Shown: positions 1 to 60,721 of the stretch, piece by piece
How the letters are laid out: every line of letters starts with the position of its first letter
Position numbering within the stretch: position 1 is the first letter of the stretch
Virus record (IMG/VR): IMGVR_UViG_3300042503_002233
Span: 1-60,721 of that record
Origin: a virus
Taxonomy: Duplodnaviria; Caudoviricetes
Length of the DNA stretch: 60,721 nt
Reading direction: 5' to 3' (one strand)
The notes under the pieces: generated by a model
Database searches by the model: none
What the model was told of the DNA's origin: nothing
Seen by the model: only the letters and a program-made list of their open reading frames with translations
Position numbers and translations under genes: made by a program

Positions 1-38
1 CACGTATTTTCCCATTTCGTCGTGTATCGGTAGACCAC

Positions 39-1271
39 ATGGTACGCGGCGTTTCCCGCGTCTGGTGGCAGCTAGAGAGACTGTTTAAAGAGCCCGGCCC
101 GTACGTCTTTCAGCTTCAATTTGGCCGGACCGGCCTGCGCGACGCTGCGGACTGGGAAGACGTCGGCGCGCCGGTTACAAATGGTTATTTCGCCTACGAC
201 CCCGCGTGGCGCGAAGCCGGCTACACGTTAATGACGCACTACCGCGTCAAACTCACCACCCCGCAAAACGTATACGTTTCTCAGGCCGCCAGCGTATTCG
301 GGGAGTTAACAGAACGAGACTGGCTGCTGTCCCGCGAAATTATTCGTAAAGAGCAGCTTAGGCATAAACTTGCGTCAATTCCCGGCTACCTAATCAAGCC
401 GATGCGCTACGGCGTTCCATGTCCGCGGTGTCGTGATCCATTATCGAGCGAAGTGACGGACGCCAATTGCCCCGTTTGCAGCGGCACCGGCTTTGAGGTT
501 GGATATCATCCGCCACAAGCTATGCAGTGCTGGGATTTATCGCCGCAAAACGAGCAAAGCGACGTCGGCGAGCCAAAGGGAACGACGCGAGAGAACCCGT
601 ATGTAGATGCCCGCGTGATAGGATTTCCGGGACTGAATAAAGATGACATATGGGTGAACGGCTCTTCCGACGAGCGATGGGTGGTTGAAACAATTCAGGT
701 TTCGGCGGCTATCCGGGGCGTGCCGATTGTCTATCAGGTCCGCATGGGATTAATACCGTTCAGCAACACCATATACGCGCTGGAAGTTGGTGGTGAGCCT
801 GCCGTACGAACTGGGCCAACGTTACCGATGGAAGGTTGCGGCAGCGTAGCGGTTGATCAGGACTATACCGGCTTAGACGAACTGGCGTATACATTGGCCG
901 GCGGTTGCGGAGTCGTCGGCGCGGATGTTTACGTTTTTACAAAAGCCGCGTTTGACGCGAATGGTGTAAATATTTCGCGCGCGCTGGCTGTCGGAAATAC
1001 GACCACCCGTGTTAATGGCCGCTGGACCCGGTCGATTAAACTTAACCCCGGAAACTACGTTATTTTGTTCGAAAAATCGGGCGAGTACGGGCCGGATACT
1101 AAACCGCTCACAGTTACAGCGCCGGAACCCGAAGGCCCCGATCTCCCGAGCACGCCGTTCACATTGGGCGACAACGCGCTTGAAGCTGCCGCCGCCCCGC
1201 AACCCCAGTACCGTCCAGCATATAAGCCCCCGGCAAAAAATGATCAAGATGAAGAATTCTGGCGAATATAA
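39..1271 (+). CDS. Putative virion neck/head-completion protein with Zn-finger (may extend upstream of the window)
   Basis: 410-aa ORF with CPRC...CPVCSGTG(F) motif of the kind seen in neck proteins of large myophages; beta-rich C-terminal domain; lies just upstream of the tail genes. Confidence 0.5.
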   Translation: MVRGVSRVWWQLERLFKEPGPYVFQLQFGRTGLRDAADWEDVGAPVTNGYFAYDPAWREAGYTLMTHYRVKLTTPQNVYVSQAASVFGELTERDWLLSREIIRKEQLRHKLASIPGYLIKPMRYGVPCPRCRDPLSSEVTDANCPVCSGTGFEVGYHPPQAMQCWDLSPQNEQSDVGEPKGTTRENPYVDARVIGFPGLNKDDIWVNGSSDERWVVETIQVSAAIRGVPIVYQVRMGLIPFSNTIYALEVGGEPAVRTGPTLPMEGCGSVAVDQDYTGLDELAYTLAGGCGVVGADVYVFTKAAFDANGVNISRALAVGNTTTRVNGRWTRSIKLNPGNYVILFEKSGEYGPDTKPLTVTAPEPEGPDLPSTPFTLGDNALEAAAAPQPQYRPAYKPPAKNDQDEEFWRI

Positions 1272-1437
1272 GTTCCGTCCGCAGTTTCCGCCGGCTAAGC
1301 TTTCGTTACGTGAGCGACCGCACGTAATGCGACCAAAAATTAACTTGCGGGAAAAGGCTGTAAAAATGTGGCCGGGCGTAAAATTCGAGCCAGACCCAGA
1401 GGAAAACACAGATGGCAGATTGCCCACAACCCGGTGA
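1240..1437 (+). CDS. Small basic hypothetical protein
   Basis: ATG at 1240 (or 1249) in the 1009..1437 frame; fills the gap between the two neighbours and overlaps both. Confidence 0.3.
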   Translation: MIKMKNSGEYKFRPQFPPAKLSLRERPHVMRPKINLREKAVKMWPGVKFEPDPEENTDGRLPTTR

Positions 1438-2122
1438 CGACTACGGAAATGAGAATTTCCCGCCTGACAGCGCCACAGAGAACCGCGTCGAAAAAGTAAG
1501 CGCGCTATGTTCTTACGGCATGCGGCCGCACGTAATGACTGGCTTTTTGCGGCAATTGTTAATAGGTCACTTTTCGGACCCGCAGAATATCGAAGACCCA
1601 AGAGTTCGGCGCGCCATAATCGAGGTGGGCGGGTGGAAATCGACGGATAGTGGTTTGAATCCCGGCGGCATTTTGATAGAAAGTATTACCAGATGGGCGC
1701 CGAACACTGCGGATAAACGACCGGCCGTACTTATTAAAAGGAACGGCTGGAAATGGAATTCGCGAGTAGTTGGTGACAGAGCCGAAACAAACTACTATAC
1801 TGGAGAGGTAAGTTATTCGGGGTTTTGGGAAGGCAGTCATACACTTTTTTGCCTATCTCAAAACGGAGCCGAAACTGAATTTCTAGCAACGGAGGTTGTA
1901 AAATTTTTAATCCTTTTCTCGCCGCTGATCAGAGAACAGATGAACTTTTTCAAGTTCTATGTCTCAGAGGTCGGTGGTGTCGGAGAAGTACAAGAGGTGA
2001 CTCAGGGGTATGCCGTCCCGATCACTGTAGCGTATGTGGCCGAAGAAGCTTGGTCGCTTCAACCACTCGCGCCGCGGCTTAAGCGGATTGTCTTCAAGGC
2101 ATCAGATTTGTTGTCAGGTTAA
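1412..2122 (+). CDS. Putative tail completion/terminator protein
   Basis: 236-aa ORF directly upstream of the sheath; GAGGA RBS-like sequence upstream; size and position fit a tail terminator. Confidence 0.45.
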   Translation: MADCPQPGDDYGNENFPPDSATENRVEKVSALCSYGMRPHVMTGFLRQLLIGHFSDPQNIEDPRVRRAIIEVGGWKSTDSGLNPGGILIESITRWAPNTADKRPAVLIKRNGWKWNSRVVGDRAETNYYTGEVSYSGFWEGSHTLFCLSQNGAETEFLATEVVKFLILFSPLIREQMNFFKFYVSEVGGVGEVQEVTQGYAVPITVAYVAEEAWSLQPLAPRLKRIVFKASDLLSG

Positions 2123-2158
2123 AATCAAAACGAGGTGTTTTTTTGTTGCACGAGTGGT

Positions 2159-2168
2159 TGTGTATACT
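2159..2168 (+). promoter_or_regulatory. Candidate promoter motif TGTGTATACT upstream of the sheath gene
   Basis: Intergenic; contains the -10-like TATACT; the same 10-mer recurs at 50407-50416 and 54588-54597. Confidence 0.4.
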
Positions 2169-2220
2169 ACTCGATACGCACTGACCCGCACACAAACAAC
2201 TGAGGCATGGAGGCCTTCGT

Positions 2221-5200
2221 ATGTCTAGTTACGTAAAACCACAAGTATTAGTCTTCCAAGAATTCCGTATCATCCCGACGGAGATCACGGAACCGCTGCG
2301 CGCCCACATTGCCGGCCCGCACGCCGTTCTCCATCGCTACAGCGATCGCGACGAGAAGAAGACGATTCTGCTCGGCCAGTATGACCGGCTTAACGACGTG
2401 TGCTACGGCTGGCCGCAGCGGCGGCCCGGCTCGATCGTCGACCTCGCCTACGCGAAGGTTTATATGGACGACGCGCTGCTCAAGTACTTTGAGCACGATC
2501 TGCAAAGCACCTACACCCGTATCACAACGGTTGAAGGCAAGTTCAACTGGATTCAGTCGGACGATCTTTCGTTCAAGTCCAACACGTCGGCCTACCCCCG
2601 CAGCAGCGACTTCCTTGATCGCGATGTGAAGGCTGGCGACGTTGTGTATCTGCGCACAGTAGTCGACCGAGAGGGCGATTGCGAAGAAGTGCAACTTTGG
2701 ACAGAGGTTGTTGGCTTCGCTTCGGACCTCGTGCCGTCACTCATCAAACCGGCTGAGGCGTCTGACGACAACCAGCCCAATACGGCGTATTACGTCGATG
2801 AGCCCGATTCCGAAAACAACTACCTGCAGGTAGCCGGCCGTGTTAACTGTGTTAAAGTCACAGAAGTAGACGGTACTGACTACAGCGGCATCCAAAGCGG
2901 CGACGTCGAAGAAGAGTACACGATTCAGGTTATCAAGAGCACGATTTCGGGCTGCAACGCCGCCCGGCTTCGGGTTCGTAGCGCCAGCGGACGAGACGAT
3001 GATGAGGAAGTCCAGCCCGCCGATTTCGGCGAGTGGACCGACATCGGCACACGCGGTCTGCGCGTGAAGTTCGACATCACCGACGTCGAAGGTTGCATTG
3101 AATCGGCCACGGCTAACGAAGTTGTTTATGACAACTTTGTGACCGGACAGAAATGGGTTGTAGCTGTCAAACAAGGCTTCACGGCTGCCGAAGTTGACTC
3201 GGCCGCCGATGGCGAGTTTGTTGTTCAACCTGATGGCGACATCGCCGGCGCTTACAACGGCGCCAAGAACGACGTCTATATCGTTGAAGTTACCAAGGGC
3301 GGCACGTTCGACGGCGTGGAGGACGGCGACCTCGTCGGCTTCCCAGAAATCACTGCCCGCACCGTGAAGGGTCTCGATTTCTCTGGCCCGACCGAAGTGG
3401 TCGAGAACGGCGGTGAGGTTGGCATCGGCACGAACGGCGTGAAGGTTATCATCAAGGCTCCGGGCAAGGTCGAGTCGATCGACCTCGACAACGGCGGCAG
3501 TACGTACTCGGCCCCACCGACGGTTGTGCTCAGTGCTCCCGACGATCCGACCGGCGTTCAAGCCACAGCGACCTGCACGCTCAGCGGTAGCTCGGTAAAC
3601 AGCATCACCATCACGAACGCCGGTAGCGGTTACTTTAACCCGCCGTCCGTTTCGTTCACCGGTGGCGGCGGCACGGGTGCGGTAGCGCAGGCGTTCATCG
3701 ACGCCAAGCTCCGCAAGGGTGACAAGTTCTACGTGGCTGTAGTGTCCAGCAAGGCTGGCCCGGTCCGTAAGCTCATCCTCCGCGACGACCTCCCGTCTGA
3801 AATGCGTGACACGTACATCCGTGCCACGACTGTGAAGACACCGGTCCGCGTGGTGGCTGACGAGAACGTCACGCTCTCCGGCCTGCAGACGATCGACGGC
3901 GTGTCGTTAGTTTCCGGCAACCGCGTGCTCTGCGTCAACCAAGACGACGAGACCGAGAACGGCGTTTACGTTGTTCCCACTGCGTCTGGCACGCCGGCTG
4001 TTGTGGGTGAGTGGACCCGCGCCACGGACTCCGATACTACGGGAGAACTTGTTAAGAACATTTACTACGGCGTGACCGCTGGCGATACTTACGCCGGCTC
4101 GGGCTGGGTTCTGACCAACTCCGGCTCCGTGCTCGTCGGAACCACGCCGATCCGTTTCCAGCGCGATGACGAAGCCATTGACGAGCGGTACGTGCCGCTC
4201 GACCTGAAGCTGTTCATCAAGGACAACATCGAGATTTCTCGCGTGCGTCCCGAAGCCGATCAGCTTACGAACTTCTGGTTCGAAGACACGCAGGTCTGCA
4301 TCCAAGAGGGTATCACTGCCTACCACCCCGAGTGGACCTCGGCCGGTGCTGAGCAGCCGCTGCCCATCGAGAAGGGCAAGGTTTACTCCGAGTATCGCGA
4401 GTTCTTAGCCGATCTCGCCGACGAAGTTAACGCGATCAGCGATGTGGCCGATCTTGACGATATCGCTGGCCAGCTTCACCCCGATAACCCGCTGAAGTGG
4501 GGCGTTTACAAGGCGCTCTCCAACAGCAACGGTACGGTTGTGAAGTACACCGCTGTAGCGCATCCGGTGGAGTACCACCCGGAGAACTACCGCGTCACTG
4601 GCCCGGACCTTGATAGCTGGGTGCAGGTCCTTGAGCGTATCAAGGGTCGTGACGACATGTATAACCTGATCCCGCTGACGTACGACCGACTGGTGCAGAA
4701 CCTTTGGGCTGCGCACATCGGCGGCGAGTCGAACGAGATCGCTAACAACTGGAAAGCTGGTTTCTTCTCGCTCAAGGCGCAGCCGAAGCAGCTTGTCGTC
4801 GGTCAGAATGCTCTGATCGCCGGCGTGCTTGGCAACGTCATGGAAGACGAGATGCTGGCCACCCTGAAGGATGACCCGAACGCCACGGGCACGCAGTTCA
4901 CGCTGCTGCAGGTGCCGACGGGCACGACCTTCGCCAGCGGCTACTTCATCACTAATGACGTGCGCCCCGGCGACATCGTTCGTTACAACTTCTCCGTCGA
5001 CCAGTTCGGCGAAGAGCAGTACGAAGAGTACGTTGTGGATCAGGTTCTGTCGGAAAACTCGCTGCTCCTGTACACGGGCGCCGATGCGGCCGTAACGGTT
5101 CCGCAGCGGTTTGAAATCTGGCACAACCGCAACCGCAACGAAATCGCTGAGGACATTGCGCAGCAAGCCGGTTCGCTTTCGAACCGTCGTGTCTGCGCCG

Positions 5201-5778
5201 TGTGGCCCGATCAGGTTGGCGAGGCCGGCATCACGCAGCCGGGTTACTACCTCGCGGCTGCTTTGGCTGGTCTCGTCTCCGGCGTGGTGCCCCACCAGCC
5301 GCTGACGAACGTTGAAGTTGCTGGTTTCGACGACTTCACCCGGTCGTACAAGTACTTCAATGAGACGCAATTGAACCGCATGGCAGAAGCCGGCGTGTGG
5401 ATCGTCACGGAAGACCGCGACGGCACCCCGCATACCCGCCACGCCCTGACGACGGACAATCTCGACCTTAACCGTCGGGAAGAAATGATCCGCCGCAATG
5501 TGGACTCGATGTCGTACCTGTTCCTGCGGCGCCTGCGTCCGTTCATCGGCCGCACCAACGTGCAGCCGGGTATGATTCGGCGGCTCAGCTACGAGGTTTC
5601 GGCGATCATCAAGTTCCTGTCTAACAACGGTTTCACAGAGGAACTGGGCTCGCAGTTAATCTCGGGTGAAATCCGAAAGCTGCAGGTCCACCCGCTGTTG
5701 AAAGATCGAATTGAGATTGTGTTGGACCTTGTTGTCCCGGCGCCGCTCAACAACATCGAACTGCACTTGGTTGTCTGA
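2221..5778 (+). CDS. Contractile tail sheath protein with inserted domains
   Basis: 1185 aa; N-terminus YVKPQVLVFQEF; sheath-type C-terminus (YLAAALAGLVSG...PLTN...LNRMAEAGVWIV...RHALTT...EEMIRRNVD...IEIVLDLVVPAPLNNIELHL); GGAGG RBS; followed by the tube gene. Confidence 0.9.
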   Translation: MSSYVKPQVLVFQEFRIIPTEITEPLRAHIAGPHAVLHRYSDRDEKKTILLGQYDRLNDVCYGWPQRRPGSIVDLAYAKVYMDDALLKYFEHDLQSTYTRITTVEGKFNWIQSDDLSFKSNTSAYPRSSDFLDRDVKAGDVVYLRTVVDREGDCEEVQLWTEVVGFASDLVPSLIKPAEASDDNQPNTAYYVDEPDSENNYLQVAGRVNCVKVTEVDGTDYSGIQSGDVEEEYTIQVIKSTISGCNAARLRVRSASGRDDDEEVQPADFGEWTDIGTRGLRVKFDITDVEGCIESATANEVVYDNFVTGQKWVVAVKQGFTAAEVDSAADGEFVVQPDGDIAGAYNGAKNDVYIVEVTKGGTFDGVEDGDLVGFPEITARTVKGLDFSGPTEVVENGGEVGIGTNGVKVIIKAPGKVESIDLDNGGSTYSAPPTVVLSAPDDPTGVQATATCTLSGSSVNSITITNAGSGYFNPPSVSFTGGGGTGAVAQAFIDAKLRKGDKFYVAVVSSKAGPVRKLILRDDLPSEMRDTYIRATTVKTPVRVVADENVTLSGLQTIDGVSLVSGNRVLCVNQDDETENGVYVVPTASGTPAVVGEWTRATDSDTTGELVKNIYYGVTAGDTYAGSGWVLTNSGSVLVGTTPIRFQRDDEAIDERYVPLDLKLFIKDNIEISRVRPEADQLTNFWFEDTQVCIQEGITAYHPEWTSAGAEQPLPIEKGKVYSEYREFLADLADEVNAISDVADLDDIAGQLHPDNPLKWGVYKALSNSNGTVVKYTAVAHPVEYHPENYRVTGPDLDSWVQVLERIKGRDDMYNLIPLTYDRLVQNLWAAHIGGESNEIANNWKAGFFSLKAQPKQLVVGQNALIAGVLGNVMEDEMLATLKDDPNATGTQFTLLQVPTGTTFASGYFITNDVRPGDIVRYNFSVDQFGEEQYEEYVVDQVLSENSLLLYTGADAAVTVPQRFEIWHNRNRNEIAEDIAQQAGSLSNRRVCAVWPDQVGEAGITQPGYYLAAALAGLVSGVVPHQPLTNVEVAGFDDFTRSYKYFNETQLNRMAEAGVWIVTEDRDGTPHTRHALTTDNLDLNRREEMIRRNVDSMSYLFLRRLRPFIGRTNVQPGMIRRLSYEVSAIIKFLSNNGFTEELGSQLISGEIRKLQVHPLLKDRIEIVLDLVVPAPLNNIELHLVV

Positions 5779-5808
5779 CACAAATTAGAGTTCTAAGGAG
5801 TTAACACT

Positions 5809-6270
5809 ATGCCATCTGTTTTTAACGGAACCTCTCAGAAGCTTAACGGCGTTATCCGGGCTGAAGACGTGCTTCTTCAGTTCCCGGGCACGATCGGCGG
5901 CGCGGACGGCGCGCTGGTGCAGCAAGCTCAAATCACGTGCGAACGGACCGTGAACATGATCTACGAGATCGGCTCGTCGAAGGTGTACTACGTCGGCGAC
6001 CGCCGTCGTGGCACAGCCCAGTTCAGCCGTGTCGTGGGCGGTTCGGCCACGTTTAAGGGCATGATCCAACAGTTTGGAGATATCTGCAAAGCGAAGGAAA
6101 ATGATATCACCATGAAAGTTGGGGCCACGTCGTGCGGCGGCACGGGTGGAACGATTGAGTACAAGATGCTTTCGGCGACCTTGAATTCGCTCGGAGCGTC
6201 AGTAACCGCGCAGGACATCGTGGTCACGGAGAGCATGGGCTTCATGTTCGTCGACCTCGAATACACCTGA
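5809..6270 (+). CDS. Tail tube protein
   Basis: 153 aa directly after the sheath; AAGGAG RBS; tube-like motif 'ERTVNMIYEIGS...YV...GT...SRV'. Confidence 0.75.
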   Translation: MPSVFNGTSQKLNGVIRAEDVLLQFPGTIGGADGALVQQAQITCERTVNMIYEIGSSKVYYVGDRRRGTAQFSRVVGGSATFKGMIQQFGDICKAKENDITMKVGATSCGGTGGTIEYKMLSATLNSLGASVTAQDIVVTESMGFMFVDLEYT

Positions 6271-6301
6271 TTTAGCTGGTTAATTACTGTCTTATACCGA
6301 A

Positions 6302-6334
6302 AAACGGCGGTTGCGGTTTCCGCAGCCGCCGTTT
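6302..6334 (+). terminator. Probable intrinsic terminator/hairpin after the tube gene
   Basis: AAACGGCGGTTGCGG-TTT-CCGCAGCCGCCGTTT: 15-bp stem with one G-U pair and short A/T ends. Confidence 0.65.
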
Positions 6335-6396
6335 AAGGTATATGGGCCTTCGGGCTCGGGGCTTTAAAGCCCGTAACAACACCTTTTGGTGGAAAA

Positions 6397-9288
6397 ATGA
6401 GCGCAGAAAAACAACCGAGTAAATCGGTGGGTTCGTCGCCGTCTTCTCAACGGCAGTACTTTAACGACCCGACGCTAGCCATCCGCCGATTAGCGGCGCA
6501 GGTGCTTGGCGGCCAGCGCAGCATGGGCGATTACGGCTCTCATCTCCAGCCGGCTGCCGACCCCTACAGCCAAAAAGTCGGCTTTAAAACGGGCTTCCAA
6601 GATACCGGGCGGCTTTTAACCGGTATTGTTCAAGACGGCACCGCTATAGCCAATGTGTATTTCGTACACCCTGATCACGGCCACGATCCGGTTTTGGCAA
6701 CAGCAATGATGCACGGAAGCTCGGCGGCTTTCGGGACCACAGAAATAAATACTTATGTCCCGGGTACGCGCGTCTTGTTAATGGTGCAAGACCGCGACAG
6801 TAAGGCTTTTATTCTCGGCGCTATACCGCACACTGTCGATGTGGGTAAGCGCGTCATGCACGACTACATATCGCAGGCGTCTCGAAACCGCGTTGACGAC
6901 TGCCACAAAAAGCACATCAAGCAAGAGAAAAGCAGCGGCATTGCTGACTATAGCAATTGGCGGCCATATGACGCTACGCTGGGCGGCGAGTGGGGCGGGA
7001 TGACGTCGACAGGCGGCCGTATCACGCTGGACGATTTTATGTTCCAGACGGCTATAAACGAATTTACCGGCGTCTTCGGCTTCTACCACGACAATATGCT
7101 GCGCATCGCCGGGTACAACATGCAGTTTTGGACAGCCGGCAGTGAGCGCGACTCGTACATGGACCAAGCCGAGTGTAACGATTCGCAGGGCTACACGCCG
7201 TATCCGTGGGAGGGGGTCGGTGTGCTTATTCCGGGCCCGCCAGTTATCGAAGAGTACAAACCCGGCTGCTTTCAGTGCTTCAAAGAAAAGCCATTTTATT
7301 CGCGCTGGGAAAACAAGCACGAGTTTGCGCAGCCGTATCACCGCACGCAGGTTTTTCAAGGTTATCTTGGTCAAGGGCACCGCACGATCGTTCACGCGCC
7401 GCCACAAGGAAAAGATCGGTGGACTTACAAAGGCCAGACGGGCGGAAAATCGACACCGTTTGATTCTGAGCTTAAAACAAAGCGCGGCGTAGACTACAAC
7501 TGCACCAGCGGGCCCGATAAGGACACATCGCACGATCCGCAGCCTGTATTTGGGCTTAACGAGGAGAATAAGGCACTAGATGGCCGTATTTTCATGGCCT
7601 CCGCAAAGGGCGTGCATATTGCTAAACGCGTGCTGCTCCCGTTCCCGCAGCGAGAAAAGCGGCCGGAAGATTATCAGAACGGCGACGACGCTGAAAAGAA
7701 CTACAAAGCCGCCAGCAAGTACGGCGGCGGCCCAGAGCACGAGATTACCGGCACGTTTATCACCACCGACGAGAAGTATCCAAACTTGCAGCGTGCGGCC
7801 GCCGTGCTTGATATGCACGGCTATTTATACAACTATTCTGGTCTGCATGCGTTTTACTGGCACGCAAAAGACTACAAGATGTGGGAGCAGCAAGAACTCA
7901 AATACGCCGACGTCAATCAAAAGATTCCTAAGTTTTCTCAGTTGATGTCCTCCAAGATGTATTTGAAGGAGGAAGAGCCCAAGATATTCAAGATCGACCA
8001 CCGCTACGATAAAAAACCGCAAAAGTTTTATGAGTCCGAGAGCTACATCTCTTTGCTCGAAGACGGCGGCATCGTGATCGGCGACGGATACGGCGGTGAG
8101 ATTAAAATGACCGGTGGCTGTGTGTTTATATCGGCCCCCGGTGACGTGTGGCTCAAGGGCGGTCGCGACGTGCAAGCGTGGGCTGGAAACGACTTTATCG
8201 CGCGAGCCAACAAGTCCGTCGACATTTCCGCCACCGAAAAGAACGTGCGTATTAAGGCCGAGCGGAATGTTCTGGTGCTCGCCGGAAACGACACGTCCGA
8301 TCGCGAGGGCGGGATATTGCTGGAGAGCCGCGCCAAGATCAACGAGTATGACTTCGAAGAATGCGGCGACAAAATCAAATTTGCTGGCGTCGTTGCGCGT
8401 GCACCGTACTCCAACGTTGTCGGGATCGCCAAGAACATTTACCTGCGGACAGGCGGCGGCAAGGTACAAGAGGGCGACATTGTTCTCGACGCCAGCAAGT
8501 CGAAAAAAGACATCCTGACAAAATCGCGCAATTTTTACAACTTTGTCCGATCGGGCGTGTTTCACTTTTTTGGCAGCGGAGACGATGACTGGACAACAAA
8601 AAAAGCCAATATGTTCTCCAAAGATTTCACGCTGTTAGTCGGCCCGATTGGCACAGACGCCGATTTGATTATGGACGGAAATATCTTGGCGCGCGGAAGC
8701 TGCTTACTGACAAAGGGGCACATTTTTACAGAGGTGGCTGCGCGCGGGTTTATTTTTGTAGCCCCCTGCGACGGTGATTGTCAGGGACAAGTAAATGCGG
8801 CAATTGATCTGATCGCGCAGCTAATCAACATCATTATCCCGAAGATTGGCGACACAGTACACAGGCTTCAAATTAAGTTGCCGTGGTACGAAGAAAAGAA
8901 GGCCGGTAACGAGCGCGTGATGACGATTATGGAATTCTCGTTCCGCAAAGACGAGGACTACAAAATCCCAGACTTTCTGCTGTATGAGGACCGTTGGCAG
9001 CAAATGGCGCGCATCAGCGGAGATATCCCCGATAAATGGACTGAGCGACCGGTTATTGCCGACGCGTGCGGTGTTCCGACATATCCGTTTCCGGGTAAAC
9101 AATGGCTTGTCGATGAGCCGGCTTACAAAGAACAGGATTTCAAAATCGTGCAGTTTCAAAAGGGCGGTTTTATCGACCTTGAACGTGGCACAGCGCCCGG
9201 ACTGGCCGGGCCGTATCGCAACCCGGAGTTTGAATCGCCACAAGAAAAAATCATCAACGGAACCTATGTCATTACCCCGCGTAATTGA
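6397..9288 (+). CDS. Putative baseplate central spike (gp5/VgrG/GpV-like)
   Basis: 963 aa; N-terminal OB-fold-like 'YVPGTRVLLMV...AFILGAIP'; beta-helix-like run 'GIVIGDGYGGEIKMTGG..ISAPGDVWLKGGRDVQAWAGND..ARANKSVDISATEKNVRIKAERNV'. Confidence 0.6.
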   Translation: MSAEKQPSKSVGSSPSSQRQYFNDPTLAIRRLAAQVLGGQRSMGDYGSHLQPAADPYSQKVGFKTGFQDTGRLLTGIVQDGTAIANVYFVHPDHGHDPVLATAMMHGSSAAFGTTEINTYVPGTRVLLMVQDRDSKAFILGAIPHTVDVGKRVMHDYISQASRNRVDDCHKKHIKQEKSSGIADYSNWRPYDATLGGEWGGMTSTGGRITLDDFMFQTAINEFTGVFGFYHDNMLRIAGYNMQFWTAGSERDSYMDQAECNDSQGYTPYPWEGVGVLIPGPPVIEEYKPGCFQCFKEKPFYSRWENKHEFAQPYHRTQVFQGYLGQGHRTIVHAPPQGKDRWTYKGQTGGKSTPFDSELKTKRGVDYNCTSGPDKDTSHDPQPVFGLNEENKALDGRIFMASAKGVHIAKRVLLPFPQREKRPEDYQNGDDAEKNYKAASKYGGGPEHEITGTFITTDEKYPNLQRAAAVLDMHGYLYNYSGLHAFYWHAKDYKMWEQQELKYADVNQKIPKFSQLMSSKMYLKEEEPKIFKIDHRYDKKPQKFYESESYISLLEDGGIVIGDGYGGEIKMTGGCVFISAPGDVWLKGGRDVQAWAGNDFIARANKSVDISATEKNVRIKAERNVLVLAGNDTSDREGGILLESRAKINEYDFEECGDKIKFAGVVARAPYSNVVGIAKNIYLRTGGGKVQEGDIVLDASKSKKDILTKSRNFYNFVRSGVFHFFGSGDDDWTTKKANMFSKDFTLLVGPIGTDADLIMDGNILARGSCLLTKGHIFTEVAARGFIFVAPCDGDCQGQVNAAIDLIAQLINIIIPKIGDTVHRLQIKLPWYEEKKAGNERVMTIMEFSFRKDEDYKIPDFLLYEDRWQQMARISGDIPDKWTERPVIADACGVPTYPFPGKQWLVDEPAYKEQDFKIVQFQKGGFIDLERGTAPGLAGPYRNPEFESPQEKIINGTYVITPRN

Positions 9289-9296
9289 GGTTTACT

Positions 9297-10295
9297 ATGG
9301 AATTAGTCGAGAATGTCTATGTGTCTGATTTTACAAAGGCCACGTTAGGTCAATTTGACTGGAAAGAAGGTGACGCCATTCCAGCCGATTTGGGGCAGGT
9401 AATGATCAGCATGAAAGAAACGCTGCCTGCGTCGAAACGGACCGACGTGCTTATCGACAAAGAGGTGATGACCGAAGAGCAAATCAAACAGATCAAAGAT
9501 ATGTTGCTCGCGGCCCGCGACCTTGGGCGCAAAAAGAAGCGCGAGGCTGAACTGGAAGAGAAGACGCAAAACATGGCGCCAGACGTAGCCGCGGTTTACA
9601 AGCAGTTGGAGTCGGCTGACCCTGTGATCGTGAACGACCTCGTCGACGATGTCGAGCCTGCGCCTGCGCCAGCGCCTGCGCAAACTGAAGAGGCGCCGGC
9701 ACAACAGGACGCGGCGGAGCCGGCGGCGGCTGCGGCTGAAACCGTAGGGCAAGACTTGCCGGTCGCGTACTGCCCGCGATGCGGCTGGGATATGCGCATG
9801 AAGTTCGAGGCGGTGCCGACCGACCGCGACAAAGAGGATTTCTTAGCTACGCTTCTCGGCGGAGCCCGGTTTAAGAAAACGTATGCGCTTTTCGGCGGCC
9901 GGATCGTCGTGACGTTTAGGAGCCTGCTCGCCGAGGAAAACAAATTGATCTATCGGCAGTTGGTGCTCGACCAGCAGGAAAACCGGGTCGCGACCGAGGC
10001 AGAATGGTTCGTGCAGATGATGGACTACCGGTTGGCGTGCGCGCTTGAAAGCATTGCCGATAAAAACGGCAAAATAATCGCGCAGGTCCCAACCCTCGAT
10101 GAAATGGCTTTTACGCCAGATAAGGATAAACCGCTCGGCACGCCGCTGCCGCAGCAACTGGCGTTAATAGAGAAAAATCTGGCTCAAGAAGCGACTCGCC
10201 GCCTCGTCGGAACGCACCTCCGACAATTCCAGCGGCTTGTTGAAGGTCTTGAAGCCATGGCGCTAGAACCAAATTTTTGGAACGGGATCGAATAG
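9297..10295 (+). CDS. Putative tail assembly chaperone (G-like) with CPRC motif
   Basis: ATG at 9297 after GAGG; two ORFs upstream of the tape measure; ends just after the slippery heptamer A_AAT_TTT. Confidence 0.6.
   Translation: MELVENVYVSDFTKATLGQFDWKEGDAIPADLGQVMISMKETLPASKRTDVLIDKEVMTEEQIKQIKDMLLAARDLGRKKKREAELEEKTQNMAPDVAAVYKQLESADPVIVNDLVDDVEPAPAPAPAQTEEAPAQQDAAEPAAAAAETVGQDLPVAYCPRCGWDMRMKFEAVPTDRDKEDFLATLLGGARFKKTYALFGGRIVVTFRSLLAEENKLIYRQLVLDQQENRVATEAEWFVQMMDYRLACALESIADKNGKIIAQVPTLDEMAFTPDKDKPLGTPLPQQLALIEKNLAQEATRRLVGTHLRQFQRLVEGLEAMALEPNFWNGIE
10271..10277 (+). other. Programmed -1 ribosomal frameshift slippery site A_AAT_TTT
   Basis: X_XXY_YYZ heptamer in the reading frame of 9297..10295 (CCA AAT TTT TGG); a -1 slip enters the 10277..10693 frame. 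Confidence 0.7.
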
Positions 10296-10693
10296 CAGCT
10301 TACATGGTGCGGGCTGCCGTTTCGGGGGCGATTGATTACTCCCGAGCCGATCCCACGGATAATCGCTGGCGCATAAAGCACCGGCTCTCGCTGCTGGAGG
10401 TCCAGCGGCGAGAGGAGCAGAATATGACGGAGCATTTGCACCGTCATTGGTGCGCCTATTTGGCTCACGGGGCTTTGACGGAGGAAAGCTTTGCCAACGT
10501 CAAAGAAAAGGCGGGAGAATCGCTTATTGATCTGCAAGATGCCATTTTCCCGTGGAACGCCAAGCCAAAAGAAGAAGAAAAAGTTAACACGAGCGAAAAG
10601 GAACCAGAAAATAGTAAAATAGACGCGACAAGTCGGCAGATGATCGAGAAGTTTAAGCTTTGGCGTGCCGGAAACACCGGCGATAAAAAATGA
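10277..10693 (+). CDS. Tail assembly chaperone C-terminal extension (T-like), probably made as a frameshift fusion
   Basis: In the -1 frame relative to the upstream ORF; no strong RBS of its own; stop overlaps the tape-measure ATG (ATGA). Confidence 0.6.
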   Translation: MERDRIAAYMVRAAVSGAIDYSRADPTDNRWRIKHRLSLLEVQRREEQNMTEHLHRHWCAYLAHGALTEESFANVKEKAGESLIDLQDAIFPWNAKPKEEEKVNTSEKEPENSKIDATSRQMIEKFKLWRAGNTGDKK

Positions 10694-13600
10694 GCGGATT
10701 ACAGCCAACATCGTCATTCCCGTTTAACTACCCGACGCCATATTCGCCGGGGCAGATGGCGTTTAACAACAACGCGGAATTGTCGCAGCTTATAACGATG
10801 TTTGCGGGGCCGTTACTGGGGCAGATGGCGGGGCCGGGCAATTTCATGCCGCACATGATGCCGGGGCAGGCGCTTACCGACCAGTTTGCCATGCGCAACT
10901 ATCAGCAGCAGACACGCCAATCAGCGTTTAACGTCGCGAACTACCAAAACGACGACGTAGCCAACCGGCTGCTGGGTATCCGCTCGGCGTTTACGGGCCA
11001 AAAGGCCACGGACATGAATAAAGAACAGGCCGCGCAAATGGCCGGCGTTCTGAACAACCCCGTGATGAAAACAGTCATGGGCATGGCCATGGGCCCGGAA
11101 AACGTAGAAGCCATGCTGCACGGCAGCCGCGGCGACGTACAGAGTTTAAACAGCACAATAAATCGAATCGGCTATTTCAGGCGCGACCCGAGCGGCGGAA
11201 GCCGCATGGACGCCGAATCGCTTGAAGATTTGACGACCGGCGTGTTTTCGCATTTATACGAGCCACAAGGCGACGTAAATAAGCTGGCCACCCGCGCCCG
11301 CGCCGGCGGCGGTAGTGGTGACGCCGCGATTATGCAGCTACAAGAAGCTGCGGACATGAAAGACAAAAAGGTCATATCAGACAACGAGCTTTCCTCTCGC
11401 CTTCTTAAGGACACGGGTGCCGATAAAGTCGGTCAACTTTACAACAAGTACGTTCAGGGCGGAACGGCGACCTCTGCCGCGGAACAAGCAAAAGAGCTTA
11501 CGCGCTTCGACCGCGCCATCAAAGACGCCGACATTTTAAAAGAAGACGAGGCGTCGATCGGGCAACTGCAAACACGGGCCAAGCGCCGCCCGACAGATGA
11601 GATGCACGGTTTTATGGCTGGGCAAGTCAGCCAAATGACCGAGAACTTGTTTCAGCGTGGAATGTTACCGTCGAGCATAGGCGCGCTCGACGCCAAGGGT
11701 CGAGCCGCGGCAATCAGCGAAGTAAAGCTCGACGACGCCACTGTAGAGCGTCTGGCCCGCAAAGAAGCTGAGCGCGATATTCTCGGCAGAAAAGATGACC
11801 GTGCCGCGGCGTTTAGCCACATGACCGACTCGCAAAAGAAGGAAGAGATCGACAAAGTCGTTGGCTCGTACGAAACTAAGATCAGGGCGACCAAGAAAGC
11901 CGCCGACGACGTTACGGCCGGTCGCGGAAGCGCGTCCGCAGAAGAAGTCATGCAGATGACTGGCGGCGCGGCGCTCGCCGGAAACGTCGACGCTTCCCGC
12001 ACCTCCAGCCGCATCAAACAATACACAGAGTCTGTAAAGGCCGTTAGAGACATCTTTGGCGACAACGGCAATCCGAACGCGCCTATGCCCGCGCTGATGG
12101 CCGTGCTGGACCAGCTAACGCAGGGCAGCATGGGCTCGATGAACCCGGCCTCGACCGCGAGCACGTTGCGGCAAATGCAAACACTGGCCCGAGAAACAGG
12201 GACCGGTATGCAGCAAATTGGCGCTATTTCAGCGCATGCCGGAAATCTCGGCCAACAGCTTGGTATCGCGCCCAGCATAACGATGCAAAACGTCGCTAAT
12301 ACGCTCGGGCTGACGAAATCGGCCATGGATCGCGGCGCGTTTGGAAACAACGTGTTCGGCACGCGGGGCAAAGAAGAGTTTCAACAACACGCTACGCAAA
12401 TGCTGCAAAGCGGCGACGCGTCTGGCAACGCAAAAGCCATGGCAGCGCTTAATCGCATATACGCCATGGACAAGGGCAAGTACGACAAAGGCGGGGCTGG
12501 CGGCGGTCCAACAGAACTTGCGGCGGCGATGGCGGCGTATAACGATCCGAACTCTGACGGGTCGTACACGTTTACTGACGCGAGTGGCCGAAAAGTCACT
12601 AAGAATCTTTTTCAAGAGATTGGTCGTAGTGGTGCGTTTGGCGCGGCCGGCATGCTGGAGCGCTCTGGCGGCAACCGCGGCGAAATGGCGGCTGTTATTC
12701 ACGACAGCAGAACAGGCGAATTCCAGCAAGCCGGCAAAGGCTTTTTAACGCAGAAGCACGCGCGGCTCAACAGGATGAGCCAAATGACCACAGTTGGCGT
12801 GCTGGCTAACAGCCTAAAAGACAAAAAATCACGGCAATACACCGGCGCTCTGGAGAACATGGACGCCAATCAAGAGCGCAAGCTGAGCGGAAAAATCACC
12901 GAGATGGTATTCGACTCGTCGAATATGAATCTCGAAGATCAGATGGATTATCTGCAGAAGCACATGAAGCCGGAGTTGGTTGCGCATTTTAAGAATGTCG
13001 GCCACCCCGATCCCGAGGCCGCTGCGCAGCAGGTTTACGAAAAAGTTGGCAAAGACCGTGGCCGGCTTAACACACTTATTGGCAATCTTGGCATGCAGCA
13101 CCAGCGGCTGTACGGCGGCGAAAACATGGCCGCTGCGTCGCAGATGTACGGCCAAGGACGAGACACAGCCGGCATGCTTGAAGCGGGCAAGGCAATGTCT
13201 CGCACGGAGTCCGCGAAGCGGCTCGTCGGATACGAGTCTACGATGGGGCAGCGCGTATCCGACTATCTGCTCGATATCGGCGAGCGCGGTGAGAAGTTCA
13301 ACGTCGACGCCCTCGCCGAAAGTGTATTCAGGACGGTCGGCGACAGGACTATTGCCAAAGCTTATGCCGGAGAAATGGGCACCGGCATGGATGTGCTCTC
13401 GAAAGAGAAATCAAAAGTCTCGTTAACCGCAGAAGATATAAAAGCTGTCGGCGAAAAAGCAAAGAGCGACCCAGCCGCGGCGAAGAAATTGCGCGAAATG
13501 GCCGGCATTAGCGACGACACACTTGTTGTAGCGCAGAAAGAAGTCGACGACGCACGCGATAGCAAACTAGCTGGCATGGGCGTAGGCGCGCTTCGTGAAG

Positions 13601-15708
13601 AGTACGGCAAGCACTTTAAGGACAACGCGGGCAAGGCGCTTAGTGGCCTGCATCTGACGGAAGATCAACTCCGGGCCGAGCTTAAAGACAATAGTCAATT
13701 TAACGCCGCTCAATCAGCCGAAGTCCGCACGCAAAAGCAAAAAGAGACCGGCAAGACAAAAATAATGACCGAAGACGAGGTCACTGCCGTTGCGATCAAC
13801 CGTAGTCTCGGCAAGGCGCGTGAAGGCGCCTCCAATCAAGCCGCATATGAAGACATCAGCACAATTCAGCGCGCCTTTGATAAAGGCGATGACACAGCCG
13901 CGCTGAAAGCCGGCGTCTCGGCCGCAGATCGTCATTTCAAAAAGACGCTGCAAGAGCACGGCGTCAAAGAAGGCGAGCTTAAAGAACTCGTCACGCAGAA
14001 GGGCGACGCAGCGCAGGGCGAAATACTGAAAAAGTTCGGGCTGACGAAAGAGCAGTTTGACGCGGCGTTGAAACAAGACGATCCGTCGAAAACGAAAGAA
14101 GGTCGTGCCGCGCAAGCGGCGGCGGCATATGTCGGCATGCAGGCCAGCAAGAAGTACGGCGCTGACGCGCTTGGGCAGGCGCAGCAAGCCGCCAATGAGA
14201 AACAGAAGGTCGACAAGGCAAATATTGACGCGGGCACGGTTGTTATTAACGCCGACAAAATAGAAGGCAAAGACGGCGCTACAAAGCCTTCCGATAAGCC
14301 AGCGGCCGCCGCTGCCACCGCCCCGGGCGCGCCAGCATCAGCCGCGGCTGCCGCCGCAGCAGCCTCTGGCGAAGCCGCCAAACAAGCCCCTGCCACCGCC
14401 CCGGGCGCGCCAGCATCAGCCGCGGCTGCCGCCGCAGCAGCCTCTGGCGAAGCCGCCAAACAAGCCCCTGCCAGCTTGGGCGAAATAAACAAGGAGATGA
14501 GCGCCATTTCGGGGCGCATGAAAAAAACCGGTGGCTTCTTTGGTTTTGGCGCGAAGGAGACGTTCGCTTCTGCGGAAGATGAAAAGCGGTATCGCGAGCT
14601 CAGTGCCGCGAAACAGCAAGCACTTATTGAGCACCAAAAACAGAAAACCACGCCAGCCGATACAGCCGAAAAGAAAGAAGACAAGCCGCTCCCGCCGGCT
14701 GCGGAAAAAGCCGCAGAAGACGTTAAGGAAGCCAAGGTCGAACAAAAAGCGCAAGAGGCTGCCGCGCCCGCCGCTACGCCAGAAGCGGCAACTATCGCTG
14801 CGGAGGAAGTAAAACAAAAAGCTGACGCGCAGGTAGATGCTGTTGCGGCTACAGACAAACCACTGGACCCGGTGGCTACGACAGAAAACAAAGCGGTCGC
14901 TGACGAGTTGCAGAAAAAAACGGCTGCGGCTGCAGTGGCCTCTGCTGTCGGCCCCGCGGCCGCCGAACAAATCGTTAAAGACAAACCCGCTGACGAAGCG
15001 GCGTTTAAAAAAGCAACTGAAGCCGCGCTTGGTTACGCGCAAGAACCCGCAAAACAAAACCGCATTGATCCGGTAACAGGGATGCTGACTGCTGGCGCGG
15101 AGCAACGCGCCGGCGCCGACGCGCTTCTGAGCCCGGACGGCGGACAAGATATTGCTGCTCAGATGCTCGGCGGCGCGACGCTTGGCGACATAGAGAAAAA
15201 TCTCGCCGCAACCGGCGAGCTTAAAACAACAAAACCGGTCGAGCCGCAAAAAGACATTGTCGGCGCGGCGATCAGCGAGGTCACTGGCGCATTTCAGCCG
15301 GACAGAAATGCTGTACTAAGTGAGGGTAAAGCTGCACGAGACGCTGCGCGAAAAGAGATACTTGAAAAACCGGAGGCTGCAGCCATCCCGGCAGAAAAAA
15401 CTGGCGCCGCGGTTTCTGGTCGCGCCGCTGCCACATATGGTTCGGCAAACATTTCGCCGGCTAATGTAGCCGCATCTATTTCTCCGCAACAACAGCAAGC
15501 CGCCGCCGGTATCGCCGGGGCGCAAGCTTCGTCGAGCGCAAACACAATGACTATTAACGGTCGACTTTCGTTAGACGGCCTGCAAGAAGCTATCTTGGAT
15601 GCAACCGGCCAGAAAGCCGTATCGACGCCCGGCAACGGCGTACCAGTGGTCGGCGATCCGGCCCCAAATAGGGTGTCGGGCGGCGCCGGCTCTGGCGCGA
15701 AGAGGTGA
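10690..15708 (+). CDS. Tape measure protein
   Basis: 1672 aa, Ala/Gly/Met/Lys-rich, helical-looking; follows the chaperone pair and precedes baseplate genes. Confidence 0.75.
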   Translation: MSGLQPTSSFPFNYPTPYSPGQMAFNNNAELSQLITMFAGPLLGQMAGPGNFMPHMMPGQALTDQFAMRNYQQQTRQSAFNVANYQNDDVANRLLGIRSAFTGQKATDMNKEQAAQMAGVLNNPVMKTVMGMAMGPENVEAMLHGSRGDVQSLNSTINRIGYFRRDPSGGSRMDAESLEDLTTGVFSHLYEPQGDVNKLATRARAGGGSGDAAIMQLQEAADMKDKKVISDNELSSRLLKDTGADKVGQLYNKYVQGGTATSAAEQAKELTRFDRAIKDADILKEDEASIGQLQTRAKRRPTDEMHGFMAGQVSQMTENLFQRGMLPSSIGALDAKGRAAAISEVKLDDATVERLARKEAERDILGRKDDRAAAFSHMTDSQKKEEIDKVVGSYETKIRATKKAADDVTAGRGSASAEEVMQMTGGAALAGNVDASRTSSRIKQYTESVKAVRDIFGDNGNPNAPMPALMAVLDQLTQGSMGSMNPASTASTLRQMQTLARETGTGMQQIGAISAHAGNLGQQLGIAPSITMQNVANTLGLTKSAMDRGAFGNNVFGTRGKEEFQQHATQMLQSGDASGNAKAMAALNRIYAMDKGKYDKGGAGGGPTELAAAMAAYNDPNSDGSYTFTDASGRKVTKNLFQEIGRSGAFGAAGMLERSGGNRGEMAAVIHDSRTGEFQQAGKGFLTQKHARLNRMSQMTTVGVLANSLKDKKSRQYTGALENMDANQERKLSGKITEMVFDSSNMNLEDQMDYLQKHMKPELVAHFKNVGHPDPEAAAQQVYEKVGKDRGRLNTLIGNLGMQHQRLYGGENMAAASQMYGQGRDTAGMLEAGKAMSRTESAKRLVGYESTMGQRVSDYLLDIGERGEKFNVDALAESVFRTVGDRTIAKAYAGEMGTGMDVLSKEKSKVSLTAEDIKAVGEKAKSDPAAAKKLREMAGISDDTLVVAQKEVDDARDSKLAGMGVGALREEYGKHFKDNAGKALSGLHLTEDQLRAELKDNSQFNAAQSAEVRTQKQKETGKTKIMTEDEVTAVAINRSLGKAREGASNQAAYEDISTIQRAFDKGDDTAALKAGVSAADRHFKKTLQEHGVKEGELKELVTQKGDAAQGEILKKFGLTKEQFDAALKQDDPSKTKEGRAAQAAAAYVGMQASKKYGADALGQAQQAANEKQKVDKANIDAGTVVINADKIEGKDGATKPSDKPAAAAATAPGAPASAAAAAAAASGEAAKQAPATAPGAPASAAAAAAAASGEAAKQAPASLGEINKEMSAISGRMKKTGGFFGFGAKETFASAEDEKRYRELSAAKQQALIEHQKQKTTPADTAEKKEDKPLPPAAEKAAEDVKEAKVEQKAQEAAAPAATPEAATIAAEEVKQKADAQVDAVAATDKPLDPVATTENKAVADELQKKTAAAAVASAVGPAAAEQIVKDKPADEAAFKKATEAALGYAQEPAKQNRIDPVTGMLTAGAEQRAGADALLSPDGGQDIAAQMLGGATLGDIEKNLAATGELKTTKPVEPQKDIVGAAISEVTGAFQPDRNAVLSEGKAARDAARKEILEKPEAAAIPAEKTGAAVSGRAAATYGSANISPANVAASISPQQQQAAAGIAGAQASSSANTMTINGRLSLDGLQEAILDATGQKAVSTPGNGVPVVGDPAPNRVSGGAGSGAKR
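14312..14473 (+). repeat. Exact 78-bp tandem duplication (2 copies) inside the tape measure gene
   Basis: CTGCCACCGCCCCGGGC...AAACAAGCCC starts at 14312 and again at 14390; encodes ATAPGAPASAAAAAAAASGEAAKQAP twice. Confidence 0.95.
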
Positions 15709-15711
15709 CAT

Positions 15712-16236
15712 ATGCCGATGGTTTTTACTCCATGTACTGGCGCGGTGCAGCTTAACAGAAAAGAATGTTCAGCGAACGATTTTTTAATCGTGCGAATCGA
15801 CGGCACAAATTTCACTGATCAGTTCATTCTGCAGGGCGTAACATTAGAGATGTCGGGAAACTACCAGTTCCTTCACACTGTCAATGATTTCGTCTATTTT
15901 TACGCGTTTGGCGACCGTATTGGTCTTCTGACACTAACAGGCATAGGCTTTTTAAAAACATGCGACGACGCAAAAGAGGGCGCTAAAATTTTTCAGATAT
16001 ACAACTACTACAACAGCAAAAAGTCGGCTGCAAAAGGCGGTAAGTCTCTGGACGTTGTTCTGATGCCTCCGGCCGGCGGGCCGATCAAGCTGCACGGGTT
16101 TTTGACGGGCATGAAAGTCGACGTCACGCAAAGCGACACTGGACCGGTCGGGTACTGGACGCTACGACTTGAAGTGTTGCCGCAAAAGGGTGTCACAGGT
16201 CTTTTAGGTTTTGGCGGGCTTTTTGGCTTTTTATGA
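15712..16236 (+). CDS. Putative tube-like/baseplate initiator protein
   Basis: 174-aa beta-rich ORF directly after the tape measure; call rests on synteny. Confidence 0.4.
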   Translation: MPMVFTPCTGAVQLNRKECSANDFLIVRIDGTNFTDQFILQGVTLEMSGNYQFLHTVNDFVYFYAFGDRIGLLTLTGIGFLKTCDDAKEGAKIFQIYNYYNSKKSAAKGGKSLDVVLMPPAGGPIKLHGFLTGMKVDVTQSDTGPVGYWTLRLEVLPQKGVTGLLGFGGLFGFL

Positions 16237-17150
16237 TTAATCACGCACGCACATTACTTCTGAACCAATCTCGCAATCGCGCACATTACAGCGATTACGG
16301 CTACGAGTACGTCCCGCCAGAATTCAAACCGGTGGTAATGCCAGCGGTGCTGCAGACACTGCGCCGCCTGCTGTTCGGCGCGGCACCGGATAACTACTTT
16401 TTAAATTTCAGGGCTAATGAGTTGCTGGCCTACGTCCACAGCACCGAATTAGCCGAGTACGCCTATCGTTTCGATCCGCGCGTCACGTACTGGCCCAAAA
16501 ATGATTTGACGTATTTTGAAGCGACAGGAAAGCGTGTGACCATCACGCAGATATTTGGCCAGCCGCAAAGACTTGCCGTCGCAGGCAACTTGTACGCGTT
16601 AACAGCCATTGGAAAATCGTTGAATTTTTACACGGTCAGTTTACGAAATGTCGTCGAGGACGGCCTGTTAGTCCCGATCATTGACGTAAAATACGAAGGT
16701 AAAAAAAACTCAACGCTCACAGTCCGGGTGCCGAACATCTCTTCTCCCCCGGTGATCACGCTGCCGGACACCGAACTCAGTCTGCGATTAAATCCCAACT
16801 CGTATGCCAAAGCGTACAAAGAAATCGTCACAGAATTAAACGATTTTATTGTCGCTGAACAGTACGATAAAAAAGTCTCAGAAGAAAAAGTCGGTATTAC
16901 CAGCGGCAACATAGGATTAGAGCGGCAGTGGCTGGTAGAAACGCGTGTGAATCCAGCGCCGCTTGTCACAAGCGTAATTCCGGCGATCGAGTTGCTCGGC
17001 GAGCCCGCGTTTCTAGAAATCTTCGGGGTAGAGAACAAAGAACCCTATCTGACGTTCAAAAACCTTTGGTTCGATCATCCGTTGCCGGCATATCGGCTCT
17101 CGGGTATTGTTTTAGCACTGATCTACCGCACCGAAGAACTTCGAGGCTGA
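16233..17150 (+). CDS. Hypothetical baseplate-region protein
   Basis: 305-aa ORF, translationally coupled (ATGA overlap). Confidence 0.5.
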   Translation: MINHARTLLLNQSRNRAHYSDYGYEYVPPEFKPVVMPAVLQTLRRLLFGAAPDNYFLNFRANELLAYVHSTELAEYAYRFDPRVTYWPKNDLTYFEATGKRVTITQIFGQPQRLAVAGNLYALTAIGKSLNFYTVSLRNVVEDGLLVPIIDVKYEGKKNSTLTVRVPNISSPPVITLPDTELSLRLNPNSYAKAYKEIVTELNDFIVAEQYDKKVSEEKVGITSGNIGLERQWLVETRVNPAPLVTSVIPAIELLGEPAFLEIFGVENKEPYLTFKNLWFDHPLPAYRLSGIVLALIYRTEELRG

Positions 17151-17151
17151 C

Positions 17152-19104
17152 ATGGGTAAAGAGCCGTTTATTCGCACAGAATTTCAACTTTCTGTGACTT
17201 TTAAGCACAGACGGGGCGGCGAAACGAAGTTTAACGACATCGTCGCCATGTCGGCTACTTTCGCGTTAAATACGATTCCAACTTGCACGCTAGACGTGGC
17301 AAGTGGATTAGAAGTTCGTACCTCTAAACGGGCCACCATTCACGACGTTATCGACAAACTGCAGCCGCGCGACCGCGCGATCGTCGAACTTACAATCAAA
17401 TCGACGGAAGGTCGCAGAGAGGCGCCGATTATAAATGGCATTAAAGACGGCACGTATGTTGTGTTTGACGGCTACTACGCTGGTATTGGTTATCAGCGGT
17501 CGCACAATCAGTGCACGTACAACATTCAACTCATTCACTGGCTAGATGACCTCAACTGCTCGTCTATGCTCAATGGCGACTGGACGCAAGGAACACAACA
17601 CGACGTAGCACAGGTAGCGTCAGCACTTGTGGTTTCAGATTTAACCGCCGCCGGCGGCGATGGGATCGACCCGGGACAGCGACCGACTGGCGGCACAGGC
17701 GCGCGGGCTATACCGATGATCGACTCACAGTACCCGATTATACAAGAGGGCGACGAGATTATTGTCACGGCAAAAAACATGGCCGACGACTTGTGGGAAA
17801 AAGTTATCAAACGTATTTTCAGGTTCATTTGCACCGCGCGACATCCGCGCAACCAGTGCGACGACACGGAAGGCGCGTCGCAAGAAACCGCGCCGTCGTG
17901 GGACGCCCAAAACCCGCCCGACCCAAACCTTGTGCCGAAAGACGCAAATCACGCGGCATGGGCTGCGTTATACAGAATGCCCGGAAAGGTGCCGGCGAAA
18001 TATCGCGCAAAATTGCCATTGGAACTTGAAGGTTTTGAAACCGACCAAGACCCGCACGCGTTTTTAAGCATGTCGGCGCACGAGGGTTTGTCGCGTTTAA
18101 TTCTTGATGGAATGGCGTACAACTCGTTTTGGAGCAAACTAATTGGCGATCTGGCGCCGTCATTTTTGTTTGCGATTTCCCCGGCGGTGGATTACGCACA
18201 GGCTATACCGTTCTTCCCGGGGCTAAGCAAAAAGGGGCTAACGCCGTACGTCACAATTACAGGCGAAGAATACAACTACGCCAATTTCAATTCCAACTGC
18301 GCGAACATGCTCAGCGGAATTGTAATCCACTGGTCGCCGCAAGCCGACAGTTCGCAGGCGATGCCGGGCGGAAAAGTAGAGTCGCAGCTTGGGTTCTGTC
18401 TCCCTGCTGGTATGTACCCAAAAGAAAAACAAGATTACGGTCAGCACTGGGGCAACATACTCGTGCGTGACCCGCCCGCGTGGCTTGCGAATCCCGTGTA
18501 TCTCAATCTGTACACGAAAGATAATCAGTTAAATACGGCTGGCGGCAGCACGTGCGCGCCGCAGGAGGGCAGTACAGAAAACCCTGACGCCCCTTGGCCG
18601 CATCGTAAAATAGAGAAGTACTACAGAGAGACAACAAAAAATATTGATGAGCGTGATTTAAACGTGTATGACCGATTTGCCTGCCACTGGTACAAGTCGG
18701 CTATTCTCGGGCAACGGTACGGAGAGCTATCCGGCAAACTGCGATTTGATATTGCTCCGGGCAGCATCGTGCGCATCAACCCGCCAGATTCGGCCCTCGG
18801 CAAAGAGAGCACGCCGATGCACGGGGCGGTAGTGCAAGTTTCGTTTGCTATCAACGCAGAACAGCACACGGCCGGCACATCTTTTTCGTTCAGCCACATT
18901 CGCACGAATAAAGAAAACAATATAAACGATTCAGTGAGTAAAATACATTACGTCGGATCACGCGCGCCAATTTATAAAGACAATCCAAGCGACGGCGCTC
19001 CTTGGCCCGGAGGTCCGCTTGTTATCGGGCAAGAGCCCGACAGAACCGGCGATATAGACAACGACCCACCAGAATTTTTAGCGCCCGGGACATTTATGAT
19101 TTAG
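17152..19104 (+). CDS. Putative baseplate hub protein (gp27/GpD-like)
   Basis: 650 aa; N-terminal 'FALNTIPTCTLDV...VVFDGYYAG'; C-terminal 'GELSGKLRFDIAPGSIVRI...GAVVQVSFAIN' resembles hub proteins. Confidence 0.55.
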   Translation: MGKEPFIRTEFQLSVTFKHRRGGETKFNDIVAMSATFALNTIPTCTLDVASGLEVRTSKRATIHDVIDKLQPRDRAIVELTIKSTEGRREAPIINGIKDGTYVVFDGYYAGIGYQRSHNQCTYNIQLIHWLDDLNCSSMLNGDWTQGTQHDVAQVASALVVSDLTAAGGDGIDPGQRPTGGTGARAIPMIDSQYPIIQEGDEIIVTAKNMADDLWEKVIKRIFRFICTARHPRNQCDDTEGASQETAPSWDAQNPPDPNLVPKDANHAAWAALYRMPGKVPAKYRAKLPLELEGFETDQDPHAFLSMSAHEGLSRLILDGMAYNSFWSKLIGDLAPSFLFAISPAVDYAQAIPFFPGLSKKGLTPYVTITGEEYNYANFNSNCANMLSGIVIHWSPQADSSQAMPGGKVESQLGFCLPAGMYPKEKQDYGQHWGNILVRDPPAWLANPVYLNLYTKDNQLNTAGGSTCAPQEGSTENPDAPWPHRKIEKYYRETTKNIDERDLNVYDRFACHWYKSAILGQRYGELSGKLRFDIAPGSIVRINPPDSALGKESTPMHGAVVQVSFAINAEQHTAGTSFSFSHIRTNKENNINDSVSKIHYVGSRAPIYKDNPSDGAPWPGGPLVIGQEPDRTGDIDNDPPEFLAPGTFMI

Positions 19105-19112
19105 CGTGACGT

Positions 19113-19928
19113 ATGAATAAAAACCAGCAAACAAAAGGAATGCCGTCAATTCTGGGCGACATTACGCCGCCATTTTCGGGGCAGACTCAACACGGGTCGT
19201 CACGCGACTTTGACACGCTTTACCCTGCGTGGCAAACGAGCCAGACGCCGGAACTGAACACAAAAATAATAGGCGCCGTCCAGCCGATCATCGACACGGC
19301 AGTCAGCAGTTACGCTGGAAACGCCGCAAGCCCGACCGTTAGAAACAAAGCAAAGATTATGGCGTTAAAAGCGCTGCAGTCCTACGACCCGAATCGCGGT
19401 AACGTAAAAACGCATTTACTGTCGCAGATGCAGAGTTTGCGGCGGCTGGCAGCGCAAGAGCAAAACATCATTTCTATCCCGGAGCAGGTCGGATTAGATT
19501 TTCAGCGGCTTGGTGCGGCGGAAAACGAGCTTCGCGACAGCCTAAGCCGCGACCCGACAGATGACGAACTCGCGGACATGACCGGGCTTTCTATACGGCG
19601 CATCAAGAAGATACGCAATTTCCATCAACCCGTATCCGAAGGTATGACAGCCCGACGAGACAGCAATAGCGATGACGACACCAACACAGACGTTGCCAGC
19701 ACGCTCCCAAACGCCACGAGCGCGACTGACGCGTGGCTGGACTTTGTATACGGTGATTTGTCGCCAGTAGATAAGCTTGTAATGGATATGACGCTCGGCC
19801 GTAACGGCAGACGCCCGGCAAGTACGCAAGATATAGCACGCCGTTTAAACATAACGTCGGGCGCTGTTAGTCAACGGGCGGCAAAAATTCAAACCATGCT
19901 TGATCAGCGGTACAAACACAATTTTTAA
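19113..19928 (+). CDS. Phage-encoded sigma70-family RNA polymerase sigma factor (divergent, FliA/SigF-like layout)
   Basis: Region 2 'ALKALQSYDPNRG', region 3 'ISIPE...ELRDSLSRDPTDDELADMTGLS..RI', region 4 HTH 'LSPVDKLVM...STQDIARRLNITSGAVSQR'. Confidence 0.85.
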   Translation: MNKNQQTKGMPSILGDITPPFSGQTQHGSSRDFDTLYPAWQTSQTPELNTKIIGAVQPIIDTAVSSYAGNAASPTVRNKAKIMALKALQSYDPNRGNVKTHLLSQMQSLRRLAAQEQNIISIPEQVGLDFQRLGAAENELRDSLSRDPTDDELADMTGLSIRRIKKIRNFHQPVSEGMTARRDSNSDDDTNTDVASTLPNATSATDAWLDFVYGDLSPVDKLVMDMTLGRNGRRPASTQDIARRLNITSGAVSQRAAKIQTMLDQRYKHNF

Positions 19929-19936
19929 GGTGTAAC

Positions 19937-20401
19937 ATGGGGCATCCCAAAGGCGGGCCAAAAGCCAAAGTCGATCCAAAATTCGAAGACCGCGTCAAAG
20001 ACCTTGAAGACAAAGCCAACGATTTTTCGGAGCATTTTCGTAATCATACGCGGTTTCGAAAATGGCACACACCCGAAAAAGTCACAGACATTTTAGACGT
20101 CCCGTCCATCGACAACCCGACATGGGACCGAAACGACATCAACGAGTTGTATTCCGAACAAATTGTCGGGAAGGCTGGTGATCAGGCCGGTTCTTTTGGT
20201 GACGCGCAGGCTATGAAGTGGCAGGCTGATTTTATGGCGGTAGAAGAGCGTGCTTTCCGTACACGGCACGCAAGCTTTGTGCGCTGCGCCTCGCTGGCGC
20301 ACGGCCGTTTAAACGGACACGGAAAAAAAAGCCTAGGCATCTTTTCGTTCTTGAAAGACGGTATAAACACCGTCATCAAGTTCGGCGGCATGAGAAAGTA
20401 G
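19937..20401 (+). CDS. Hypothetical protein
   Basis: 154-aa ORF with AAGGT RBS, inside the operon. Confidence 0.6.
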   Translation: MGHPKGGPKAKVDPKFEDRVKDLEDKANDFSEHFRNHTRFRKWHTPEKVTDILDVPSIDNPTWDRNDINELYSEQIVGKAGDQAGSFGDAQAMKWQADFMAVEERAFRTRHASFVRCASLAHGRLNGHGKKSLGIFSFLKDGINTVIKFGGMRK

Positions 20402-20408
20402 GCGCTTT

Positions 20409-20930
20409 ATGGCATTAGCCGATTACGTAAACAGGAAATACGACTACTTAGCGCTGCAAAACACCACGGCTAAGACGGTCGGCACGAGAGAAAAAAAGCT
20501 CGGGCTTGAGCTTTTTAACAAAACTACGTCTGGACAATTAACCACGGGCGTTCAAAAACTAGCGCAACGGTGGCTACTAGAGTTTATGACAGAACTTGGC
20601 TCGATGCCGGGTCTGCCAAACCGCGGCACAAATTTTATGCGCGCGGCCAGAACAGGGCAGTTTCGCGTGCCCCTAAACGTACAGGCAGAATTTGCCGTGG
20701 CCGAAATAAACATCCGTCGAAACCTGTCGGCAGAAGAAACAGCAAACATGCCAGATGACGAGCGGTATGCCGACTCCGAGGTGCTGAACATCGCTATTTT
20801 ACCCGGATACGACGTGTCGGAGGCCAGCGGCACATCTGCGGTGTTTTTGTCTTTAGGTGTTAGAATTACAAGCCGGGCAGGCGACACCAGAGAAGTCATT
20901 CTGCCTATAGAAATAGTGCCGCGAGGCTAA
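20409..20930 (+). CDS. gp25/GpW-like baseplate wedge protein
   Basis: 'TGVQKLAQRWLLEFMTELGS....RGT.F' motif; precedes the J-like gene. Confidence 0.65.
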   Translation: MALADYVNRKYDYLALQNTTAKTVGTREKKLGLELFNKTTSGQLTTGVQKLAQRWLLEFMTELGSMPGLPNRGTNFMRAARTGQFRVPLNVQAEFAVAEINIRRNLSAEETANMPDDERYADSEVLNIAILPGYDVSEASGTSAVFLSLGVRITSRAGDTREVILPIEIVPRG

Positions 20931-20932
20931 AT

Positions 20933-22582
20933 ATGCCACTTGAAATAACCAGCTTGCGAGAATTGTCGCCGGAGCAGATTGCGGCCGTGACAGCTACGTT
21001 GTCGCAGCTTATGCAGGAGCGCCACCCAGAAGTAGAGCTAAGTCGCGGTGTATTTCACGACTTGGTGCTCTATTTCAATGCCGTTTTAAACGCGGCTGTA
21101 AAAGAAAATATTGATCGCGTCATGCAGAGCAACAGCCTGCTAGCGATTACACAAAATCCGGCGTTAGCTGAAGATGCGCTGGTCGATCAGGTATTGTCAA
21201 ATTTTAACGTTACGCGCGACCCCGGGTCGCGGGCTACCGGCTCCGCTACGTTTGTTTTCTTGCTCGACAGGCAAACTGTAATTCAAAACGACATCGACTT
21301 CTCCGCGAACGACCGGATTTTCCGCGCGGCGAGCACTTACACATTTTTGCCGACGGGTAGTGTGGCCACTAAAACAAATGAACGCGTCTTGCTCGCGGTG
21401 GGTGACGGCACGTATTCCGCGTCGATTCCCATGCTCGCGACAACCGTGGGGGATGCGAGCAACATCCGCCGCGGTACGCCGTTTACCGCAAACGCCAGCC
21501 CCGGTAACGTGTCAGCCGTTTTTGCCACAAGCGATTTTGTTGACGGCAAAGACCCAGCAACAAACGAAATGTATTTGAAAAAGCTGGGCGACGGGCTAAC
21601 GGCAAAGACAATCGGTAGTCGAAAAAGCTATGAGGCGTTTATTCGAAGCTACCCGGAATACAGAAATATTTTGCACTGCTCTGTGCTCGGCTGCGGCGAC
21701 GTCGAGCAGCAGCGCGACCAGCACAGCATTTTCCCGATCTCAGGCGGCGGGAAAGTAGATATTTATCTGCAGACAAATTCGTCTGCGCAAGAAATTGATC
21801 ACACGCTAGAAGCTACGTACGTCGGCGTTAGCGAGGGCGGCACTATTTGGCAGGTTTCTATCCCTAAAAACGCGGCGCCGGGTTTTTACGACATAACCCG
21901 TGTCGCAAAGATTGGCGACTCCACGACCAACGGTTATGCCGTTGTACAAGACCTTCGCAACGTAGACTTGTCTCAAGCGTCGTTCGCTCCTGATATTGTC
22001 CACGTGTACGAGGGCGTGTACAGCCGATATCAGGCCGCCATTATTCGTTTTGAAGACTCCGACACGTTGTCATCTGGTTTGACCGTAAACAAGAGCAAGG
22101 CGCTATACACAGTGACTACACGAGGTATGCCGCTCATCGGAGATATACACGACACGCTCACGGCCCGCGATAATCGGCCGCGGGCTACGGACATTCTTGT
22201 GAAGGCGGCCGTGCCGTGTTTTACTCGGATCGCTTTTGAAGTTCGCACCGAGACAAATGAAATCATCAGCGCAGATAAGCTGCAAGAGATTAAAAAAGCT
22301 GTTGTTACTGCGGTGGCTGAAGTAGGCTTTTCTGGGCAGTTGCACGCCTCGGTTATTGCGAACGCTGCCCATAAGTTTTTAACAGGCCGGCAAGCTGTCG
22401 GGGCGGTTGATATGTTTGGTAAAATCCGGCGGCCAGACGGCACATACGCGTATCTGCGTGACAACACGATGTTAGCCATTCCGAACGACCCCACGCGTCT
22501 AGTCACGGGCCGTACAACGGCTTTTGTTGTGGGCGTCGACGACGTATCTATCTCGTACTCAGCCGCTGGCTTTACGCTCTGA
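20933..22582 (+). CDS. Baseplate J-like (gp6) wedge protein
   Basis: 549 aa; 'GVFHDLVL', 'NFNVTRDPGSRATGSATF', 'FVDGKDPATN', 'GGKVDIY' motifs typical of Baseplate_J. Confidence 0.75.
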   Translation: MPLEITSLRELSPEQIAAVTATLSQLMQERHPEVELSRGVFHDLVLYFNAVLNAAVKENIDRVMQSNSLLAITQNPALAEDALVDQVLSNFNVTRDPGSRATGSATFVFLLDRQTVIQNDIDFSANDRIFRAASTYTFLPTGSVATKTNERVLLAVGDGTYSASIPMLATTVGDASNIRRGTPFTANASPGNVSAVFATSDFVDGKDPATNEMYLKKLGDGLTAKTIGSRKSYEAFIRSYPEYRNILHCSVLGCGDVEQQRDQHSIFPISGGGKVDIYLQTNSSAQEIDHTLEATYVGVSEGGTIWQVSIPKNAAPGFYDITRVAKIGDSTTNGYAVVQDLRNVDLSQASFAPDIVHVYEGVYSRYQAAIIRFEDSDTLSSGLTVNKSKALYTVTTRGMPLIGDIHDTLTARDNRPRATDILVKAAVPCFTRIAFEVRTETNEIISADKLQEIKKAVVTAVAEVGFSGQLHASVIANAAHKFLTGRQAVGAVDMFGKIRRPDGTYAYLRDNTMLAIPNDPTRLVTGRTTAFVVGVDDVSISYSAAGFTL

Positions 22583-22589
22583 GCCAAAA

Positions 22590-24467
22590 ATGAAAAAAAA
22601 CGAGTATGTATATCCGGGCTCGGACCTTGATCGCAGTAAGGTGCTCATATCTCTGCTAGGGAGTTTTTGGTCGCGCACGTACACCGGCATAGATCAAATT
22701 CACTCGCATGTCGATGCGACGGCTTATACTGTCGCGCAGTCCCACAGAAATCTTTTAGAAACCGTGGCTGCGCTAAGCCGGTACGACGTGCCGCTATTTC
22801 ACGAAGAGACGATAGCCCCGGTGGCGATTCGCCGAAGTCAGTTGAATTCGGCTGCGACAAATACGACTCGTTTTGACCGCACAGCAGAAAAAATTGATGC
22901 CGGCCTGCAGTTTGACAAGCCGATGCAAGGTGAACTGTTTTCTTTTCCGCTGCCGGCCAGTTTCCGCGGAGCGACCGCACTACTCAATAAGATTACGTAC
23001 CCTACTGTCGCGCTGCTGGAAAACATCGACTTCTCCGTCGACCTGTCGCGTAACGCGCTTGTATTTACCAGCAATCCTTTTGACAACGCTGGATTTTTCC
23101 GTCGTGTTGTGGCGAACGGCAGCGAAACGGATGAAGAAATCACACTGTGGGCGTTCTACGGAAAATTTGACTACGAGTATGTGTTCCGGCAGTTTGCGTA
23201 CGCGGTGGGAATCAAGCTGCGCACAAGCCAAAATTATAAAGACCTGACGAACGCGATATTCAGCAGCTTCGTCGACGGCGGCGCGTCCGCAAAAAACTTA
23301 GACCTCGCTATCGCAGCAATCTGTGGCATCCCGGTCGTTATTGACCCGCAGGAGACAGTGGAGGTTGTGGAATACGACGCGACAGGACTGCTCGTCGTTA
23401 CCGATAAAAACGTCTATAAATTTCACGAGGACGCCGAGCCGGCCGTCAGCGCCGGGATGCTTGTCCGCGCCGGCGATCCTCTTGTGCGCGCCTTCGAGAT
23501 CAACGAATTTTTTGTCGGCGGCACGTATTTAAAGGACATAGACGACCCGATTGATAGGCCGACTACGACAAAACTATTGACAACGAATTTTTATGAGACG
23601 CTAACGGCTGAAGACAGTATCGACGACTTAGTGGTGTCCGCACCACCATCCTGCCCGGTCAAAAAAGACTTAATGGCGTTAGCGCTCGACAACAACTTCT
23701 TATCGACCTGCTTCTACGGTGACCTTGTATTTGAAAACAAAGTTGTGCCGTTGATCGTCGACACCGAACACCCAAGCGGGTATACATTTGTTCGGTTTGC
23801 GGTCGGCGGTTATCCGGCAGACGTAGATCGCTTTTTTCAGGAAATACATGCCCGCGGTGTCGAATCAGCAGAGACAAACCGAACAACGTGTTTTTTACAC
23901 CCCAACGAATATCGCACGTTTTTAGACCTACCCGAGACAGGGCTTGTAGACAAAATTTACAAGACGCTAGACGATAACAGATATTACGACTGGATACCGG
24001 TAGACCCTCGCCCAGAATCGGGGCCGACGGGTAGGTACGAGCAGATTACGCAGTTGCCGCCATTTAAAAAGCTGGGCACGCTGGCGCACCTGCTCGACAA
24101 GCGCCGGCAGCCCGACGGCGAGCCAACAGAGAAGAACTTACCCAAAGAAATAAACCCGCTGCTGTTTATCATCGAAAACGTGCTTAGAAATAACGTTTTT
24201 GTCGTCAGAATCAATGTTTCGGCGCTGGGACAAAATCGCCTCGGGCTGTACAATATACGGCATCTGCGGCAGGTTGTTCCTCCGCAGACAGCCATGATTG
24301 TCGTATTTGAATTAGCGGCAAAATCTGACAAAATCGACGCTGACGAGTACGTTCCTGACGCGTTAACAACTTTTACCGGAATCGAACCACAACTTGACGT
24401 TGTAAACGAAACACACGTAAAAGACCTTGGGGTCCTAATTAACCGGATATCAGGCACGTGCCAGTGA
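22590..24467 (+). CDS. Putative baseplate wedge protein (gp7/tail-I-like)
   Basis: ATG at 22590; 625 aa following the J-like gene; C-terminal 'LRQVVPPQT' resembles the P-A-H/T motif of this class. Confidence 0.5.
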   Translation: MKKNEYVYPGSDLDRSKVLISLLGSFWSRTYTGIDQIHSHVDATAYTVAQSHRNLLETVAALSRYDVPLFHEETIAPVAIRRSQLNSAATNTTRFDRTAEKIDAGLQFDKPMQGELFSFPLPASFRGATALLNKITYPTVALLENIDFSVDLSRNALVFTSNPFDNAGFFRRVVANGSETDEEITLWAFYGKFDYEYVFRQFAYAVGIKLRTSQNYKDLTNAIFSSFVDGGASAKNLDLAIAAICGIPVVIDPQETVEVVEYDATGLLVVTDKNVYKFHEDAEPAVSAGMLVRAGDPLVRAFEINEFFVGGTYLKDIDDPIDRPTTTKLLTTNFYETLTAEDSIDDLVVSAPPSCPVKKDLMALALDNNFLSTCFYGDLVFENKVVPLIVDTEHPSGYTFVRFAVGGYPADVDRFFQEIHARGVESAETNRTTCFLHPNEYRTFLDLPETGLVDKIYKTLDDNRYYDWIPVDPRPESGPTGRYEQITQLPPFKKLGTLAHLLDKRRQPDGEPTEKNLPKEINPLLFIIENVLRNNVFVVRINVSALGQNRLGLYNIRHLRQVVPPQTAMIVVFELAAKSDKIDADEYVPDALTTFTGIEPQLDVVNETHVKDLGVLINRISGTCQ

Positions 24468-24474
24468 GGGACGC

Positions 24475-25110
24475 ATGACAGACGATACGATTAGCGGCGG
24501 CAACGGCGTCCGCGGGCACATAACGCTGTGGCAAATCGACGAGACCACGGGTCTTAAAGTCCCGGTGGGCTCGCAGAAAAACCAAATTCAATATTCGTGG
24601 GGCTTTATTGCCGCGAAACAGATCGGTTACAGACCGAACCCAGAGCGCTACAACTACAACATCTCCGCCGTGTATATCGAGTTCGAAAATCAAACAGACC
24701 CCGAAGTCGAAATATCTGTAGCGCCGTTTTCGCGAGACCTTGGCATTGCGTACTATAACGACTTGGCGGAATCACCCAACCGCGACTTTTTACGCATTCC
24801 GCTGATCATAGAGCCTGCTGGCGGTGTCTCCAGCGGGTACGAGGCGAAACTTCCGACAGAGCAACAACTCAATAAGCTGACGTTTTTTGTTCAAACTGTC
24901 GGCACACAGGGTGTACACGGAAAAACATTCAGCCATAACGCAGAAGGCGGCACAAGTAAAGTGTACGCCGCGGCACTCGTAGCTGCGCCGCTTTACAGTG
25001 ACAGAACAAAAGACGTTGTTTTTGCTCGCACCATGTTCATCCCGTCGAATCAAGTAACAAAAGAAGCGTCATCGCAAATCGGTCTCACGTGGGACATTGC
25101 GTTTGAGTAA
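24475..25110 (+). CDS. Putative baseplate/tail-collar protein
   Basis: 211 aa; 'KNQI' near the N-terminus and 'VFART...VTK...LTWDIAF' at the C-terminus, a pattern common in myophage baseplate proteins. Confidence 0.5.
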   Translation: MTDDTISGGNGVRGHITLWQIDETTGLKVPVGSQKNQIQYSWGFIAAKQIGYRPNPERYNYNISAVYIEFENQTDPEVEISVAPFSRDLGIAYYNDLAESPNRDFLRIPLIIEPAGGVSSGYEAKLPTEQQLNKLTFFVQTVGTQGVHGKTFSHNAEGGTSKVYAAALVAAPLYSDRTKDVVFARTMFIPSNQVTKEASSQIGLTWDIAFE

Positions 25111-25132
25111 ATAACATAGCCGGAGGACAAGG

Positions 25133-27331
25133 ATGTCCGCGAACTGGCCCCACAACATTAAGCACGTAACGCCCGGCGAGCCCGTACAGGCTGGCATTGT
25201 CGGACGCCCTGACCGCACCTTAGAGGAGCGGACGGAGTATTTGAAGGAACGCCTCGACGCGGCCGAACTCGGTCGCGCAATTTTCGAGGTGGACGCCACT
25301 GTATCTCCAGACGTGCTTCCCGGCCAGCCGGTGTACTGGAACTGGAGCACAAATCGCTACGAAAAAGCGCTCGTAGCCGTCGAACAAGACCCCACGACGC
25401 AAGTATTTTCGACTCAGCCGTCCAGCGAATGCGTTGGCATGTGCTATCGCAAAAAAGCAGCCGACCGCGCTGACATTGTGTTGCGCGGTTTAGTTGTTTT
25501 TAACGATCTGGCAAACGCCATCGGCCCGACGGTCGAGCCGGGTAAGTATTACTTGTCCGCGGTTGAAGCTGGGAAGCTGTCGAAACAAAAACCGCCAATC
25601 ACGGTCGTTGTGTGCCATGTGCAGGGCCCGCGCGATAACTGCTCAGACAAACTGCGCGTTATCGTCATGCCTCAGACGCGCGACTATGTCGAAGAACACA
25701 CGCACTACCGCTTTGATCTTTTTCCAAAGCCGTGCGGAACGAACACTTTATACACGGATGACGACGGCGAGCAACGCCACCGCATAGACAATGTTAACCC
25801 TGAACTGCAAGGCTGGTTGCCTGCCGATCATCCAACCTTTCGCCGCGACCCGGACGATGCGACAACAAATTACGCGCCGCCCGGGGCGATTTTTGGCTAC
25901 AACCTGAAAAAACACGCTGCCCTAAACAGAGTGTGGCCGCCCATACCGATTCAATCGGTGTCAATGATTTGGGACAAAGGTCTTAATCTTGTCGGCGCAA
26001 CGGAGATTCCGCTTGGTGCTTCTGGTTTAGCCGTCTGCGACGTCAATGGCATTTGGTGGATGAGCAACTGCCAAGGCGACGTGCCGTGGCCGGCTAACTG
26101 GACGCCGGATTACAACACCGGTTCCGGTCTTGGCGACGAATGCCCGCGCAACGAAGTTATGCGCGTGGTCGTGATCTACCTGCGCATGTTGCTCGGAAAT
26201 GATCGCAGCGTAGTGACCAGTCTCGTGCAGGACGTAGACACAGTAGACGGCGAAACAATCGTTGCGCCGGTCGCGATTACAAACTGCGACGATTTGCCAG
26301 CCTCGACGGGCGACCTAAAGCTCAACGTTGATTTGCAATTTGCAAAAACAGAGGCCATTGGCGGGCAAGCCGTAAAAGGCGTAACGAATCGGCATCAGCT
26401 TGCTCGGGGCTGGGTGGCAGAAGGCGTTGTCACAACCACGCCGACGTATTTAACAGTAACTGGCTCGCGCAGCGCGTCGATGCCGGTGTCGGTTTCCGTA
26501 GCGCCAGAGGCGATTTTTACTTGCGCTAATCATGGTTTTACAGCCGGAACAAAAGTGCGTCTTGTACCGGGCGCGGCCAGCACGCTCCCGTCCGGCGTAC
26601 TGGCAAATACAGAATACTTCGTTCTCGACCGCGACCTCACGACAAATTCTTTCAAGTTGTCGTCGTCAGCTAAAGGAACACCGCTTACAACCACAGCCGC
26701 CGGCGTCGGTACGTTTCGGGTTATATCCGGCCGCTACCTGACGGACGCAGAAAAAATTAGTCTGGGCATCGGCACCACAAACAAAATACCTGTGCACCAA
26801 GGGCTGTTGCGCATTGACTACACAGACGATCTTGTAGAGCGAGAAATATCACCGCAAATAATCCGCTTAAGTGACACAGTCGAACGACTGTATATGGACA
26901 TTCCGTATCTGGGTTTTCCGGCTGGGCAGAACTCGTTGCTGCGAATCCGACTTAACGTGCCAGAAGTAAATGTCGATCAGAATCTGAAAATGAAGATTCG
27001 TGTTCGGCTATTCGGGCGGGACGGCAGTCCGACGACAAATACAGCCTTGCCGCCGATGTACATGTCGTATCGCCGGCTTCCGCGACCCTACGCTAGCACG
27101 CTGCCACTTCCGACAGTTGATACAGACATTACGTTCTTAGATGACGTATCGCTGCCGACGCACCCTGTGCTGCCAATCGACACGGCAGTCGAGCGGGACA
27201 GCGAAGAATTCGGCGTGCAGGCCGGAGACACTGTGCTCGTAACGCTCGAACGTCGCGATAACAACGCGTACGACAATGACGTGGGGGTTTTACGCATCGC
27301 GGGAATCGTCCGCAGCGCCGATGGAGTATAG
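25133..27331 (+). CDS. Putative tail fiber/baseplate-attached protein
   Basis: 732 aa; N-terminal 'GEPV.AG...P...LEERTEYLK' fiber-anchor motif; internal 'NHGFTAGTKV...LPSG...TEYFV...FKLS' module; GGAGG RBS. Confidence 0.6.
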   Translation: MSANWPHNIKHVTPGEPVQAGIVGRPDRTLEERTEYLKERLDAAELGRAIFEVDATVSPDVLPGQPVYWNWSTNRYEKALVAVEQDPTTQVFSTQPSSECVGMCYRKKAADRADIVLRGLVVFNDLANAIGPTVEPGKYYLSAVEAGKLSKQKPPITVVVCHVQGPRDNCSDKLRVIVMPQTRDYVEEHTHYRFDLFPKPCGTNTLYTDDDGEQRHRIDNVNPELQGWLPADHPTFRRDPDDATTNYAPPGAIFGYNLKKHAALNRVWPPIPIQSVSMIWDKGLNLVGATEIPLGASGLAVCDVNGIWWMSNCQGDVPWPANWTPDYNTGSGLGDECPRNEVMRVVVIYLRMLLGNDRSVVTSLVQDVDTVDGETIVAPVAITNCDDLPASTGDLKLNVDLQFAKTEAIGGQAVKGVTNRHQLARGWVAEGVVTTTPTYLTVTGSRSASMPVSVSVAPEAIFTCANHGFTAGTKVRLVPGAASTLPSGVLANTEYFVLDRDLTTNSFKLSSSAKGTPLTTTAAGVGTFRVISGRYLTDAEKISLGIGTTNKIPVHQGLLRIDYTDDLVEREISPQIIRLSDTVERLYMDIPYLGFPAGQNSLLRIRLNVPEVNVDQNLKMKIRVRLFGRDGSPTTNTALPPMYMSYRRLPRPYASTLPLPTVDTDITFLDDVSLPTHPVLPIDTAVERDSEEFGVQAGDTVLVTLERRDNNAYDNDVGVLRIAGIVRSADGV

Positions 27332-27341
27332 GTGAGCCGCT

Positions 27342-28283
27342 ATGCCTATTGGAAATTGGAATCTACAGTGGCTCAACCATAACTCGCAGCGGTCATATCC
27401 GCTGACGACGTGGGCAACAAAAGTAGACGTAAAAGAAGCGATTCGGCTTCCAGACAGCTTTATTGTCGCGATGTATCTCCCAATCAGCGCCACGATAAAC
27501 GCAGACACAAGCCGCTTTTTCTTAAAGAACGTCCTAATCAGCCCGACAGGTTTTAACATCACTGTCGGATACTTGAACGCCGAAGGTGACGCGATTGACG
27601 TCGCTGCCGCCAACATTGCGCGCGCGACATACGCGCCGAACAGGGCATATGCGCTCGGCGGTATTGACGAATTTAACGACACTATCGGTCATGTTGTACT
27701 CGGAACTTTAGACGAGATAGATAAGCTCGCGCCCGGATACTATACGTTCGACCTAGCCGGCGGAGCGTTAGAAGCAGACGTTATCAGGCCAAACATTCGT
27801 GGCGTATCCCGGCTGCGCGTAACAAATAACAACCAAAGTAGCGAGTACATTTATGGCGACGTAACGCTCGTCGCGGGCACAAACATTCGCATCAGCGTGG
27901 CGTACACGCCCACCGACACGAAAATAATTTTTGACGCTATCTCAGGCTTGAACTTAAACGCAGACTGTATTTGCCCTACGCCAAAAGAAGGCGAGTGCAT
28001 CCGTTGCATCAACGGCGTCTGCAGCGATAACGGCACGTTCACGCTTATCGCGAACGAGTGCGTTCAGTTGGCTCCGGGAAATAACAGTCTGACTCTCCGT
28101 GATGTGTGCGCGCAACCATGCTGCGGCTGCGCCGAGCTTGACGAGTTAAATACGCAAATTGACCGCTTCAGAGACGGCGTAACGACACTGCAAAACTTCG
28201 TAAGCCGTTTAAGCGCAGAGGTAACACAAATGTCACTCGTCGTGCTTGGAAGCAAGATCGGCGACACCGGCTGCGGCAACTGA
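27342..28283 (+). CDS. Cys-rich virion protein, paralog 1
   Basis: N-terminal 'WLNHNSQRSYPL'; 'IRCINGV..DNG.F.L'; CCGC followed by a coiled coil. Confidence 0.6.
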   Translation: MPIGNWNLQWLNHNSQRSYPLTTWATKVDVKEAIRLPDSFIVAMYLPISATINADTSRFFLKNVLISPTGFNITVGYLNAEGDAIDVAAANIARATYAPNRAYALGGIDEFNDTIGHVVLGTLDEIDKLAPGYYTFDLAGGALEADVIRPNIRGVSRLRVTNNNQSSEYIYGDVTLVAGTNIRISVAYTPTDTKIIFDAISGLNLNADCICPTPKEGECIRCINGVCSDNGTFTLIANECVQLAPGNNSLTLRDVCAQPCCGCAELDELNTQIDRFRDGVTTLQNFVSRLSAEVTQMSLVVLGSKIGDTGCGN

Positions 28284-28291
28284 GGTGAAAC

Positions 28292-29929
28292 ATGGCGCAG
28301 CAAACAACCGCCGATGACAACGCGGGAATCGGCGTCGGCGTCGTGCAGCCGCAAAGCGGATTAGATTATCCTTTTGTTGCGCCGGGGCTGAACGCGAATC
28401 CGACGTATCTGTTAGACGTCAGAGAATTGTTCGCGGATTTCTATTTGTCGTATGACGATCCCGGCTATTACCGGGCAGAACCGGGCGTTGCACACCCGTT
28501 ACGTATTTACTGGCTTTACGGCTTTGGCGATGGCCCCGCATGGTCTGCCGGCGCCCAGCCTATAAGCGACATTAGTATTCCGGCCCCGGAACACGCAAAA
28601 GATTTAATCGTCGTCGATAGCCAAGATAATGTCGTTTTTAACTCCACGCTGGCCGACGAGTACACCGAGACCGTATGGGGCACGCATTACAAGATTTTTG
28701 AGTGGCGCCGCACGTTCAATCCAACGGCAACGACTACGCGGGTAGCCGTGTGCCGCGCAGTTCAGTTTTTGAACCTGCACACAAACACAGCCATTCCCGA
28801 TCGCCCCATCGAGTTCTGCCCGCGAAACGCCGTGCTTGACGAGCGCACGATTGAAAAAATTCCCAAGCGTATTTTGGCGTTGCGTGTGCAAAACGGCAAT
28901 TGCGTTACGCCGTGGTTTAACGAAAAAGTCACGCTGGTGAACGGCCACAACACAGAAATAGACCTCGGTGAGTCTGCGTCGATTTTGACTAACGTTCCCA
29001 CGCTTACAACAAGCTTGCGCGGTAACAACGACATAATGTTTAAGGCCGTTGCCGGTTCTGGTTTTGGGCAGTTTGGACTGTGCGCAACAGGAATTTGCGA
29101 CGACGCGCCGCCGACCAATGTCTGCCCGCCCGGACAAGACCCGGCCGTTAAAATCTGCAAAGACGTCGAGGGAGAAGAAATCAAGTCGCTCAACGGGGTC
29201 GCACCTGACGCGAACGGCAACATAAATCTGAACGCGAACGACTGCCTTTTCGTGCGCAAACCGGCAGCATATACCGCAGATACACCGCATGATTACGCCG
29301 TAGTAAACGGACAAGAAACTCGTTCGGTTATTCACGTCGGAGCCGATTGTCCGCCCTGCTGCGCCTGCGACGATTATTTATCGACGGCACTCTATCTAAA
29401 AGCCGTACGCGACCAGTACGCGGTAATTGGCGAAAGAGTAGGCGCGTCGCAGCAACTTCACGCGCAAAACGTAGCGCGATGGAACGACCAGCGCGTTTGC
29501 CGGACTAAGAGGCCGTTGCGGCTTATTCTCGTGCCACAGCCGTGTCCGTGCATGGACGTCGTGGCTATGTACTGCAATCAGTGCGAAGATTGTTCTGAGA
29601 GCGTGCGCTTAACCATTGTTTTCGACTCCTCTCCGGGCGGCGGATCGGGCACGGTTGACCCGCGTTACACACAGATCGTGGGTAACGATTTCAGCGTGCC
29701 GGCAACGTTGAACGGCGGCTGGCCGGTGTTCTCAGTCGACTTCCCAACCGTTAAATCTGGTGAATCTGTTTACGTCAAGTTTCGATTGTGTTTTTGCCCG
29801 TCTTATCCTTACGCTATACACGGCAGTTTAACTGGGATCAAAAGCACAGGCCCAATCAAAGCTGGCTGTGAACCTGAAGCAGACGCCGCGTTAGCAGAAG
29901 CAAATCAAACTTTAGATTGCGAGCTTTAA
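28292..29929 (+). CDS. Cys-rich virion protein, paralog 2
   Basis: 'LDYPF', 'IKSLNGVAPDANGNINL', 'CPPCCAC' plus coiled coil. Confidence 0.6.
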   Translation: MAQQTTADDNAGIGVGVVQPQSGLDYPFVAPGLNANPTYLLDVRELFADFYLSYDDPGYYRAEPGVAHPLRIYWLYGFGDGPAWSAGAQPISDISIPAPEHAKDLIVVDSQDNVVFNSTLADEYTETVWGTHYKIFEWRRTFNPTATTTRVAVCRAVQFLNLHTNTAIPDRPIEFCPRNAVLDERTIEKIPKRILALRVQNGNCVTPWFNEKVTLVNGHNTEIDLGESASILTNVPTLTTSLRGNNDIMFKAVAGSGFGQFGLCATGICDDAPPTNVCPPGQDPAVKICKDVEGEEIKSLNGVAPDANGNINLNANDCLFVRKPAAYTADTPHDYAVVNGQETRSVIHVGADCPPCCACDDYLSTALYLKAVRDQYAVIGERVGASQQLHAQNVARWNDQRVCRTKRPLRLILVPQPCPCMDVVAMYCNQCEDCSESVRLTIVFDSSPGGGSGTVDPRYTQIVGNDFSVPATLNGGWPVFSVDFPTVKSGESVYVKFRLCFCPSYPYAIHGSLTGIKSTGPIKAGCEPEADAALAEANQTLDCEL

Positions 29930-29930
29930 T

Positions 29931-31538
29931 ATGCCAATTCGCAATCAGAACTGGTACAACCTGCAAGCCACGCGCCGTTATCCGCTCGATGATACATCTA
30001 CCGGCGAGGACGATACTGGCAAAACAATTCGCGACGACATCATCGTCGATTGCCATATTCGCTACCCGTCGACGATTGGCGAGCACCTGTTTGTACAGGC
30101 CATAAACATTACGCCCAATCTTATCACTGTCCTGTTCGGGCTGGCGCAAACGCTGGACGACACAGAGTCCCCGACGGTTGCCACAATTACGGTTGATAAA
30201 CCAGCAGAACGAAACGTCAATTACAGCATTACAGCTTTCGTTCCGGGCATCAGCGGCTGGGTTGCGTTCGGACCGGGCATCGAAACGCCTTTTGTCGGCC
30301 GCTACTCTACGCCCAAACAGACGCTCATCGGAAACAGGAACGCGCGTCCGTATCAGCCGCTCCCAATCCCGACGATCGGCAAGGTGGGACTGCTGGAATC
30401 ACTGCAAGGCATAGTCAATTTAATCGCTGAAAGCCCCGTCACCGCGACATATCACGAAAATTACGTCGTACCCAAGTACGACCCCGAAACAGATCAAATT
30501 AACGAACTTCCAGTTACAGCGATCGTCTTCTCGTCTGACGCGCCCACCGCGCAATTCAATCCGTTGACCTTTTTTCTGCCACCATGCGGACAGCGGCCAG
30601 AAAACGGAACCTGCCCGAAGCCACCGATCGAGCGCATCAACGGCGTAGACCCAGACTGCGACACCGGCAACATTGACATCGTTTTTAACGACGGACTTAC
30701 AGGCCGACCGTTTGCAGAATGCGGCGGTTTAGACATCACAACCGATCTTGGACTGTCTGCGGCGTGCGGCCCAGATAAAAACGACAAAAAAACCGGTAAG
30801 GACGAGTGCCCATGCGAAGAGCCCGACGCGGTAAGTAACTACTGCTGGCCAACTGCGATAGATGACATCTTTGATCCCGCAGCATGCCCGGAAGAACAAT
30901 TTTCTTGCCCGGCGCTTCCATTCTGCGTGTCACTGGCTTACGAGCAAGATGCGCTCAGCGTTACAAACGGCAGTTTTAGCGTCGCCAAGACTGTGGCGCC
31001 GCCGGCCAGTTGCTGCGACGTGGGGGAGCCAGATTTTTCAAATCACGAAGTTTGGGTCGCGTCGAGTGCTGCTGGCCTGAATATAGCGCTCTATCCGGCG
31101 TGCGCCGCCGACTGGGCGTACGACAAGATTATCTCGACTGAGTTCCGATTAAAGACTGGCGGGCTCAAACAAAATGGCGGCGTCGTTTTAAACCATATGC
31201 GCGTGCAAGAAAACGGACGCTGCCGTACAAAATACTACGCAGTGATATTTGACGGCAGCGCGGCAGAGTTGCAACTTTACCGTTTTGACGGCGCATTGCT
31301 TATTAAAGAGAACAAAGTATCCGTACCGAACGTTGTCGGAAATTGGTACAAAATATCGGCTTTTGCTACCGAAAGCAGCGGGTCATCGACAATCTCTGGC
31401 ACGCTTTACGACATGACTACCGGCGAGATCGTGGCCACGCTCACTACAAACACACCAGACTATGAAATGGTAAATGGGCGCGCCGGCATTATCACAAACT
31501 CGGCCATAACGCAATTTAATCGCTTCGAGATAACCTGA
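29931..31538 (+). CDS. Cys-rich virion protein, paralog 3, with C-terminal beta-sandwich (lectin-like?)
   Basis: 'WYNLQATRRYPL', 'IERINGVDPDCDTGNIDI'; C-terminal 'GNWYKIS...GRAGI...FNRFEI'. Confidence 0.6.
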   Translation: MPIRNQNWYNLQATRRYPLDDTSTGEDDTGKTIRDDIIVDCHIRYPSTIGEHLFVQAINITPNLITVLFGLAQTLDDTESPTVATITVDKPAERNVNYSITAFVPGISGWVAFGPGIETPFVGRYSTPKQTLIGNRNARPYQPLPIPTIGKVGLLESLQGIVNLIAESPVTATYHENYVVPKYDPETDQINELPVTAIVFSSDAPTAQFNPLTFFLPPCGQRPENGTCPKPPIERINGVDPDCDTGNIDIVFNDGLTGRPFAECGGLDITTDLGLSAACGPDKNDKKTGKDECPCEEPDAVSNYCWPTAIDDIFDPAACPEEQFSCPALPFCVSLAYEQDALSVTNGSFSVAKTVAPPASCCDVGEPDFSNHEVWVASSAAGLNIALYPACAADWAYDKIISTEFRLKTGGLKQNGGVVLNHMRVQENGRCRTKYYAVIFDGSAAELQLYRFDGALLIKENKVSVPNVVGNWYKISAFATESSGSSTISGTLYDMTTGEIVATLTTNTPDYEMVNGRAGIITNSAITQFNRFEIT

Positions 31539-32329
31539 TGACCGACGCCGCACGTATTCTATTCCCGGACTTTCGCGAAGAGCAGCGCGACTCTCGGTAT
31601 CCGTTCGTCGACACAGCAAACCTGCTGGCGACAGATGGTCTAACGGCCATCCAGCGCGACACGTTTATCGACGCCGTATTTCACATTATTGGCGCGGGCA
31701 ATCGTGTTTACATCTCGTCTGTAAAAATTGAGTCACAAAAAGTAACGATTACCCTCGGCGACGAAACGACAGACGCCGTAGCCGCGGCAACATTCGCTCC
31801 AAGCCCCATTGCCGCAACCGCGTCGGGCGGGCTAGCAATTTACGACTTGCTTGGACGACCCGCCGGCACGTTAGTGGCGACAAAAGACAACTTGTCGTTA
31901 TTTACAGGTTGGTCAATCGGCACCTACGAGTTTACGCGTGAAGCAACAGAGTTTGTATCGACCACGGTAATCCCGACAAGAGAGCCCGGCGTCCGTGGGT
32001 TGAGCCCAGCCACAAAAGAACTCATCACCGGCGACGTATGGTTAATTGGCGACGGCGGCGTCACATTTCGATACGGTGGCGTGCAAGACGGAAAACAGAT
32101 CATCCGCGTCGACGTCACGGGCGTGCCGCTTTCAAATCGGTTTTTGTGCGTGCCGTATGAGCGGTTTCAATCAAAAAACTTTGTGCGCACAATTAACGGC
32201 TGTCCCCCCGACGAATATGGCAACTTTACAATTACCGCGACCGGTCATGAGATCGACGACACTGTGTTGCGGGTCACACAAGCTGACGGCATAATTTTTA
32301 TAGACGCTGTCGGAAGAAAGGTGGTGTGA
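31538..32329 (+). CDS. Virion protein, paralog 4
   Basis: 'FREEQRDSRYPF', 'TGDVWLIG', 'VRTINGCPPDEYGNFTI'. Confidence 0.6.
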   Translation: MTDAARILFPDFREEQRDSRYPFVDTANLLATDGLTAIQRDTFIDAVFHIIGAGNRVYISSVKIESQKVTITLGDETTDAVAAATFAPSPIAATASGGLAIYDLLGRPAGTLVATKDNLSLFTGWSIGTYEFTREATEFVSTTVIPTREPGVRGLSPATKELITGDVWLIGDGGVTFRYGGVQDGKQIIRVDVTGVPLSNRFLCVPYERFQSKNFVRTINGCPPDEYGNFTITATGHEIDDTVLRVTQADGIIFIDAVGRKVV

Positions 32330-32330
32330 T

Positions 32331-33281
32331 ATGCCTCGCCCGGGTTTTTACAACGACAATGAATACCGCGCGTACCCGTTTATTTTCAAAGCCGGTGCGG
32401 TGGCCCTTCCTTACTCAACCGTGGTGGACTGCGGAATTATCATGGGCCTCGACAGCGAATTTGATGGTGAAGTTCATGAAGTGTGGCTGCAGCAAATCAA
32501 ACGCCTAAACAACACATTTGAATTCGAGTTTGCCACGAACGCCCCGGGAGCCGCGCAAAAGCCGCTGGTGTTCCAACGCGACGTCGATACAGCGGAGTGG
32601 CTGATGGAAGACGCCGAGTCCGAGCCATATGTTAAAGACGTCAATAGCTGCGCGACCGAGCCCGCGTGGTCCGGGTTTCTAGTTACGGGCCCGCTGAAAG
32701 ATTTAGAAGCCGCGCTGCCGAACGACGGAACAATCACTCTCGGGACGGCTTACACACTGGAGCCAGCACGTATTCAAAGCCTTGTTCGAAGCTATTTAAG
32801 AGCAGTCTCGCTTGGAAATTTTTCTCGGCCGCGGGCAAGATCGGCGTGCGACAATTCACCCGGCACGCCGCGACATGTTGTAATAAACAAACGATGCATT
32901 GCGGGAGATATTAGATTTAAAGAGGGCTACAACGCGCAAATTCGACAACGCGTACTTACAAACGAGATCGTCATTTCCGCTGGCCGCGGCTTTGGGGCGC
33001 AGTACGACGCAGAACTGTGCCAGAACCACGGGGAGATTCCATTTTACGACGGAGAGCAAAAGCCCATTTTGTTCCCCGCGGCGGATGGACGGCCAGAGGT
33101 ACGGAGCAAATTTTTTAGCGGCGGCCCAGCGTGTGACGAACTTGTGTCGTCTATAAACGGAGTAACCGGACCAGATGTTACAATCGTCGGCGGCACTGGC
33201 ATCAACGTGCGCGTCGATCAGGACAATCCAAATACCATACTCGTGACCCTGTCGACGACCAACATCGCCGGCAACTGTTAA
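32331..33281 (+). CDS. Virion protein, paralog 5
   Basis: '[12 protein letters not shown]', '[10 protein letters not shown]', '[14 protein letters not shown]'. Confidence 0.6.
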
Positions 33282-33292
33282 CAGGTCGTGCG

Positions 33293-36200
33293 ATGACAGA
33301 TTTTTTCTTCAAAAACAACAAGTGCGGTATCGCAAACAAGGTCGAGAAGTCGGACTTCAAGTTCGTCTTTGACTGCGACATCGTACCGACGCCGCCGCCG
33401 ATTTTTGACTGCCCGCCGCCGATCGTGCCGCGCGAACCTGAAATTCCGTGCCCTGTATTCGACGTCAAATCGAAACTGCAGGTCGGTTACGCCGATGGGG
33501 CTGATAGAGACGTCGATAACTGCGACGTCAAAGAGAACAAAATCAAGTTTGAGATCAGCAAGCGCGTGTTTGACGGCTGCCCCGCGCCAAACGACTGCGA
33601 ATTTGATGTTGACCTCGAAATTGATATCGCCTTTCCTGCGCCCCCGTGTCCTGACCTGAAAGTCAACACGTTCAGCGTTAAAAGCGGCTTTGCCGATCAG
33701 CCGTGCGCGCAAGAAGAAAGCAAATTTAGCATCCGCACAAAAAAGATTCCGGGAAAGGACTGCAATGATCCCGGCTCGTGCGAGTTCGAATTCGACCTTG
33801 AAATCAACGTCCCTATTCCGCGCGCGCCGTGCCCGAAAATCAACGTTAGGACATTTAACGTCAGCAGCGGCGACCCAACCCGGTGCGGCGTCGGGAGAAA
33901 CCGATTTGAGATTACGCCAAATCATCGGCCGGGTACAAATTGCGACGACCCGGGCGAGTGCAACTTTGACGTAGACCTCGAAATACACATCCCAATTCCG
34001 CGTCCACCATGCCCGGAAATAAAAATAAATGTTTTTGACGTCAAGTCCGGTTATGAAACAGCCGACTGCAGCGGTGAAAACAAATTTGAGATTCGGCGCA
34101 TTATCGAAGAGCCGCCGTGCGACGATCCGTTCAAACAGTTTAAGTGCGACTTTGAAGTCGACCTGCGGATATTTATTCCGATTCCGCAGCCGCCATGCCC
34201 TGAGATCAACATCAAAACTTTCTCGGTCAAAAGCGGGTACGCCGGTTCTGACTGCGCAAACGGAAGAAACCACTTTGAAATCACGACGAGAAAAATTCCG
34301 GGAGATTGTACGAACCCGGACAAATGCGAGTTTGACGTCAGTCTAGAGATTAATATCCCGCTGCCGCCAATCGTATGCCCGACAATTGTCATAAAAACGT
34401 TTAAAGTAACAAGCGACTACGCTGATCAATGTGCGCCCGGCCGAAACCGATTTGCGATCACAACGCGGCACGTCGAGCCAGAAAACTGCACGGACTCGGC
34501 GCCGGAGTGTAATTTTGACGTCGAGCTTGAGATTGACGTGCCGATCCCTCGGCCGCCGTGTCCTGAGATCAAAGTCAAGACATTTGAAGTGACGACCGGT
34601 TACAAGCTAGACAACTGCGCGCGGGGCGAGAACAAGTTCATCATCACGCGGCGAACGGAAAAAGCCCCGTGCGGCGACGATAAAAAAATTCAGGACGTGT
34701 GCGAGTTCGACATCGAACTCTCGATTGACGTTCCGATTCCAGTACCACCGTGCCCTGAATTAAACGTCAAAAAATTTGAAGTCAAGACCGCCTACAAGTT
34801 AGACGACTGCGAGCAGGGCGAAAACGTATTCAAAATTACAAAACGCATCACGCCCCCAACATGCGACGATGCGCCGCAATGCGAATTTGATTTTGAGCTC
34901 ACAATCAACGTCCCGATTCCCGTGCCGCCATGCCCGGATATCGACGTCAAGACGTTCAAAGTAAAGGTCGGCTACGCCGACACAGATTGCGCGCAAGGCG
35001 AAAACAAGTTTGTCATAAAAAAGACGGCCACGCCGCCAAGCTGCGACGGCTCGACAGCGGGCGATTGCAAGTTTGATGTTGAGCTTGAGATCAACGTCCC
35101 GATTCCAGTGCCGCCATGTCCCGAGATCAACGTCGGAACTTTTAAGGTCAAAAGCGGTTATGCACGTTGCATTAGCGGCTCAAACAAATTTACTGTCAGA
35201 AAGAAAGACATCCCCTCCGTACCAAATTGCGACAACCCCGAGCCGCCCAAATGTGAATTTGAAATAGACCTTGAGATCAACGTTCCTATTCCCGAGCCGC
35301 CGTGCCCAGAGATCAACGTTAGCTCGTTCAGTGTCAACTACATAGAGTACGCCGGCACGCAAGGACCGCCGAGCGTGGGCGGTTGCAATCAATTCGTAAT
35401 CAATAAGCGCGAAACGCCACCGTCATGCGACGGCGGAGGCGGAAATTGCGAATTCGATATTGACCTGCAACTGTGCATCCCGGTGCCCAGAATAAAATGC
35501 CCCGTATTTGTCACCCGCTTTAAAGTCGAAAGCGGCTACTCTGATTGCGTCAGCGGTAATAACGTTTTTGAGATCACAGGTAGCGACAACAACGGCGAGT
35601 GCGTATTTGACGTCAACCTAGAAATATCTATTCCAATACCCAAGCCGCCGTGCCCAGTCGTTCGGACAAATCTGGTGCTCGGGACGTTCCTGTCAAATTG
35701 CGGCAAAGGCGGCGGTGTATTTGACGTCTCAACTGAAATTATTCCGGGCGGCTGCGGCGCGCCAGACGCGTGTTTCTTCGACTTCAATCTTGAACTCTAC
35801 ATACCCATCCCAAAATTTGTAGAAGACGTTGTTTTTGCGGCGCCCAATCCAAAACTCGACGTCAGGTGGTGCGAACCAAACTTCGCTGGTGGTTTACTCC
35901 ATCCGCGCGTTTCATTCGTCAAAATGGCTTTTATAAGGAAAGCCGATATTTGGGCGAACGCGTGCGATCACGGACAACGCATTGCATACGACGTCGATTT
36001 TCAACTGGATATCGTACTGCCGCCTCTCCCGTGCAGTTATTTTAAACTCAGCCCCAAGAAGCCAGAGTTCCCTGTCCGCCGCGTTAAAGAGAACAAAGAA
36101 TATCTGAAACTGTCTGTTGTTCCAAAGCCGTCTATTAACTGCAACCCGTGCGAATACGAATTTGATATCGACATTCAACTGCGCTGCACGCCCTGCCCGG

Positions 36201-37852
36201 TTTTTCACAACAATCCGGCCAAGATAGACTTCATCCTGCCCACAGACCCGCCGCGAGGTAAAGTAGAAATTGCTGCGAGACCGAAAGCAGACTGCGAGTA
36301 TCCATGCGAATATGACGTCAATTTTGAGTTGTATCTGCCAAAGCCGTGCGTACCGAAATTCAACGTCCTGCCGCCGAGAGTCAATCCGTGTATTTACAGT
36401 GATGCCGCGACGTGGGAAACCTGCCGTCCCGAGGACAGCGAGTACATTAATCTCACTATTACGCCGTCCATCTCCGGCAACGCGTGCGAATACGACGTCG
36501 AAATCTATACCAAGCCGCCGTGGTATGTGCCGCGAGAAGTGGAGTGCGACGAGTTTGATACCTCATACGGCATTAAGGTTCAATACACAGAAGAAGACCC
36601 GCCACCAGACGGAACGTTAACAATTACGCCACGGGCGTTTGATCCGCTGATCGACAAACACTGTACGTACGATGTCGAAGCTGACATATACGTATCTACT
36701 AGGGGCTGCATTCCTAGCTTCAAAGTCCTCCCGACAAAACTTAATCCATGCTACTACAGCGATGCGAGTACGTTTGAAACTTGTAACCCCGAAGATGACG
36801 AGTTCATCACGCTTTCTATCACGCAACCGGACCCGGCAAAATGTAAATACGAAATCGAAGTTTACGCTAAGCCGGCGATCTACAGGCCAGAAAACAGAGT
36901 TTGCGACACGTTCGACACGTCGTACGGCATCAAGGTTCAGTACACATCAGAAGACCCGCCGCCAGCAGGCACGTTAACAATTACCGCACGGTCATTTGAT
37001 CCGCTCGTGGATAAGGCTTGCACATACGATGTCGAGGCGGACGTATACGTTCCTACGCCCGCCTGCCCGGAAATTTGGTACTCGCCGGGTAGTTTCCGCC
37101 TCGTGCCTGTTCCGATAAAGGACTGGAGCGCAAAGTACGAAACTCTCGATATAGAGTTCCTCCCTGAAATTAGTGAGGGTAAATGCCGCATCGAAATTGT
37201 TGGCGACATTAACGTACCCATCACGCGACTGACGTGCGATAAATTTGAAACTGCTGGCGCAGTCAAAATTAACGAAACGGACAGCGCCCCGTCGGGAACA
37301 CTCGCGATCACAGCGCGGGCGCTAGAATCAGGCGCCGAAAGCTGCACGTACGATGTCAGCCTTGAATTAAATCTTAACAAGAGCGGCGCAACAGGCCCGA
37401 CAGGGCCTACCGGGCCTTCTGGCGCAACAGGCCCCACTGGCCCCGGTACGACTGGACCAACTGGACCGACAGGTCCTTCTGGGGCAACAGGCCCGACTGG
37501 GCCTACCGGGCCTAGCGGTCCAACCGGCCCGTCCGGTCCCACTGGTCCCCGCGGCGCAACCGGCCCCACTGGCGCCGGTACGACTGGACCAACTGGATCG
37601 ACAGGCGCCACCGGTCCTTCTGGCGCTACCGGACCATCGGGACTACGCGGCGCTACAGGCCCTCAAGGCCCACAGGGCGCAACAGGGCCACAAGGCATAA
37701 CGGGCATTACAGGCGCTACAGGGCCAGTCGGGCCAACGATTACTAGCGTTGTTGGTTCAGTTTCATTTGGCGCGACTAACTCGTTAACCGGCTCATTCAA
37801 TAACGGCGTGCTCACGCTGAACCTCACACTTGCGACAACTACATGCCCATAA
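33293..37852 (+). CDS. Giant Cys/Pro-rich repeat protein with C-terminal collagen-like domain (putative long fiber/appendage)
   Basis: 1519 aa; ~13 well-conserved plus ~9 degenerate ~55-65-aa units (CPxIxVxxFxVxSGY..C..GxNxFxI......C....CxFDxxLxIxxPIPxPP), then G-x-T triplets. Confidence 0.8.
37385..37740 (+). repeat. Collagen-like (Gly-X-Y)n coding repeat
   Basis: GAT/GPT/GPS triplets with a couple of interruptions; synonymous codons vary. Confidence 0.9.
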
Positions 37853-37949
37853 AGTAATCGTTAAATAAGCAACAGCGTTCAAACCGCGCTAAAAAAATAT
37901 ACAATAGATGCTACGCTGGGCAGCATTACTTTCAACAATTGAGCGAACT

Positions 37950-39074
37950 ATGGCCGACGACACCGAAAGAAAAGACAGCGACGACCCGATGTCGCCAAAT
38001 TACGCGCCAAAACCAAACGAAGAGTTTGTAATACTGTCGGCCGCCGAAGACCCAACTCCATTAGGGCAATCGGAGATACTGCAGGAAAAAATACCTTTTG
38101 ATACTGTCGAAATACCGCTCGAAAACGGGTCAAACACATGGACCTTCTCCGGCGGTTCCAGTCCGTCCTCGTTCACGCTGCCCTCAACTACCGGCACGGT
38201 CGGCCCGCAAGGTCCACAGGGCGCAACGGGCGTTACAGGCGTAGCCGGCGCTACAGGCTCCACGGGCCCCCGCGGCGCGACTGGCATTACTGGCGCTTCA
38301 GGCGCGTCCGGCGCAACTGGCGCGACCGGAGCAACCGGGGCCACGGGCGCCACAGGTCCTCGTGGGCCTACTGGACCCACAGGCCCACTGGGCCCCACAG
38401 GCCCTACAGGGCCGCGTGGGCCTACCGGCGCTACTGGGCCGACCGGGGCCACGGGACCAACCGGACCACTAGGCCCCACAGGCTCTACGGGCCCTACAGG
38501 GGCTACGGGACCCACAGGCCCAACAGGACCAATTGGCCCGACTGGGCCTAGCGGGCCCACAGGACCTAGCGGACCGACAGGCCCGACAGGGCCGCGTGGA
38601 CCTACCGGGGCTACCGGTTTAACAGGTCCGATTGGGCCAACGGGAATAACAGGTCCAAGCGGCCCTACAGGACCAACAGGGCCGACCGGCCCATCCGGCC
38701 CGCGAGGCCCCACAGGTCCCACCGGAGCGACAGGGCCGACCGGAGCGCTCGGCCCCACGGGACCTACGGGCGCAACCGGGCCGTCTGGCCCAACCGGTCC
38801 AATAGGCCCGACAGGGCCTTCGGGGCCGAGAGGCGCTACTGGCCCCGCAGGCGTTATCGGCACAATGGGGCCAGCGGGTCCTGCCGGGCCTATAGGGCCG
38901 TCTGGCGTTTGCGGCCCTCGCGGCGCCACCGGAATGACCGGGCCAACCGGACCTATGGGCGTTGCGGCAATCACGCCGCAGTTCATCGACGACCTAATCG
39001 TGGCTGTTTACTCAAACGCAGCCCTTCGCACCGCAATCGTCGCCGTGGCGAATGGCGCAACTGGGCCGACGTAG
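37950..39074 (+). CDS. Collagen-like triple-helix protein
   Basis: ATG at 37950; long continuous G-P-T/G-A-T/G-P-S tract (~38190-38960) between a short acidic N-terminus and a hydrophobic helical C-terminus. Confidence 0.85.
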
Positions 39075-39113
39075 CTATAACAGAAAACCACGCCATTTAC
39101 ACATGAGGTAGCT

Positions 39114-39497
39114 ATGGGCACGACAAGTCGGTTTTCAATCAGCCGCGACACACTGATTCGCCACGCATTTGAAGACAACTTTTTTGTCAAGGTGCCTGAG
39201 TTAATCGCCTTCAAAGAGATGTTTGCAAATTGCAAAGAAACGTACAAGAAAGAACTTGAACAAAAAGGTTGTACGTGCCGCATGACGACAGAGTGGGCGA
39301 AACCATGTGTGCTGCCAATGATGGAGCAAGTCGAGGCGGCTAAGAAAACAAATCACGCGCTCGTTAGAAATTTTATTCGCTGTATCGGGCGCTACAGCGA
39401 AGACGCCGATGTTGACCACGTCGGCGTCAGCATTATTTACGACAAGACATATGACATTTTTGTAGACACCGCGGCGCCAGAAGAAAAGGCTGATTAA
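39114..39497 (+). CDS. Hypothetical protein (Cys-containing)
   Basis: 127-aa ORF with GAGG RBS. Confidence 0.6.
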   Translation: MGTTSRFSISRDTLIRHAFEDNFFVKVPELIAFKEMFANCKETYKKELEQKGCTCRMTTEWAKPCVLPMMEQVEAAKKTNHALVRNFIRCIGRYSEDADVDHVGVSIIYDKTYDIFVDTAAPEEKAD

Positions 39498-39498
39498 G

Positions 39499-40341
39499 AT
39501 GCCAACATTTAGCCCAACGTACTCAAAACTTTTTCACGGCAACCGGCCATTTGTATTAGCCAACGGAAAAGATGCGGCTGCCGTCAAAATCAGATTGCGA
39601 GACGCAGATAACAATCCGATTGCCGCGAGGCAGGTCGAGCTAGTCGCGGACGGGCAAAATGTCATCGTCAGCCAGCCCGCGCTAACACAGCCTGACGGCA
39701 CAACGATCGGATACATCGTCGCGACAACACCGGGCGTCGTGTCTATACGGGCGCGCACGCTTGTATCAAATATGGGCACGATGATCGACGAACGCGAACT
39801 ATCGTCGCCTGAAGCGCTACAAAAGCTGATGAACTCCACCGCGGGAGCGGAGTGGTTTGACGAGCCGATTACTGTCACCTTCTTTTCCCGCGATATCGAA
39901 CCAAGTTTACCGATCGAGGCGACGCCGAGAAACATTCGACTGGAGTGGGCGGTCAGCCGGTACGACATTAACGACATTGACGGCATCCGCGTGCGCATAA
40001 CAGCGACACAAGCCAACAACATGCCGACAAAAATCTTTGCGTACCAAATGCTGCCAGTAAGACCGGGCGGCACGCAACAGGTCGCGACATTTGACCACGT
40101 GTGTTCGTCGGTGGATTTAGAAGAGTACCCAGAAGATCAGGCGCTTCCTAACAGTCGGCCCGCGTGGTTTCGTTTAAACTACGTGGACGTCATGGTGCGC
40201 TCGCGAGATGAGACTCGTGAATTTATCAACAGCGTGCTTGAAGACGTACAACTGCTGAAAAACACACTGGACATCACTGACGATTTACTCCCCGGCGGCA
40301 ACGCATGGATTGGTACGCCGCCGGAAATAACTATTCCATAA
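39499..40341 (+). CDS. Protein with N-terminal Ig-like (Big_1/invasin-type) domain
   Basis: 'ANGKDAAAVKIRLRDADNNPIA...V.L.......T..DG.......TTPGVVSIRA' matches the Big_1 pattern. Confidence 0.7.
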   Translation: MPTFSPTYSKLFHGNRPFVLANGKDAAAVKIRLRDADNNPIAARQVELVADGQNVIVSQPALTQPDGTTIGYIVATTPGVVSIRARTLVSNMGTMIDERELSSPEALQKLMNSTAGAEWFDEPITVTFFSRDIEPSLPIEATPRNIRLEWAVSRYDINDIDGIRVRITATQANNMPTKIFAYQMLPVRPGGTQQVATFDHVCSSVDLEEYPEDQALPNSRPAWFRLNYVDVMVRSRDETREFINSVLEDVQLLKNTLDITDDLLPGGNAWIGTPPEITIP

Positions 40342-40356
40342 TGCACGGAGGCGGAT

Positions 40357-40659
40357 ATGGCATCTATTGTTGTTGTCGATGACGGCACAATTGCGTCGCT
40401 TGTCATGAACAATTCGATCTCAAACTCTATTCCGTGCCTGACCAATAAGCGCGGTTTGCTTGGAAGCGTGTCAAACGGTTGCGGTTCTTGTATGCGCAAA
40501 CGCCAGCAAAAGGTGCGCGAAGAGTACGCAAAAATTAAGTCGTGCTTGGCTGCGCTGAGCCCGGAAAAAAAGGAAGAACTGAAGAAGCACTTAAACGCCG
40601 AAAAAATTCGTGTCGTGTTCACGAACAACGGCGGGCAAACAGTTCAAATGACTTTTTAA
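40357..40659 (+). CDS. Hypothetical protein with CxxC
   Basis: 100-aa ORF, GGAGG RBS, GCGSC motif; last gene of the structural block. Confidence 0.6.
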   Translation: MASIVVVDDGTIASLVMNNSISNSIPCLTNKRGLLGSVSNGCGSCMRKRQQKVREEYAKIKSCLAALSPEKKEELKKHLNAEKIRVVFTNNGGQTVQMTF

Positions 40660-40746
40660 GCCCAGCTAAATTCTGACCAAAATCGCGGCATATTAAGTAC
40701 GCCCCCAATTGTTATCCGGGAGCGCACTTTAACCACGAGGTGTCAG

Positions 40747-41115
40747 ATGCAGTCTGAAACGAAGAAGGCGATCCTCCTCCGGGCCGCCGCGTCGCCATCG
40801 TTCGCGGTGGTCCCTGAGCACGCGATCAAGATGTTCGACCGCGTGATCGAGCAGACGTCTGCAGAAGCGATCGCCACCCACCCGGATGACAAGTGGGGGC
40901 AGATCGAGTTCTGGAAAGAAGCGATCCTCGATCGCGTCCTTCCTCGGCTCCGGGGCATCATCGCTGTGTACTACCACGAGTACATCGCGAGCCTGATGCG
41001 GGGCGACGGCAACGTCGAAACGGACCCGTACGGGTTCGACGATGTGCCGCCGTACGGCGGCGAAGCGCGCGCCCAGCGCGACGCTTACATGGCGTGTACC
41101 GCTTCGCTCGCATAA
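40747..41115 (+). CDS. Hypothetical protein
   Basis: 122 aa, GAGGT RBS, strongly C/G-ending codons. Confidence 0.65.
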   Translation: MQSETKKAILLRAAASPSFAVVPEHAIKMFDRVIEQTSAEAIATHPDDKWGQIEFWKEAILDRVLPRLRGIIAVYYHEYIASLMRGDGNVETDPYGFDDVPPYGGEARAQRDAYMACTASLA

Positions 41116-41127
41116 GCGGGCGGGGCT

Positions 41128-41189
41128 GCGGCTATTCAGCCGAAACACTTACCCCTACATAGGGTATTTGTTTCAGGCTGAATAGCCGC
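41128..41189. other. Long imperfect inverted repeat (62-nt stem-loop)
   Basis: GCGGCTATTCAGCC-GAAACA-CT-TACCC...GGGTA-TT-TGTTTC-A-GGCTGAATAGCCGC; perfect 14-bp outer stem; intergenic. Confidence 0.8.
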
Positions 41190-41233
41190 GCGGTTTTGCT
41201 ATCGGACTTTTCCTTAGCTATTAGAAAACAGCA

Positions 41234-41707
41234 ATGGCCAAAATCAAAAGAACCCTAGACATCAAAAAGCCAGACAAAACTCCGCCCTTTGTAATGGCCG
41301 AACCAAATGACGACGCGGCAGCTTTTGGCTGGTCACTCGATAAACTGCGTTACCCGTCAAAGGATTCAAAGAAAGGCGACGTATGGCCCGGGCCGTCTGT
41401 TTTTGAAATCGAAGAGGGAGTCGAGCTTCGGAACGCTTACGGCTTCGATATCAACTTCATCAACGCGAAGTTTGTCCAAGTGCTGCTGGATAACAGCGCG
41501 AAAGTAAGAGCCGCCGCTGAAAAATGCGCCGCGGCAAAATACAGCGAAGAAGCCCGCGCTGATCTTAAGCGCATCATCATGGCTGAATTCAGAGACACAG
41601 TGCTCCCCGAGATTCTTGCGCGATTCAAAAAAATCTCCGGGCTGGTGGCAGATTTTTATGCCGCCAGAATAGCGCACTTAATGACGTACGGCGTAGAAGA
41701 GGACTAG
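41234..41707 (+). CDS. Hypothetical protein
   Basis: 157-aa ORF; its TAG shares CTAG with the stop of the convergent gene. Confidence 0.6.
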   Translation: MAKIKRTLDIKKPDKTPPFVMAEPNDDAAAFGWSLDKLRYPSKDSKKGDVWPGPSVFEIEEGVELRNAYGFDINFINAKFVQVLLDNSAKVRAAAEKCAAAKYSEEARADLKRIIMAEFRDTVLPEILARFKKISGLVADFYAARIAHLMTYGVEED

Positions 41708-41979
41708 ATCGACGCCAGCACAATGAAGTCGCGGCGGTAGCCGGCGATCGGCCCGCGCTTGCCCATCAGCAGTTCGTCGTCTGTCTTGCCGTCGGCGTCA
41801 ACGGGGTACGGACCGCCCATGTTGGATACGCCGGGCTTGTTGAACCCAAGCTCTGCTGCTTTTTTCACGACAAGGTGCGCGGTAGACGCGTCCAGCAGTT
41901 CTTCGATATTATTGCCGGCGACAACGAAATCGGCCCGGTTGATGGTAACCTTCGAAAGCTCGTCAAGGATAGAAATCAT
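41704..41979 (-). CDS. Hypothetical protein (91 aa)
   Basis: MISILDELSKV... start at CAT 41977-41979 with GGAG upstream on the minus strand; protein-like sequence. Confidence 0.6.
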   Translation of the reverse strand: MISILDELSKVTINRADFVVAGNNIEELLDASTAHLVVKKAAELGFNKPGVSNMGGPYPVDADGKTDDELLMGKRGPIAGYRRDFIVLASI

Positions 41980-42577
41980 GGAAATCTCCGCTGAGGGGAA
42001 AAAGCTGACGTTTGGTATGGTAACCCGTGCGTTGAAATTGAGCAAGTTGCAAATCAGGGCTCTTTTTCTAACGGTTTTACGGGAGCCCATGCCGGCAGAA
42101 GACGAGTCACTTAACGACAAGTTTCTCGTGACGCTCGTTTTTGCAGAACTGCTGGAGAAGATAGCCTTCCTGCTGCCCGAGCAACGCACCGCGATTATGA
42201 CAGAAATATGGATCGCCCTTTTTAACACACCGGCTTTTGAAACGCAGTTTAATCAGATTGTGTTCATCGACAGTCAGGTCACAACATGGACCGGTGCGAC
42301 GGGTTTTTTAGACCTGCAAACAGGCGAATGGATTTCTGAGCTACCGCATCCGGCTATGGAGACAATCGGTTACAATTTAAACGAACTGTACCGTCGCGAA
42401 AAATTGCGTATTGAGAAAAGGAGCGGGTTTCATGTCAAAAAACATAATGCAGGAGGCGTGGACGAGCCGGGAGACATTCGCCTCAGTCTTGCTGACGATG
42501 TTCATCGACCGCTTCGGCTTGGAGGCCCTGACGTGGGACCCGACGACGATCTCGATGGAAGTCGAGGAGGAATTTGA
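41978..42577 (+). CDS. Hypothetical protein
   Basis: Likely start MEISAEG at 41978 (AAGGA upstream); alternative starts at 42017 or 42088. Confidence 0.5.
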   Translation: MEISAEGKKLTFGMVTRALKLSKLQIRALFLTVLREPMPAEDESLNDKFLVTLVFAELLEKIAFLLPEQRTAIMTEIWIALFNTPAFETQFNQIVFIDSQVTTWTGATGFLDLQTGEWISELPHPAMETIGYNLNELYRREKLRIEKRSGFHVKKHNAGGVDEPGDIRLSLADDVHRPLRLGGPDVGPDDDLDGSRGGI

Positions 42578-43103
42578 CGTCGACCTGCCGCAACTAGCGC
42601 TCGACAAATTGATGGTGTCGATTCAATTGCTCACCACAAATCGGTTCTACAAGAGCCTCCCTGATTTCATTTCATTCTGCAACGTACTGTCCGGCGACCC
42701 CTACCGGCCAGACATGTGGGACCCCGCAGACGCCGAAGAGGTCGCGTGGGGCGTCACAGAAGCGCTCCTCGTCGAACCGCCCGAAGATCAAGACCCAGAA
42801 CCATTTACGGACGAAATTCGAGCCTACATCGGCGCCGTGCTAGACTCAGAAGGGCTGGTTAATCCGCCTGACATTTTGCGGATAGCCCTGCGACAAGCTA
42901 GAGTGTCCCCGTCGATCGGAGATTTTTCTGACGATCCTATGATGTTCAACGCCGTATATGATCTAGAAGAAGGCAAACGGCAAGACATCGAACAGTCTAT
43001 TCGCCTCAAAACAAAACTGCTTGTGGCGCAACTCCGCGCCCTAAATCTCAAAAACGGCTCTGCAGAACAAGTGGCGCAGATGCTTGAAGCCGCTGCAGGC
43101 TGA
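42432..43103 (+). CDS. Hypothetical acidic protein
   Basis: MSKNIMQEAW..., AAGGAG RBS upstream of 42432. Confidence 0.65.
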   Translation: MSKNIMQEAWTSRETFASVLLTMFIDRFGLEALTWDPTTISMEVEEEFDVDLPQLALDKLMVSIQLLTTNRFYKSLPDFISFCNVLSGDPYRPDMWDPADAEEVAWGVTEALLVEPPEDQDPEPFTDEIRAYIGAVLDSEGLVNPPDILRIALRQARVSPSIGDFSDDPMMFNAVYDLEEGKRQDIEQSIRLKTKLLVAQLRALNLKNGSAEQVAQMLEAAAG

Positions 43104-43114
43104 AGGGCAACAAC

Positions 43115-43339
43115 GTGTTAGTGCTCTCGCGTAAAAAAGACGAAGACATCCTCATTCAAACACCAGAGGGTCGCGTCGTGACGATTCGTGTTGTCGAAAT
43201 TGTAGGCGATAAAGTGCGCCTCGGATTCGAGGCAGAGAAATGCGTGTCGATTGTGCGCACAGAACTTATATCACCCAAAGAGGTTAAACATGGGCTGGAA
43301 CGACCGGCTAATGGAGGACCCTTACATCCCGCCCCCTGA
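43115..43339 (+). CDS. csrA: Carbon storage regulator CsrA/RsmA-family RNA-binding protein
   Basis: MLVLSRKKDEDILI...TIRVVEIVGDKVRLGFEA...SIVRTEL matches the CsrA consensus. Confidence 0.9.
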   Translation: MLVLSRKKDEDILIQTPEGRVVTIRVVEIVGDKVRLGFEAEKCVSIVRTELISPKEVKHGLERPANGGPLHPAP

Positions 43340-43577
43340 GTATTATCGCGCCCGCGATGAATATGAAATGTGGCTGGAGTACGTCGAAGCGCGACTAAAC
43401 GAAGAAAAAGGTTTAACGTCGCAGAATCTTGACCCCCTAACGCTAACCACACCAACTAATGGCCAAAACACAGACCAAGTCGAAAAAGAAAACCGTATCG
43501 AAGAAAAAGACCGGCAGTTTCGAATTCAGGGCGTTGAAGCCAACGCCGAAGAAAGAGCTACGGAACTCCCATTTTAA
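43290..43577 (+). CDS. Hypothetical protein
   Basis: MGWNDRL... with GAGG RBS; overlaps both neighbours. Confidence 0.45.
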   Translation: MGWNDRLMEDPYIPPPEYYRARDEYEMWLEYVEARLNEEKGLTSQNLDPLTLTTPTNGQNTDQVEKENRIEEKDRQFRIQGVEANAEERATELPF

Positions 43578-43731
43578 AGAACTTTACACGGCGCTTGACC
43601 TGCTCGACGCCGTGGCGACAAGCGATAACATGGACGACTTACCGACTGGAGAGCTAGCGTTTTACGCCAGCACGCTCAACCATATGGCGATTGCTCTAAA
43701 GTTCCGGCTTGACGATTTGACCGGCAAGTAA
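43459..43731 (+). CDS. Hypothetical protein with Lys-rich N-terminus
   Basis: 90-aa ORF. Confidence 0.5.
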   Translation: MAKTQTKSKKKTVSKKKTGSFEFRALKPTPKKELRNSHFKELYTALDLLDAVATSDNMDDLPTGELAFYASTLNHMAIALKFRLDDLTGK

Positions 43732-43760
43732 AAAAAAAACACCCGGCATCATGCCGGGTG
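43730..43760 (-). terminator. Rho-independent terminator for the minus-strand gene 43957..45135
   Basis: CACCCGGCA-TCA-TGCCGGGTG hairpin (43740-43760) next to A10 on the + strand, which is a U-tract on the minus strand. Confidence 0.75.
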
Positions 43761-43956
43761 CCGCAATCCAATCCTTGGGTTGCTAAATGCTGTCCTTGCA
43801 ATTTACTTGGCTGGCGACCCGACCATATGCCGTCGCCGCCGTTCCTTGCCGCGCGGAATAATGTACTGACGCGCAAAAAAGCGTCAATGCCAAAAAAAAA
43901 ACAGCCGACCGCAAACGCGATCGGCTGCTAGGGACGACCCTGCCGGGACGCCAAAA

Positions 43957-45135
43957 CTACTCTGCTTGATTGGCCAGTTCAAACAGCTTTTCCATCGGCA
44001 GAAGACTTTCGGCCGCCTTTGTTCGCACAACTGCCGCCATCTTGTTTTCCTGCATAAGCCGATCAAGAGAAGCCGCCATTCCGCGGTCGAGTGTGGGCAC
44101 AATCGCGGCAAGCTTGTCGCGATCGAGGTACACGCCGCCGGCGCTCACCGCCTCTGCAAAGTCGTCGCCCAGCCAATTACGCACGTCGTCGAGCGCCAGT
44201 TTTTCCAGATCGGCGAGCGCGTATACGTTGCCGGTAGTCGTCTCGACATTTGACGACATAAAATCTCGGGCCACCTTCTCGGTAACGGCAAACAGCACCT
44301 CTTCAGCGCGCGGTAGCCCGCCGGCGTCATACAGCCGATAAAGATGATTGACGCGGTCAAACTCGTCGACCGCCGCGGCCAGCTTAACACGCGTTTCTTG
44401 AGCTCGCGCGTTATCCGGGTTCTGCTCCAGCGCGGTCGCCAGCTTGAGCATTTCCAGCGACGCGGGCTGGTTGCTGCGCTGCACGAGCCTAGCGCGATCG
44501 CGCAGCATCTCAGCCGCTACCTTCGTGGCGCAGGCGCCGTATCCGGCTGTCAGCGCCAGCATGTGCTCGTGCTCGGAAATGTCAGCATTATGGGCGGCCG
44601 CTTTCTGGAGAATCTTATCAGCAATTGTGTGTCGGTCCTCGAACACAAATTCGTCGCGCCACTTAGAGAAGCCGTGGGCAGCGTACTTAACCTCGGTGGC
44701 GTTTCGCATAGGCCAGTGCCGCTCTTTGACGCCATCGCCGCCGACCCAGACAATCGCAAAGTGCTCGTCGCCGAGATTGGCGGCGGCATCTTCGCCGGCG
44801 GAGGCCACTTTAGCCTCCATCTCTTGGACGGCGCCGAGAATGCCGAAAAACTTGGCCGCGGCGTGAATCCGGGTCTGAATCTCTGATGCGCTCTTTTCGT
44901 TAAACTCTGCCTGCTTGTCGGCAAAAAACAAAGCTGACAGCCAAGTTGCAGGAGCGGTATGACAAGGATAGAGTTTATTGCGCTGATCCGCGTACATGTG
45001 CCGCTGAAGTGTTTCGTCGCCATGTGTCCGCTCATGCGAGGCAGACTTTACAAAATCGGGATTGCTAAAAAGCGACAAAAGGCGGTGCGTTTCGCGACCG
45101 CTGATATCCTGTGTTTGGTCGAGCGGAGTTGTCAT
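43957..45135 (-). CDS. Hypothetical protein, possibly head/packaging associated; two internal repeats
   Basis: 392 aa; GAGG RBS; two similar segments 'LYPCHT..ATWLS..FF.....F......I..RI..AA' and 'HWPMRN..EVKYA...F.....F....R..I..KI...AA' (DUF6582-like by recall). Confidence 0.7.
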   Translation of the reverse strand: MTTPLDQTQDISGRETHRLLSLFSNPDFVKSASHERTHGDETLQRHMYADQRNKLYPCHTAPATWLSALFFADKQAEFNEKSASEIQTRIHAAAKFFGILGAVQEMEAKVASAGEDAAANLGDEHFAIVWVGGDGVKERHWPMRNATEVKYAAHGFSKWRDEFVFEDRHTIADKILQKAAAHNADISEHEHMLALTAGYGACATKVAAEMLRDRARLVQRSNQPASLEMLKLATALEQNPDNARAQETRVKLAAAVDEFDRVNHLYRLYDAGGLPRAEEVLFAVTEKVARDFMSSNVETTTGNVYALADLEKLALDDVRNWLGDDFAEAVSAGGVYLDRDKLAAIVPTLDRGMAASLDRLMQENKMAAVVRTKAAESLLPMEKLFELANQAE

Positions 45136-47746
45136 GAGTCTTCCTACCTCTTTAGTGCGCCGACATGATCATCTGCGCGCCCTGTCGGCATTAGGGCTGT
45201 CGCTCGAAAAACCCGCGTTCCCGGCTATTTTACAGTGCCCTCGTTGCGGTCAATATACGCTGCAGTTATTCGATGATTTGTTTACTGATGGTATTTGGTT
45301 GAACTGTCAAAGTTGTTCTATGCACGGAGATATCATAATCTTCGGCGCGGAACTATGGAAGTTAAGTTTACCAAATACGCTGACAAAATTCAGCGAAATG
45401 GGCCTGATTGCCGAAAACGACGCTGACCGCGTTTTAGGCGACTATGAGCGGTATTTTAACCGCAGAACCGCCGTAGAAAACTTCCTGTTTGACGCCATGT
45501 CGCAGGTTTGGAACCACGGCGACGACGTAATTGCGTGTCGACTCAGGGATTTGGGTGTACGCCATGAGATAGAAAATTGCTACGGATTACTTGGAGTTGC
45601 CCATTATGACCAGATTGCGAAAGTTTGTTTGGAAGTGGGGCGACCAAAGCCGCCCCGACTACGAGACGATGGCCCCAGTATTGTATTTCCTTTTTATGAC
45701 CTCCCGGGGCGATTAACCGGAGTTTTATTACTGCAGTACAACGAGGCGTACGAATCTAAACAGACGTATGTCCCCCTCTCCGGCGCTAGAAAACAAAGAC
45801 CAGAAGCGGGCTATTATCTGCTGTCTGCCGCATGGCGCGCTAAACAACCAACATTTAAAAACACGCAGTTTATTTTCGATGATCCGCTGTGGGTTGTAAA
45901 AGCGCAGTGTCAAGCGTTTGCCCGTCAACAAGGCTGGCTGCCGATTATGGCCAGCTACACCGGGCCAGAAGCAGAAAGTTACGGAACAAGCTGGCAGTCG
46001 TTCGGGCACGCAGACCGCATATTTCACGGACACAGCCCGACGCCAGAATTAATCAGCCGGGCATGCAACGCCAAAGGCTACATATCTGTCGTGCACAACA
46101 GCCGAGTAAGCGTGTTTCCAAAATTGTCGACGATCAGAACGAATGTGCAAACGTGGCAACAGGCGCTACGCAATACACTCGCCGGCGCAAACGAAATGAA
46201 TGCCGAGGCGTTTGCGAAGCGCCTTACCATCGCGCCCGATAAGCTGCAGGGCTTTTTGACAAAAGTATCTGCGCTATTCTCGCCGGGCTTTCAAGAGCGA
46301 GTCATGCTGGCCGCCACAGCGCCCGCAGACGCGCCGCTTAAAGTGCAGCGCCGCTGGTTTGTAGTCGAACGCGACAGCGGCTGGTGGAGTCAAAGCGGCC
46401 GCCAGATCGCAAATTTTCGCGTCAGCATTGACGAAGTCATTCACGCGGATAACGGTGAGAAAACATACAAAGGCCGCGTCTTCATGGGCGGCGACGTCTA
46501 CGCTTTTACGGAGTCGTCAAAACGTATCGAACACGGCGGCCTGCTCACCTACGCTGACGGCCTGCTGTCGCACAACGGCAAATTAGCCGTGTTCGATTGG
46601 ATGTGGAACAAAAAAGCACATTTGCTTGCCATGCACCTTCACCCGCCGAAACTTATAAATGTTTCAACTGAGTACGGCTGGGACGCACAAGCCAACGTGT
46701 TCAGATTTGCGGGCTACGAGCTTACGCATAACGGGGACGTCACAAAAACACACGTGTGGCCAAAACAGCCAAAAAACAAAGAGTTCCAAGAACCGCTGCC
46801 GATCGCCCCGCTACCGATTCATGACATCATTACGCCGGCGCATGAAAACTCGTTTATATGGGCGACTGCCGCAACGATTCTTGCAAATCTTATCGCCCCC
46901 ATTGCGCGAAAAGATTACGTAGCCACCGCAATCCCTCCGCGCATGTTTTCACTCGTAGCACGAATCGCGGCCGCAATGGGCTGCGACGTTGAAAAAACAA
47001 TGGCGTTCCAAAAACACGTCGCGGGCAAGTTCCTAGAAACAAAAACAGCCGACGCCATATGGCCAGTTGCGTGCTTTGGCGCGTTTAACGACGAGGTTTT
47101 CGGTCATTGTGTGCCTCGTTGTTTCAACAGACCGCTGCTGCTTAAAGTAACAAAACAAAACACGGCTGTTGCACTTAGTTACGGCTGGCAGAGTTTAAGC
47201 AGCGCACCATTCAACGCCGACGCCGATATCAGTCCGCTACGAGCAATTGTTCCGGCCTACATACAACGCGCACTCAAAACGAGAGCCAACTTTTTCAGAG
47301 CGGAAAGTAGTCTTCATGCGCGCGTACTCGAAGATTTAAACACATGGCTCACCGAGACCTACGGCATGTCATTTAATCTGCCGCACGCCAAGACGCTGAG
47401 CCAGTATCCGTCGCACGCCCACGCCGCGCTTATGGCCGAGATAAACGACGCAATTTTGGCCGGGAAAATAGCCGTTTTGCCGCAACCGCGCACAAGCAAA
47501 CAAGCCAAAAACTATATTTTGGTCAAAAAAGACTGCTGGTGGTTGAATCAACAGGCCATAGATCGTTATTTTTATACTGCCCGTTGCGTAGGCCCGAACT
47601 GGTTGATGATTATAGAGTTACTGCAAAAAGACGGTGTTTACGTGGGCGAAGAAGTCGTACAAAATATGTCGGGCGTTCTTGTTAAATCAAATTGGTGCGA
47701 AAGGTTTCACGCAACTCCAAGCATACTGCGAACAGAAATCGGTTAA
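45134..47746 (+). CDS. Primase-like protein (Zn finger + DnaG-like core) with a large C-terminal domain
   Basis: Start MSLPTS at 45134 after GGAG; CPRC..NCQSC..HGDII Zn finger; 'SIVFPFYDLPGRLTGV' resembles DnaG 'RIIFPI.D..GRV.GF'. Confidence 0.55.
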   Translation: MSLPTSLVRRHDHLRALSALGLSLEKPAFPAILQCPRCGQYTLQLFDDLFTDGIWLNCQSCSMHGDIIIFGAELWKLSLPNTLTKFSEMGLIAENDADRVLGDYERYFNRRTAVENFLFDAMSQVWNHGDDVIACRLRDLGVRHEIENCYGLLGVAHYDQIAKVCLEVGRPKPPRLRDDGPSIVFPFYDLPGRLTGVLLLQYNEAYESKQTYVPLSGARKQRPEAGYYLLSAAWRAKQPTFKNTQFIFDDPLWVVKAQCQAFARQQGWLPIMASYTGPEAESYGTSWQSFGHADRIFHGHSPTPELISRACNAKGYISVVHNSRVSVFPKLSTIRTNVQTWQQALRNTLAGANEMNAEAFAKRLTIAPDKLQGFLTKVSALFSPGFQERVMLAATAPADAPLKVQRRWFVVERDSGWWSQSGRQIANFRVSIDEVIHADNGEKTYKGRVFMGGDVYAFTESSKRIEHGGLLTYADGLLSHNGKLAVFDWMWNKKAHLLAMHLHPPKLINVSTEYGWDAQANVFRFAGYELTHNGDVTKTHVWPKQPKNKEFQEPLPIAPLPIHDIITPAHENSFIWATAATILANLIAPIARKDYVATAIPPRMFSLVARIAAAMGCDVEKTMAFQKHVAGKFLETKTADAIWPVACFGAFNDEVFGHCVPRCFNRPLLLKVTKQNTAVALSYGWQSLSSAPFNADADISPLRAIVPAYIQRALKTRANFFRAESSLHARVLEDLNTWLTETYGMSFNLPHAKTLSQYPSHAHAALMAEINDAILAGKIAVLPQPRTSKQAKNYILVKKDCWWLNQQAIDRYFYTARCVGPNWLMIIELLQKDGVYVGEEVVQNMSGVLVKSNWCERFHATPSILRTEIG

Positions 47747-47748
47747 TC

Positions 47749-48114
<366 letters not shown>

Positions 48115-48582
48115 ATGCAAACATTTCTGCCCCTCCCTAGTTTTAAGGAGTCGGCGAAGTGCCTAGACAACAAGCGGCTTGGAAAACAGCGGCTTGAGTG
48201 CAAACAAATTTTGCTGTGCCTCGGCGTGCCAATCGGCAAGCACCGACCGGGAAAACGAGGGTGGCGACATCATCCAGCCGTACTGATGTGGGCTGGACAC
48301 GAAGTTGCCCTTTTGGTATACGGAATCGTCGTTTGTCGCGAATGGAAATCGCGTGGGTTTCAAGACCAGCTAGAAGCCGAGTTCGTAAAGGCATACCGCC
48401 GGCTTCGACCAACCATTCCGGCCAACCGCTATCCAGAGTGGTTTGGCGACGAGACGTTTCATGCGAGCCACCGCAGCAATCTGTTGCGCAAAGATTTTTG
48501 GCACTACTCCCGTCTTGGTTGGCGGGACCCGACCGACTTGCCCTACATCTGGCCCACGCAAATAGCGCAGGCCGCACTATGA
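48115..48582 (+). CDS. MSMEG_6728-family / pyrimidine-dimer DNA glycosylase (EndoV-like) protein
   Basis: MQTFLP..F..SA..LD.KRLGKQR.E..QIL...HPAVLMW.G...HASHRSNLLRKD...Y.WP signature. Confidence 0.8.
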   Translation: MQTFLPLPSFKESAKCLDNKRLGKQRLECKQILLCLGVPIGKHRPGKRGWRHHPAVLMWAGHEVALLVYGIVVCREWKSRGFQDQLEAEFVKAYRRLRPTIPANRYPEWFGDETFHASHRSNLLRKDFWHYSRLGWRDPTDLPYIWPTQIAQAAL

Positions 48583-48869
48583 AAAAATACAAAACCAGAC
48601 AAGCCCGCGTACTTGTAGACATCCTCTGCGACGTGTGTGGCAAAAGCTGCAAAAATGACAACTACTACGCCGACGATACGTTGCTGCGCGAAGACGCCGA
48701 TTTTGAATACGGCACTGTTAGCGCAACGTGGGGTTATTTTAGCTGCAAGGACGGAGAGAGCTATTCCACCGTTTTGTGCGAGAGTTGTTTTGACGACGTA
48801 GTCAAACACATTGAGGCACTAAAAACGCAAAGACGCGAGAGCGAAAACAATGCAAGAGAAAACACTTAA
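48579..48869 (+). CDS. Small Zn-binding protein
   Basis: ATGA overlap; CDVCGK...WGY.S.KDGE.....LCESCF. Confidence 0.65.
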   Translation: MKKYKTRQARVLVDILCDVCGKSCKNDNYYADDTLLREDADFEYGTVSATWGYFSCKDGESYSTVLCESCFDDVVKHIEALKTQRRESENNARENT

Positions 48870-50328
48870 AATTCTTGTTGCCGTACTTCGTGTGTTTATT
48901 GGCTCGGCGGATCGCGGAAATCCGATCACGCTGCACGAACACGAAGTTGTAAGTCAGGTATGCCGCGGCATGCACAAGCGAAAAGAAAAGGAAGTAAAGA
49001 ACATGCGTGGCCTGATCGTATTCGCTATACGGTCGCTCAAAGGCGGCTGTGTGCTTTACGAGGCTATCGACAGTTGGTCGGACGATAAATTGAAGCGCCC
49101 AAAGTCGTTGTCAGAAAAGAAGTTGTTCGGCCTAACCGACAAAGCGCTGACGTATGTCGCGGAGCATCAGATCGCCGGCGTTAACACGCAGAGCAATCAA
49201 TTTTTGCTCGATATGCTGCGGGCAGAGGAGTTTGAAATTCTGCCGAAAAACCAAATCCCGATTACAGTTGATAGTGCGCCAGAGGCGCTTGTAAAAACCG
49301 TTACCGCAATAAAACAAGAACAAAAACAGGAGATCGCTATCGTGCCAGATCGCAGCCAGCCTGCCCGCCCGGAGACGGCGCACAATGTTCAGCGCCTTGT
49401 TGTTACCGTCCGCAACAAAAGCAAAGAATGGCTCGGTCAGAGCACCCCCGCCGATTTGCTGGGCGGTCTGTCCGAACAATATTTTGCCACCGAAGGCGCA
49501 GATACAGCGGTCGGAAGCGCGGTCAAGCTGGGCTGGCCTGAAAGACGCCGCGCGATGTACAAGGAAGCCGTTCGTTTCTTAAAGTCGCACGGCCTTGTCG
49601 AAGATTTCGACACACGACGGGACCCCTACACCGGCGCTACGAGAGCTTACGGCGTTAAACTGACGAATCTTGGTCTTGAGGTCGCCGTCGCCGGCGAATT
49701 CAAAGACGAGCGCCCGCAATCCGAACGGAAGGTCGATGCGCCAACTGCTGCAGAGAAACTCACACCCACAGGAAGCCCCATGCTTAAGGGACACAAGAAG
49801 CCCGACGAGACGCCTGCGGCGGCCAACGACCAACTGGCCGCTGTGCTCGCACAAATGCAAAAAATGCGCGAGGAAATCACTGCGCTACGCGCCGAACGAG
49901 AGGTAGCCGCAGCCGGCGCCCTGATCGCCTCGTCGTCGCCGCCAGAGCCGACTTACTATAACGATCGCGCCACCATGGCTGTAGTATTAAAGGGCGCGGT
50001 GGCCGCGTTAATTCAGACGTTTTCGTGTCTGCTCGACGATAAAGCGCAGACTATCAACGCAACCGGGCTGTACCTCAGCCTGACTGAATTTGAAAAGGCT
50101 GTGCTCGGCATCAAGGGCTACGTAAGCGAGTGCATTCGCGACGAGTCGCCTGTTGACCTAGAATTGCTGCAACAGTACGCCGCAGACTATACAGCCGCGG
50201 CAGATATGTTGGAGACCAAATCGACGCTCCCAATCGTGGCCGAAAAAATCGTTACAAAGCGATCGCTGGCGGGTGACAACGCCATCCGTCGACAGATTTG
50301 GCGTCGCGATCGGGCGGCACGGGTGTAG
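48850..50328 (+). CDS. Hypothetical protein (possible winged-helix and coiled coil)
   Basis: 492-aa ORF. Confidence 0.6.
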   Translation: MQEKTLKILVAVLRVFIGSADRGNPITLHEHEVVSQVCRGMHKRKEKEVKNMRGLIVFAIRSLKGGCVLYEAIDSWSDDKLKRPKSLSEKKLFGLTDKALTYVAEHQIAGVNTQSNQFLLDMLRAEEFEILPKNQIPITVDSAPEALVKTVTAIKQEQKQEIAIVPDRSQPARPETAHNVQRLVVTVRNKSKEWLGQSTPADLLGGLSEQYFATEGADTAVGSAVKLGWPERRRAMYKEAVRFLKSHGLVEDFDTRRDPYTGATRAYGVKLTNLGLEVAVAGEFKDERPQSERKVDAPTAAEKLTPTGSPMLKGHKKPDETPAAANDQLAAVLAQMQKMREEITALRAEREVAAAGALIASSSPPEPTYYNDRATMAVVLKGAVAALIQTFSCLLDDKAQTINATGLYLSLTEFEKAVLGIKGYVSECIRDESPVDLELLQQYAADYTAAADMLETKSTLPIVAEKIVTKRSLAGDNAIRRQIWRRDRAARV

Positions 50329-50334
50329 TGTCAG

Positions 50335-50407
50335 GCCAGCGTAGCTCAGTTGGTAGAGCAGCAGTTTTGTAAACTGCGGGTCGCCGGTTCGAGCCCGGCC
50401 GCTGGCT
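50335..50407 (+). tRNA. tRNA-Thr(UGU), CCA not encoded
   Basis: Acceptor GCCAGCG/CGCTGGC; D arm GCTC-AGTTGGTA-GAGC; anticodon arm GCAGT-TT-TGT-AA-ACTGC; T arm GCCGG-TTCGAGC-CCGGC. Confidence 0.95.
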
Positions 50408-50441
50408 GTGTATACTCCGTACGGCCAAGGAGGGCCAAAAC

Positions 50442-50897
50442 ATGGAGTTTGTTATTCGTATCAAAGATATCAATAAGCTCGGGCTGGTCGATGTTACCGC
50501 GATCTATACGCGCTTGTCTCGGCCTGACTCGATCAGCGGCAGTTCCATACAAAAAGAACTAGAAAAGCGGTATCTCGCTAAAGATGCTTCGACCGAGCAG
50601 CAGCCAAAAATGGCAATAGCAATTATTTGGCTGGACGACACACTTGTCGGGTGGGTCGGCACGCGCCCGTGGCCGGAAAAATTTAAAGGCAAACCGGTCA
50701 CTGCGCAGACAATCGAATGTTTTGTCGACCCAGAATTTCGCCGCCGCGGGATCGCAAAATTAGGCGTGCAGGCGCTCATCGCGGCCAATGCACTCGACAA
50801 AAACGAATTAGTGTCAGTGTACGCGCCGGAGGTTGTTGAATTAGCCCGTCGCTGCGGCTGCAAAATAGTCGTCTACTGCAAAACAGAAGGTGCGTGA
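50442..50897 (+). CDS. GNAT-family acetyltransferase
   Basis: Motif A 'FVDPEFRRRGIAK'; GGAGG RBS. Confidence 0.8.
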   Translation: MEFVIRIKDINKLGLVDVTAIYTRLSRPDSISGSSIQKELEKRYLAKDASTEQQPKMAIAIIWLDDTLVGWVGTRPWPEKFKGKPVTAQTIECFVDPEFRRRGIAKLGVQALIAANALDKNELVSVYAPEVVELARRCGCKIVVYCKTEGA

Positions 50898-50900
50898 CTT

Positions 50901-51170
50901 ATGAAACGTTACCACGAAGAAAAACACATTATTGAAAGCCGCGTAAAAAAGAACCGGCAATTGAACATCAGTTGGCAAGAGTTTGGAAGCTGGCGGGATC
51001 AAAGCAGCTTTCAGGTGGACGCCGGAAAATACCGCAAAACATTACGTTGTTCTGGTTGCACGCGCGCTCGTTGTCAGGTGTGCCACCCAGAAAAATATCC
51101 AAAACGAAAACCGACCAGACAAGAACTTCAAGCAAAAAAGGAACTTAACAGATATGACCAAGACCGCTGA
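50901..51170 (+). CDS. Small basic Cys-rich protein
   Basis: CSGCTRARCQVCHPEK motif. Confidence 0.55.
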   Translation: MKRYHEEKHIIESRVKKNRQLNISWQEFGSWRDQSSFQVDAGKYRKTLRCSGCTRARCQVCHPEKYPKRKPTRQELQAKKELNRYDQDR

Positions 51171-51480
51171 CTCCCTCATCCACGACATCGAAACCACCGC
51201 GCAGTCTCTCGCTGACGCCGTCACGGCTGAGCAGTCGCTCGAAGATAACCGCATCAACGCCAAGCTTGCTGCAATCGACCGCATCATGTCGCGCGGCGAT
51301 AATCAGTTTACCGGCAAGCCGCATTCTTTCTCGTCTGCCGAGGCAATCGTCAATACGGACGAAGATTATCAAACGTATCTTGAAAATCTGCGGCTCGCTG
51401 TCCGCCAACGCATTCTCGCCAAGGGCAACTACGATGCAGCCGTAGCAGCCGCCCGCCTTGGAGCCATTCCGGTTGTTTGA
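51154..51480 (+). CDS. Hypothetical helical protein
   Basis: MTKTADSLIHD..., AAGGA upstream. Confidence 0.6.
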   Translation: MTKTADSLIHDIETTAQSLADAVTAEQSLEDNRINAKLAAIDRIMSRGDNQFTGKPHSFSSAEAIVNTDEDYQTYLENLRLAVRQRILAKGNYDAAVAAARLGAIPVV

Positions 51481-51943
51481 CGAAGACTTCAACGATACCG
51501 CTGGCCGTTACGAGCTAAGCTCTATGCCGGCTATTCGAGAAGCGGCGCTGATCATGTACGGCCGGTTCATCGCTCATATGTATAAGCGAGAGCCGGACGA
51601 CGACGCCGCGGCAAAAGCTACGCAGCATCTCTCGCTGCAAGAGACAGAGAACATTGTCCGCGAGCACGCCTCCGTCGATGGCGAACTTTATGCCATCGGC
51701 GGCGATACAGCAGAAGAAGCAAAAGAACGTATTAATGGGTTGATGTTTGCGCTCATGGACCGCGTTATGTCAAACGTGATCGCAGAAGGCGTAAAACAAG
51801 ATTTACTCGACTGCAACTACGACGCAACGAAAAACGATTTTGCGTTTTCAGTCACAGACAAAGGTAAGCAAATTGTCGAAAACCTCAGAAAAGCCCGCCA
51901 CGACGCTGATCGACCAGATATTCCAAGAGATCAAGAATTTTGA
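51458..51943 (+). CDS. Hypothetical protein
   Basis: 161-aa ORF; start uncertain (TTG). Confidence 0.55.
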   Translation: MEPFRLFDEDFNDTAGRYELSSMPAIREAALIMYGRFIAHMYKREPDDDAAAKATQHLSLQETENIVREHASVDGELYAIGGDTAEEAKERINGLMFALMDRVMSNVIAEGVKQDLLDCNYDATKNDFAFSVTDKGKQIVENLRKARHDADRPDIPRDQEF

Positions 51944-52223
51944 AGCTCTTTGCTCGACGCTAAAGGACTATGGCGCCCGCGATTCAGAACCTGACGGCGT
52001 ATTCCAGCGTATTGTCAATTCCGCGTCGATGGGTGGGCAGCCCAGCATCCCGCGGTCCGGGCAAGGCTGGGAGCTTCTTACCCACAGCATGGACTGCGAG
52101 GCCGCCGCGGAAAAAATGCACGACCACGCCCTCAAAGTTGTACGCCTCATCGAAACCTGCCCTGTAAAAGATTTTGAGCGGCTTCGGCACCGTATTAAAG
52201 ACTATTGCTGGAGGCTATACTAA
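51840..52223 (+). CDS. Hypothetical protein
   Basis: 127-aa ORF; start uncertain; stop overlaps the next ATG (TAATG). Confidence 0.45.
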   Translation: MRFQSQTKVSKLSKTSEKPATTLIDQIFQEIKNFEALCSTLKDYGARDSEPDGVFQRIVNSASMGGQPSIPRSGQGWELLTHSMDCEAAAEKMHDHALKVVRLIETCPVKDFERLRHRIKDYCWRLY

Positions 52224-52456
52224 TGCGTATGGCATTTCACGGCAAAAAAGGCGACCGGGTCAAAATGGTATTTATGCCAAACGACCCAGAACCGATACCG
52301 GAAGGTACAGAGGGCACCGTTACCGACGTGCAGCACCTTGACTGGGGCCAAGATAAATTTTCACAGGTCGCGGTAGACTGGGACAACGGCAGACGCCTTA
52401 GTTGTGTTTGTCCGCCGGACCACGTAGTAATTATCGGCTCTGCGGCGGCTCAGTAA
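52223..52456 (+). CDS. DUF4314-like protein
   Basis: 'GDRV..V.M.NDP.PIP.GT.GTV..V.......V.WDNG..L......D.V' signature. Confidence 0.75.
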   Translation: MRMAFHGKKGDRVKMVFMPNDPEPIPEGTEGTVTDVQHLDWGQDKFSQVAVDWDNGRRLSCVCPPDHVVIIGSAAAQ

Positions 52457-54375
52457 CCAGAAAAATACTGCCCGCCGATGGCGTCATCAGCCCAGTCAAT
52501 ATCGCGCTCGGCTGCCTGTTGCCGCTCGGTGATTCGGCCGATGCCGGCGATCTGCGCAAAATTAGGCCACGCCTGATTTATGTGCCACAGCGATGTCGCC
52601 CCGAGATTGACCGCCTGCGCAAAGTCATCGCTAAGCAGCGTGTTTCTTGTGATGGTATAGATGTCGCCACCGAGGCGAGACTCCGCCTTGTTTTCTACCA
52701 ACGCCAAAAAGTCTGCAACCAGCCCCGGCGCGTCCTGTGACGACCAGTCGTACTGGAAAAAGCGAAGCTGCTTCATTTTGATCGCCTGACAGGTGTACAA
52801 CAGCGATCGCGTCTTATCGAGGCTGTAATGCTGCCTATGATTAATTTCTGTCGGCGGTTTGAAAACCATCAAGTCCTGCGACGCTGACCGGACAAGGCGA
52901 ACGGCCATGACGCGATCAAGATTAAAACCTGCTTGCACCATCACCGTCTCGCGAACCGTTCCCGCACCTGTGTAATCGTGCGCCACAAAATCGCATTTAA
53001 ATTTGTTACACCACTTCATGCACTCGACAGCTTCCTGCAGGTGATCGCCGCCGATCAGCAACCGCTTTCCCCATAAAACGTCAATTCGACCGTCAGGTAA
53101 AAAACCCATGACGGCGACCGCGGTAAAGCTCACGCCGGCCTCACCGCCACCGCCCCAGTCGATCGCCAGCACGCGATGCTTGTAGTTAAACAGCGACGCA
53201 TAAGACGCGGGTTCTGGCTCCTTTTTGTTTTCCCACGGCAAAACACACGCGCCTTTGAGGTCTGTTTCGCTGACAAGCTTTTGCCCTGTGTCGATGCTTT
53301 CGCCCATGACTTCGTTGTAAAACTGCGCTTGGGTCATATTCCCAAAGCCCTCGCGTTTTAGCAACAACGTGGACCATTTCTCAGCGTCGGAAAAGTGAAG
53401 CGGTAAAATGATCTGGGGCACGTGATAACCAGCAAATTGCCAGCGCCGTTCGGGATACCGGTGCACCCATCGTCCGTGCCGTGGACTAATAGGCTTCTGA
53501 CATTTTGCGCAAACAGTTCCGGGGTACTTCTCGCTGATGTGCGGAGTCCACGGGCCTATCATTGCGTCAAGGTCGTACTCAAGCGACGGGATGTTCCATT
53601 TCCCGCACGAGTGACACGGAATAAACCACTCGGCCTGTGACGAGCGTTTATACAAACCGTAAATTAAATTGTCGAAAGTTTTTGGCGTTCCTGTGAAATA
53701 CATGGTCGCCCATTTACTATACGACATCGTTTCTTGAATAATGGGCACGTGATCCGGGTCCATGTCTTGCACTTCGTCAATGCACACGCGGTCAGCAGAC
53801 ACACCGCGAACACGGTCCGCGTCGAGTTGCGCGAAAGAAAACAACATCATTGAGTTGTTTTTAAACGAGCGTTGCAGCACAGAGTTTTCTGTCGACGTGC
53901 CGGACCACAGCGCCTTCACGGGCGATTGATCAATAAACGGCCGCACATAGTTGTTAGAAAAGCGTCGAATCTGTTCGTACAACGGCGTGATAAATAACGT
54001 CTTGAAGAACGGAATAGAATTCGCCACAACTACGCCATGCGCCGCAAGGCTTGTCGATTTTGAAACCTGCCGCCCAGTACACCACACCTGATTCTTCGGT
54101 GTCAGGCATCTGAAAAGTGGTGAAAATGTGTAGTGATTCTGGAGAGTATATGGCTTTCCGTTTAGATTCAACACAAGCGGCAAAATCGGCTCAAGCGAAG
54201 GAAAAACACTTTGTCGTGCAAGAGCACCTAACACGCCCATGCGTGCTTGCATTGACTTATAATCTTTGGTGTCGATAGACGCCAATTCTTCCAGCAGGGA
54301 ACGAATGCCGCTGTTCGGCAGTTCAATTCCTGCTTTGTTATTCGCAGGCGCGTCCTGCGTACTATTAGGTGCCAT
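52450..54375 (-). CDS. terL: Terminase large subunit (GpA-like, with Zn-binding insert)
   Basis: Walker A 'TGRQVSKST', Walker B 'VCIDEVQD', motif III 'FTGTPK', CHSC...CAKC Zn site, nuclease 'LAIDWGGG' and 'DDFAQA'; start chosen at CAT 54373-54375. Confidence 0.9.
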   Translation of the reverse strand: MAPNSTQDAPANNKAGIELPNSGIRSLLEELASIDTKDYKSMQARMGVLGALARQSVFPSLEPILPLVLNLNGKPYTLQNHYTFSPLFRCLTPKNQVWCTGRQVSKSTSLAAHGVVVANSIPFFKTLFITPLYEQIRRFSNNYVRPFIDQSPVKALWSGTSTENSVLQRSFKNNSMMLFSFAQLDADRVRGVSADRVCIDEVQDMDPDHVPIIQETMSYSKWATMYFTGTPKTFDNLIYGLYKRSSQAEWFIPCHSCGKWNIPSLEYDLDAMIGPWTPHISEKYPGTVCAKCQKPISPRHGRWVHRYPERRWQFAGYHVPQIILPLHFSDAEKWSTLLLKREGFGNMTQAQFYNEVMGESIDTGQKLVSETDLKGACVLPWENKKEPEPASYASLFNYKHRVLAIDWGGGGEAGVSFTAVAVMGFLPDGRIDVLWGKRLLIGGDHLQEAVECMKWCNKFKCDFVAHDYTGAGTVRETVMVQAGFNLDRVMAVRLVRSASQDLMVFKPPTEINHRQHYSLDKTRSLLYTCQAIKMKQLRFFQYDWSSQDAPGLVADFLALVENKAESRLGGDIYTITRNTLLSDDFAQAVNLGATSLWHINQAWPNFAQIAGIGRITERQQAAERDIDWADDAIGGQYFSGY

Positions 54376-54567
54376 ATGCGTGACTACTATTCTGCGCCGG
54401 GGTTGCGCCCCGAACAAAACCAAAACGAAGACGAACCAGAACTGCAGTGGCTTGAAGACAGCATAAACTACTTGGTGACAACTACGTTTATCTGTATCGG
54501 GTTAATTTGCAAGGCCGTTTTCACAGGAATTGTTCTGGCTTACGAGGGGCTGCGTAAACAGCCCTGA
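54376..54567 (+). CDS. Small protein with hydrophobic C-terminus
   Basis: 63-aa ORF; ATG abuts the terminase start (CATATG). Confidence 0.4.
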   Translation: MRDYYSAPGLRPEQNQNEDEPELQWLEDSINYLVTTTFICIGLICKAVFTGIVLAYEGLRKQP

Positions 54568-54630
54568 TAGTTCCGGCTAGCAAGCAATGTGTATACTAGG
54601 CAGTATACCGTTGTTTGAAAGGAGTGACAC

Positions 54631-54894
54631 ATGCCACAAATGGGACGAAGCGCAAAACTGTATATGGAACGGAAACTGCCGCAATTTCAAAACACATTGC
54701 GCGGACCGGGACCTCAACTGTACCTCAATGACAACCCAGTGCACCATCTAAAACTTGAATCTCCGCTGCCACACCCCGAGTATTCCTACAACAGAAAATA
54801 CGTCGATGGAGGAAAAACAAAGCCATGGCCGGACGGAAATTTTGGCGGGAACGCAACTGGCGGCACAAATAACACATGCACCACGTGCTCCTAA
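54631..54894 (+). CDS. Hypothetical protein
   Basis: AAGGAG RBS; downstream of a TGTGTATACT motif. Confidence 0.6.
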   Translation: MPQMGRSAKLYMERKLPQFQNTLRGPGPQLYLNDNPVHHLKLESPLPHPEYSYNRKYVDGGKTKPWPDGNFGGNATGGTNNTCTTCS

Positions 54895-55085
54895 TGCCAA
54901 AAAATCATGACCTAAACAAATCGTTTGTCCAAATCGCCGGCGTAGTTATGCTTAGCGGCGTTCTTGCCGCGTTTTATAGCGGAATTGGTGGGTTATTCGC
55001 CGCCTGTTTTGTCTGCTATTTTATGCTCGTTTCCGTGAACGCGATCAAACGCGGAGAAAGCGCAAAAAAGAGGCTACAAAGATGA
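54894..55085 (+). CDS. Small two-TM membrane protein
   Basis: MPKNHDL... with two hydrophobic segments; TAATG coupling. Confidence 0.5.
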   Translation: MPKNHDLNKSFVQIAGVVMLSGVLAAFYSGIGGLFAACFVCYFMLVSVNAIKRGESAKKRLQR

Positions 55086-55480
55086 CCTCGCTGGATTTCG
55101 TCGCTGTTGTGTTTGCATCTGGCGCGATTATTGAAGTGTGGCACAAAGGCTCAATTTTTGAAACCGCGCGGGCATATGTGCAAACGTGGCAAGATAACAC
55201 GTCGCCGGAAACGCTGAAAGGGCGACTCTGGGAACTAATTATGTGCCCGTTCTGCAAGAGTTACCACATCCCTGCGTATCTTTTTTTGCTCCTCTTGGCA
55301 GGCGATTGGCTTGGAGCTACGATGGGCGCGCTTGTCCGCGTCGGCGTATACGGCCTCGCCGCCACAAGAATCGGGAATCTAATCGACGGCTTAGTGCCGG
55401 CCAGAATGAAGTATGATCCGCCGTTAATCACTTTTGGAGAAGAGCATGGACGTTCCGTCCCTGAATCAACAAACGCTTAA
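55082..55480 (+). CDS. DUF1360-like membrane protein
   Basis: Hydrophobic segments flanking 'ELIMCPFCKSYH'. Confidence 0.55.
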   Translation: MTSLDFVAVVFASGAIIEVWHKGSIFETARAYVQTWQDNTSPETLKGRLWELIMCPFCKSYHIPAYLFLLLLAGDWLGATMGALVRVGVYGLAATRIGNLIDGLVPARMKYDPPLITFGEEHGRSVPESTNA

Positions 55481-55874
55481 TCAACCAGAAAAACCAGCAA
55501 TCGAAAGCAACTCGCGCCTCCCGTACGACGTAGAACTGTACCGACAAGCAGAAGAATTTTGCGTCAAGGCTATTGAATCGCTCCCAGAACTTCACGGCTT
55601 GGCTATCGTACCCATCTGGACGAACCAGCCTGAAAATACGCCTCCCGGCCTACTCCGACTGCGCGATCCGTCGGCGCCATATCTGGCTAGTGTTTTGCGG
55701 CTAATGAGCCGGCTTGCCGCGTTCAACGTTGAATTGCACCGCGATTTTATGTCGCAAATCAAGATGTTTGACAACTACGCCGCGCAACTTGCTGAGAAGA
55801 TCAAAGAGCAAACAGACGAAATGACGCGCTTACAAGCAGAAAGGTCGAATGACGCACCCAACGGAAATTCTTAG
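55446..55874 (+). CDS. Hypothetical protein with C-terminal coiled coil
   Basis: MDVPSL..., GGAG upstream. Confidence 0.55.
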   Translation: MDVPSLNQQTLNQPEKPAIESNSRLPYDVELYRQAEEFCVKAIESLPELHGLAIVPIWTNQPENTPPGLLRLRDPSAPYLASVLRLMSRLAAFNVELHRDFMSQIKMFDNYAAQLAEKIKEQTDEMTRLQAERSNDAPNGNS

Positions 55875-56163
55875 CGCCGCAATTCAAGTAAACGCGTCGC
55901 AGAAAGATTTGATCCGCATCTTAGCCGCGCAGTTTTCGCACATGGAACAAGGCGAGGCGAGAACCGCGCTAGAGCGCCTGCATAACGTCGTTTGGTCAAA
56001 CGAAGAGCTTCTTGATCAATTTGAACTCTCGCACTTTGACCCGCCGTACGTACACGTGATCAGAAAAGCGGACTGCGTACGCGGCACAGTGGCTTTTATT
56101 GACTCGCCCAGACTTTATTTCGCGTTTGAACCGGAAGAACAGAATGACGCAAGAACGGCGTGA
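55849..56163 (+). CDS. Hypothetical protein
   Basis: 104 aa; 'F..P.V.V.RK.D..RGT..F...PR.YF.F' motif. Confidence 0.6.
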   Translation: MTHPTEILSAAIQVNASQKDLIRILAAQFSHMEQGEARTALERLHNVVWSNEELLDQFELSHFDPPYVHVIRKADCVRGTVAFIDSPRLYFAFEPEEQNDARTA

Positions 56164-56605
56164 ATACGACACCGGAGCGGTCCGAAGCGGCGATTGCGAG
56201 CAGACAAGGTATGACCTAATATCACCCATCGGCCTTGAGCGGTTGGCACAGACATACGCCGAGGGCGCGGCAAAATTTGGAGAGTTCAACTGGGAAAACG
56301 GAATGCCCGTTACCGACCTGTTGAATCACGCGATTGCGCACATCTACAAGTTTTTGCGCGGCGACCGAGCAGAAGACCACTTGGCGCACGCCGCGTGGAA
56401 TCTGCTTGGCGCAATTCACTCGCTCGACATGTGGCCGGAACTTAATGCCGGCTCGCTGCGGGGCGCCGGATGCACCTGCCCGCCAAAAGCGGTCTCGTCG
56501 AGTAAATCAGACGAAATCGTGATGGATATCGAACAAGCCGGCGAAAGAACTTTTGTCGTCGGCACATCTGCAGAAATAGAAAAGCTGCGCAAAGCTATTT
56601 CCTGA
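56144..56605 (+). CDS. dATP/dGTP diphosphohydrolase domain protein (DUF5664)
   Basis: 'TGAVRS....RYDLISP..L..LA.....GA.K.G..NW..G......HA..H......G...EDHLAHAAWN' signature. Confidence 0.85.
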   Translation: MTQERREYDTGAVRSGDCEQTRYDLISPIGLERLAQTYAEGAAKFGEFNWENGMPVTDLLNHAIAHIYKFLRGDRAEDHLAHAAWNLLGAIHSLDMWPELNAGSLRGAGCTCPPKAVSSSKSDEIVMDIEQAGERTFVVGTSAEIEKLRKAIS

Positions 56606-56661
56606 AAAAGCTGAATAAACAGGCCGAAATACACGGTCTAAATTTTTCTGCTGCCCGGGTA

Positions 56662-56689
56662 TTGATTTTTGTTTTACCGGGTATATGGT
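56662..56689 (+). promoter_or_regulatory. Candidate sigma70-type promoter TTGATT-N16-TATGGT
   Basis: Intergenic, upstream of the 56753 gene, which has an AAGGAG RBS. Confidence 0.35.
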
Positions 56690-56752
56690 GAAAACAAGTC
56701 ACCCGTTTGAAGGCTTGAAACGGTCAGGCCGACGGAACACAAGGAGAAAAAC

Positions 56753-57613
56753 ATGGCAAAGAAGCTTGGGCTCATAAACCCAGCACAGTTGTGGGGCAAG
56801 CCGTTACGCTCGGTAGCCTCACAAAAAGCCGAAGGAAAAAAGGTCACAGGGACGATGACCCACGACGAAGACGTTACGGATGACGAAATTGATGTCGATG
56901 CCGAACTGGCGCCCGCAGACGCTGAAGAAGACGAACTGCAAGCCATTGAAGCAGAATCTGAAACGGAAGTAACCGACGATATCGAAGACGGCGATCCAGA
57001 AGAAAACGCCGAAGACGATGAGCCGGAATATTCCGATGACGATAGCGACGTCTCGGATCAAACCGAAGACGCCGTCGAGGCTGATGAAGAAGTCGTCACC
57101 GCTGTGGTTGACGAAAACGAAGAAGAAGTTGGGGAGGCAGAAATCCCCGCCACTACAGGGAAAAGTTCTATGTCTGAAAAAATGAGTCTGTCTGATCACG
57201 TTCGTGCTGAAATCGCTCGTCGCCAGAAGGCCGGTGAGACCCCGATCCGCGGCAAAGATATCGTTGAAACGCTGGCTAAGCGCAAGCTCAATGTCAGCCC
57301 GGCGCAGGTCAGCCAGTTGCTCAAGAAGGCCGGTCTCGGTGGCCAGCCTCGCGGCAAGAAGGCAGAGGCCACTGTCGCTGCCGGGGTTGAGAAGAGCCGC
57401 GCCGCTGGCAAGGGCGCCAAGAAGAACGTCACGCCCGCGCCGCAGCCGAACAAGGTGGCTGCAAAGGCCCGTCCCGAGACCAACGGGTTCCGTGTGCCCA
57501 TGGAGCAGTTGCAGGCGGCTGAGGCTTTCGTGGCGTCCTGCGGCGGCTCGTTCCAGTCGGCCGAGCGTATCCTGACGGCTGCGGCTCAACTTTCGCAGAC
57601 GTTCGGCAACTGA
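56753..57613 (+). CDS. Bipartite acidic/basic protein, possibly DNA-binding
   Basis: D/E-rich N-terminal half; K/A-rich C-terminal half with HTH-like 'GKDIVETLAKRKLNVSPAQVSQLL'. Confidence 0.65.
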   Translation: MAKKLGLINPAQLWGKPLRSVASQKAEGKKVTGTMTHDEDVTDDEIDVDAELAPADAEEDELQAIEAESETEVTDDIEDGDPEENAEDDEPEYSDDDSDVSDQTEDAVEADEEVVTAVVDENEEEVGEAEIPATTGKSSMSEKMSLSDHVRAEIARRQKAGETPIRGKDIVETLAKRKLNVSPAQVSQLLKKAGLGGQPRGKKAEATVAAGVEKSRAAGKGAKKNVTPAPQPNKVAAKARPETNGFRVPMEQLQAAEAFVASCGGSFQSAERILTAAAQLSQTFGN

Positions 57614-57621
57614 CAGTTGCG

Positions 57622-57691
57622 CTAACCTACCGCCCATCAAAGGGGCCGGTCGTTACGGCTACAACCGACGATCGGCCCCGGGCGGGGTTAG
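57622..57691. other. Nested intergenic stem-loop (~70 nt), candidate structured RNA
   Basis: CTAACC(TA)CCGCCC pairs with GGGCGGGGTTAG and encloses GGGGCCGGTCGT/ACGATCGGCCCC. Confidence 0.55.
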
Positions 57692-57828
57692 AAGCTCTTT
57701 CACGGCCCGCTTTGTACGGGCATTGTCGCAGGCCCGCTGGCCGCGACGTTTTAGGAGGCCCACAGGTGCCTACAAATGATTGCCGCTTTGTGCGGCGAAG
57801 TGAACTTACGCCCGGCAACGTCATCGTT

Positions 57829-58062
57829 ATGCGACAGGGCACTATTAAACGTATTCACGTCAATCAGCACATGATCCGCCGGAACAAAACAACTGGCGAG
57901 CATAATAACGTCATTACAGTTCAATGGCGCAATAAATCGTACCCAGTCGAAAAGGTACAGATTAAAGGCCCGGCTGAAGCTATCTACTCACCGGAAAAAC
58001 CCTTGAGTTGCGGAGCCCGTGTTTGGGTCGAAACCAAGGGCGAAGTCATCGTTACCTGTTAA
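57829..58062 (+). CDS. Conserved phage hypothetical protein
   Basis: 'IHVNQH.IR.N.......VITV........V.I.GP....YSP.KPLSCGARVW.ET' motif recalled from large phages; start uncertain. Confidence 0.7.
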   Translation: MRQGTIKRIHVNQHMIRRNKTTGEHNNVITVQWRNKSYPVEKVQIKGPAEAIYSPEKPLSCGARVWVETKGEVIVTC

Positions 58063-58081
58063 AACCACTACAAGACAAACC

Positions 58082-58447
58082 ATGTCACACATCGTTCAAA
58101 TCAAAACCGAAGTTCGCGACGCTAATGCTATTTCTGCGGCCTGTAAGCGGCTGGGCCTCGAACAGCCCGTTGCCGGCCATCATGTTCTATTCGCCGGCCA
58201 GTCTGCCGACGGTCTGGCCGTAAAACTTCCCGGCTGGACGTACGCCGCGGTCTTCAACGTCGATACCGGCGCGGCCGCGTACGACAACTACAACGGCTCT
58301 TGGGGTCGGCAGGAGGAACTGGATAAGTTCCTGCAGGCCTACGCCGTCGAGAAGGCGATTTACGAGGCGCAGAAGGGCGGCTACTCGGTGTACGAGGAAA
58401 CGCTGCCGGACGGTTCGATCAAGCTTAACATCACTGTGGAGGCCTAA
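58082..58447 (+). CDS. DUF1257 (Ycf35-like) protein
   Basis: MSHIVQIKTEVRD...AC.RLG...QAYAVEK...EA.K.G.SV.E..L.DGSIKL signature. Confidence 0.8.
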   Translation: MSHIVQIKTEVRDANAISAACKRLGLEQPVAGHHVLFAGQSADGLAVKLPGWTYAAVFNVDTGAAAYDNYNGSWGRQEELDKFLQAYAVEKAIYEAQKGGYSVYEETLPDGSIKLNITVEA

Positions 58448-58451
58448 TTAC

Positions 58452-58643
58452 ATGTCAAAGATCATTCAGGTAATCGTAAACAACAAGGGCGAAACGAAGA
58501 TTGAAACGAGCGGCTTTTCTGGTAGCTCGTGTCAGGACGCCACCCGCGCGCTGGAGCAGGCTCTGGGCGCCAAGGTCGATGAGACACTGACGGGCGAATA
58601 TTACACCGCCAGCAACGAACAGCAGATCGAAGCGCAGAACTAA
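58452..58643 (+). CDS. DUF2997 protein
   Basis: I.V.V...GE.KIE..GF.G.SC..AT..LE.ALG......T.EYY signature. Confidence 0.8.
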   Translation: MSKIIQVIVNNKGETKIETSGFSGSSCQDATRALEQALGAKVDETLTGEYYTASNEQQIEAQN

Positions 58644-58659
58644 CTTACAAGGGGACTAC

Positions 58660-60156
58660 ATGTCGCTCGAACAGGAAATCAAAGAACTCGTCTGTGCCGG
58701 TTTTTCCGGTATCTGGGTCGAAACCATGGAATGCGACGACGCTGTCGCTGCTATTAAGAAGGTCTGCGAGGATCGTAAGTGGGGTTTCGACGTCTGGGAC
58801 ATCGACCGGCAGCTTTATTCCGGCATGATCGCTGCGCCGGGCCCGCTGCAGGCGATTCGCTCGATGGACCTGCCAAAAACAAACGAGACGCAGATTCTCG
58901 TCCTCAAAAACTTTCACCGCTATCTCCCCAATCCCGAGGTCGTGCAGGCGCTGGCAAACCGCGTCGTGCAGGGCAAGGGCGAAGGCCGTTATGTTGTCAT
59001 TGTTTCGCCGACCGTGTCCCTGCAGCCCGAGGTCGAAAAGCTGTTTACCGTGATTCATCACGAGCTTCCTGACGAGCAGCAGCTTAAAACCATCTGCAGC
59101 GATTTGTTTGCGGAGGGTTCGGCGTTTGAGAAGCCGACTGATGAGCAGGTCAACAACGTCGTCGATGCCTCTCGTGGCCTGACCCGACAGGAGGCCGAGA
59201 ACGCGTACGCGCTGTCTCTGGTGCGGCATAACAAGCTGGAAGCCGATACGATTTGGGGTATCAAGGCTCAGACGCTCGAAAAGAGCGGCACCATGACCCT
59301 GTATCGCGGCGATGCCAACTTCGAGAACCTTGGCGGCCTCGAAAACCTCAAGCAGTTCTGCATCCGCGCCATGCGTCGGCAAGGCGAGAAAAACGTCGAT
59401 AAACGACCAAAGGGCGTGCTCCTGCTGTCGCCTCCGGGCTGCGGCAAGTCTCAGTTCGCCAAGGCACTGGGCAACGAGGTAGGCCGTCCGACGGTCATGC
59501 TCGACTTCGGCAGCCTGATGGGCAAGTTCGTCGGCGAGTCCGAGGGTAACATGCGTCGGGCGCTCAAGCAGGTCGACGCGATGGCTCCGTGCGTTCTGTT
59601 CGTTGACGAGATCGAGAAGGGTCTGGCGGGCGTTGGCGCGTCCGGCCAGACCGACAGCGGCGTTTCTGCGCGGCTGTTTGGCACGCTGCTGACGTGGCTC
59701 AACGACCATACGTCGGACGTGTTCTTCATCGGCACCTGTAACGACGCCAGTCAGCTTCCGGCACCGTTCGCCCGTGCCGAGCGTTTCGACGGCGTGTTCT
59801 TTGTAGACCTGCCCGGCGACGAGCAGCGGCAGCGTATCTGGGATATCTATCTAAATCACTTTGGCATCGACAAGGCGCAGCAGCGTCCTGACGACACCAA
59901 CTGGACTGGCGCCGAGGTCAAGGCGTGCTGCCGTCTGGCGGCGCTTCTGGACATCCCGCTCATCGAAGCGGCCCAGAACGTCGTGCCGGTGGCTGTAACC
60001 AGCGCCGAGCAGATCGAGAGCCTGCGCAAGTGGGCTGAAGGTCGATGCCTGTCGGCTGACAACCCGGGGCTGTACACGCGCGTGGGAAAAGCCCGACCGG
60101 CGATCGCCGCAAGCGGTCGCCGTAAGATTGCCGCCCCGTCGGCGTCTGATAACTGA
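58660..60156 (+). CDS. AAA+ ATPase, Ycf46-like
   Basis: Degenerate N-terminal AAA-like domain; 'LGGLENLK', Walker A 'SPPGCGKS', 'KFVGESE', Walker B 'VLFVDEIEK', 'RFD..FFVDLP'. Confidence 0.9.
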   Translation: MSLEQEIKELVCAGFSGIWVETMECDDAVAAIKKVCEDRKWGFDVWDIDRQLYSGMIAAPGPLQAIRSMDLPKTNETQILVLKNFHRYLPNPEVVQALANRVVQGKGEGRYVVIVSPTVSLQPEVEKLFTVIHHELPDEQQLKTICSDLFAEGSAFEKPTDEQVNNVVDASRGLTRQEAENAYALSLVRHNKLEADTIWGIKAQTLEKSGTMTLYRGDANFENLGGLENLKQFCIRAMRRQGEKNVDKRPKGVLLLSPPGCGKSQFAKALGNEVGRPTVMLDFGSLMGKFVGESEGNMRRALKQVDAMAPCVLFVDEIEKGLAGVGASGQTDSGVSARLFGTLLTWLNDHTSDVFFIGTCNDASQLPAPFARAERFDGVFFVDLPGDEQRQRIWDIYLNHFGIDKAQQRPDDTNWTGAEVKACCRLAALLDIPLIEAAQNVVPVAVTSAEQIESLRKWAEGRCLSADNPGLYTRVGKARPAIAASGRRKIAAPSASDN

Positions 60157-60217
60157 TTTTCACAGATAAGCCCAGTTTCACTACGCAGTGAAAATGAGCT
60201 TAAACCAAAAAACACAT

Positions 60218-60529
60218 ATGACCGACATAGAAAAAGCACTTAACGACGGCTACGCAATTGTTGTTTACCCCAACGCGCTGGGCACAGCCACGCTCGCGCT
60301 AGTTGACGGAGAAGACTGGGCAAATGTCCAAATTGTCATGGAAGATTTGCCTGATGAACGAGTTGTCGACGTGACTAGACCTACAGGTCCAGAGGCGATC
60401 GAGGCCGGCGTTTCTCGCGTCGGCCGGAAGATGCGGCGCGAAGGCGAGTACGAAAACTGGGACGAAAAGATGAAAGAGTTTGGCTTGCCAAACGCGTCTG
60501 AACGCCCATCACAACACGCAAAGGATTAA
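60218..60529 (+). CDS. Hypothetical protein
   Basis: MTDIEKAL..., 103 aa. Confidence 0.5.
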   Translation: MTDIEKALNDGYAIVVYPNALGTATLALVDGEDWANVQIVMEDLPDERVVDVTRPTGPEAIEAGVSRVGRKMRREGEYENWDEKMKEFGLPNASERPSQHAKD

Positions 60530-60530
60530 C

Positions 60531-60721
60531 ATGGCAGAAGAAGTAATTGACGTAGCGGACAGCCAGCAGGCCGTGCAAAGCACCGCCAATGAATTGCGCC
60601 AGACAATGGGCGCCGTCAAGTTGTCGTTCTCGTGGCTAGGCACCCAGCGCAAGCTGTCCGACACCCAGACTAAGCAGGCGGCCGACACTTTTCACGCCGC
60701 AACCGATCTGGTCACCGCTTC
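60531..60721 (+). CDS. Hypothetical protein, truncated by the window end
   Basis: AAGGA RBS; MAEEVIDVADSQQAVQSTANELRQTMGAVKLSFSWLGTQRKLSDTQTKQAADTF... open to the end. Confidence 0.65.
   Translation, partial: MAEEVIDVADSQQAVQSTANELRQTMGAVKLSFSWLGTQRKLSDTQTKQAADTFHAATDLVTA

Follow-up and report, generated by a model that had tools for sequence, protein, structure and literature searches.

Gene organization of the locus

The window, by which we mean the whole 60,721-nucleotide stretch of DNA analyzed, is from an uncultured lake-water myophage of ~200 kb and represents ~30% of its genome. Downstream of a Baseplate_J gene, positions 27342-40659 carry ten open reading frames (ORFs), hereafter the module, all on the + strand and separated by -1 to 55 nt (from ORF coordinates), just as an earlier note on this DNA had described co-directional, closely spaced genes. 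The features are as follows.

20933..22582, + strand: baseplate J / T4 gp6-like wedge protein, 549 aa (PF04865, 1e-6, 28.7 bits, cut-off 21.1)
22590-24467, 24475-25110 and 25133-27331, + strand: three conserved, family-less genes between baseplate J and the module
27342..28283, + strand: paralog 1, 313 aa, 11 Cys, best conserved of the five
28292..29929, + strand: paralog 2, 545 aa, 22 Cys
29931..31538, + strand: paralog 3, 535 aa, 16 Cys
31538..32329, + strand: paralog 4, 263 aa, 2 Cys, minimal version
32331..33281, + strand: paralog 5, 316 aa, 7 Cys, most divergent
33293..37852, + strand: giant protein, 1519 aa, 81 Cys (5.3%), Pro 12.2%
33425..35782, + strand: its shaft, 13 tandem repeats of ~60 aa (residues ~45-830; repeat listing)
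35783..37369, + strand: its distal divergent repeats (residues ~830-1359; anchor listing)
37370..37732, + strand: its collagen Gly-X-Y region (residues ~1360-1480; PF01391, 2.4e-13)
37908..39074, + strand: second collagen protein, 388 aa (PF01391, 1.3e-39)
39114..39497, + strand: small Cys protein 1, 127 aa, 5 Cys, position conserved
39499..40341, + strand: Ig-like Big_1 protein with a conserved C-terminal domain, 280 aa (PF02369, 1.7e-10, residues 19-87)
40357..40659, + strand: small Cys protein 2, 100 aa, 4 Cys, C-x14-CxxC-x17-C

This inventory bears out the earlier note, which had listed five paralogous genes, a 1519-aa Cys/Pro repeat protein, two collagen domains, an Ig-like protein and two small Cys proteins. 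The product of 20933..22582 also matches a baseplate wedge subunit in PHROGs (phrog_6, 1.7e-14), and the three genes that follow it had no match in Pfam, PHROG or NCBIfam. The last of these, 25133-27331, encodes 732 aa, of which the N-terminal ~446 aa are conserved and the C-terminal part is variable, with tblastn matches ending near residue 446 in about half of the loci. With its variable C-terminal half, this gene may be a more ordinary fiber or spike; thus, although the module does lie behind the baseplate genes, it does not simply stand where ordinary tail fibers would be, as the note had put it.

The gene order from 20933 to 40357 is retained in 19 IMG/VR loci, to the extent that the contigs cover it, and the module with its order was found again in more distant MAG-binned contigs; the earlier note had advised such a search of metagenomic contigs. 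Five parent contigs of the IMG/VR loci are 198-205 kb long with a completeness of 98-100%. The order 22524-24475-25133-27342-28292-29931 holds even where the 27342 ortholog is only 38-44% identical; residue 23 of the 22524 ORF is where its orthologs begin. These observations support the module as one conserved, co-linear late-gene unit behind the baseplate genes. Outside collagen and Big_1, it was unmatched in Pfam, PHROGs, NCBIfam and PDB sequences and by Foldseek against PDB and BFVD. The sequence comparisons therefore support the earlier view that, apart from these two domain types, the module corresponds to no described family.

Cysteine makes up 150 of the 4386 residues encoded in the module (3.4%), whereas the remaining 41 called ORFs contain 151 in 14453 (1.0%; Fisher OR 3.35, p 6e-24). 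This enrichment is well beyond chance and persists at 2.4% when the 1519-aa protein is left out (p 4e-8). Scored over 14-17 ortholog rows, the conserved Cys in paralogs 1 to 5 number 11/11, 14/22, 12/16, 2/2 and 5/7, and in the small proteins 4/5 (127 aa) and 4/4 (100 aa), with 14 rows each.

A giant cysteine-repeat protein predicted to form a trimer

Homologs of the giant protein (n=70) range from 837 to 2579 aa, as expected if the number of repeats varies, and most contain collagen; in the loci their Cys content is 3.2-5.4%. Each shaft repeat has three long beta strands and four invariant Cys: A lies in PPCP, B and C in the loops beta1-beta2 and beta2-beta3, respectively, and D in C-E-F-D. 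Among 33 three-repeat segments that are 41-61% identical, all four Cys are invariant in the first two repeats, and the third repeat has three invariant Cys and a fourth conserved in at least 90%.

AF2 modeled the shaft with three strands per repeat at medium confidence (pLDDT 68.1, pTM 0.33). When three copies of a 186-aa, three-repeat piece were predicted together, as the earlier note had advised, ipSAE values of 0.70, 0.71 and 0.70 were obtained against 0.00 for the best control; this run used an author-built alignment and three copies, i.e. it goes beyond the calibration of the tool, in which the mark was reached by 20/30 solved pairs and 1/23 single chains. Partner pLDDT was 76-77, contacts agreed at at least 90% between runs, and in the predicted trimer each chain pairs its strand 3 with strand 1 of its neighbor. 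These models predict that the giant protein trimerizes, as a fiber should; collagen, for its part, is obligately trimeric.

The distal divergent repeats retain the start C.[FY][DE][VFI], have 2-4 Cys each and include a duplicated ~119-aa unit (1005-1123 and 1124-1242). After the collagen region the protein ends with a 37-aa tail that finishes in Cys-Pro. The same type of tail is found in L004, most relatives finish instead with a helix, L..LI.QL.TN..LR.A, and FN3-like ends were seen in the relatives L011 and L020. One homolog, P0150, carries a pectate-lyase-like domain C-terminal to collagen (PF12708, 6e-18), and the position after collagen is the usual site of a receptor-binding or depolymerase tip.

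Apparent cysteine pairing in the shaft

Because the A and D Cys served to define the repeat units, the covariation test concerns the B-C pair, and it was applied to 292 consecutive repeat pairs from 68 proteins, in a comparison across 71 giant-protein homologs. The Cys count of loop B in repeat j equals that of loop C in repeat j+1 at 283 of the 292 junctions, and control registers match far less (7/68 within the same repeat, 8/54 in the opposite register). Twenty-nine junctions deviate from the standard arrangement, among them 10 co-losses, 10 co-gains and 7 with a substitute Cys at strand 3 position 9, and an even Cys count is retained at 290 of 292, these counts ignoring shared ancestry: the co-gains are confined to 5 related proteins, and maybe to one or two events, while the co-losses are spread across 8 proteins. 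In the AF2 topology, loop B (j), the end of strand 3 (j) and loop C (j+1) meet at one junction. Some arrays have lost B and C and have A and D only (e.g. P0188), which indicates that A-D is a separate pair, and some clades have added a third Cys pair at the same junction. This pattern of sequence change suggests that the shaft Cys function in pairs, as expected of staples.

The earlier note had left open whether such an appendage would be stapled by disulfides or by metal. It is conceivable, if unlikely, that the Cys are metal ligands, with a Cys4 Zn (or Fe) site at each junction and Zn or Fe-S bound by the paralog clusters. The topology does gather four Cys per junction, paralog 1 has knuckle-like CxC, CxxCxxxxC and CxxxCCxC, all conserved, and CxxC and CxC patterns recur in the small proteins; indeed, the paralog clusters (CxC, CxxC, PCCGC) resemble metal sites as much as disulfides. 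Metal ions are known on the fiber axis of T4 fiber proteins. Furthermore, virions assemble in a reducing cytoplasm, which counts against disulfides, and metal sites can form there, which would remove the assembly problem. No cytoplasmic thiol oxidase was found; Erv1/ALR was seen in 0/5 complete relatives, a result that carries no weight, as control genomes likewise gave no signal. However, the shaft repeats are without CxxC knuckles, and a Cys4 site could not survive the loss of two ligands, as in the arrays reduced to A and D, and would have no use for six. Parity maintained through co-loss, co-gain and substitution thus favors disulfide staples over metal sites in the shaft.

Five remotely related genes

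The kinship of the five genes upstream of the giant gene is clear only from profile comparison, as BLASTP connects just three pairs (2e-4 to 1e-3), whereas hhalign links all five at 80-98%. Paralog 1 (27342) aligns with 28292 at 98% (8e-14), with 31538 at 97.5% (5e-12, almost the whole length of the 31538 product) and with 29931 at 87% (4e-6, over residues 1-237); 32331 is joined through 28292 (80%, 1.4e-5), its direct comparison with 27342 giving only 20% (1e-3). On these profiles all five genes are related, though remotely, and hhalign related none of them to the three upstream genes.

The five have in common an N-terminal peptide ('..R..YP[LF]'), a beta domain and a stretch of the form 'INGV.PD..GN'. 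In paralog 1, the R..YPL peptide is followed by the beta domain (~30-150), the INGV motif, a Cys cluster (C209, C211, C219, C222, C227, C240, C256, C260, C261, C263) and a C-terminal helix at 264-293; its AF2 model is of medium confidence (mean pLDDT 64.6, pTM 0.45), and its pLDDT exceeds 85 at residues 30-150 and falls under 50 in the Cys cluster. Its wider family comprises 826 cluster representatives, 0 of them annotated, with the consensus PIRTINGVxPDxxGNxxL ... CSxPCCGCxEL. Paralog 2 has its mid-region and PCCxC cluster in common with paralog 1 and adds a C-terminal domain; paralog 3 combines the shared N-terminal domain with a middle part rich in Cys and a C-terminal domain of its own (~380-535) of unmatched fold, and had no match to PDB sequences at E<=1. 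Paralog 4 consists only of the N-terminal domain and an INGC..D..GN region, and the N-terminal motifs of paralog 5 are YRAYPF and SSINGV.

A shared N-terminal anchor with differing distal domains would also befit a branched receptor-binding set conferring several host specificities, like the multi-tailspike complexes of some Escherichia, Salmonella and Klebsiella phages, with the giant fiber as one more receptor binder. We consider this quite improbable. It is true that lengths (263-545 aa) and C-terminal parts differ among the five, that paralogs 2 and 3 vary most between relatives (33-69% and 36-61% identity across loci), and that a few members of the paralog 1 family have C-terminal extensions of 413-931 aa. 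Receptor binders, however, normally swap distal domains, whereas all five paralogs occur in the same order and with similar lengths in every locus reaching them, the first three are present even in contigs whose paralog 1 is only 38-44% identical, and paralog 1 is 58-81% identical over its full length across the 19 loci. Moreover, scans for lectin, depolymerase or other binding domains found none in the five (Pfam) or in the 8 extended family members covered. The paralogs show too much conservation of sequence and order for fast-evolving receptor binders, and they look more like baseplate-periphery or adaptor proteins.

Genes downstream of the giant protein and the location of the module

Of 13 loci examined, 11 have a separate collagen gene (214-407 aa) after the giant gene. 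Here it encodes the 388-aa protein, whose true start is possibly Met15 (37950) and in which a non-collagen N-terminus of ~95 aa leads into ~255 aa of Gly-X-Y, with a helix at the C-terminus. Neither small Cys protein belongs to a family in Pfam, PHROGs or NCBIfam; the 127-aa protein may be an assembly factor or a minor structural component, and the 100-aa protein is 48-63% identical across loci.

We give little credence to a structural module outside host recognition (whiskers, neck or head fibers, or tail 'hair', maybe not at the tail tip, serving stability, aggregation or particle/mucus attachment): collagen-, Ig- and FN3-like domains are also known from whisker and head decoration proteins, the PHROG matches include a 'virion structural protein' of the head category, two relatives have the FN3-like ends mentioned above and the variable half of 25133-27331 could already be the receptor binder, but the module continues the baseplate genes without a break, the tail module of the nearest cultured backbone, Arash, ends at the corresponding position, and one homolog bears a depolymerase-type domain at its tip.

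A putative distal tail appendage

We suggest, with a probability of roughly 60%, that the module encodes a distal tail appendage made of a baseplate-attached adaptor set and a covalently stapled fiber. The five paralogs, as adaptors or parts of the baseplate periphery, would form a platform beyond the J-type wedge, and the 1519-aa protein would be a homotrimeric fiber, in which 13 stacked three-stranded beta repeats might form an intertwined shaft that continues into the divergent repeats, a collagen triple helix and a short C-terminal tip. At each repeat junction, four Cys per chain would work as two pairs, one of which would join the hairpin loop of one repeat (j) to the beta2-beta3 loop of the next (j+1). 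Such B(j)-C(j+1) pairing would staple the shaft repeat to repeat by a disulfide ladder, with ~26 disulfides per chain if all form, probably oxidized following release into oxic water. The second collagen protein, the Ig-like protein and the two small Cys4 proteins could complete the appendage or aid its assembly. We infer the virion and tail location and the disulfide chemistry of these proteins, as well as a role in host recognition, the last from where the genes lie, from the collagen and Ig-like domains and from the one pectate-lyase-like homolog. Conserved as a module, unmatched outside collagen and Big_1, with apparently paired Cys and a predicted trimer, the system agrees in part with what the earlier note had proposed.

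Comparison with known systems

That phage fibers are Cys-poor, the premise of the earlier note, is a fair rule of thumb, but disulfide-linked fibers and baseplates have a precedent in the freshwater cyanomyophage Pam3. Its fibers (gp24) are disulfide-bonded to Cys-rich wedge loops (gp22/gp23) with about six fiber-to-wedge disulfides per wedge in a minimal six-protein baseplate, and they detach in DTT (PMC9942802). Pam3 and the window phage are both freshwater myophages with Cys-rich baseplate-periphery proteins and fibers apparently held by disulfides, and in either case one may ask whether assembly or triggering depends on redox state. Unlike the window module, however, the Pam3 fiber shaft has no Cys-repeat ladder and no collagen, and the likeness is functional rather than a demonstrated homology.

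Collagen-like phage tail fiber and minor tail proteins (phrog_6320, phrog_5073, phrog_819, phrog_1806; PF01391) match the two collagen regions, phrog_6320 at 1e-81 and 2.5e-34, but leave the 1340-aa Cys-repeat body of the giant protein without a match. The PHROG tail-fiber matches of the giant protein lie nearly all within residues 1342-1515 of 1519. Since they fall almost entirely on Gly-X-Y and short flanks, such matches reflect composition and repeats, not orthology.

T4 gp9, gp10, gp11 and gp12 are peripheral baseplate trimers that are reported to share an ancestral fold and are not Cys-rich. Like the five paralogs, they are related proteins encoded in a row after wedge genes (gp6/gp7-type in T4), building the outer baseplate and short fibers. 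Pfam gave no relation between the two sets, and hhalign probabilities against T4 gp6-12 and wac were all under 6%, in a test that is weak, since it also missed the known J/gp6 relation.

Salmonella phage Arash (OQ632216), described as an 'orphan' myophage (PMC10585845), is the nearest cultured backbone, with 32% identity in TerL, 28% in the C-terminal part of the sheath and 31% at the N-terminus of baseplate J, and the two phages share the odd position of a sigma-factor gene, immediately ahead of the baseplate genes. Downstream of its J-like gp13, Arash encodes one protein of 723 aa and three small proteins before the module ends, without a five-paralog set, a giant Cys protein or collagen genes.

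Finally, Big_1 or invasin-type domains are found on phage surface proteins (PF02369), and the match at residues 19-87 of the 280-aa protein scores above the Pfam cut-off (41.3 bits, cut-off 34.9). Its remaining 190 aa form a clade-specific domain, and in most relatives the counterpart is split into two ORFs of 90-95 aa and ~175 aa.

A cysteine-rich gene module behind the baseplate

The window is estimated to be ~30% complete (CheckV estimate in the IMG/VR record, 60,721 bases) and carries almost all of its large ORFs on the + strand, the sole long minus-strand gene being that of the large terminase at 52450-54423 (-; GpA_ATPase 6e-14). The presence of genes for a sheath-like protein (weak match to PF04984) and a baseplate J protein (Baseplate_J / phrog_6, 20933-22582) shows that it belongs to a contractile-tail phage. 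Ten co-directional ORFs with intergenic gaps of -1 to 55 nt follow the baseplate J gene, at exactly the coordinates at which the earlier note had placed an appendage system:

27342-28283, +, paralog 1
28292-29929, +, paralog 2
29931-31538, +, paralog 3
31538-32329, +, paralog 4
32331-33281, +, paralog 5
33293-37852, +, giant Cys/Pro repeat protein with collagen, 1519 aa
37908-39074, +, second collagen protein, 388 aa
39114-39497, +, small Cys protein, 127 aa
39499-40341, +, Ig-like protein, 280 aa
40357-40659, +, small Cys protein, 100 aa

The composition claimed for these proteins was borne out throughout. The giant protein contains 81 Cys (5.3%) and 12.2% Pro, and collagen (PF01391) is matched both by it (2.4e-13, 50 bits) and by the 388-aa protein (1.3e-39, 134.2 bits) against a gathering cut-off of 27.2 bits. 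Big_1 (PF02369) covers residues 19-87 of the 280-aa protein (41.3 bits vs. a cut-off of 34.9), and the two small proteins have 5 and 4 Cys, respectively. The enrichment of Cys in the module exceeds chance, with 150 of 4386 residues compared with 151 of 14453 for the remaining 41 called ORFs of the window (odds ratio 3.35, P = 6e-24); when the giant protein is left out, the proportion in the module is 2.4% (P = 4e-8). In alignments of 14-17 orthologue rows, 11 of 11, 14 of 22, 12 of 16, 2 of 2 and 5 of 7 Cys are conserved in paralogs 1 to 5, as are 4 of 5 in the 127-aa protein and 4 of 4 in the 100-aa protein.

Two of the ORFs called in this region probably have their true starts further downstream. 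For the 647-aa protein, whose longest-ORF start is at 22524, orthologues begin at residue 23 (Met, position 22590); a start there abolishes the overlap with the baseplate J gene. For the second collagen protein, with a longest-ORF start at 37908, the alignment of the closest orthologues begins at residue 15 (Met, 37950). Across 24000-43000, promoter-like sites were fewer than the shuffled mean, and the 37 terminator-like sites were less than 2 SD above it.

Occurrence in uncultured phages

When the same gene order was sought in metagenomic phage contigs, an IMG/VR scan with paralog 3 returned 19 loci, and in these the order from gene 20933 to gene 40357 is kept as far as the contigs reach, at 28-92% identity (tblastn). 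Five of the parent contigs are 98-100% complete and 198-205 kb long, two of them with terminal repeats. At the 90% cluster level, paralog 1 was found to have 462 relatives, every one unnamed or 'hypothetical'; at the 50% level there are 826 representatives, none annotated, and 369 of these have E<=1e-30. One protein is named as from Sphingorhabdus sp., probably by the same kind of misplacement as described next.

Paralog 1 was also found in eight MAG-binned contigs, which keep the gene order 22524-24475-25133-27342-28292-29931 where sequence exists, even at 38-44% identity. The MAG labels (Synechococcaceae, Phycisphaerales, Gemmatimonadota, Nanopelagicales, Gemmataceae and Nannocystaceae, with one MAG labelled only 'bacterium') were rejected as a guide to the host, since the eight loci are spread over at least six unrelated lineages. 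These contigs are likely binning artefacts that have placed phage genes in public bacterial genome records.

DNA of the window is present in lake-water metagenome runs, with a ~95% identical strain in a lagoon run; among the runs listed, none is an RNA run. Contigs from two runs span 32300-40700 without a difference and thus support the assembly of the repeats, albeit not as independent evidence, these runs being possibly the source of the window.

Comparison with described families and cultured phages

The claim that the system matches no described family was upheld for the paralogs, the small proteins and the Cys-repeat body in Pfam, PHROGs and NCBIfam. No NCBIfam family was matched by ten proteins compared with it, no PHROG by the five paralogs or either small protein, and no Pfam family by eight longer members of the paralog-1 family; among 61 diverse members of that family, a single stray PHROG match (4e-4) was obtained. 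The PHROG 'tail fiber' matches of the giant protein all fall inside residues 1342-1515, i.e., the collagen with its short flanks, and none over the body. Several Pfam names that appeared for giant-protein homologues (P0160 and P0188), including Enas, Bc2l-C_N, Anti-TRAP and HAMP_N3, were dismissed as repeat artefacts, as no stretch passes alone.

Among PDB sequences, neither profiles A1 and A2 nor three single proteins (paralogs 2 and 3 and the 732-aa protein encoded directly upstream of the module) found anything meaningful; among INPHARED phages there was no match by megablast of 20000-33000 or by tblastn of paralogs 1 and 3. Against the PDB, Foldseek retrieved nothing at E<=0.001 with a model of the giant-protein repeat. 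Likewise, the paralog-1 model, which is confident over residues 30-150 only, found nothing at this level in the PDB (best 0.09) or BFVD (best 0.021, TM about 0.1). In the ESM Atlas, residues 100-830 of the giant protein had no usable match, and the best feature score for paralog 1 was 0.79, under the level that counts as more than a lead. The T4 gp9, gp10, gp11 and gp12 families were not matched in Pfam at E<=0.1; the family profiles gave under 6% with individual T4 sequences in hhalign, a test insensitive enough to give only 0.2% for Baseplate_J against gp6. Nor did Foldseek with the paralog-1 model reveal a fold in common with these T4 proteins.

Among cultured phages, the nearest is Salmonella phage Arash, which has been described as an orphan (PMC10585845). 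Identity is 32% for TerL, with partial matches for the sheath and baseplate J. However, the corresponding module of Arash consists of one 723-aa and three small proteins and then ends, without the 13-kb set, so that this set is specific to the uncultured clade. By sequence, the ten genes would form a phage baseplate and fiber module built of undescribed families.

The five paralogs

The relatedness of the five genes is marginal by BLASTP alone (2e-4 to 1e-3, three pairs), but hhalign, with profiles built from each window protein and its orthologues, links all five, as had been claimed. Gene 27342 was joined to 28292 at 98% (8e-14), to 31538 at 97.5% (5e-12) and to 29931 at 87% (4e-6), and 28292 was joined to 32331 at 80% (1.4e-5), the direct comparison of 27342 with 32331 reaching only 20%. 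No relation was detected in this way between any of the five and the three genes upstream. All five share an N-terminal '[RSD]YP[LF]' peptide and an 'INGV.PD..GN' stretch. In an alignment of 61 paralog-1 family sequences (29-48% identity), P20, C240, C256 and C260 are invariant and the consensus reads PIRTINGVxPDxxGNxxL ... CSxPCCGCxEL. The AF2 model of paralog 1 is confident over residues 30-150 only and falls below 50 over the Cys cluster.

The strong conservation of the order and length of the five genes argues against fast-evolving receptor binders. We suggest that the five paralogs probably serve as an outer platform or as adaptors of the baseplate, with the shared N-terminal peptide, itself poorly predicted, as an apparent docking element. 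Their Cys motifs (CxC, CxxC, PCCGC) would be as compatible with metal sites as with disulfides.

A predicted trimeric shaft in the giant protein

Twenty 'C.[FY][DE][VFI]' anchors cut the giant protein into units, which are arranged as follows:

Residues ~45-830, shaft of 13 regular repeats of ~60 aa, each PPCP - strand - Cys loop - strand - Cys loop - CEFDV strand - PIP
Residues ~830-1350, divergent units (2-4 Cys), among them a 119-aa duplication
Residues ~1360-1480, collagen, followed by a 37-aa tail ending in Cys-Pro

Its homologues range from 837 to 2579 aa, most with collagen, and in one of them (P0150) a pectate-lyase-like domain follows the collagen. Both collagen proteins end in a similar helix in most relatives.

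The window and nine relatives supplied 33 three-repeat segments (41-61% identical), in which repeats 1 and 2 have all four Cys invariant and repeat 3 has three, the other being conserved in at least 90%. AF2 on this alignment placed three long strands in each repeat (pLDDT 68.1, pTM 0.33). When three copies of the three-repeat piece were predicted together, ipSAE reached 0.70, 0.71 and 0.70, compared with 0.00 for the best control, with partner pLDDT of 76-77 and at least 90% of contacts common to the runs. In calibration, 20 of 30 solved pairs attain the mark applied here, as does 1 of 23 single chains; the present job lies outside that calibration because it used our own alignment and three copies. 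Chains in the predicted trimer are joined by pairing of strand 3 with strand 1 of the neighboring chain, indicating an intertwined trimeric shaft. A collagen domain likewise implies a trimer. The shaft of the giant protein is therefore predicted to be homotrimeric, on modelling grounds; assuming that its 13-14-residue strands lie parallel to the axis, we estimate roughly 55-60 nm for the regular shaft and about 35 nm for the collagen.

Evidence for pairing of cysteines along the shaft

We designate the four Cys of a repeat as A (in PPCP), B (loop between strands 1 and 2), C (loop between strands 2 and 3) and D (start of strand 3). With the strands arranged as an antiparallel meander, one end of the repeat carries A, C and D and the other carries B, close to where strand 3 ends and the next repeat begins. 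A total of 446 units from 71 proteins were collected, 364 with exactly four Cys; the 402 regular ones gave 292 consecutive pairs in 68 proteins.

Loop B of repeat j and loop C of repeat j+1 contain equal numbers of Cys in 283 of the 292 pairs, and among the 29 junctions where either count is not one there are 10 joint losses and 10 joint gains. At all seven junctions where B is present and C(j+1) absent, a substitute Cys occupies position 9 of strand 3, on the B side of the junction; seen from the other direction, the loop-C Cys is missing in 9 of the 10 units with an extra Cys at this position. The 283 equal counts and the seven substituted junctions together mean that Cys parity is held at 290 of 292 repeat junctions. 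In the control registers, equal counts were far less frequent, at 7/68 within the same repeat and 8/54 in the opposite register. The events are not independent (co-gains occur in five related proteins and co-losses in eight), so the Fisher values of 2e-14 and 6e-17 overstate the association. A and D persist in arrays that lack B as well as C through loss. Their pairing is proposed, both having served to define the units.

The alternative to disulfides is a metal site formed by four Cys. The Cys behave as two separate cystines would, one joining A to D within the repeat and the other joining B(j) to C(j+1) across repeats, and unlike the ligands of a Cys4 metal site. There is good statistical evidence for a disulfide ladder in the shaft, its basis being statistical and topological rather than chemical. 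The appendage reading of the earlier note, which had allowed for either disulfide or metal stapling, is partly supported by the conserved module, the absence of a described family and the trimer prediction, and the apparently paired shaft Cys favor its disulfide form.

Proposed working and significance

We propose that the giant trimer would form a long fiber, anchored by its conserved N-terminus with the collagen and tip pointing outward, and that the second collagen protein would be a second fiber or a partner. The Ig-like protein and both small Cys4 proteins would act as decoration or assembly factors. Oxidation would most likely take place after lysis, in oxic lake water. No match to an Erv1/ALR thiol oxidase was obtained in the five complete relatives, control genomes being likewise without signal. 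All five of these ~200 kb relatives encode a small thioredoxin-fold protein with a hydrophobic, signal-peptide-like N-terminus (active site WCKYCQ in four, WCGPCR in one), which is absent from the window fragment and may be an exported thiol-disulfide oxidoreductase.

It is tempting to go further and propose an undescribed type of fiber shaft, a trimeric beta-prism of 60-aa modules with an inter-repeat disulfide ladder (on the order of 80 per fiber). Its mount would be an adaptor platform of five Cys-cluster paralogs that is shared by hundreds of uncultured aquatic large phages. Redox state could then gate assembly, fiber deployment or the contraction trigger, with particles that mature only once in oxic water and are disarmed by reductants. 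This full reading is tentative, and we would give it a probability of roughly 0.3. The freshwater myophage Pam3 is reported to rely on disulfides and to lose its fibers in DTT (PMC9942802). If the ladder is real, it would extend this observation of redox chemistry in the baseplates of freshwater myophages, and the fiber would be the most heavily disulfide-bonded phage fiber known to us.

The module is a conserved core of a widespread, wholly uncultured group of lake phages (~200 kb), and its repeat is a new domain, absent from Pfam, for which a disulfide map can be proposed. In practical terms, the repeat may be of use as a modular, covalently stabilized rod, and annotation resources that cover metagenomic phages could take up these families.

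Neighboring genes and variants

The Big_1 gene (39499-40341) corresponds in most relatives to two ORFs, one for an Ig-like protein of 90-95 aa and one for a conserved protein of ~175 aa, the latter with an FN3-like C-terminal extension in two loci (L011 and L020); fused and split forms thus occur across the clade, as do forms lengthened by shuffled domains. In the 732-aa protein (25133-27331), the N-terminal part of ~446 aa is conserved, and about half of the relatives have a C-terminal half that is either replaced or strongly diverged. Such a conserved N-terminus with a variable C-terminus is a receptor-binding pattern, and this protein may therefore be a more ordinary fiber or spike of the phage.

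A sigma-70-like factor (19113-19928, +; Sigma70_r3 1.1e-7, r4 2.6e-5; phrog_351) is encoded in the tail and baseplate row, three genes upstream of baseplate J. The arrangement is also listed in a further locus (L026, 11892-12596), and this unusual placement of a sigma-factor gene before the baseplate genes is common to the window and Arash (gp10 'RpoS' ahead of the J-like gp13). The 1672-aa ORF at 10690-15708, with zero Cys and no family match, occupies the place of the 1165-aa structural cell-wall hydrolase of Arash; AT skew at 10000-16000 is 0.23-0.27 compared with about 0.1 elsewhere. Finally, the sheath-like protein (2221-5778, 1185 aa) has an inserted region at residues ~410-680 that matches head decoration, neck, baseplate or tail fiber domains of unrelated phages, for example with 46% identity to Gordonia phages over residues 537-648, and is probably a mobile Ig-like decoration domain.

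What the first reader, a model, noticed from the sequence alone, without database searches (positions are those of the whole stretch)
33293..37384. Unrecognised ~60-aa four-Cys repeat, about 20 copies, fused to collagen
The unit consensus is CPxIxVxxFxVxSGY-x-C-xx-GxNxFxI-x-C-x-CxFDxxLxIxxPIPxPP. It has three alternating-pattern beta strands, a variable Cys-bounded loop and a polyproline linker. About 13 copies are clear and about 9 are degenerate (seen). The C-terminal collagen implies trimerisation, so each unit may form an intertwined trimeric beta module, giving a beads-on-a-string fiber (inference). Copies differ at the DNA level, so the expansion is old.
Basis: partly seen in the sequence, partly recalled or inferred. 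Interest (0 to 1): 0.8.

Follow-up and report, generated by a model that had tools for sequence, protein, structure and literature searches.

The report
Disulfide-stapled repeat shaft, phage tail fibre
A large uncultured phage encodes a long tail-fibre protein whose shaft is built from 22 copies of an uncatalogued 60-residue, cysteine-bearing beta-strand repeat that probably assembles as a three-chain rod braced by disulfide bonds running from each unit to the next, and ends in a collagen helix.

Summary
ORF 33293..37852 (+, 1519 aa) holds 13 strong and 9 weak copies of a ~60-aa four-Cys unit, followed by a collagen tract.

No library recognises the unit. Pfam, PHROGs and NCBIfam match only the collagen, and PDB sequence and fold searches find nothing.

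A unit profile finds only 100 cluster representatives among 1.84 billion proteins. All are unnamed metagenomic proteins. In 5 of 5 fetched loci the gene sits at the same position in the baseplate/tail module of ~200-kb phages.

A three-copy model of three units passes its controls: ipSAE 0.65 against a best control of 0.01. Strand 3 of one chain pairs with strand 1 of the next chain.

The new result concerns cysteine pairing across 857 units. C1 and C4 are effectively invariant. C2 of unit n is lost together with C3 of unit n+1: table [[615,0],[14,38]]. This indicates a staple between consecutive units, so the shaft is a braced rod and not loose beads.

The scan noted the same family before on another genome (e1-5390989).

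Verdict: a real, uncatalogued fibre repeat, best classed as a new variant of a known kind. The disulfides and the trimer are inferred, not shown.

The parts
33293..33448 (+). N-terminal anchor, aa 1-52, the best-conserved part of the protein
   Evidence: 80 family members match it, and the top hits listed are 67-79% identical over residues 1-52 aligned 1:1, which also confirms the start codon. It is not a unit: 350 of 500 shuffles reach its HMM score.
33449..35809 (+). 13 canonical ~60-aa four-Cys units, aa 53-839
   Evidence: Unit HMM independent E 1e-19 to 2e-31. Alignment A1 has 47% mean column identity. AF2 shows three strands per unit.
35303..35650 (+). Units 11-12 (aa 671-786), a rewired junction. 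Canonical C2 is replaced by a shifted Cys (C698) plus a new Cys at the end of strand 3 (C728), and unit 12 lacks C3.
   Evidence: The same rewiring is seen in 10 junctions of the family. Shifted C2* against the column-53 Cys gives table [[16,9],[5,637]].
35810..37381 (+). 9 divergent units, aa 840-1363. They include a tandem duplication of a two-unit block (aa 1014-1251) and four two-Cys units that keep only C1 and C4.
37382..37741 (+). Collagen-like Gly-X-Y tract, aa 1364-1483 (~40 triplets)
   Evidence: Pfam PF01391, E 2.4e-13. All 22 PHROG hits fall within aa 1342-1515. TRF finds arrays of period 9 to 132 nt here.
37742..37852 (+). Short C-terminal tail (aa 1484-1519) and stop codon
   Evidence: It lacks the C-terminal motif that ends the fibre protein in the 5 relatives.
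37908..39074 (+). Downstream short collagen-like gene (388 aa), the conserved partner gene of the fibre gene
   Evidence: Pfam Collagen, E 1.3e-39. A 217-410 aa collagen gene follows the fibre gene in 5 of 5 relatives. Its C-terminal end matches the extreme C-terminus of 6 longer family members.
32331..33281 (+). Conserved upstream gene (316 aa) whose stop lies 12 nt before the fibre start. It is a possible attachment partner of unknown fold.
   Evidence: Syntenic in 5 of 5 loci. It has 352 homologues, all unnamed. No fold match was found.
20933..22582 (+). Baseplate_J / baseplate wedge gene, which marks the tail module
   Evidence: Pfam PF04865, E 1e-6. phrog_6 baseplate wedge, E 1.7e-14.

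Best explanation
The gene encodes the long tail fibre of an uncultured ~200-kb myovirus.

A conserved 52-residue N-terminus docks it to the baseplate periphery (inferred). The shaft is 22 tandem units of ~60 residues, each contributing three beta strands. Three chains run in parallel and in register. In each unit, strand 3 of one chain pairs in parallel with strand 1 of the neighbouring chain, which closes a three-sided beta prism (modelled).

The invariant C1 and C4 lie at this chain-chain seam. They probably form a disulfide there, possibly between chains (inferred). C2, in the loop at the top of unit n, bonds C3, in the loop at the bottom of unit n+1, and so staples successive units together (supported by covariation). 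The Pro-rich linker stays inside the interface.

The result is a stiff, covalently braced rod. A rough estimate is 90-120 nm for the shaft plus ~34 nm for the collagen triple helix (inferred from residue counts). The rod holds a small, variable distal end away from the baseplate for host recognition. Changes in unit number (4-26 in relatives) set the fibre length.
For: Tail-module context:
- Sheath-like gene at 2221-5778, Baseplate_J at 20933-22582, and same-strand tight packing.
- Identical gene order in 5 of 5 related loci from 76-205-kb viral contigs.
- The N-terminus is 67-79% identical in the top hits, against ~25-50% for the repeats.
- One relative (P0030) carries a pectate-lyase-like domain after its collagen.

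Family architecture:
- Collagen lies after the last unit in 44 of 44 members that have a run of at least 8 Gly-X-Y triplets.

Fold:
- Three strands of 9-15 residues per unit.
- The monomer model has only medium confidence (pLDDT 66.5) and matches no solved chain, as expected if the fold is completed by other chains.

Trimer:
- ipSAE 0.65, 0.70 and 0.65 in three runs, against a best control of 0.01.
- Partner pLDDT of at least 72, and the runs agree in at least 72% of their contacts.
- The tool's calibration: the mark was reached by 20 of 30 proteins solved as pairs of one chain and by 1 of 23 solved as single chains. These counts hold only roughly here, because my own alignment and three copies were used.
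- No similar complex is solved, so the pass is unlikely to come from memory.

Cysteines:
- C1 and C4 are effectively invariant in 857 units from 111 proteins.
- In the model they lie in the interface in 3 of 3 units each, while C2 and C3 do so in 0 of 3 each.
- Canonical C2(n) against C3(n+1) gives table [[615,0],[14,38]].
- The reverse neighbour, C2(n+1) against C3(n), has odds ratio 1.6 (p 0.28). The same-unit pair has odds ratio 3.9.
- The 28 junctions lacking any Cys in both zones lie in 20 proteins, and I count at least 7 sequence-distinct kinds.
- A compensating alternative pair exists: shifted C2* with a Cys at column 53, table [[16,9],[5,637]].
- Two-Cys units keeping only C1 and C4 occur in P0080 and in window units 18, 20, 21 and 22.
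Against: - No coordinates were available, so no S-S distance was measured. The C1-C4 partner, and whether either bond is within or between chains, is open.
- C1 and C4 never vary, so covariation cannot test their pairing.
- The units are related to each other, so the Fisher p-values overstate independence. The argument rests on the contrast with the reverse-neighbour control and on the number of distinct events.
- The complex score is a model's own confidence. My own shallow alignment of paralogous tiles (51 rows) and three copies lie outside the tool's calibration.
- Phage virions assemble in a reducing cytoplasm. No Erv1-type oxidase (0 of 5, but the tool's control genomes also gave no signal) or DsbA (0 of 5) was found in the related phage records. 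When and how the disulfides form is therefore unexplained.
- No virion proteomics or cultured relative exists. The closest terminase in cultured phages is 28-32% identical, and PHROG 'tail fibre' hits rest on collagen alone.
- The upstream neighbour could not be identified by fold.
Confidence: 0.6

Rival explanations
1. The units are independently folded monomeric small beta domains (Ig-, PKD- or EGF-like beads) with two disulfides inside each domain. Only the collagen trimerises, and three bead strings hang side by side.
For: - The monomer AF2 model already shows the three strands.
- The weakest profile hits (E 1e-4 to 1e-8) are PKD/Ig/HYR proteins.
- Tandem Ig-like beads are common in phage fibres (general knowledge, recalled).
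Against: - Three strands per 60 residues do not make a closed domain.
- The trimer model gives 392-447 inter-chain contacts with controls at 0.01 or below.
- Cys covariation runs between units, not within them: odds ratio ~249 for C2(n)/C3(n+1) against 3.9 for the same-unit pair.
- The linker is in the interface.
Confidence: 0.15
2. The cysteines are metal ligands and not disulfides. For example, C1 and C4 from three chains could bind ions along the fibre, as histidines bind iron or zinc in T4 gp37 and gp12 (recalled).
For: - C1 and C4 are invariant and lie at the chain-chain interface.
- Virions assemble in the reducing cytoplasm, and no dedicated oxidase was found.
- Metal-stapled trimeric fibres are known (recalled, not tested here).
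Against: - C2 and C3 are lost strictly in pairs across a junction and are replaced by a new pair. This is the signature of pairwise bonds, not of a four-ligand site.
- Two-Cys units remain viable.
- No His, Asp or Glu column is conserved next to the Cys beyond the strand pattern (consensus).
Confidence: 0.1
3. The protein is a virion appendage other than the tail fibre, such as a head or neck fibre or a whisker, or it is a non-virion adhesin.
For: - No family library names the non-collagen part.
- Collagen-like proteins also decorate heads in some phages: phrog_38766, a 'virion structural protein' in the head and packaging category, is among the collagen hits.
Against: - The gene lies 10.7 kb downstream of Baseplate_J in an unbroken same-strand block that is syntenic in 5 of 5 relatives.
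- It has a conserved N-terminus with a variable distal part, and one relative carries a pectate-lyase-like distal domain.
Confidence: 0.12

Closest known systems
Collagen-like phage tail fibres (PHROG families 6320, 5073, 819, 8745; Pfam PF01391)
   Same: It has a Gly-X-Y tract of ~40 triplets near the C-terminus, which matches these families at E 2.5e-34 to 1.9e-16. It also sits in a tail module.
   Different: All matches are confined to aa 1342-1515. The 1363 residues before the collagen, including all 22 units, match none of them.
Trimeric beta-structured fibre shafts: adenovirus/reovirus triple beta-spiral, T4 gp5/gp12 triple beta-helix, and the T4 gp34/gp37 repeated fibrous domains (recalled from the literature, not fetched here)
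   Same: These are also three parallel chains whose short strands interdigitate into a rod made of tandem repeats. That is the same working principle as the trimer model here.
   Different: The unit here is ~60 residues with three long strands and four Cys. As I recall them, the known repeats are ~15 residues (beta-spiral) or ~8 residues per turn (beta-helix) and lack cysteines. The unit profile has no PDB sequence match at E up to 10. Foldseek and VIA-align found no fold match for the monomer model. A weak or missing match does not prove that the fold is new.
Disulfide-cross-linked protein fibres such as Bacillus endospore appendages (Ena, Pfam PF13157; mechanism recalled)
   Same: The idea is shared: subunits or units of a beta-rich fibre are covalently chained by disulfides between successive elements.
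   Different: In Ena the bonds link separate subunits of a helical pilus. Here they would link tandem units within, or between, three continuous chains. The PF13157 hit on relative P0063 has 0 stretches passing on their own, and I read it as a repeat artefact. P0001 itself has no such hit.
Earlier scan note e1-5390989 (another genome, a 205-kb uncultured phage)
   Same: It describes the same architecture: an undescribed 60-residue repeat shaft, a ladder of disulfides, and a collagen fusion.
   Different: It concerns different DNA. No look-alike was found by shared words. It is an AI note and not a publication. I derived the pairing rule and ran the trimer test with controls here independently.

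Membership tests
Collagen triple-helix repeat (Pfam PF01391) | Uninterrupted Gly-X-Y triplets scoring above the Pfam gathering score | tested here: met
   50 bits against a cut-off of 27.2, E 2.4e-13, aa ~1364-1483. It covers only 8% of the protein.
Any curated protein repeat or domain family (Pfam-A, PHROGs v4, NCBIfam 20) for the 60-aa unit | A significant profile match within aa 1-1363 | tested here: not met
   Pfam at E up to 1 gives only Collagen, plus ERGIC_N at E 0.054 (14.1 bits, below its cut-off of 27). All 22 PHROG hits lie in aa 1342-1515. NCBIfam matches only collagen adhesin models, all far below their cut-offs. Of 23 family members scanned, 15 have no Pfam family at all.
Phage tail fibre (functional class) | Encoded in the tail/baseplate module with conserved position | tested here: met
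   It lies downstream of the sheath-like and Baseplate_J genes. Gene order is identical in 5 of 5 related loci.
Phage tail fibre (functional class) | Conserved N-terminal attachment part with a variable shaft and distal part | tested here: met
   The N-terminal 52 aa are 67-79% identical in the top hits, with 80 members matching. The repeats are 25-50% identical and number 4-26 units. Distal ends differ, and P0030 has a pectate-lyase-like domain.
Phage tail fibre (functional class) | Homotrimeric assembly | tested here: inconclusive
   The three-copy model scores 0.65 against a best control of 0.01, and collagen is present. Both are predictions, and nothing has been measured.
Phage tail fibre (functional class) | Presence in the virion at the baseplate | not testable with these tools
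   There is no cultured relative. The best terminase match in 50,697 phage records is 32% identical, and the fibre itself has no tblastn match there.
Triple beta-spiral / triple beta-helix fibre folds | Characteristic short repeat period (~15 or ~8 residues; recalled) | tested here: not met
   The period here is a median of 61 residues (5-95% range 54-67), with three strands of 9-15 residues.
Triple beta-spiral / triple beta-helix fibre folds | Structural similarity to solved members | tested here: inconclusive
Ig-like / PKD beta-sandwich repeats | A closed two-sheet sandwich domain of ~80-100 residues matching Ig or PKD profiles | tested here: inconclusive
   P0001 has no Ig or PKD Pfam hit, and no Ig chain appears above noise in the fold searches. 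A few PKD/Ig proteins appear at the very bottom of the profile search, at E 1e-8 to 1e-3.

The most novel reading that the evidence does not exclude
The shaft is a previously unseen trimeric beta-prism fold in which every one of ~22 levels is covalently locked twice. The invariant C1-C4 pair would bond between neighbouring chains, and the C2(n)-C3(n+1) pair would bond between successive levels. The whole ~100-nm rod would then be one continuous disulfide ladder. Because it is built in a reducing cytoplasm without a phage oxidase, the ladder would close only after lysis, so the fibre would stiffen or mature on release into oxic water.
Probability: 0.3. Interest if true: 0.75.

Novelty: new variant of a known kind. 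Interest (0 to 1): 0.6.

Why it matters
Trimeric phage fibres are the main determinants of host range, yet only a handful of shaft architectures are known structurally. This is a rare, lineage-restricted shaft module: 100 cluster representatives among 1.84 billion proteins. It is missing from Pfam, PHROGs, NCBIfam and the PDB.

The sequence-derived rule for how its cysteines pair can be tested directly by disulfide mapping or by one crystal or cryo-EM structure. If the ladder is real, it would be a natural design for a stiff, covalently braced protein rod whose length is set by unit number. That is of interest for fibre engineering. It also bears on the question of how cytoplasmically assembled virions acquire disulfides.

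The unit deserves a family model so that these 1,000-2,500-residue 'hypothetical proteins' of ~200-kb environmental phages get annotated.

Tried and rejected
- Locus searches with P0001 and A1: the search for related loci with P0001 in viral contigs confirmed no relative. With alignment A1 it failed because no stretch was conserved enough. Loci were obtained through homologues P0013 and P0009 instead.
- GenBank phages: tblastn of the fibre against 50,697 records gave no match.
- ESM Atlas: the first call did not complete. The second gave no usable hit and holds no model.
- BFVD fold search: 0 matches at E of 0.001 or below.
- Positional orthology: best hits of window units to units of L009, L011 and L012 do not follow position, so no 1:1 orthology can be claimed.
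- N-terminal partial unit (aa 1-52): rejected, because 350 of 500 shuffles reach its score.
- Apparent loss of C1 in 17-18 units: rejected as an alignment artefact. The Cys lies one residue upstream, or the sequence is a truncated fragment.
- Pfam hits on P0063 and P0080 (Enas, Anti-TRAP, Bc2l-C_N and others): I read these as artefacts of summing weak repeated hits, since 0 stretches pass on their own.
- Phage redox genes in 5 related records: Erv1/ALR in 0 of 5, but the control genomes also gave no signal, so this is uninformative. DsbA in 0 of 5. Thioredoxin in 3 of 5 (3 of 3 near-complete records), but this is a common phage gene and no evidence of a dedicated system.
- Host hint: the genome-contig scan with A3 returned one 3.9-kb contig of an unclassified MAG, which gives no host information.
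- Coordinates: none are laid in the script box, so Cys-Cys distances could not be measured.
- Script errors: three scripts failed on my own errors and were corrected.
- Literature: three full-text searches (listings and abstract starts only) found no paper on such a repeat. No paper was read.
Full report
**What is there.** The window is a whole IMG/VR virus record of 60,721 bases, estimated ~30% complete. Its relatives are 198-205-kb records, one with direct terminal repeats.

ORF 33293..37852 (+) encodes 1519 residues with 81 cysteines. At 5.3% Cys it is the most cysteine-rich ORF in the window.

An HMM built from the visible units finds 13 full copies between residues 53 and 841 (independent E 1e-19 to 2e-31). 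It also finds nine partial matches between residues 881 and 1360 (E 8e-4 to 0.23). Segmenting at the conserved third-strand motif gives 22 units.

The nine weak units are real homologues. Each beats its own shuffles, with 0-5 of 500 reaching the observed score. BLAST aligns residues 1014-1363 to canonical arrays of other family members at E 1e-6 to 1e-10. Residues 1014-1251 are a tandem duplication of a two-unit block.

Residues ~1364-1483 are collagen (Pfam E 2.4e-13). A supposed partial unit at the extreme N-terminus is not supported.

The units are old. TRF sees no array with a ~180-nt period. Pairwise nucleotide identity averages 54% (maximum 65%), and third codon positions are 38% identical.

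**Is the unit known?** No library recognises it.
- Pfam at E up to 1 gives only Collagen and a sub-threshold ERGIC_N.
- All 22 PHROG hits lie within residues 1342-1515.
- NCBIfam gives only collagen adhesin models, far below their cut-offs.
- A unit profile finds 0 PDB sequences at E up to 10.
- tblastn against 50,697 GenBank phage records finds nothing.
- Three full-text literature searches found no description; I saw listings and abstract starts only.

The scan itself noted what appears to be the same family before on another genome. Note e1-5390989 describes a 205-kb uncultured phage with an 'undescribed 60-residue repeat' and an 'interlocking ladder of disulfide bonds'. It is an unchecked AI note, and no look-alike stretch was found by shared words.

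**Family and context.** The word-indexed search with residues 53-840 returns 65 proteins at 25-50% identity. All are unnamed, and many lie on contigs of ~190-213 kb.

The exhaustive profile search over 1,835,955,588 representatives finds 100 proteins at E of 1e-3 or below, 76 at 1e-10 or below, and 57 at 1e-30 or below. The family is rare. The last few hits are PKD/Ig/HYR proteins and probably chance.

Members carry 4-26 unit matches. The unit length has a median of 61 residues. In 44 of 44 members with a run of at least 8 Gly-X-Y triplets, all collagen lies after the last unit.

The N-terminal 52 residues are the best-conserved part: 67-79% identical in the top hits, with 80 members matching.

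The gene lies in a same-strand block downstream of a sheath-like gene and Baseplate_J. The nine flanking genes compared are in the same order in 5 of 5 related loci. A shorter collagen gene follows the fibre gene in 5 of 5 relatives, as it does in the window at 37908-39074. One relative has a pectate-lyase-like domain after its collagen.

These are the hallmarks of a tail fibre: fixed position in the baseplate module, a conserved anchor, and a variable shaft and tip. There is no cultured relative. The best terminase match is 32% identical.

**Fold.** AF2 on units 7-9, with a 51-row alignment of three-unit tiles from the window and four relatives, gives pLDDT 66.5 and pTM 0.49. It shows three strands of 9-15 residues per unit.

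This monomer model matches nothing:
- Foldseek against PDB: best E 0.04, TM 0.13.
- BFVD: best E 8.5e-3.

A missing match does not prove novelty. It does fit a fold that is only completed by other chains.

**Trimer.** Three copies of the same segment give ipSAE 0.65, 0.70 and 0.65, against a best control of 0.01. There are 392-447 contacts, partner pLDDT is at least 72, and the runs agree in at least 72% of contacts.

By the tool's calibration, the mark was reached by 20 of 30 proteins solved as pairs of one chain and by 1 of 23 solved as single chains. These counts hold only roughly here, because my own alignment and three copies were used.

The best-defined contacts run in parallel register between strand 3 of one chain and strand 1 of the next. 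Alternate residues of strand 2 and the whole Pro-rich linker are also in the interface. It argues for a continuous rod and against beads on a flexible string. It remains a model's confidence and not a measurement.

**Cysteine pairing (new here).** No coordinates are available, so I used natural variation in 857 full units from 111 proteins.

C1 and C4 are effectively invariant. The 17-18 apparent C1 losses are cases where the Cys lies one residue upstream, or truncated fragments. C2 and C3 are present in 84% and 89% of units.

Their losses are coupled across the junction, not within the unit:

| Pair compared | Table | Result |
|---|---|---|
| C2(n) vs C3(n+1) | [[622,10],[7,28]] | odds ratio ~249 |
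| C2(n+1) vs C3(n), reverse neighbour | [[568,39],[54,6]] | odds ratio 1.6 (p 0.28) |
| C2(n) vs C3(n), same unit | [[594,38],[28,7]] | odds ratio 3.9 |
| Canonical C2(n) vs C3(n+1), strict C2 zone | [[615,0],[14,38]] | no junction has canonical C2(n) without C3(n+1) |

The 28 junctions lacking any Cys in both zones lie in 20 proteins, and I count at least 7 sequence-distinct kinds.

Ten of the 17 initially 'discordant' junctions are rewired. The C2 is shifted toward strand 2, and a new Cys appears at the end of strand 3 of the same unit: table [[16,9],[5,637]]. The window's own units 11-12 are an example (C698, C728, and no C3 in unit 12).

One relative (P0080) and window units 18, 20, 21 and 22 keep only C1 and C4.

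Both signals fit the strand topology. The loop after strand 1 (C2) is at the top of unit n. The loop before strand 3 (C3) is at the bottom of unit n+1. The start of strand 2 and the end of strand 3 are neighbours at the top of a unit.

In the trimer model, C1 and C4 are in the chain-chain interface in 3 of 3 units each, and C2 and C3 in 0 of 3 each. C4 of one chain touches the two residues that follow C1 of the next chain.

I therefore infer two independent bond systems. One is a dispensable inter-unit staple, C2(n)-C3(n+1), which is well supported. The other is an indispensable C1-C4 bond at the seam, possibly between chains, which is compatible with the model but untested.

There are caveats. 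The units are related, so the p-values overstate independence. The contrast with the reverse-neighbour control, which shares that relatedness, carries the argument.

Pairwise co-loss and pairwise replacement argue for disulfides and against a four-ligand metal site. Metal binding by C1 and C4 is not excluded.

**Open problem.** Virions assemble in a reducing cytoplasm. In five related records I found no Erv1-type oxidase, although the control genomes also gave no signal, so that test is uninformative. I found no DsbA. A thioredoxin is present in the three near-complete genomes, but that is a common phage gene.

The genes around the fibre are also cysteine-rich, at 3.0-4.0% against 0-2.6% elsewhere. 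Oxidation after lysis is the simplest guess (inference).

**Dimensions (inference).** With 17 residues from C4 to the next C1, the rise is at most ~5.4 nm per unit. That gives roughly 90-120 nm for 22 units, plus ~34 nm for 40 collagen triplets.

**Verdict.** This is a real, rare, uncatalogued repeat that forms the shaft of a collagen-tipped tail fibre in an uncultured lineage of ~200-kb myoviruses. It is probably a disulfide-braced trimeric beta rod. It is a new variant of a known kind (trimeric phage fibre shafts) and not a new kind of system. The fold may be new, but that needs a structure.

Noticed in passing
window 27342-28283, 29931-31538, 31538-32329, 32331-33281 (possibly also 28292-29929): Four (perhaps five) consecutive genes upstream of the fibre share an N-terminal [RS]-Y-P-[LF] motif around residues 13-22. 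This may be a common baseplate-docking segment of paralogous peripheral baseplate or fibre proteins. None has a Pfam, PHROG or NCBIfam match.
   Followed up: partly
window 27342-31538 and 39114-39497: The fibre's neighbours are also cysteine-rich: 3.5%, 4.0% and 3.0% for the three upstream ORFs, and 3.9% for the conserved 127-aa downstream ORF with 5 Cys. The other ORFs in the window have 0-2.6%. The whole distal baseplate block may be disulfide-bonded.
   Followed up: partly
window 10690-15708: A 1672-aa ORF has no cysteine and 17% alanine. It lies in the stretch with the strongest AT skew of the window (0.23-0.27) and has no family match. It may be a tape-measure or internal virion protein.
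   Followed up: partly
window 19113-19928: A sigma-70-like gene (regions 3 and 4; Pfam E 1e-7 and 3e-5) sits inside the tail structural block, just upstream of the baseplate genes.
   Followed up: no
window 2221-5778: A very large (1185 aa) sheath-like protein has only weak sheath matches at residues ~970-1110. It also has an inserted domain (residues ~390-650) that matches head-decoration and Ig-like virion protein PHROGs.
   Followed up: no
window 37908-39074; L009 14562-15791, L010 14515-15417, L011 14530-15435, L012 14325-15305, L029 14067-14717: A short collagen gene always follows the fibre gene. In the five relatives, both proteins end in the same ~25-residue C-terminal motif (L..LIA.LQTN..LR.A). 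In the window only the short gene has a motif-like end. This may be a shared trimerisation or registration module, or a sign of a two-protein fibre.
   Followed up: partly
P0080 (1481 aa, metagenomic relative): This family variant has ~51-residue units that keep only C1 and C4, repeated nearly identically many times. It is a natural 'minimal' form of the unit.
   Followed up: partly
P0030 (1963 aa relative), residues 1321-1517: A pectate-lyase-like / rhamnogalacturonase-like domain (PF12708, E 6e-18) follows the collagen. In this relative the fibre tip is probably a polysaccharide depolymerase.
   Followed up: no
L030 (G001:50483-50731), L031 (G002:103999-104247), L032 (G003:134934-135170): Each of the three near-complete ~200-kb relatives encodes one thioredoxin-family protein (E 1e-11 to 5e-9), and none has a DsbA.
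   Followed up: no
window 39499-40341: A 280-aa protein has a bacterial Ig-like Big_1 / invasin D3 domain at its N-terminus (E 1.7e-10). Its C-terminal half is 62-67% identical in all five relatives.
   Followed up: no

Follow-up and report, generated by a model that had tools for sequence, protein, structure and literature searches.

Start-fused divergent gene pairs nested in the one-directional gene array of a family of large freshwater phages

The window, a 60,721-nucleotide stretch of phage DNA (IMG/VR record IMGVR_UViG_3300042503_002233), contains three reversed genes whose start codons overlap or touch those of forward genes. The reversed genes encode a 91-aa protein, a 392-aa protein and the large terminase TerL, and their respective forward partners encode proteins of 199, 870 and 63 aa (Table 1). 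The original prediction of three minus-strand genes lying back-to-back with plus-strand genes was confirmed at all three tetramers or hexamers. Its claim that no promoter gap is left was also borne out, as homologues fix the starts and do not shift them inward. Aligned homologues retain the CATG at 20 of 20 loci for the 392-aa junction and at 8 of 16 for the 91-aa junction, and 48 of 52 distinct TerL junctions read CATATG or CATG. This arrangement breaks the expected rule that divergent genes should need a shared promoter gap, and no kind of gene overlap is rarer than head-to-head. In this phage one essential gene and two others do without such a gap, and the layout is kept in relatives at approximately 40-60% protein identity.

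Phage family and gene organization

The virus record is rated 30% complete, and the window represents approximately 30% of a tailed phage of about 200 kb. The family is found in lake water and has genomes of roughly 200 kb; the relatives are 120-205 kb in size, and three of them carry terminal repeats and are rated 100% complete. The family is common: homologues of the 392-aa protein form 384 clusters, on contigs reaching approximately 209 kb in length. Nearly all genes run in one direction and the three reversed units are nested inside this array, each with forward genes on both sides, in the window (3/3) as well as in the complete 198-kb relative G003.

A codon-usage gene caller made 59 calls on the window, six of them on the minus strand. 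The 91-aa gene, the 392-aa gene and TerL scored 31.7-85.7, while the other three minus-strand calls scored 5.2-8.7, had GTG or TTG starts and lacked an SD sequence. In G003 the same caller found 253 genes, 19 on the minority strand, five of which scored above 25: TerL, the 392-aa homologue, a 122-aa gene behind it, the 91-aa homologue and a 153-aa ORF at the genome end. The remaining 14 scored 3.1-13.2. The well-scoring reversed units away from the end of G003 are therefore only the same three, and all are start-fused.

Same-strand gaps in the window (n=47) have a median of 10 nt, with 28 of them at 20 nt or less, 15 above 60 nt and 8 at or below zero. If divergent gaps were distributed like these, the chance that all three would be at or below zero is approximately 0.005. 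Since the start codons of each pair overlap or touch, the SD sequence of one gene is encoded by the first codons of the other; this holds for five of the six genes, TerL being the exception in having no SD sequence. The 3' end of the 91-aa gene runs 4 nt into the forward gene before it, and that of TerL 7 nt. TerL is the only one of the six paired genes with a recognised function, and a search for a motif common to the three reversed upstream regions found none.

Table 1. Positions of genes, junctions and candidate signals in the window
Feature	Position	Strand	Remarks
CTAG, overlapping stops of a 157-aa plus-strand gene and the 91-aa gene	41704..41707		
Reversed gene 1, 91 aa	41704..41979	-	caller score 31.7; homologues 63-90% identical in 16 loci
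Weak candidate promoter of 199-aa gene, inside 91-aa gene	41883..41912	+	TAGACG, 18 nt, TATTAT; consensus scan; partly kept in relatives
Junction 1, CATG common to 91-aa and 199-aa starts	41977..41980		window and 8/16 loci
Partner gene 1, 199 aa, fast-evolving	41978..42577	+	open frame of 155-199 codons in 15/15 distinct sequences, 35-79% identity
Candidate promoter of 91-aa gene, inside 199-aa gene	42017..42045	-	-35 TTGCTC 42045-42040, 17-nt spacer, -10 TACCAT 42022-42017
Intrinsic terminator, 27 nt after 392-aa stop	43900..43929	-	13-pair stem and T-run
Reversed gene 2, 392 aa, mostly helical	43957..45135	-	62-86% identical in 20 loci
GGAG, SD of 870-aa gene, codons 3-4 of 392-aa gene	45125..45128	+	
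Junction 2, CATG common to 392-aa and 870-aa starts	45133..45136		20/20 related loci
Partner gene 2, 870 aa, N-terminal CxxC..CxxC stretch	45134..47746	+	
SD region of 392-aa gene, codons 3-6 of 870-aa gene	45140..45150	-	GAGG..AGGAAG
Reversed gene 3, large terminase TerL, 641 aa, no SD	52450..54375	-	PHROG 675 E 3e-57; PF05876 E 6e-14
Conserved hairpin, 6-bp stem, 5-nt loop, TerL codons 6-11	54343..54359		ends 16 nt before 63-aa ATG
AGGTG, SD of 63-aa gene, from TerL codons 2-3	54367..54371	+	
Junction 3, CATATG, TerL start adjoins 63-aa start	54373..54378		
Partner gene 3, 63 aa, small membrane protein, conserved E-L/F-Q-W-L/V-E-D motif	54376..54567	+	
-10-like element upstream of TerL, inside codons 3-5 of 63-aa gene	54383..54391	-	poor in window itself
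Palindromic promoter-like or hairpin element, first true intergenic gap beyond 63-aa gene	54588..54609		GTATACT + 54591-54597, - 54608-54602

The TerL junction

The assignment of TerL as a gpA-like large terminase is based on a PF05876 match of 52.8 bits against a curated cut-off of 25.6. Among 52 distinct TerL junctions, including that of the window, 30 read CATATG and 18 read CATG, and the start that had earlier been doubted most is thus confirmed by its homologues. One further junction has a 4-nt gap, another overlaps by 1 nt if TTG is taken as the start and leaves an 11-nt gap if ATG is, and two are ambiguous; three rows of this tally were re-read by hand. An ORF homologous to the 63-aa gene abuts or overlaps TerL (by 0, 1 or 2 nt) in 49 of the 52, and 13 TerL loci have no in-frame start other than the junction ATG upstream of the conserved region.

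Nucleotide elements are conserved on both sides of this junction. The SD sequence of the 63-aa gene falls in TerL codons 2-3, and TerL positions +5 to +8 in 30 distinct sequences are C (1.00), A (0.97), C (0.93) and C (1.00). At +17 to +21, 24 of 28 distinct CATATG-class sequences can form a perfect stem of 5 bp or more, versus 18% of 784 control windows, and this hairpin covaries, with approximately 10 different stem sequences in poorly conserved TerL codons. A comparison of the strands on which the hairpin might act gave 13 versus 13, with 4 ties. Upstream of TerL, the 30 CATATG-class sequences carry nATAnT at -13 to -8 (A 0.77, T 0.83, A 0.83, T 0.97), while in the 18 CATG-class sequences this -10-like element is 2 nt closer, its position being kept relative to the 63-aa codons and not to the TerL ATG. 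Since TerL lacks an SD sequence and has a -10-like element near its ATG, its mRNA could be leaderless and would then escape transcript overlap.

The 392-aa and 870-aa genes

Both starts at junction 2 are well constrained. In 18 of 20 loci a stop codon interrupts the 870-aa frame 5-9 codons upstream of the junction ATG, and in 17 of 20 that stop is reached without meeting another possible start; the 392-aa frame offers no second start within its next 40 codons in 16 of 20. The codon-usage caller placed the 870-aa start at 45320 instead of at the junction ATG. As originally predicted, each gene has a ribosome-binding site inside the other, GGAG for the 870-aa gene and GAGG for the 392-aa gene; in more distant loci the former is weaker (GGAA or GGGA) and one codon further away. 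Synonymous divergence in codons 1-8 of the 870-aa gene, which hold the 392-aa SD region, is 0.26 versus a gene mean of 0.57, placing them in the lowest 1% of 823 windows. A conserved -35/-10 pair was not found within 120 nt upstream of either gene. Two strong terminators follow the 392-aa gene on the minus strand, and none precedes it on the plus strand.

The 392-aa protein had no informative homologue name among the 120 clusters listed, of 384, and its AF2 model has a mean pLDDT of 60. The 870-aa gene had been labeled primase-like; support for this label is limited to the zinc-ribbon-like CxxC..CxxC stretch. A search of Pfam, PHROG, PDB sequences and NCBIfam returned no match above cut-off and none to a primase catalytic domain, the NCBIfam zinc-ribbon match being below cut-off.

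The 91-aa and 199-aa genes

Sixteen of the 20 loci reach junction 1, the other four ending before it. In the eight that lack CATG, the 199-aa frame reads ATA at the aligned position; an ATG 4-5 codons upstream is available in all five loci examined, and the alternative start is a conserved ATG 37 nt away, so that the gap in these loci is at most 37 nt. The 91-aa SD sequence is GGAGG, 6-8 nt before the ATG, in 16 loci and GGAG in the window. The 199-aa gene was not called by the codon-usage caller, and its synonymous divergence is low in codons 1-24.

Judged by conservation, a candidate promoter of the 91-aa gene sits in codons 14-23 of the 199-aa gene, with a predicted transcription start near 42010 and a leader of approximately 31 nt. 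TTGCTN is present in 14 of 15 distinct sequences and TACCAT also in 14 of 15 (TAGACT in the other), and the spacer has no indels in any of the 15. The block matches the E. coli consensus at no more than 7 of 12 positions. Since it falls within the most strongly conserved region of the partner protein, its conservation is due in part to protein constraint, and one sequence with changed partner amino acids keeps a TAnnnT element at the same position. Transcription from this block would yield a leader antisense to the 199-aa start region.

Proposed mechanism and alternative explanations

There is no non-coding DNA at the 5' ends of the reversed genes, and therefore their promoters must lie inside coding sequence. 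We propose, at a probability of about one half, that start-fused nested genes, promoters within coding DNA, antisense read-through and mutual damping together explain the layout. Forward transcripts would most likely read through each reversed gene in antisense and reach the forward genes beyond, as in a noncontiguous operon. Such read-through appears unobstructed, given that the plus strand lacks a terminator ahead of the 392-aa gene and that the 91-aa gene and TerL end within the forward genes that precede them. From the geometry we infer that the 5' ends of transcripts must overlap for any mRNA carrying its own SD sequence. The paired mRNAs would then be complementary over both translation-start regions, polymerases on opposite strands would collide within each pair, and the reversed gene and its partner would damp each other through transcriptional interference and RNA duplex formation. 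The earlier reading that each transcript is antisense across the ribosome-binding site of the other gains some support from the leader that the 91-aa promoter-like block would give and from the synonymous-site constraint at the start of the 870-aa gene (first 8 codons) and of the 199-aa gene (approximately the first 24). The layout would be locked in because indels at a junction change SD-to-ATG spacing, for both genes at junctions 1 and 2.

Lock-in might also operate with no regulatory role at all. Ancient single-gene inversions could have fused the start codons by accident, the result being kept at a tolerated cost because changes at the junction damage two genes. The tight packing of the genome agrees with this, as does the narrow drift of the junction (CATATG, CATG, 1-nt overlap, 4-nt gap), which spacing constraint alone permits, and no functional link is known between the partners. 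However, space is not short, with nearly a third of same-strand gaps exceeding 60 nt; all three well-scoring reversed units away from the end of the complete genome share the layout; and the junctions carry extra conserved nucleotide elements, namely the 91-aa promoter-like block and the covarying hairpin. We regard such an accident as a serious but rather doubtful explanation. It too allows overlapping transcripts, and differs from the mutual damping proposed above only on whether they are used.

The position of the transcripts could also be quite different. A bidirectional promoter in the palindromic element beyond the 63-aa gene, which occupies the only intergenic gap nearby, could give TerL an mRNA leader of approximately 215 nt antisense to the 63-aa gene, the classical excludon form. 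This RNA may continue in antisense across 7 kb of forward genes and also carry the 392-aa gene, near which no promoter was found, and end at the two terminators behind it, the only place where strong minus-strand terminators occur. In 26 of 52 distinct junctions GTATACT occurs on the strand sense to TerL, a median of 213 nt upstream of the TerL start codon, but that is only half of the relatives, while it is on the forward strand in 47 of 52. Long untranslated RNA is exposed to Rho termination, which counts against an antisense RNA of this length, and TerL would carry a long leader yet no SD sequence; we consider one long transcript improbable. Back-to-back leaderless transcription, in which each mRNA begins at the A of its own ATG with neither overlap nor antisense effect, is more improbable still. 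It suits TerL alone, which has no SD sequence and whose ATG follows nATAnT by 7 nt in the 30 sequences of the CATATG class, although even there the element tracks the 63-aa codons in the CATG class. The other five genes carry conserved SD sequences, which need a leader, and the 870-aa ATG has no -10 element at the right distance. Finally, the starts might lie further in and leave ordinary promoter gaps: half of the relatives have no ATG at the aligned junction 1 position, a conserved ATG 13 codons in could start the 199-aa gene, and the caller favoured an internal start for the 870-aa gene. This is scarcely credible, since in-frame stops and the absence of alternative starts fix junction 2, the 13 TerL loci described above offer only the junction ATG, and N-terminal residues align from position 1. 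Junction 1, read as generously as possible, leaves no more than 37 nt.

It is tempting to speculate, although we think it unlikely, that this widespread family of freshwater jumbo phages uses the start-fused pairs as hard-wired toggles. Transcribing one gene would necessarily give RNA antisense to the translation start of the other, because the SD sequences lie inside the partner's first codons. The reversed genes would be made only when forward transcription falls, amounting to a regulator-free timing device that includes the TerL hairpin.

Relation to known systems

Coliphages P2 and 186 have face-to-face promoter switches and lambda has a leaderless cI mRNA; these are lysis/lysogeny switches with repressors and mapped transcripts. 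The predicted 91-aa and 199-aa promoters would likewise face each other, with an overlap of approximately 90 nt, and TerL may be leaderless like cI. Unlike in those phages, no repressor-based lysis/lysogeny switch was identified here.

The closest known kinds would be noncontiguous operons and divergent excludons, of which the present pairs would be an extreme form without intergenic DNA. In the noncontiguous operon described for the ith-1/tha-1 region of Staphylococcus phage 80alpha, one or a few antisense genes, with a promoter of their own, are nested among same-direction genes, and reciprocal control by polymerase collision and antisense RNA has been proposed (PMC11087260, PMC11034616). 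The nesting here is alike, and forward transcripts are predicted to span the reversed genes. As to a promoter of its own, the 91-aa gene has a conserved promoter-like block, none was found for the 392-aa gene, and TerL has two weak candidates. Unlike the 80alpha region as described in those reports, the nested genes include an essential packaging enzyme and the 5' junctions have no intergenic DNA, the start codons overlapping or abutting. The present phage has a large lytic-type myovirus-like genome, whereas 80alpha is a temperate siphovirus.

What defines a divergent excludon is transcript overlap in RNA-seq, and a short intergenic distance is typical of such pairs (ExcludonFinder, PMC12288877). 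Here too the 5' regions of neighbouring divergent genes would be transcribed on both strands, judging by geometry; the excludons described in that report overlap in untranslated regions, whereas here it would extend over coding sequence and the ribosome-binding sites of both genes. The early/late switch of excludon type suggested originally would share the divergent geometry without a gap, but noncontiguous operon fits the layout better than classical excludon. If the pairs do interfere, theirs would be more compact than any other antisense control layout described, and would offer a simple, portable design for mutually exclusive expression.

A survey of 58 prokaryotic genomes reported divergent overlaps to be strongly under-represented (331 versus 12,737 same-direction overlaps), with only 57 shorter than 5 nt, and attributed the shortage to the need for upstream signals (PMC2174442). 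The present overlaps resemble those counted there in being head-to-head and a few bases long, and here they are the rule for reversed genes and are kept across a phage family. Gene callers and start heuristics that penalise such junctions mis-set starts, as happened with the 870-aa gene.

Reversed genes in a single-strand array

Genes were called with a codon-usage caller trained on the window, which returned 59 calls; these were used in place of a length-only gene list, from which several short minus-strand ORFs were spurious. The only well-scoring minus-strand calls in the window were the 91-aa gene, the 392-aa gene and the terminase gene, TerL. Three further short minus-strand ORFs, with scores of 5-9, GTG or TTG starts and no ribosome-binding site (SD), were dismissed as noise. 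In the complete relative G003 (198,312 bases; TerL 89% identical), 19 of the 253 gene calls lie on the minority strand and five of them score above 25: TerL, the homologues of the 392-aa and 91-aa genes, a 122-aa gene behind the former, and a 153-aa ORF. Since this last ORF lies at the genome end, facing the terminal region, the three units are the sole reversed units inside the array.

In G003 all three units fall inside a stretch of 11 kb, and their junctions are spaced by 0, -2 and -2. None of the reversed genes has a gap at its 5' junction, and two of them (the 91-aa gene and TerL) also overlap forward genes at their 3' ends, by 4 nt and 7 nt. Space is not scarce elsewhere in the genome: of the window's 47 same-strand gaps, 15 are longer than 60 nt. 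The 392-aa gene is followed by two strong minus-strand terminators and has no forward-strand terminator ahead of it. The features discussed are listed in the table.

Positions of genes and sequence features in the window and in the relative G003
Feature	Coordinates	Strand	Remarks
91-aa gene	41704-41979	-	junction 1, CATG 41977-41980
199-aa gene	41978-42577	+	partner at junction 1
Overlap of 199-aa and 224-aa ORFs	42411-42577	+	different frames
CsrA homologue	43115-43339	+	PF02599, E value 2.5e-15, above cut-off
Candidate small RNA	43735-43853	-	~115 nt; between terminators 43900-43929 and 43738-43762
Sigma-70-like promoter of candidate small RNA	43887 to 43860	-	TTGACG, 16 nt, TACATT
392-aa gene	43957-45135	-	junction 2, CATG 45133-45136
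Low-divergence patch, 392-aa codons 52-56	44980-45000	-
870-aa gene	45134-47746	+	partner at junction 2
GATATCATA	45329-45337	+	870-aa codons 66-68
tRNA-Thr	50334-50408	+	anticodon TGT; last bases run into TGTGTATACT
TerL	52450-54375	-	junction 3, CATATG 54373-54378
63-aa gene	54376-54567	+	partner at junction 3
TGTGTATACT	2159-2168, 50407-50416, 54588-54597	+	all in intergenic gaps, 25-52 nt before a start codon
122-aa gene of G003	155309-155677		same strand as the 392-aa homologue

Start codons at the junctions

The sequences at the three junctions read in the window exactly as the original prediction gave them, and the arrangement is more general than it had noted, being found also in relatives, the complete G003 among them. 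It had allowed that homologues might place the true starts further inward; the opposite was found, the starts being held at the junctions. Conservation of the overlap in related phages, which had been left to be checked, was complete at junction 2, where the CATG was present in 20 of 20 loci. In 18 of these 20 the 870-aa frame is closed by a stop 5-9 codons 5' of the ATG, and in 17 it offers no other start between that stop and the ATG. Within the first 40 codons of the 392-aa frame, 16 loci lack any alternative start.

At junction 3, 52 distinct sequences (the window included) comprised 30 with CATATG, 18 with CATG, one with a 4-nt gap, two that were unclear, and one that reads as a 1-nt overlap from one candidate start and as an 11-nt gap from another. 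The junction ATG was the sole in-frame start of TerL 5' of conserved sequence in 13 loci. The 63-aa partner is a real gene; its product is a small membrane protein in which an ELQWLED-type motif is conserved and the flanks vary.

At junction 1 the start of the 91-aa gene and its GGAGG are conserved in relatives. The window and 8 of 16 loci have the 199-aa start at the CATG; the remaining eight show ATA as the aligned codon. The candidate start in the ATA loci is an ATG 4-5 codons upstream, giving an overlap of 14-17 nt (five of five loci examined), and the alternative candidate is a conserved ATG 37 nt away. The 199-aa gene is absent from the codon-usage calls. Its frame is open in 15 of 15 distinct sequences that share 35-79% identity, which argues that it is not noise; its apparent 3' end is uncertain, because homologue lengths vary from 155 to 199 codons. 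The 199-aa ORF overlaps a well-conserved 224-aa ORF by approximately 150 nt.

Signals embedded in the partner genes

The SDs, read directly in the sequence, were found inside the partner genes. Codons 3-6 of the 870-aa gene form the SD of the 392-aa gene, and synonymous divergence in codons 1-8 of the 870-aa gene is 0.26, where the gene as a whole averages 0.57; this is within the lowest 1% of 823 windows. TerL codons 2-3 likewise form the SD of the 63-aa gene, and their nucleotides are nearly invariant.

Inside the 199-aa gene we found a candidate promoter for the 91-aa gene, consisting of TTGCTN, a 17-nt indel-free spacer and TACCAT, after which come a T-rich leader some 30 nt long and the GGAGG of the 91-aa gene. 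Of 15 distinct sequences, 14 have this block; the remaining one encodes other amino acids yet keeps TAGACT at the same position. Codons 1-24 of the 199-aa gene show synonymous divergence of 0.13-0.41, compared with 0.5-0.7 beyond them. Only 7 of the block's 12 positions agree with the E. coli consensus, so it is a candidate and not a mapped promoter. A weaker forward-strand promoter candidate is located within the 91-aa gene, so that both promoters would face each other, with an overlap of about 90 nt. A CATAAT located 220 nt 5' of the 91-aa gene proved not to be conserved and was rejected.

No conserved -35/-10 pair was found within 120 nt at junction 2, the upstream regions of the three reversed genes share no common k-mer, and Rfam showed no family at the junctions. 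Within the 870-aa gene, all 17 of 17 distinct sequences carry GATATCATA unchanged, its three synonymous sites and a rare-looking ATA codon included; adjacent conserved residues vary freely at third positions. It occurs just once in the window, and its minus strand resembles a -10 element (TATGAT) placed some 195 nt 5' of the 392-aa gene. The 392-aa gene has a second low-divergence patch, where synonymous divergence is 0.35 and the mean 0.53, among the lowest 0.5% of 385 windows; on the strand of the 870-aa gene this patch is found some 155-170 nt ahead of that gene's start. A hairpin resembling the TerL one described below also occurs at junction 2, its stem being 7 bp long in the window; it was rejected as unconvincing after it failed its own controls, falling in their lowest 10% in only 4 of 17 and 1 of 17 sequences, by strand.

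The TerL start region and the probable forward promoters

TerL lacks an SD in both the CATATG and the CATG class of junction 3. A -10-like nATAnT lies 7 nt ahead of the TerL ATG in the 30 sequences of the CATATG class, a position that would fit a leaderless TerL mRNA. In the CATG class this element is fixed relative to codons 3-4 of the 63-aa gene and not to the TerL ATG, and in the window itself it is poor. The other promoter candidate for TerL is a palindromic GTATACT element about 215 nt upstream, in the first real intergenic gap; beyond the 63-aa gene it is present on the forward strand at 47 of 52 junctions and on the TerL strand as well at 26 of 52.

Codons 6-11 of TerL contain a perfect 5-7-bp stem, starting 17-21 nt past the ATG, in 24 of 28 distinct CATATG-class sequences, whereas 18% of the 784 windows that served as controls, all from these genes, have such a stem. 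The stems represent about ten different sequences, each with a matching partner, and the amino acids of these codons vary freely. RNAalifold on a MAFFT alignment of the hairpin gave no pairs; since the arms are out of register in the alignment, stems were scored sequence by sequence. The hairpin ends 16 nt before the 63-aa ATG, and a T-rich stretch comes next on that side. Folding energies divided evenly by strand (13 versus 13 sequences, with 4 ties). The CATG class is without the hairpin, a stem being found in 28% of its 18 sequences versus 16% of controls.

All three occurrences of TGTGTATACT in the window are on the forward strand, and GTATACT was found in several of the same-strand gaps longer than 60 nt. 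The motif occurs 11 times in G003, five of these being intergenic on the majority strand. TGTGTATACT/GTATACT is probably the -10 element of forward operon promoters, and the hairpin that often encloses GTATACT may also serve as terminator of the preceding operon.

Possible function of the arrangement

We propose that forward transcripts would read through the reversed genes, that the reversed genes would fire from promoters within the partner gene, and that the two RNAs would be complementary across both start regions, so that a reversed unit and its partner could damp each other. Such a layout would represent a noncontiguous operon and would be related to the divergent excludon as described in PMC12288877. 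The interpretation in the original prediction is partly supported: its geometry stands, as does a single promoter-like block embedded in a partner gene, while the antisense overlap itself is predicted from sequence and the early/late switch would be conjecture, TerL alone having a known role. Neutral lock-in, which would also explain the layout, is a serious rival, and one compatible with mutual damping.

For the noncontiguous operon of phage 80alpha, direct RNA sequencing and rearranged mutants showed that the layout renders two expression states mutually exclusive (PMC11087260, PMC11034616). The novelty in the window phage lies in an extreme form, in which the 5' junctions lack any intergenic DNA, an essential gene is nested and conservation is deep. 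Head-to-head overlaps are reported to be strongly under-represented in 58 prokaryotes, for which the need for upstream signals was blamed (PMC2174442). Our search of the literature turned up no phage for which divergent pairs with fused starts had been described, which is no proof of absence.

The phage and its relatives

The window is the entire viral record, with a completeness rating of about 30%. Relatives, found with the 392-aa protein and TerL, are carried on contigs of up to 205 kb, and three of them, 198-205 kb long, carry terminal repeats and have a completeness rating of 100%. Genes for the tail sheath, baseplate and fibres lie within bases 1-40,000 of the window. The phage DNA occurs in lake-water and lagoon metagenomes (11 runs, all DNA metagenomes).

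None of the sequenced phage isolates is close to the window phage. The 870-aa gene had no match in the phage collection by megablast or tblastn, and the best TerL relatives there were 24-32% identical. The top one, Salmonella phage Arash (31.7%), is the nearest isolate; its TerL, unlike that of the window phage, is not nested and reversed. Among the paired genes only TerL has a recognised role (PHROG 675, E value 3e-57; PF05876 above its cut-off). Function searches with the 91-, 199-, 392-, 870- and 63-aa proteins were blank or uninformative, and the AF2 model of the 392-aa protein had a mean pLDDT of 60.

The region behind the 392-aa gene

Relatives differ in what follows the 392-aa gene, and in the window this stretch holds the candidate small RNA, with its promoter upstream and a strong terminator behind. 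Three CAAGGA motifs occur in the candidate along with one more GGA, and one of these lies in a predicted hairpin loop; its fold z-score was -2.4 and it had no Rfam match. With its promoter and terminator it is kept in the two closest loci, while other relatives have other content here. The CsrA homologue is kept in most related loci. The candidate lies about 400 nt from this phage CsrA gene, on which basis we presume that it may be a CsrB/Rsm-like sponge. The 122-aa gene of G003 is an extra gene at this place, and some relatives (loci L004, L005 and L010) seem to have a tRNA-like sequence just after the 392-aa gene.
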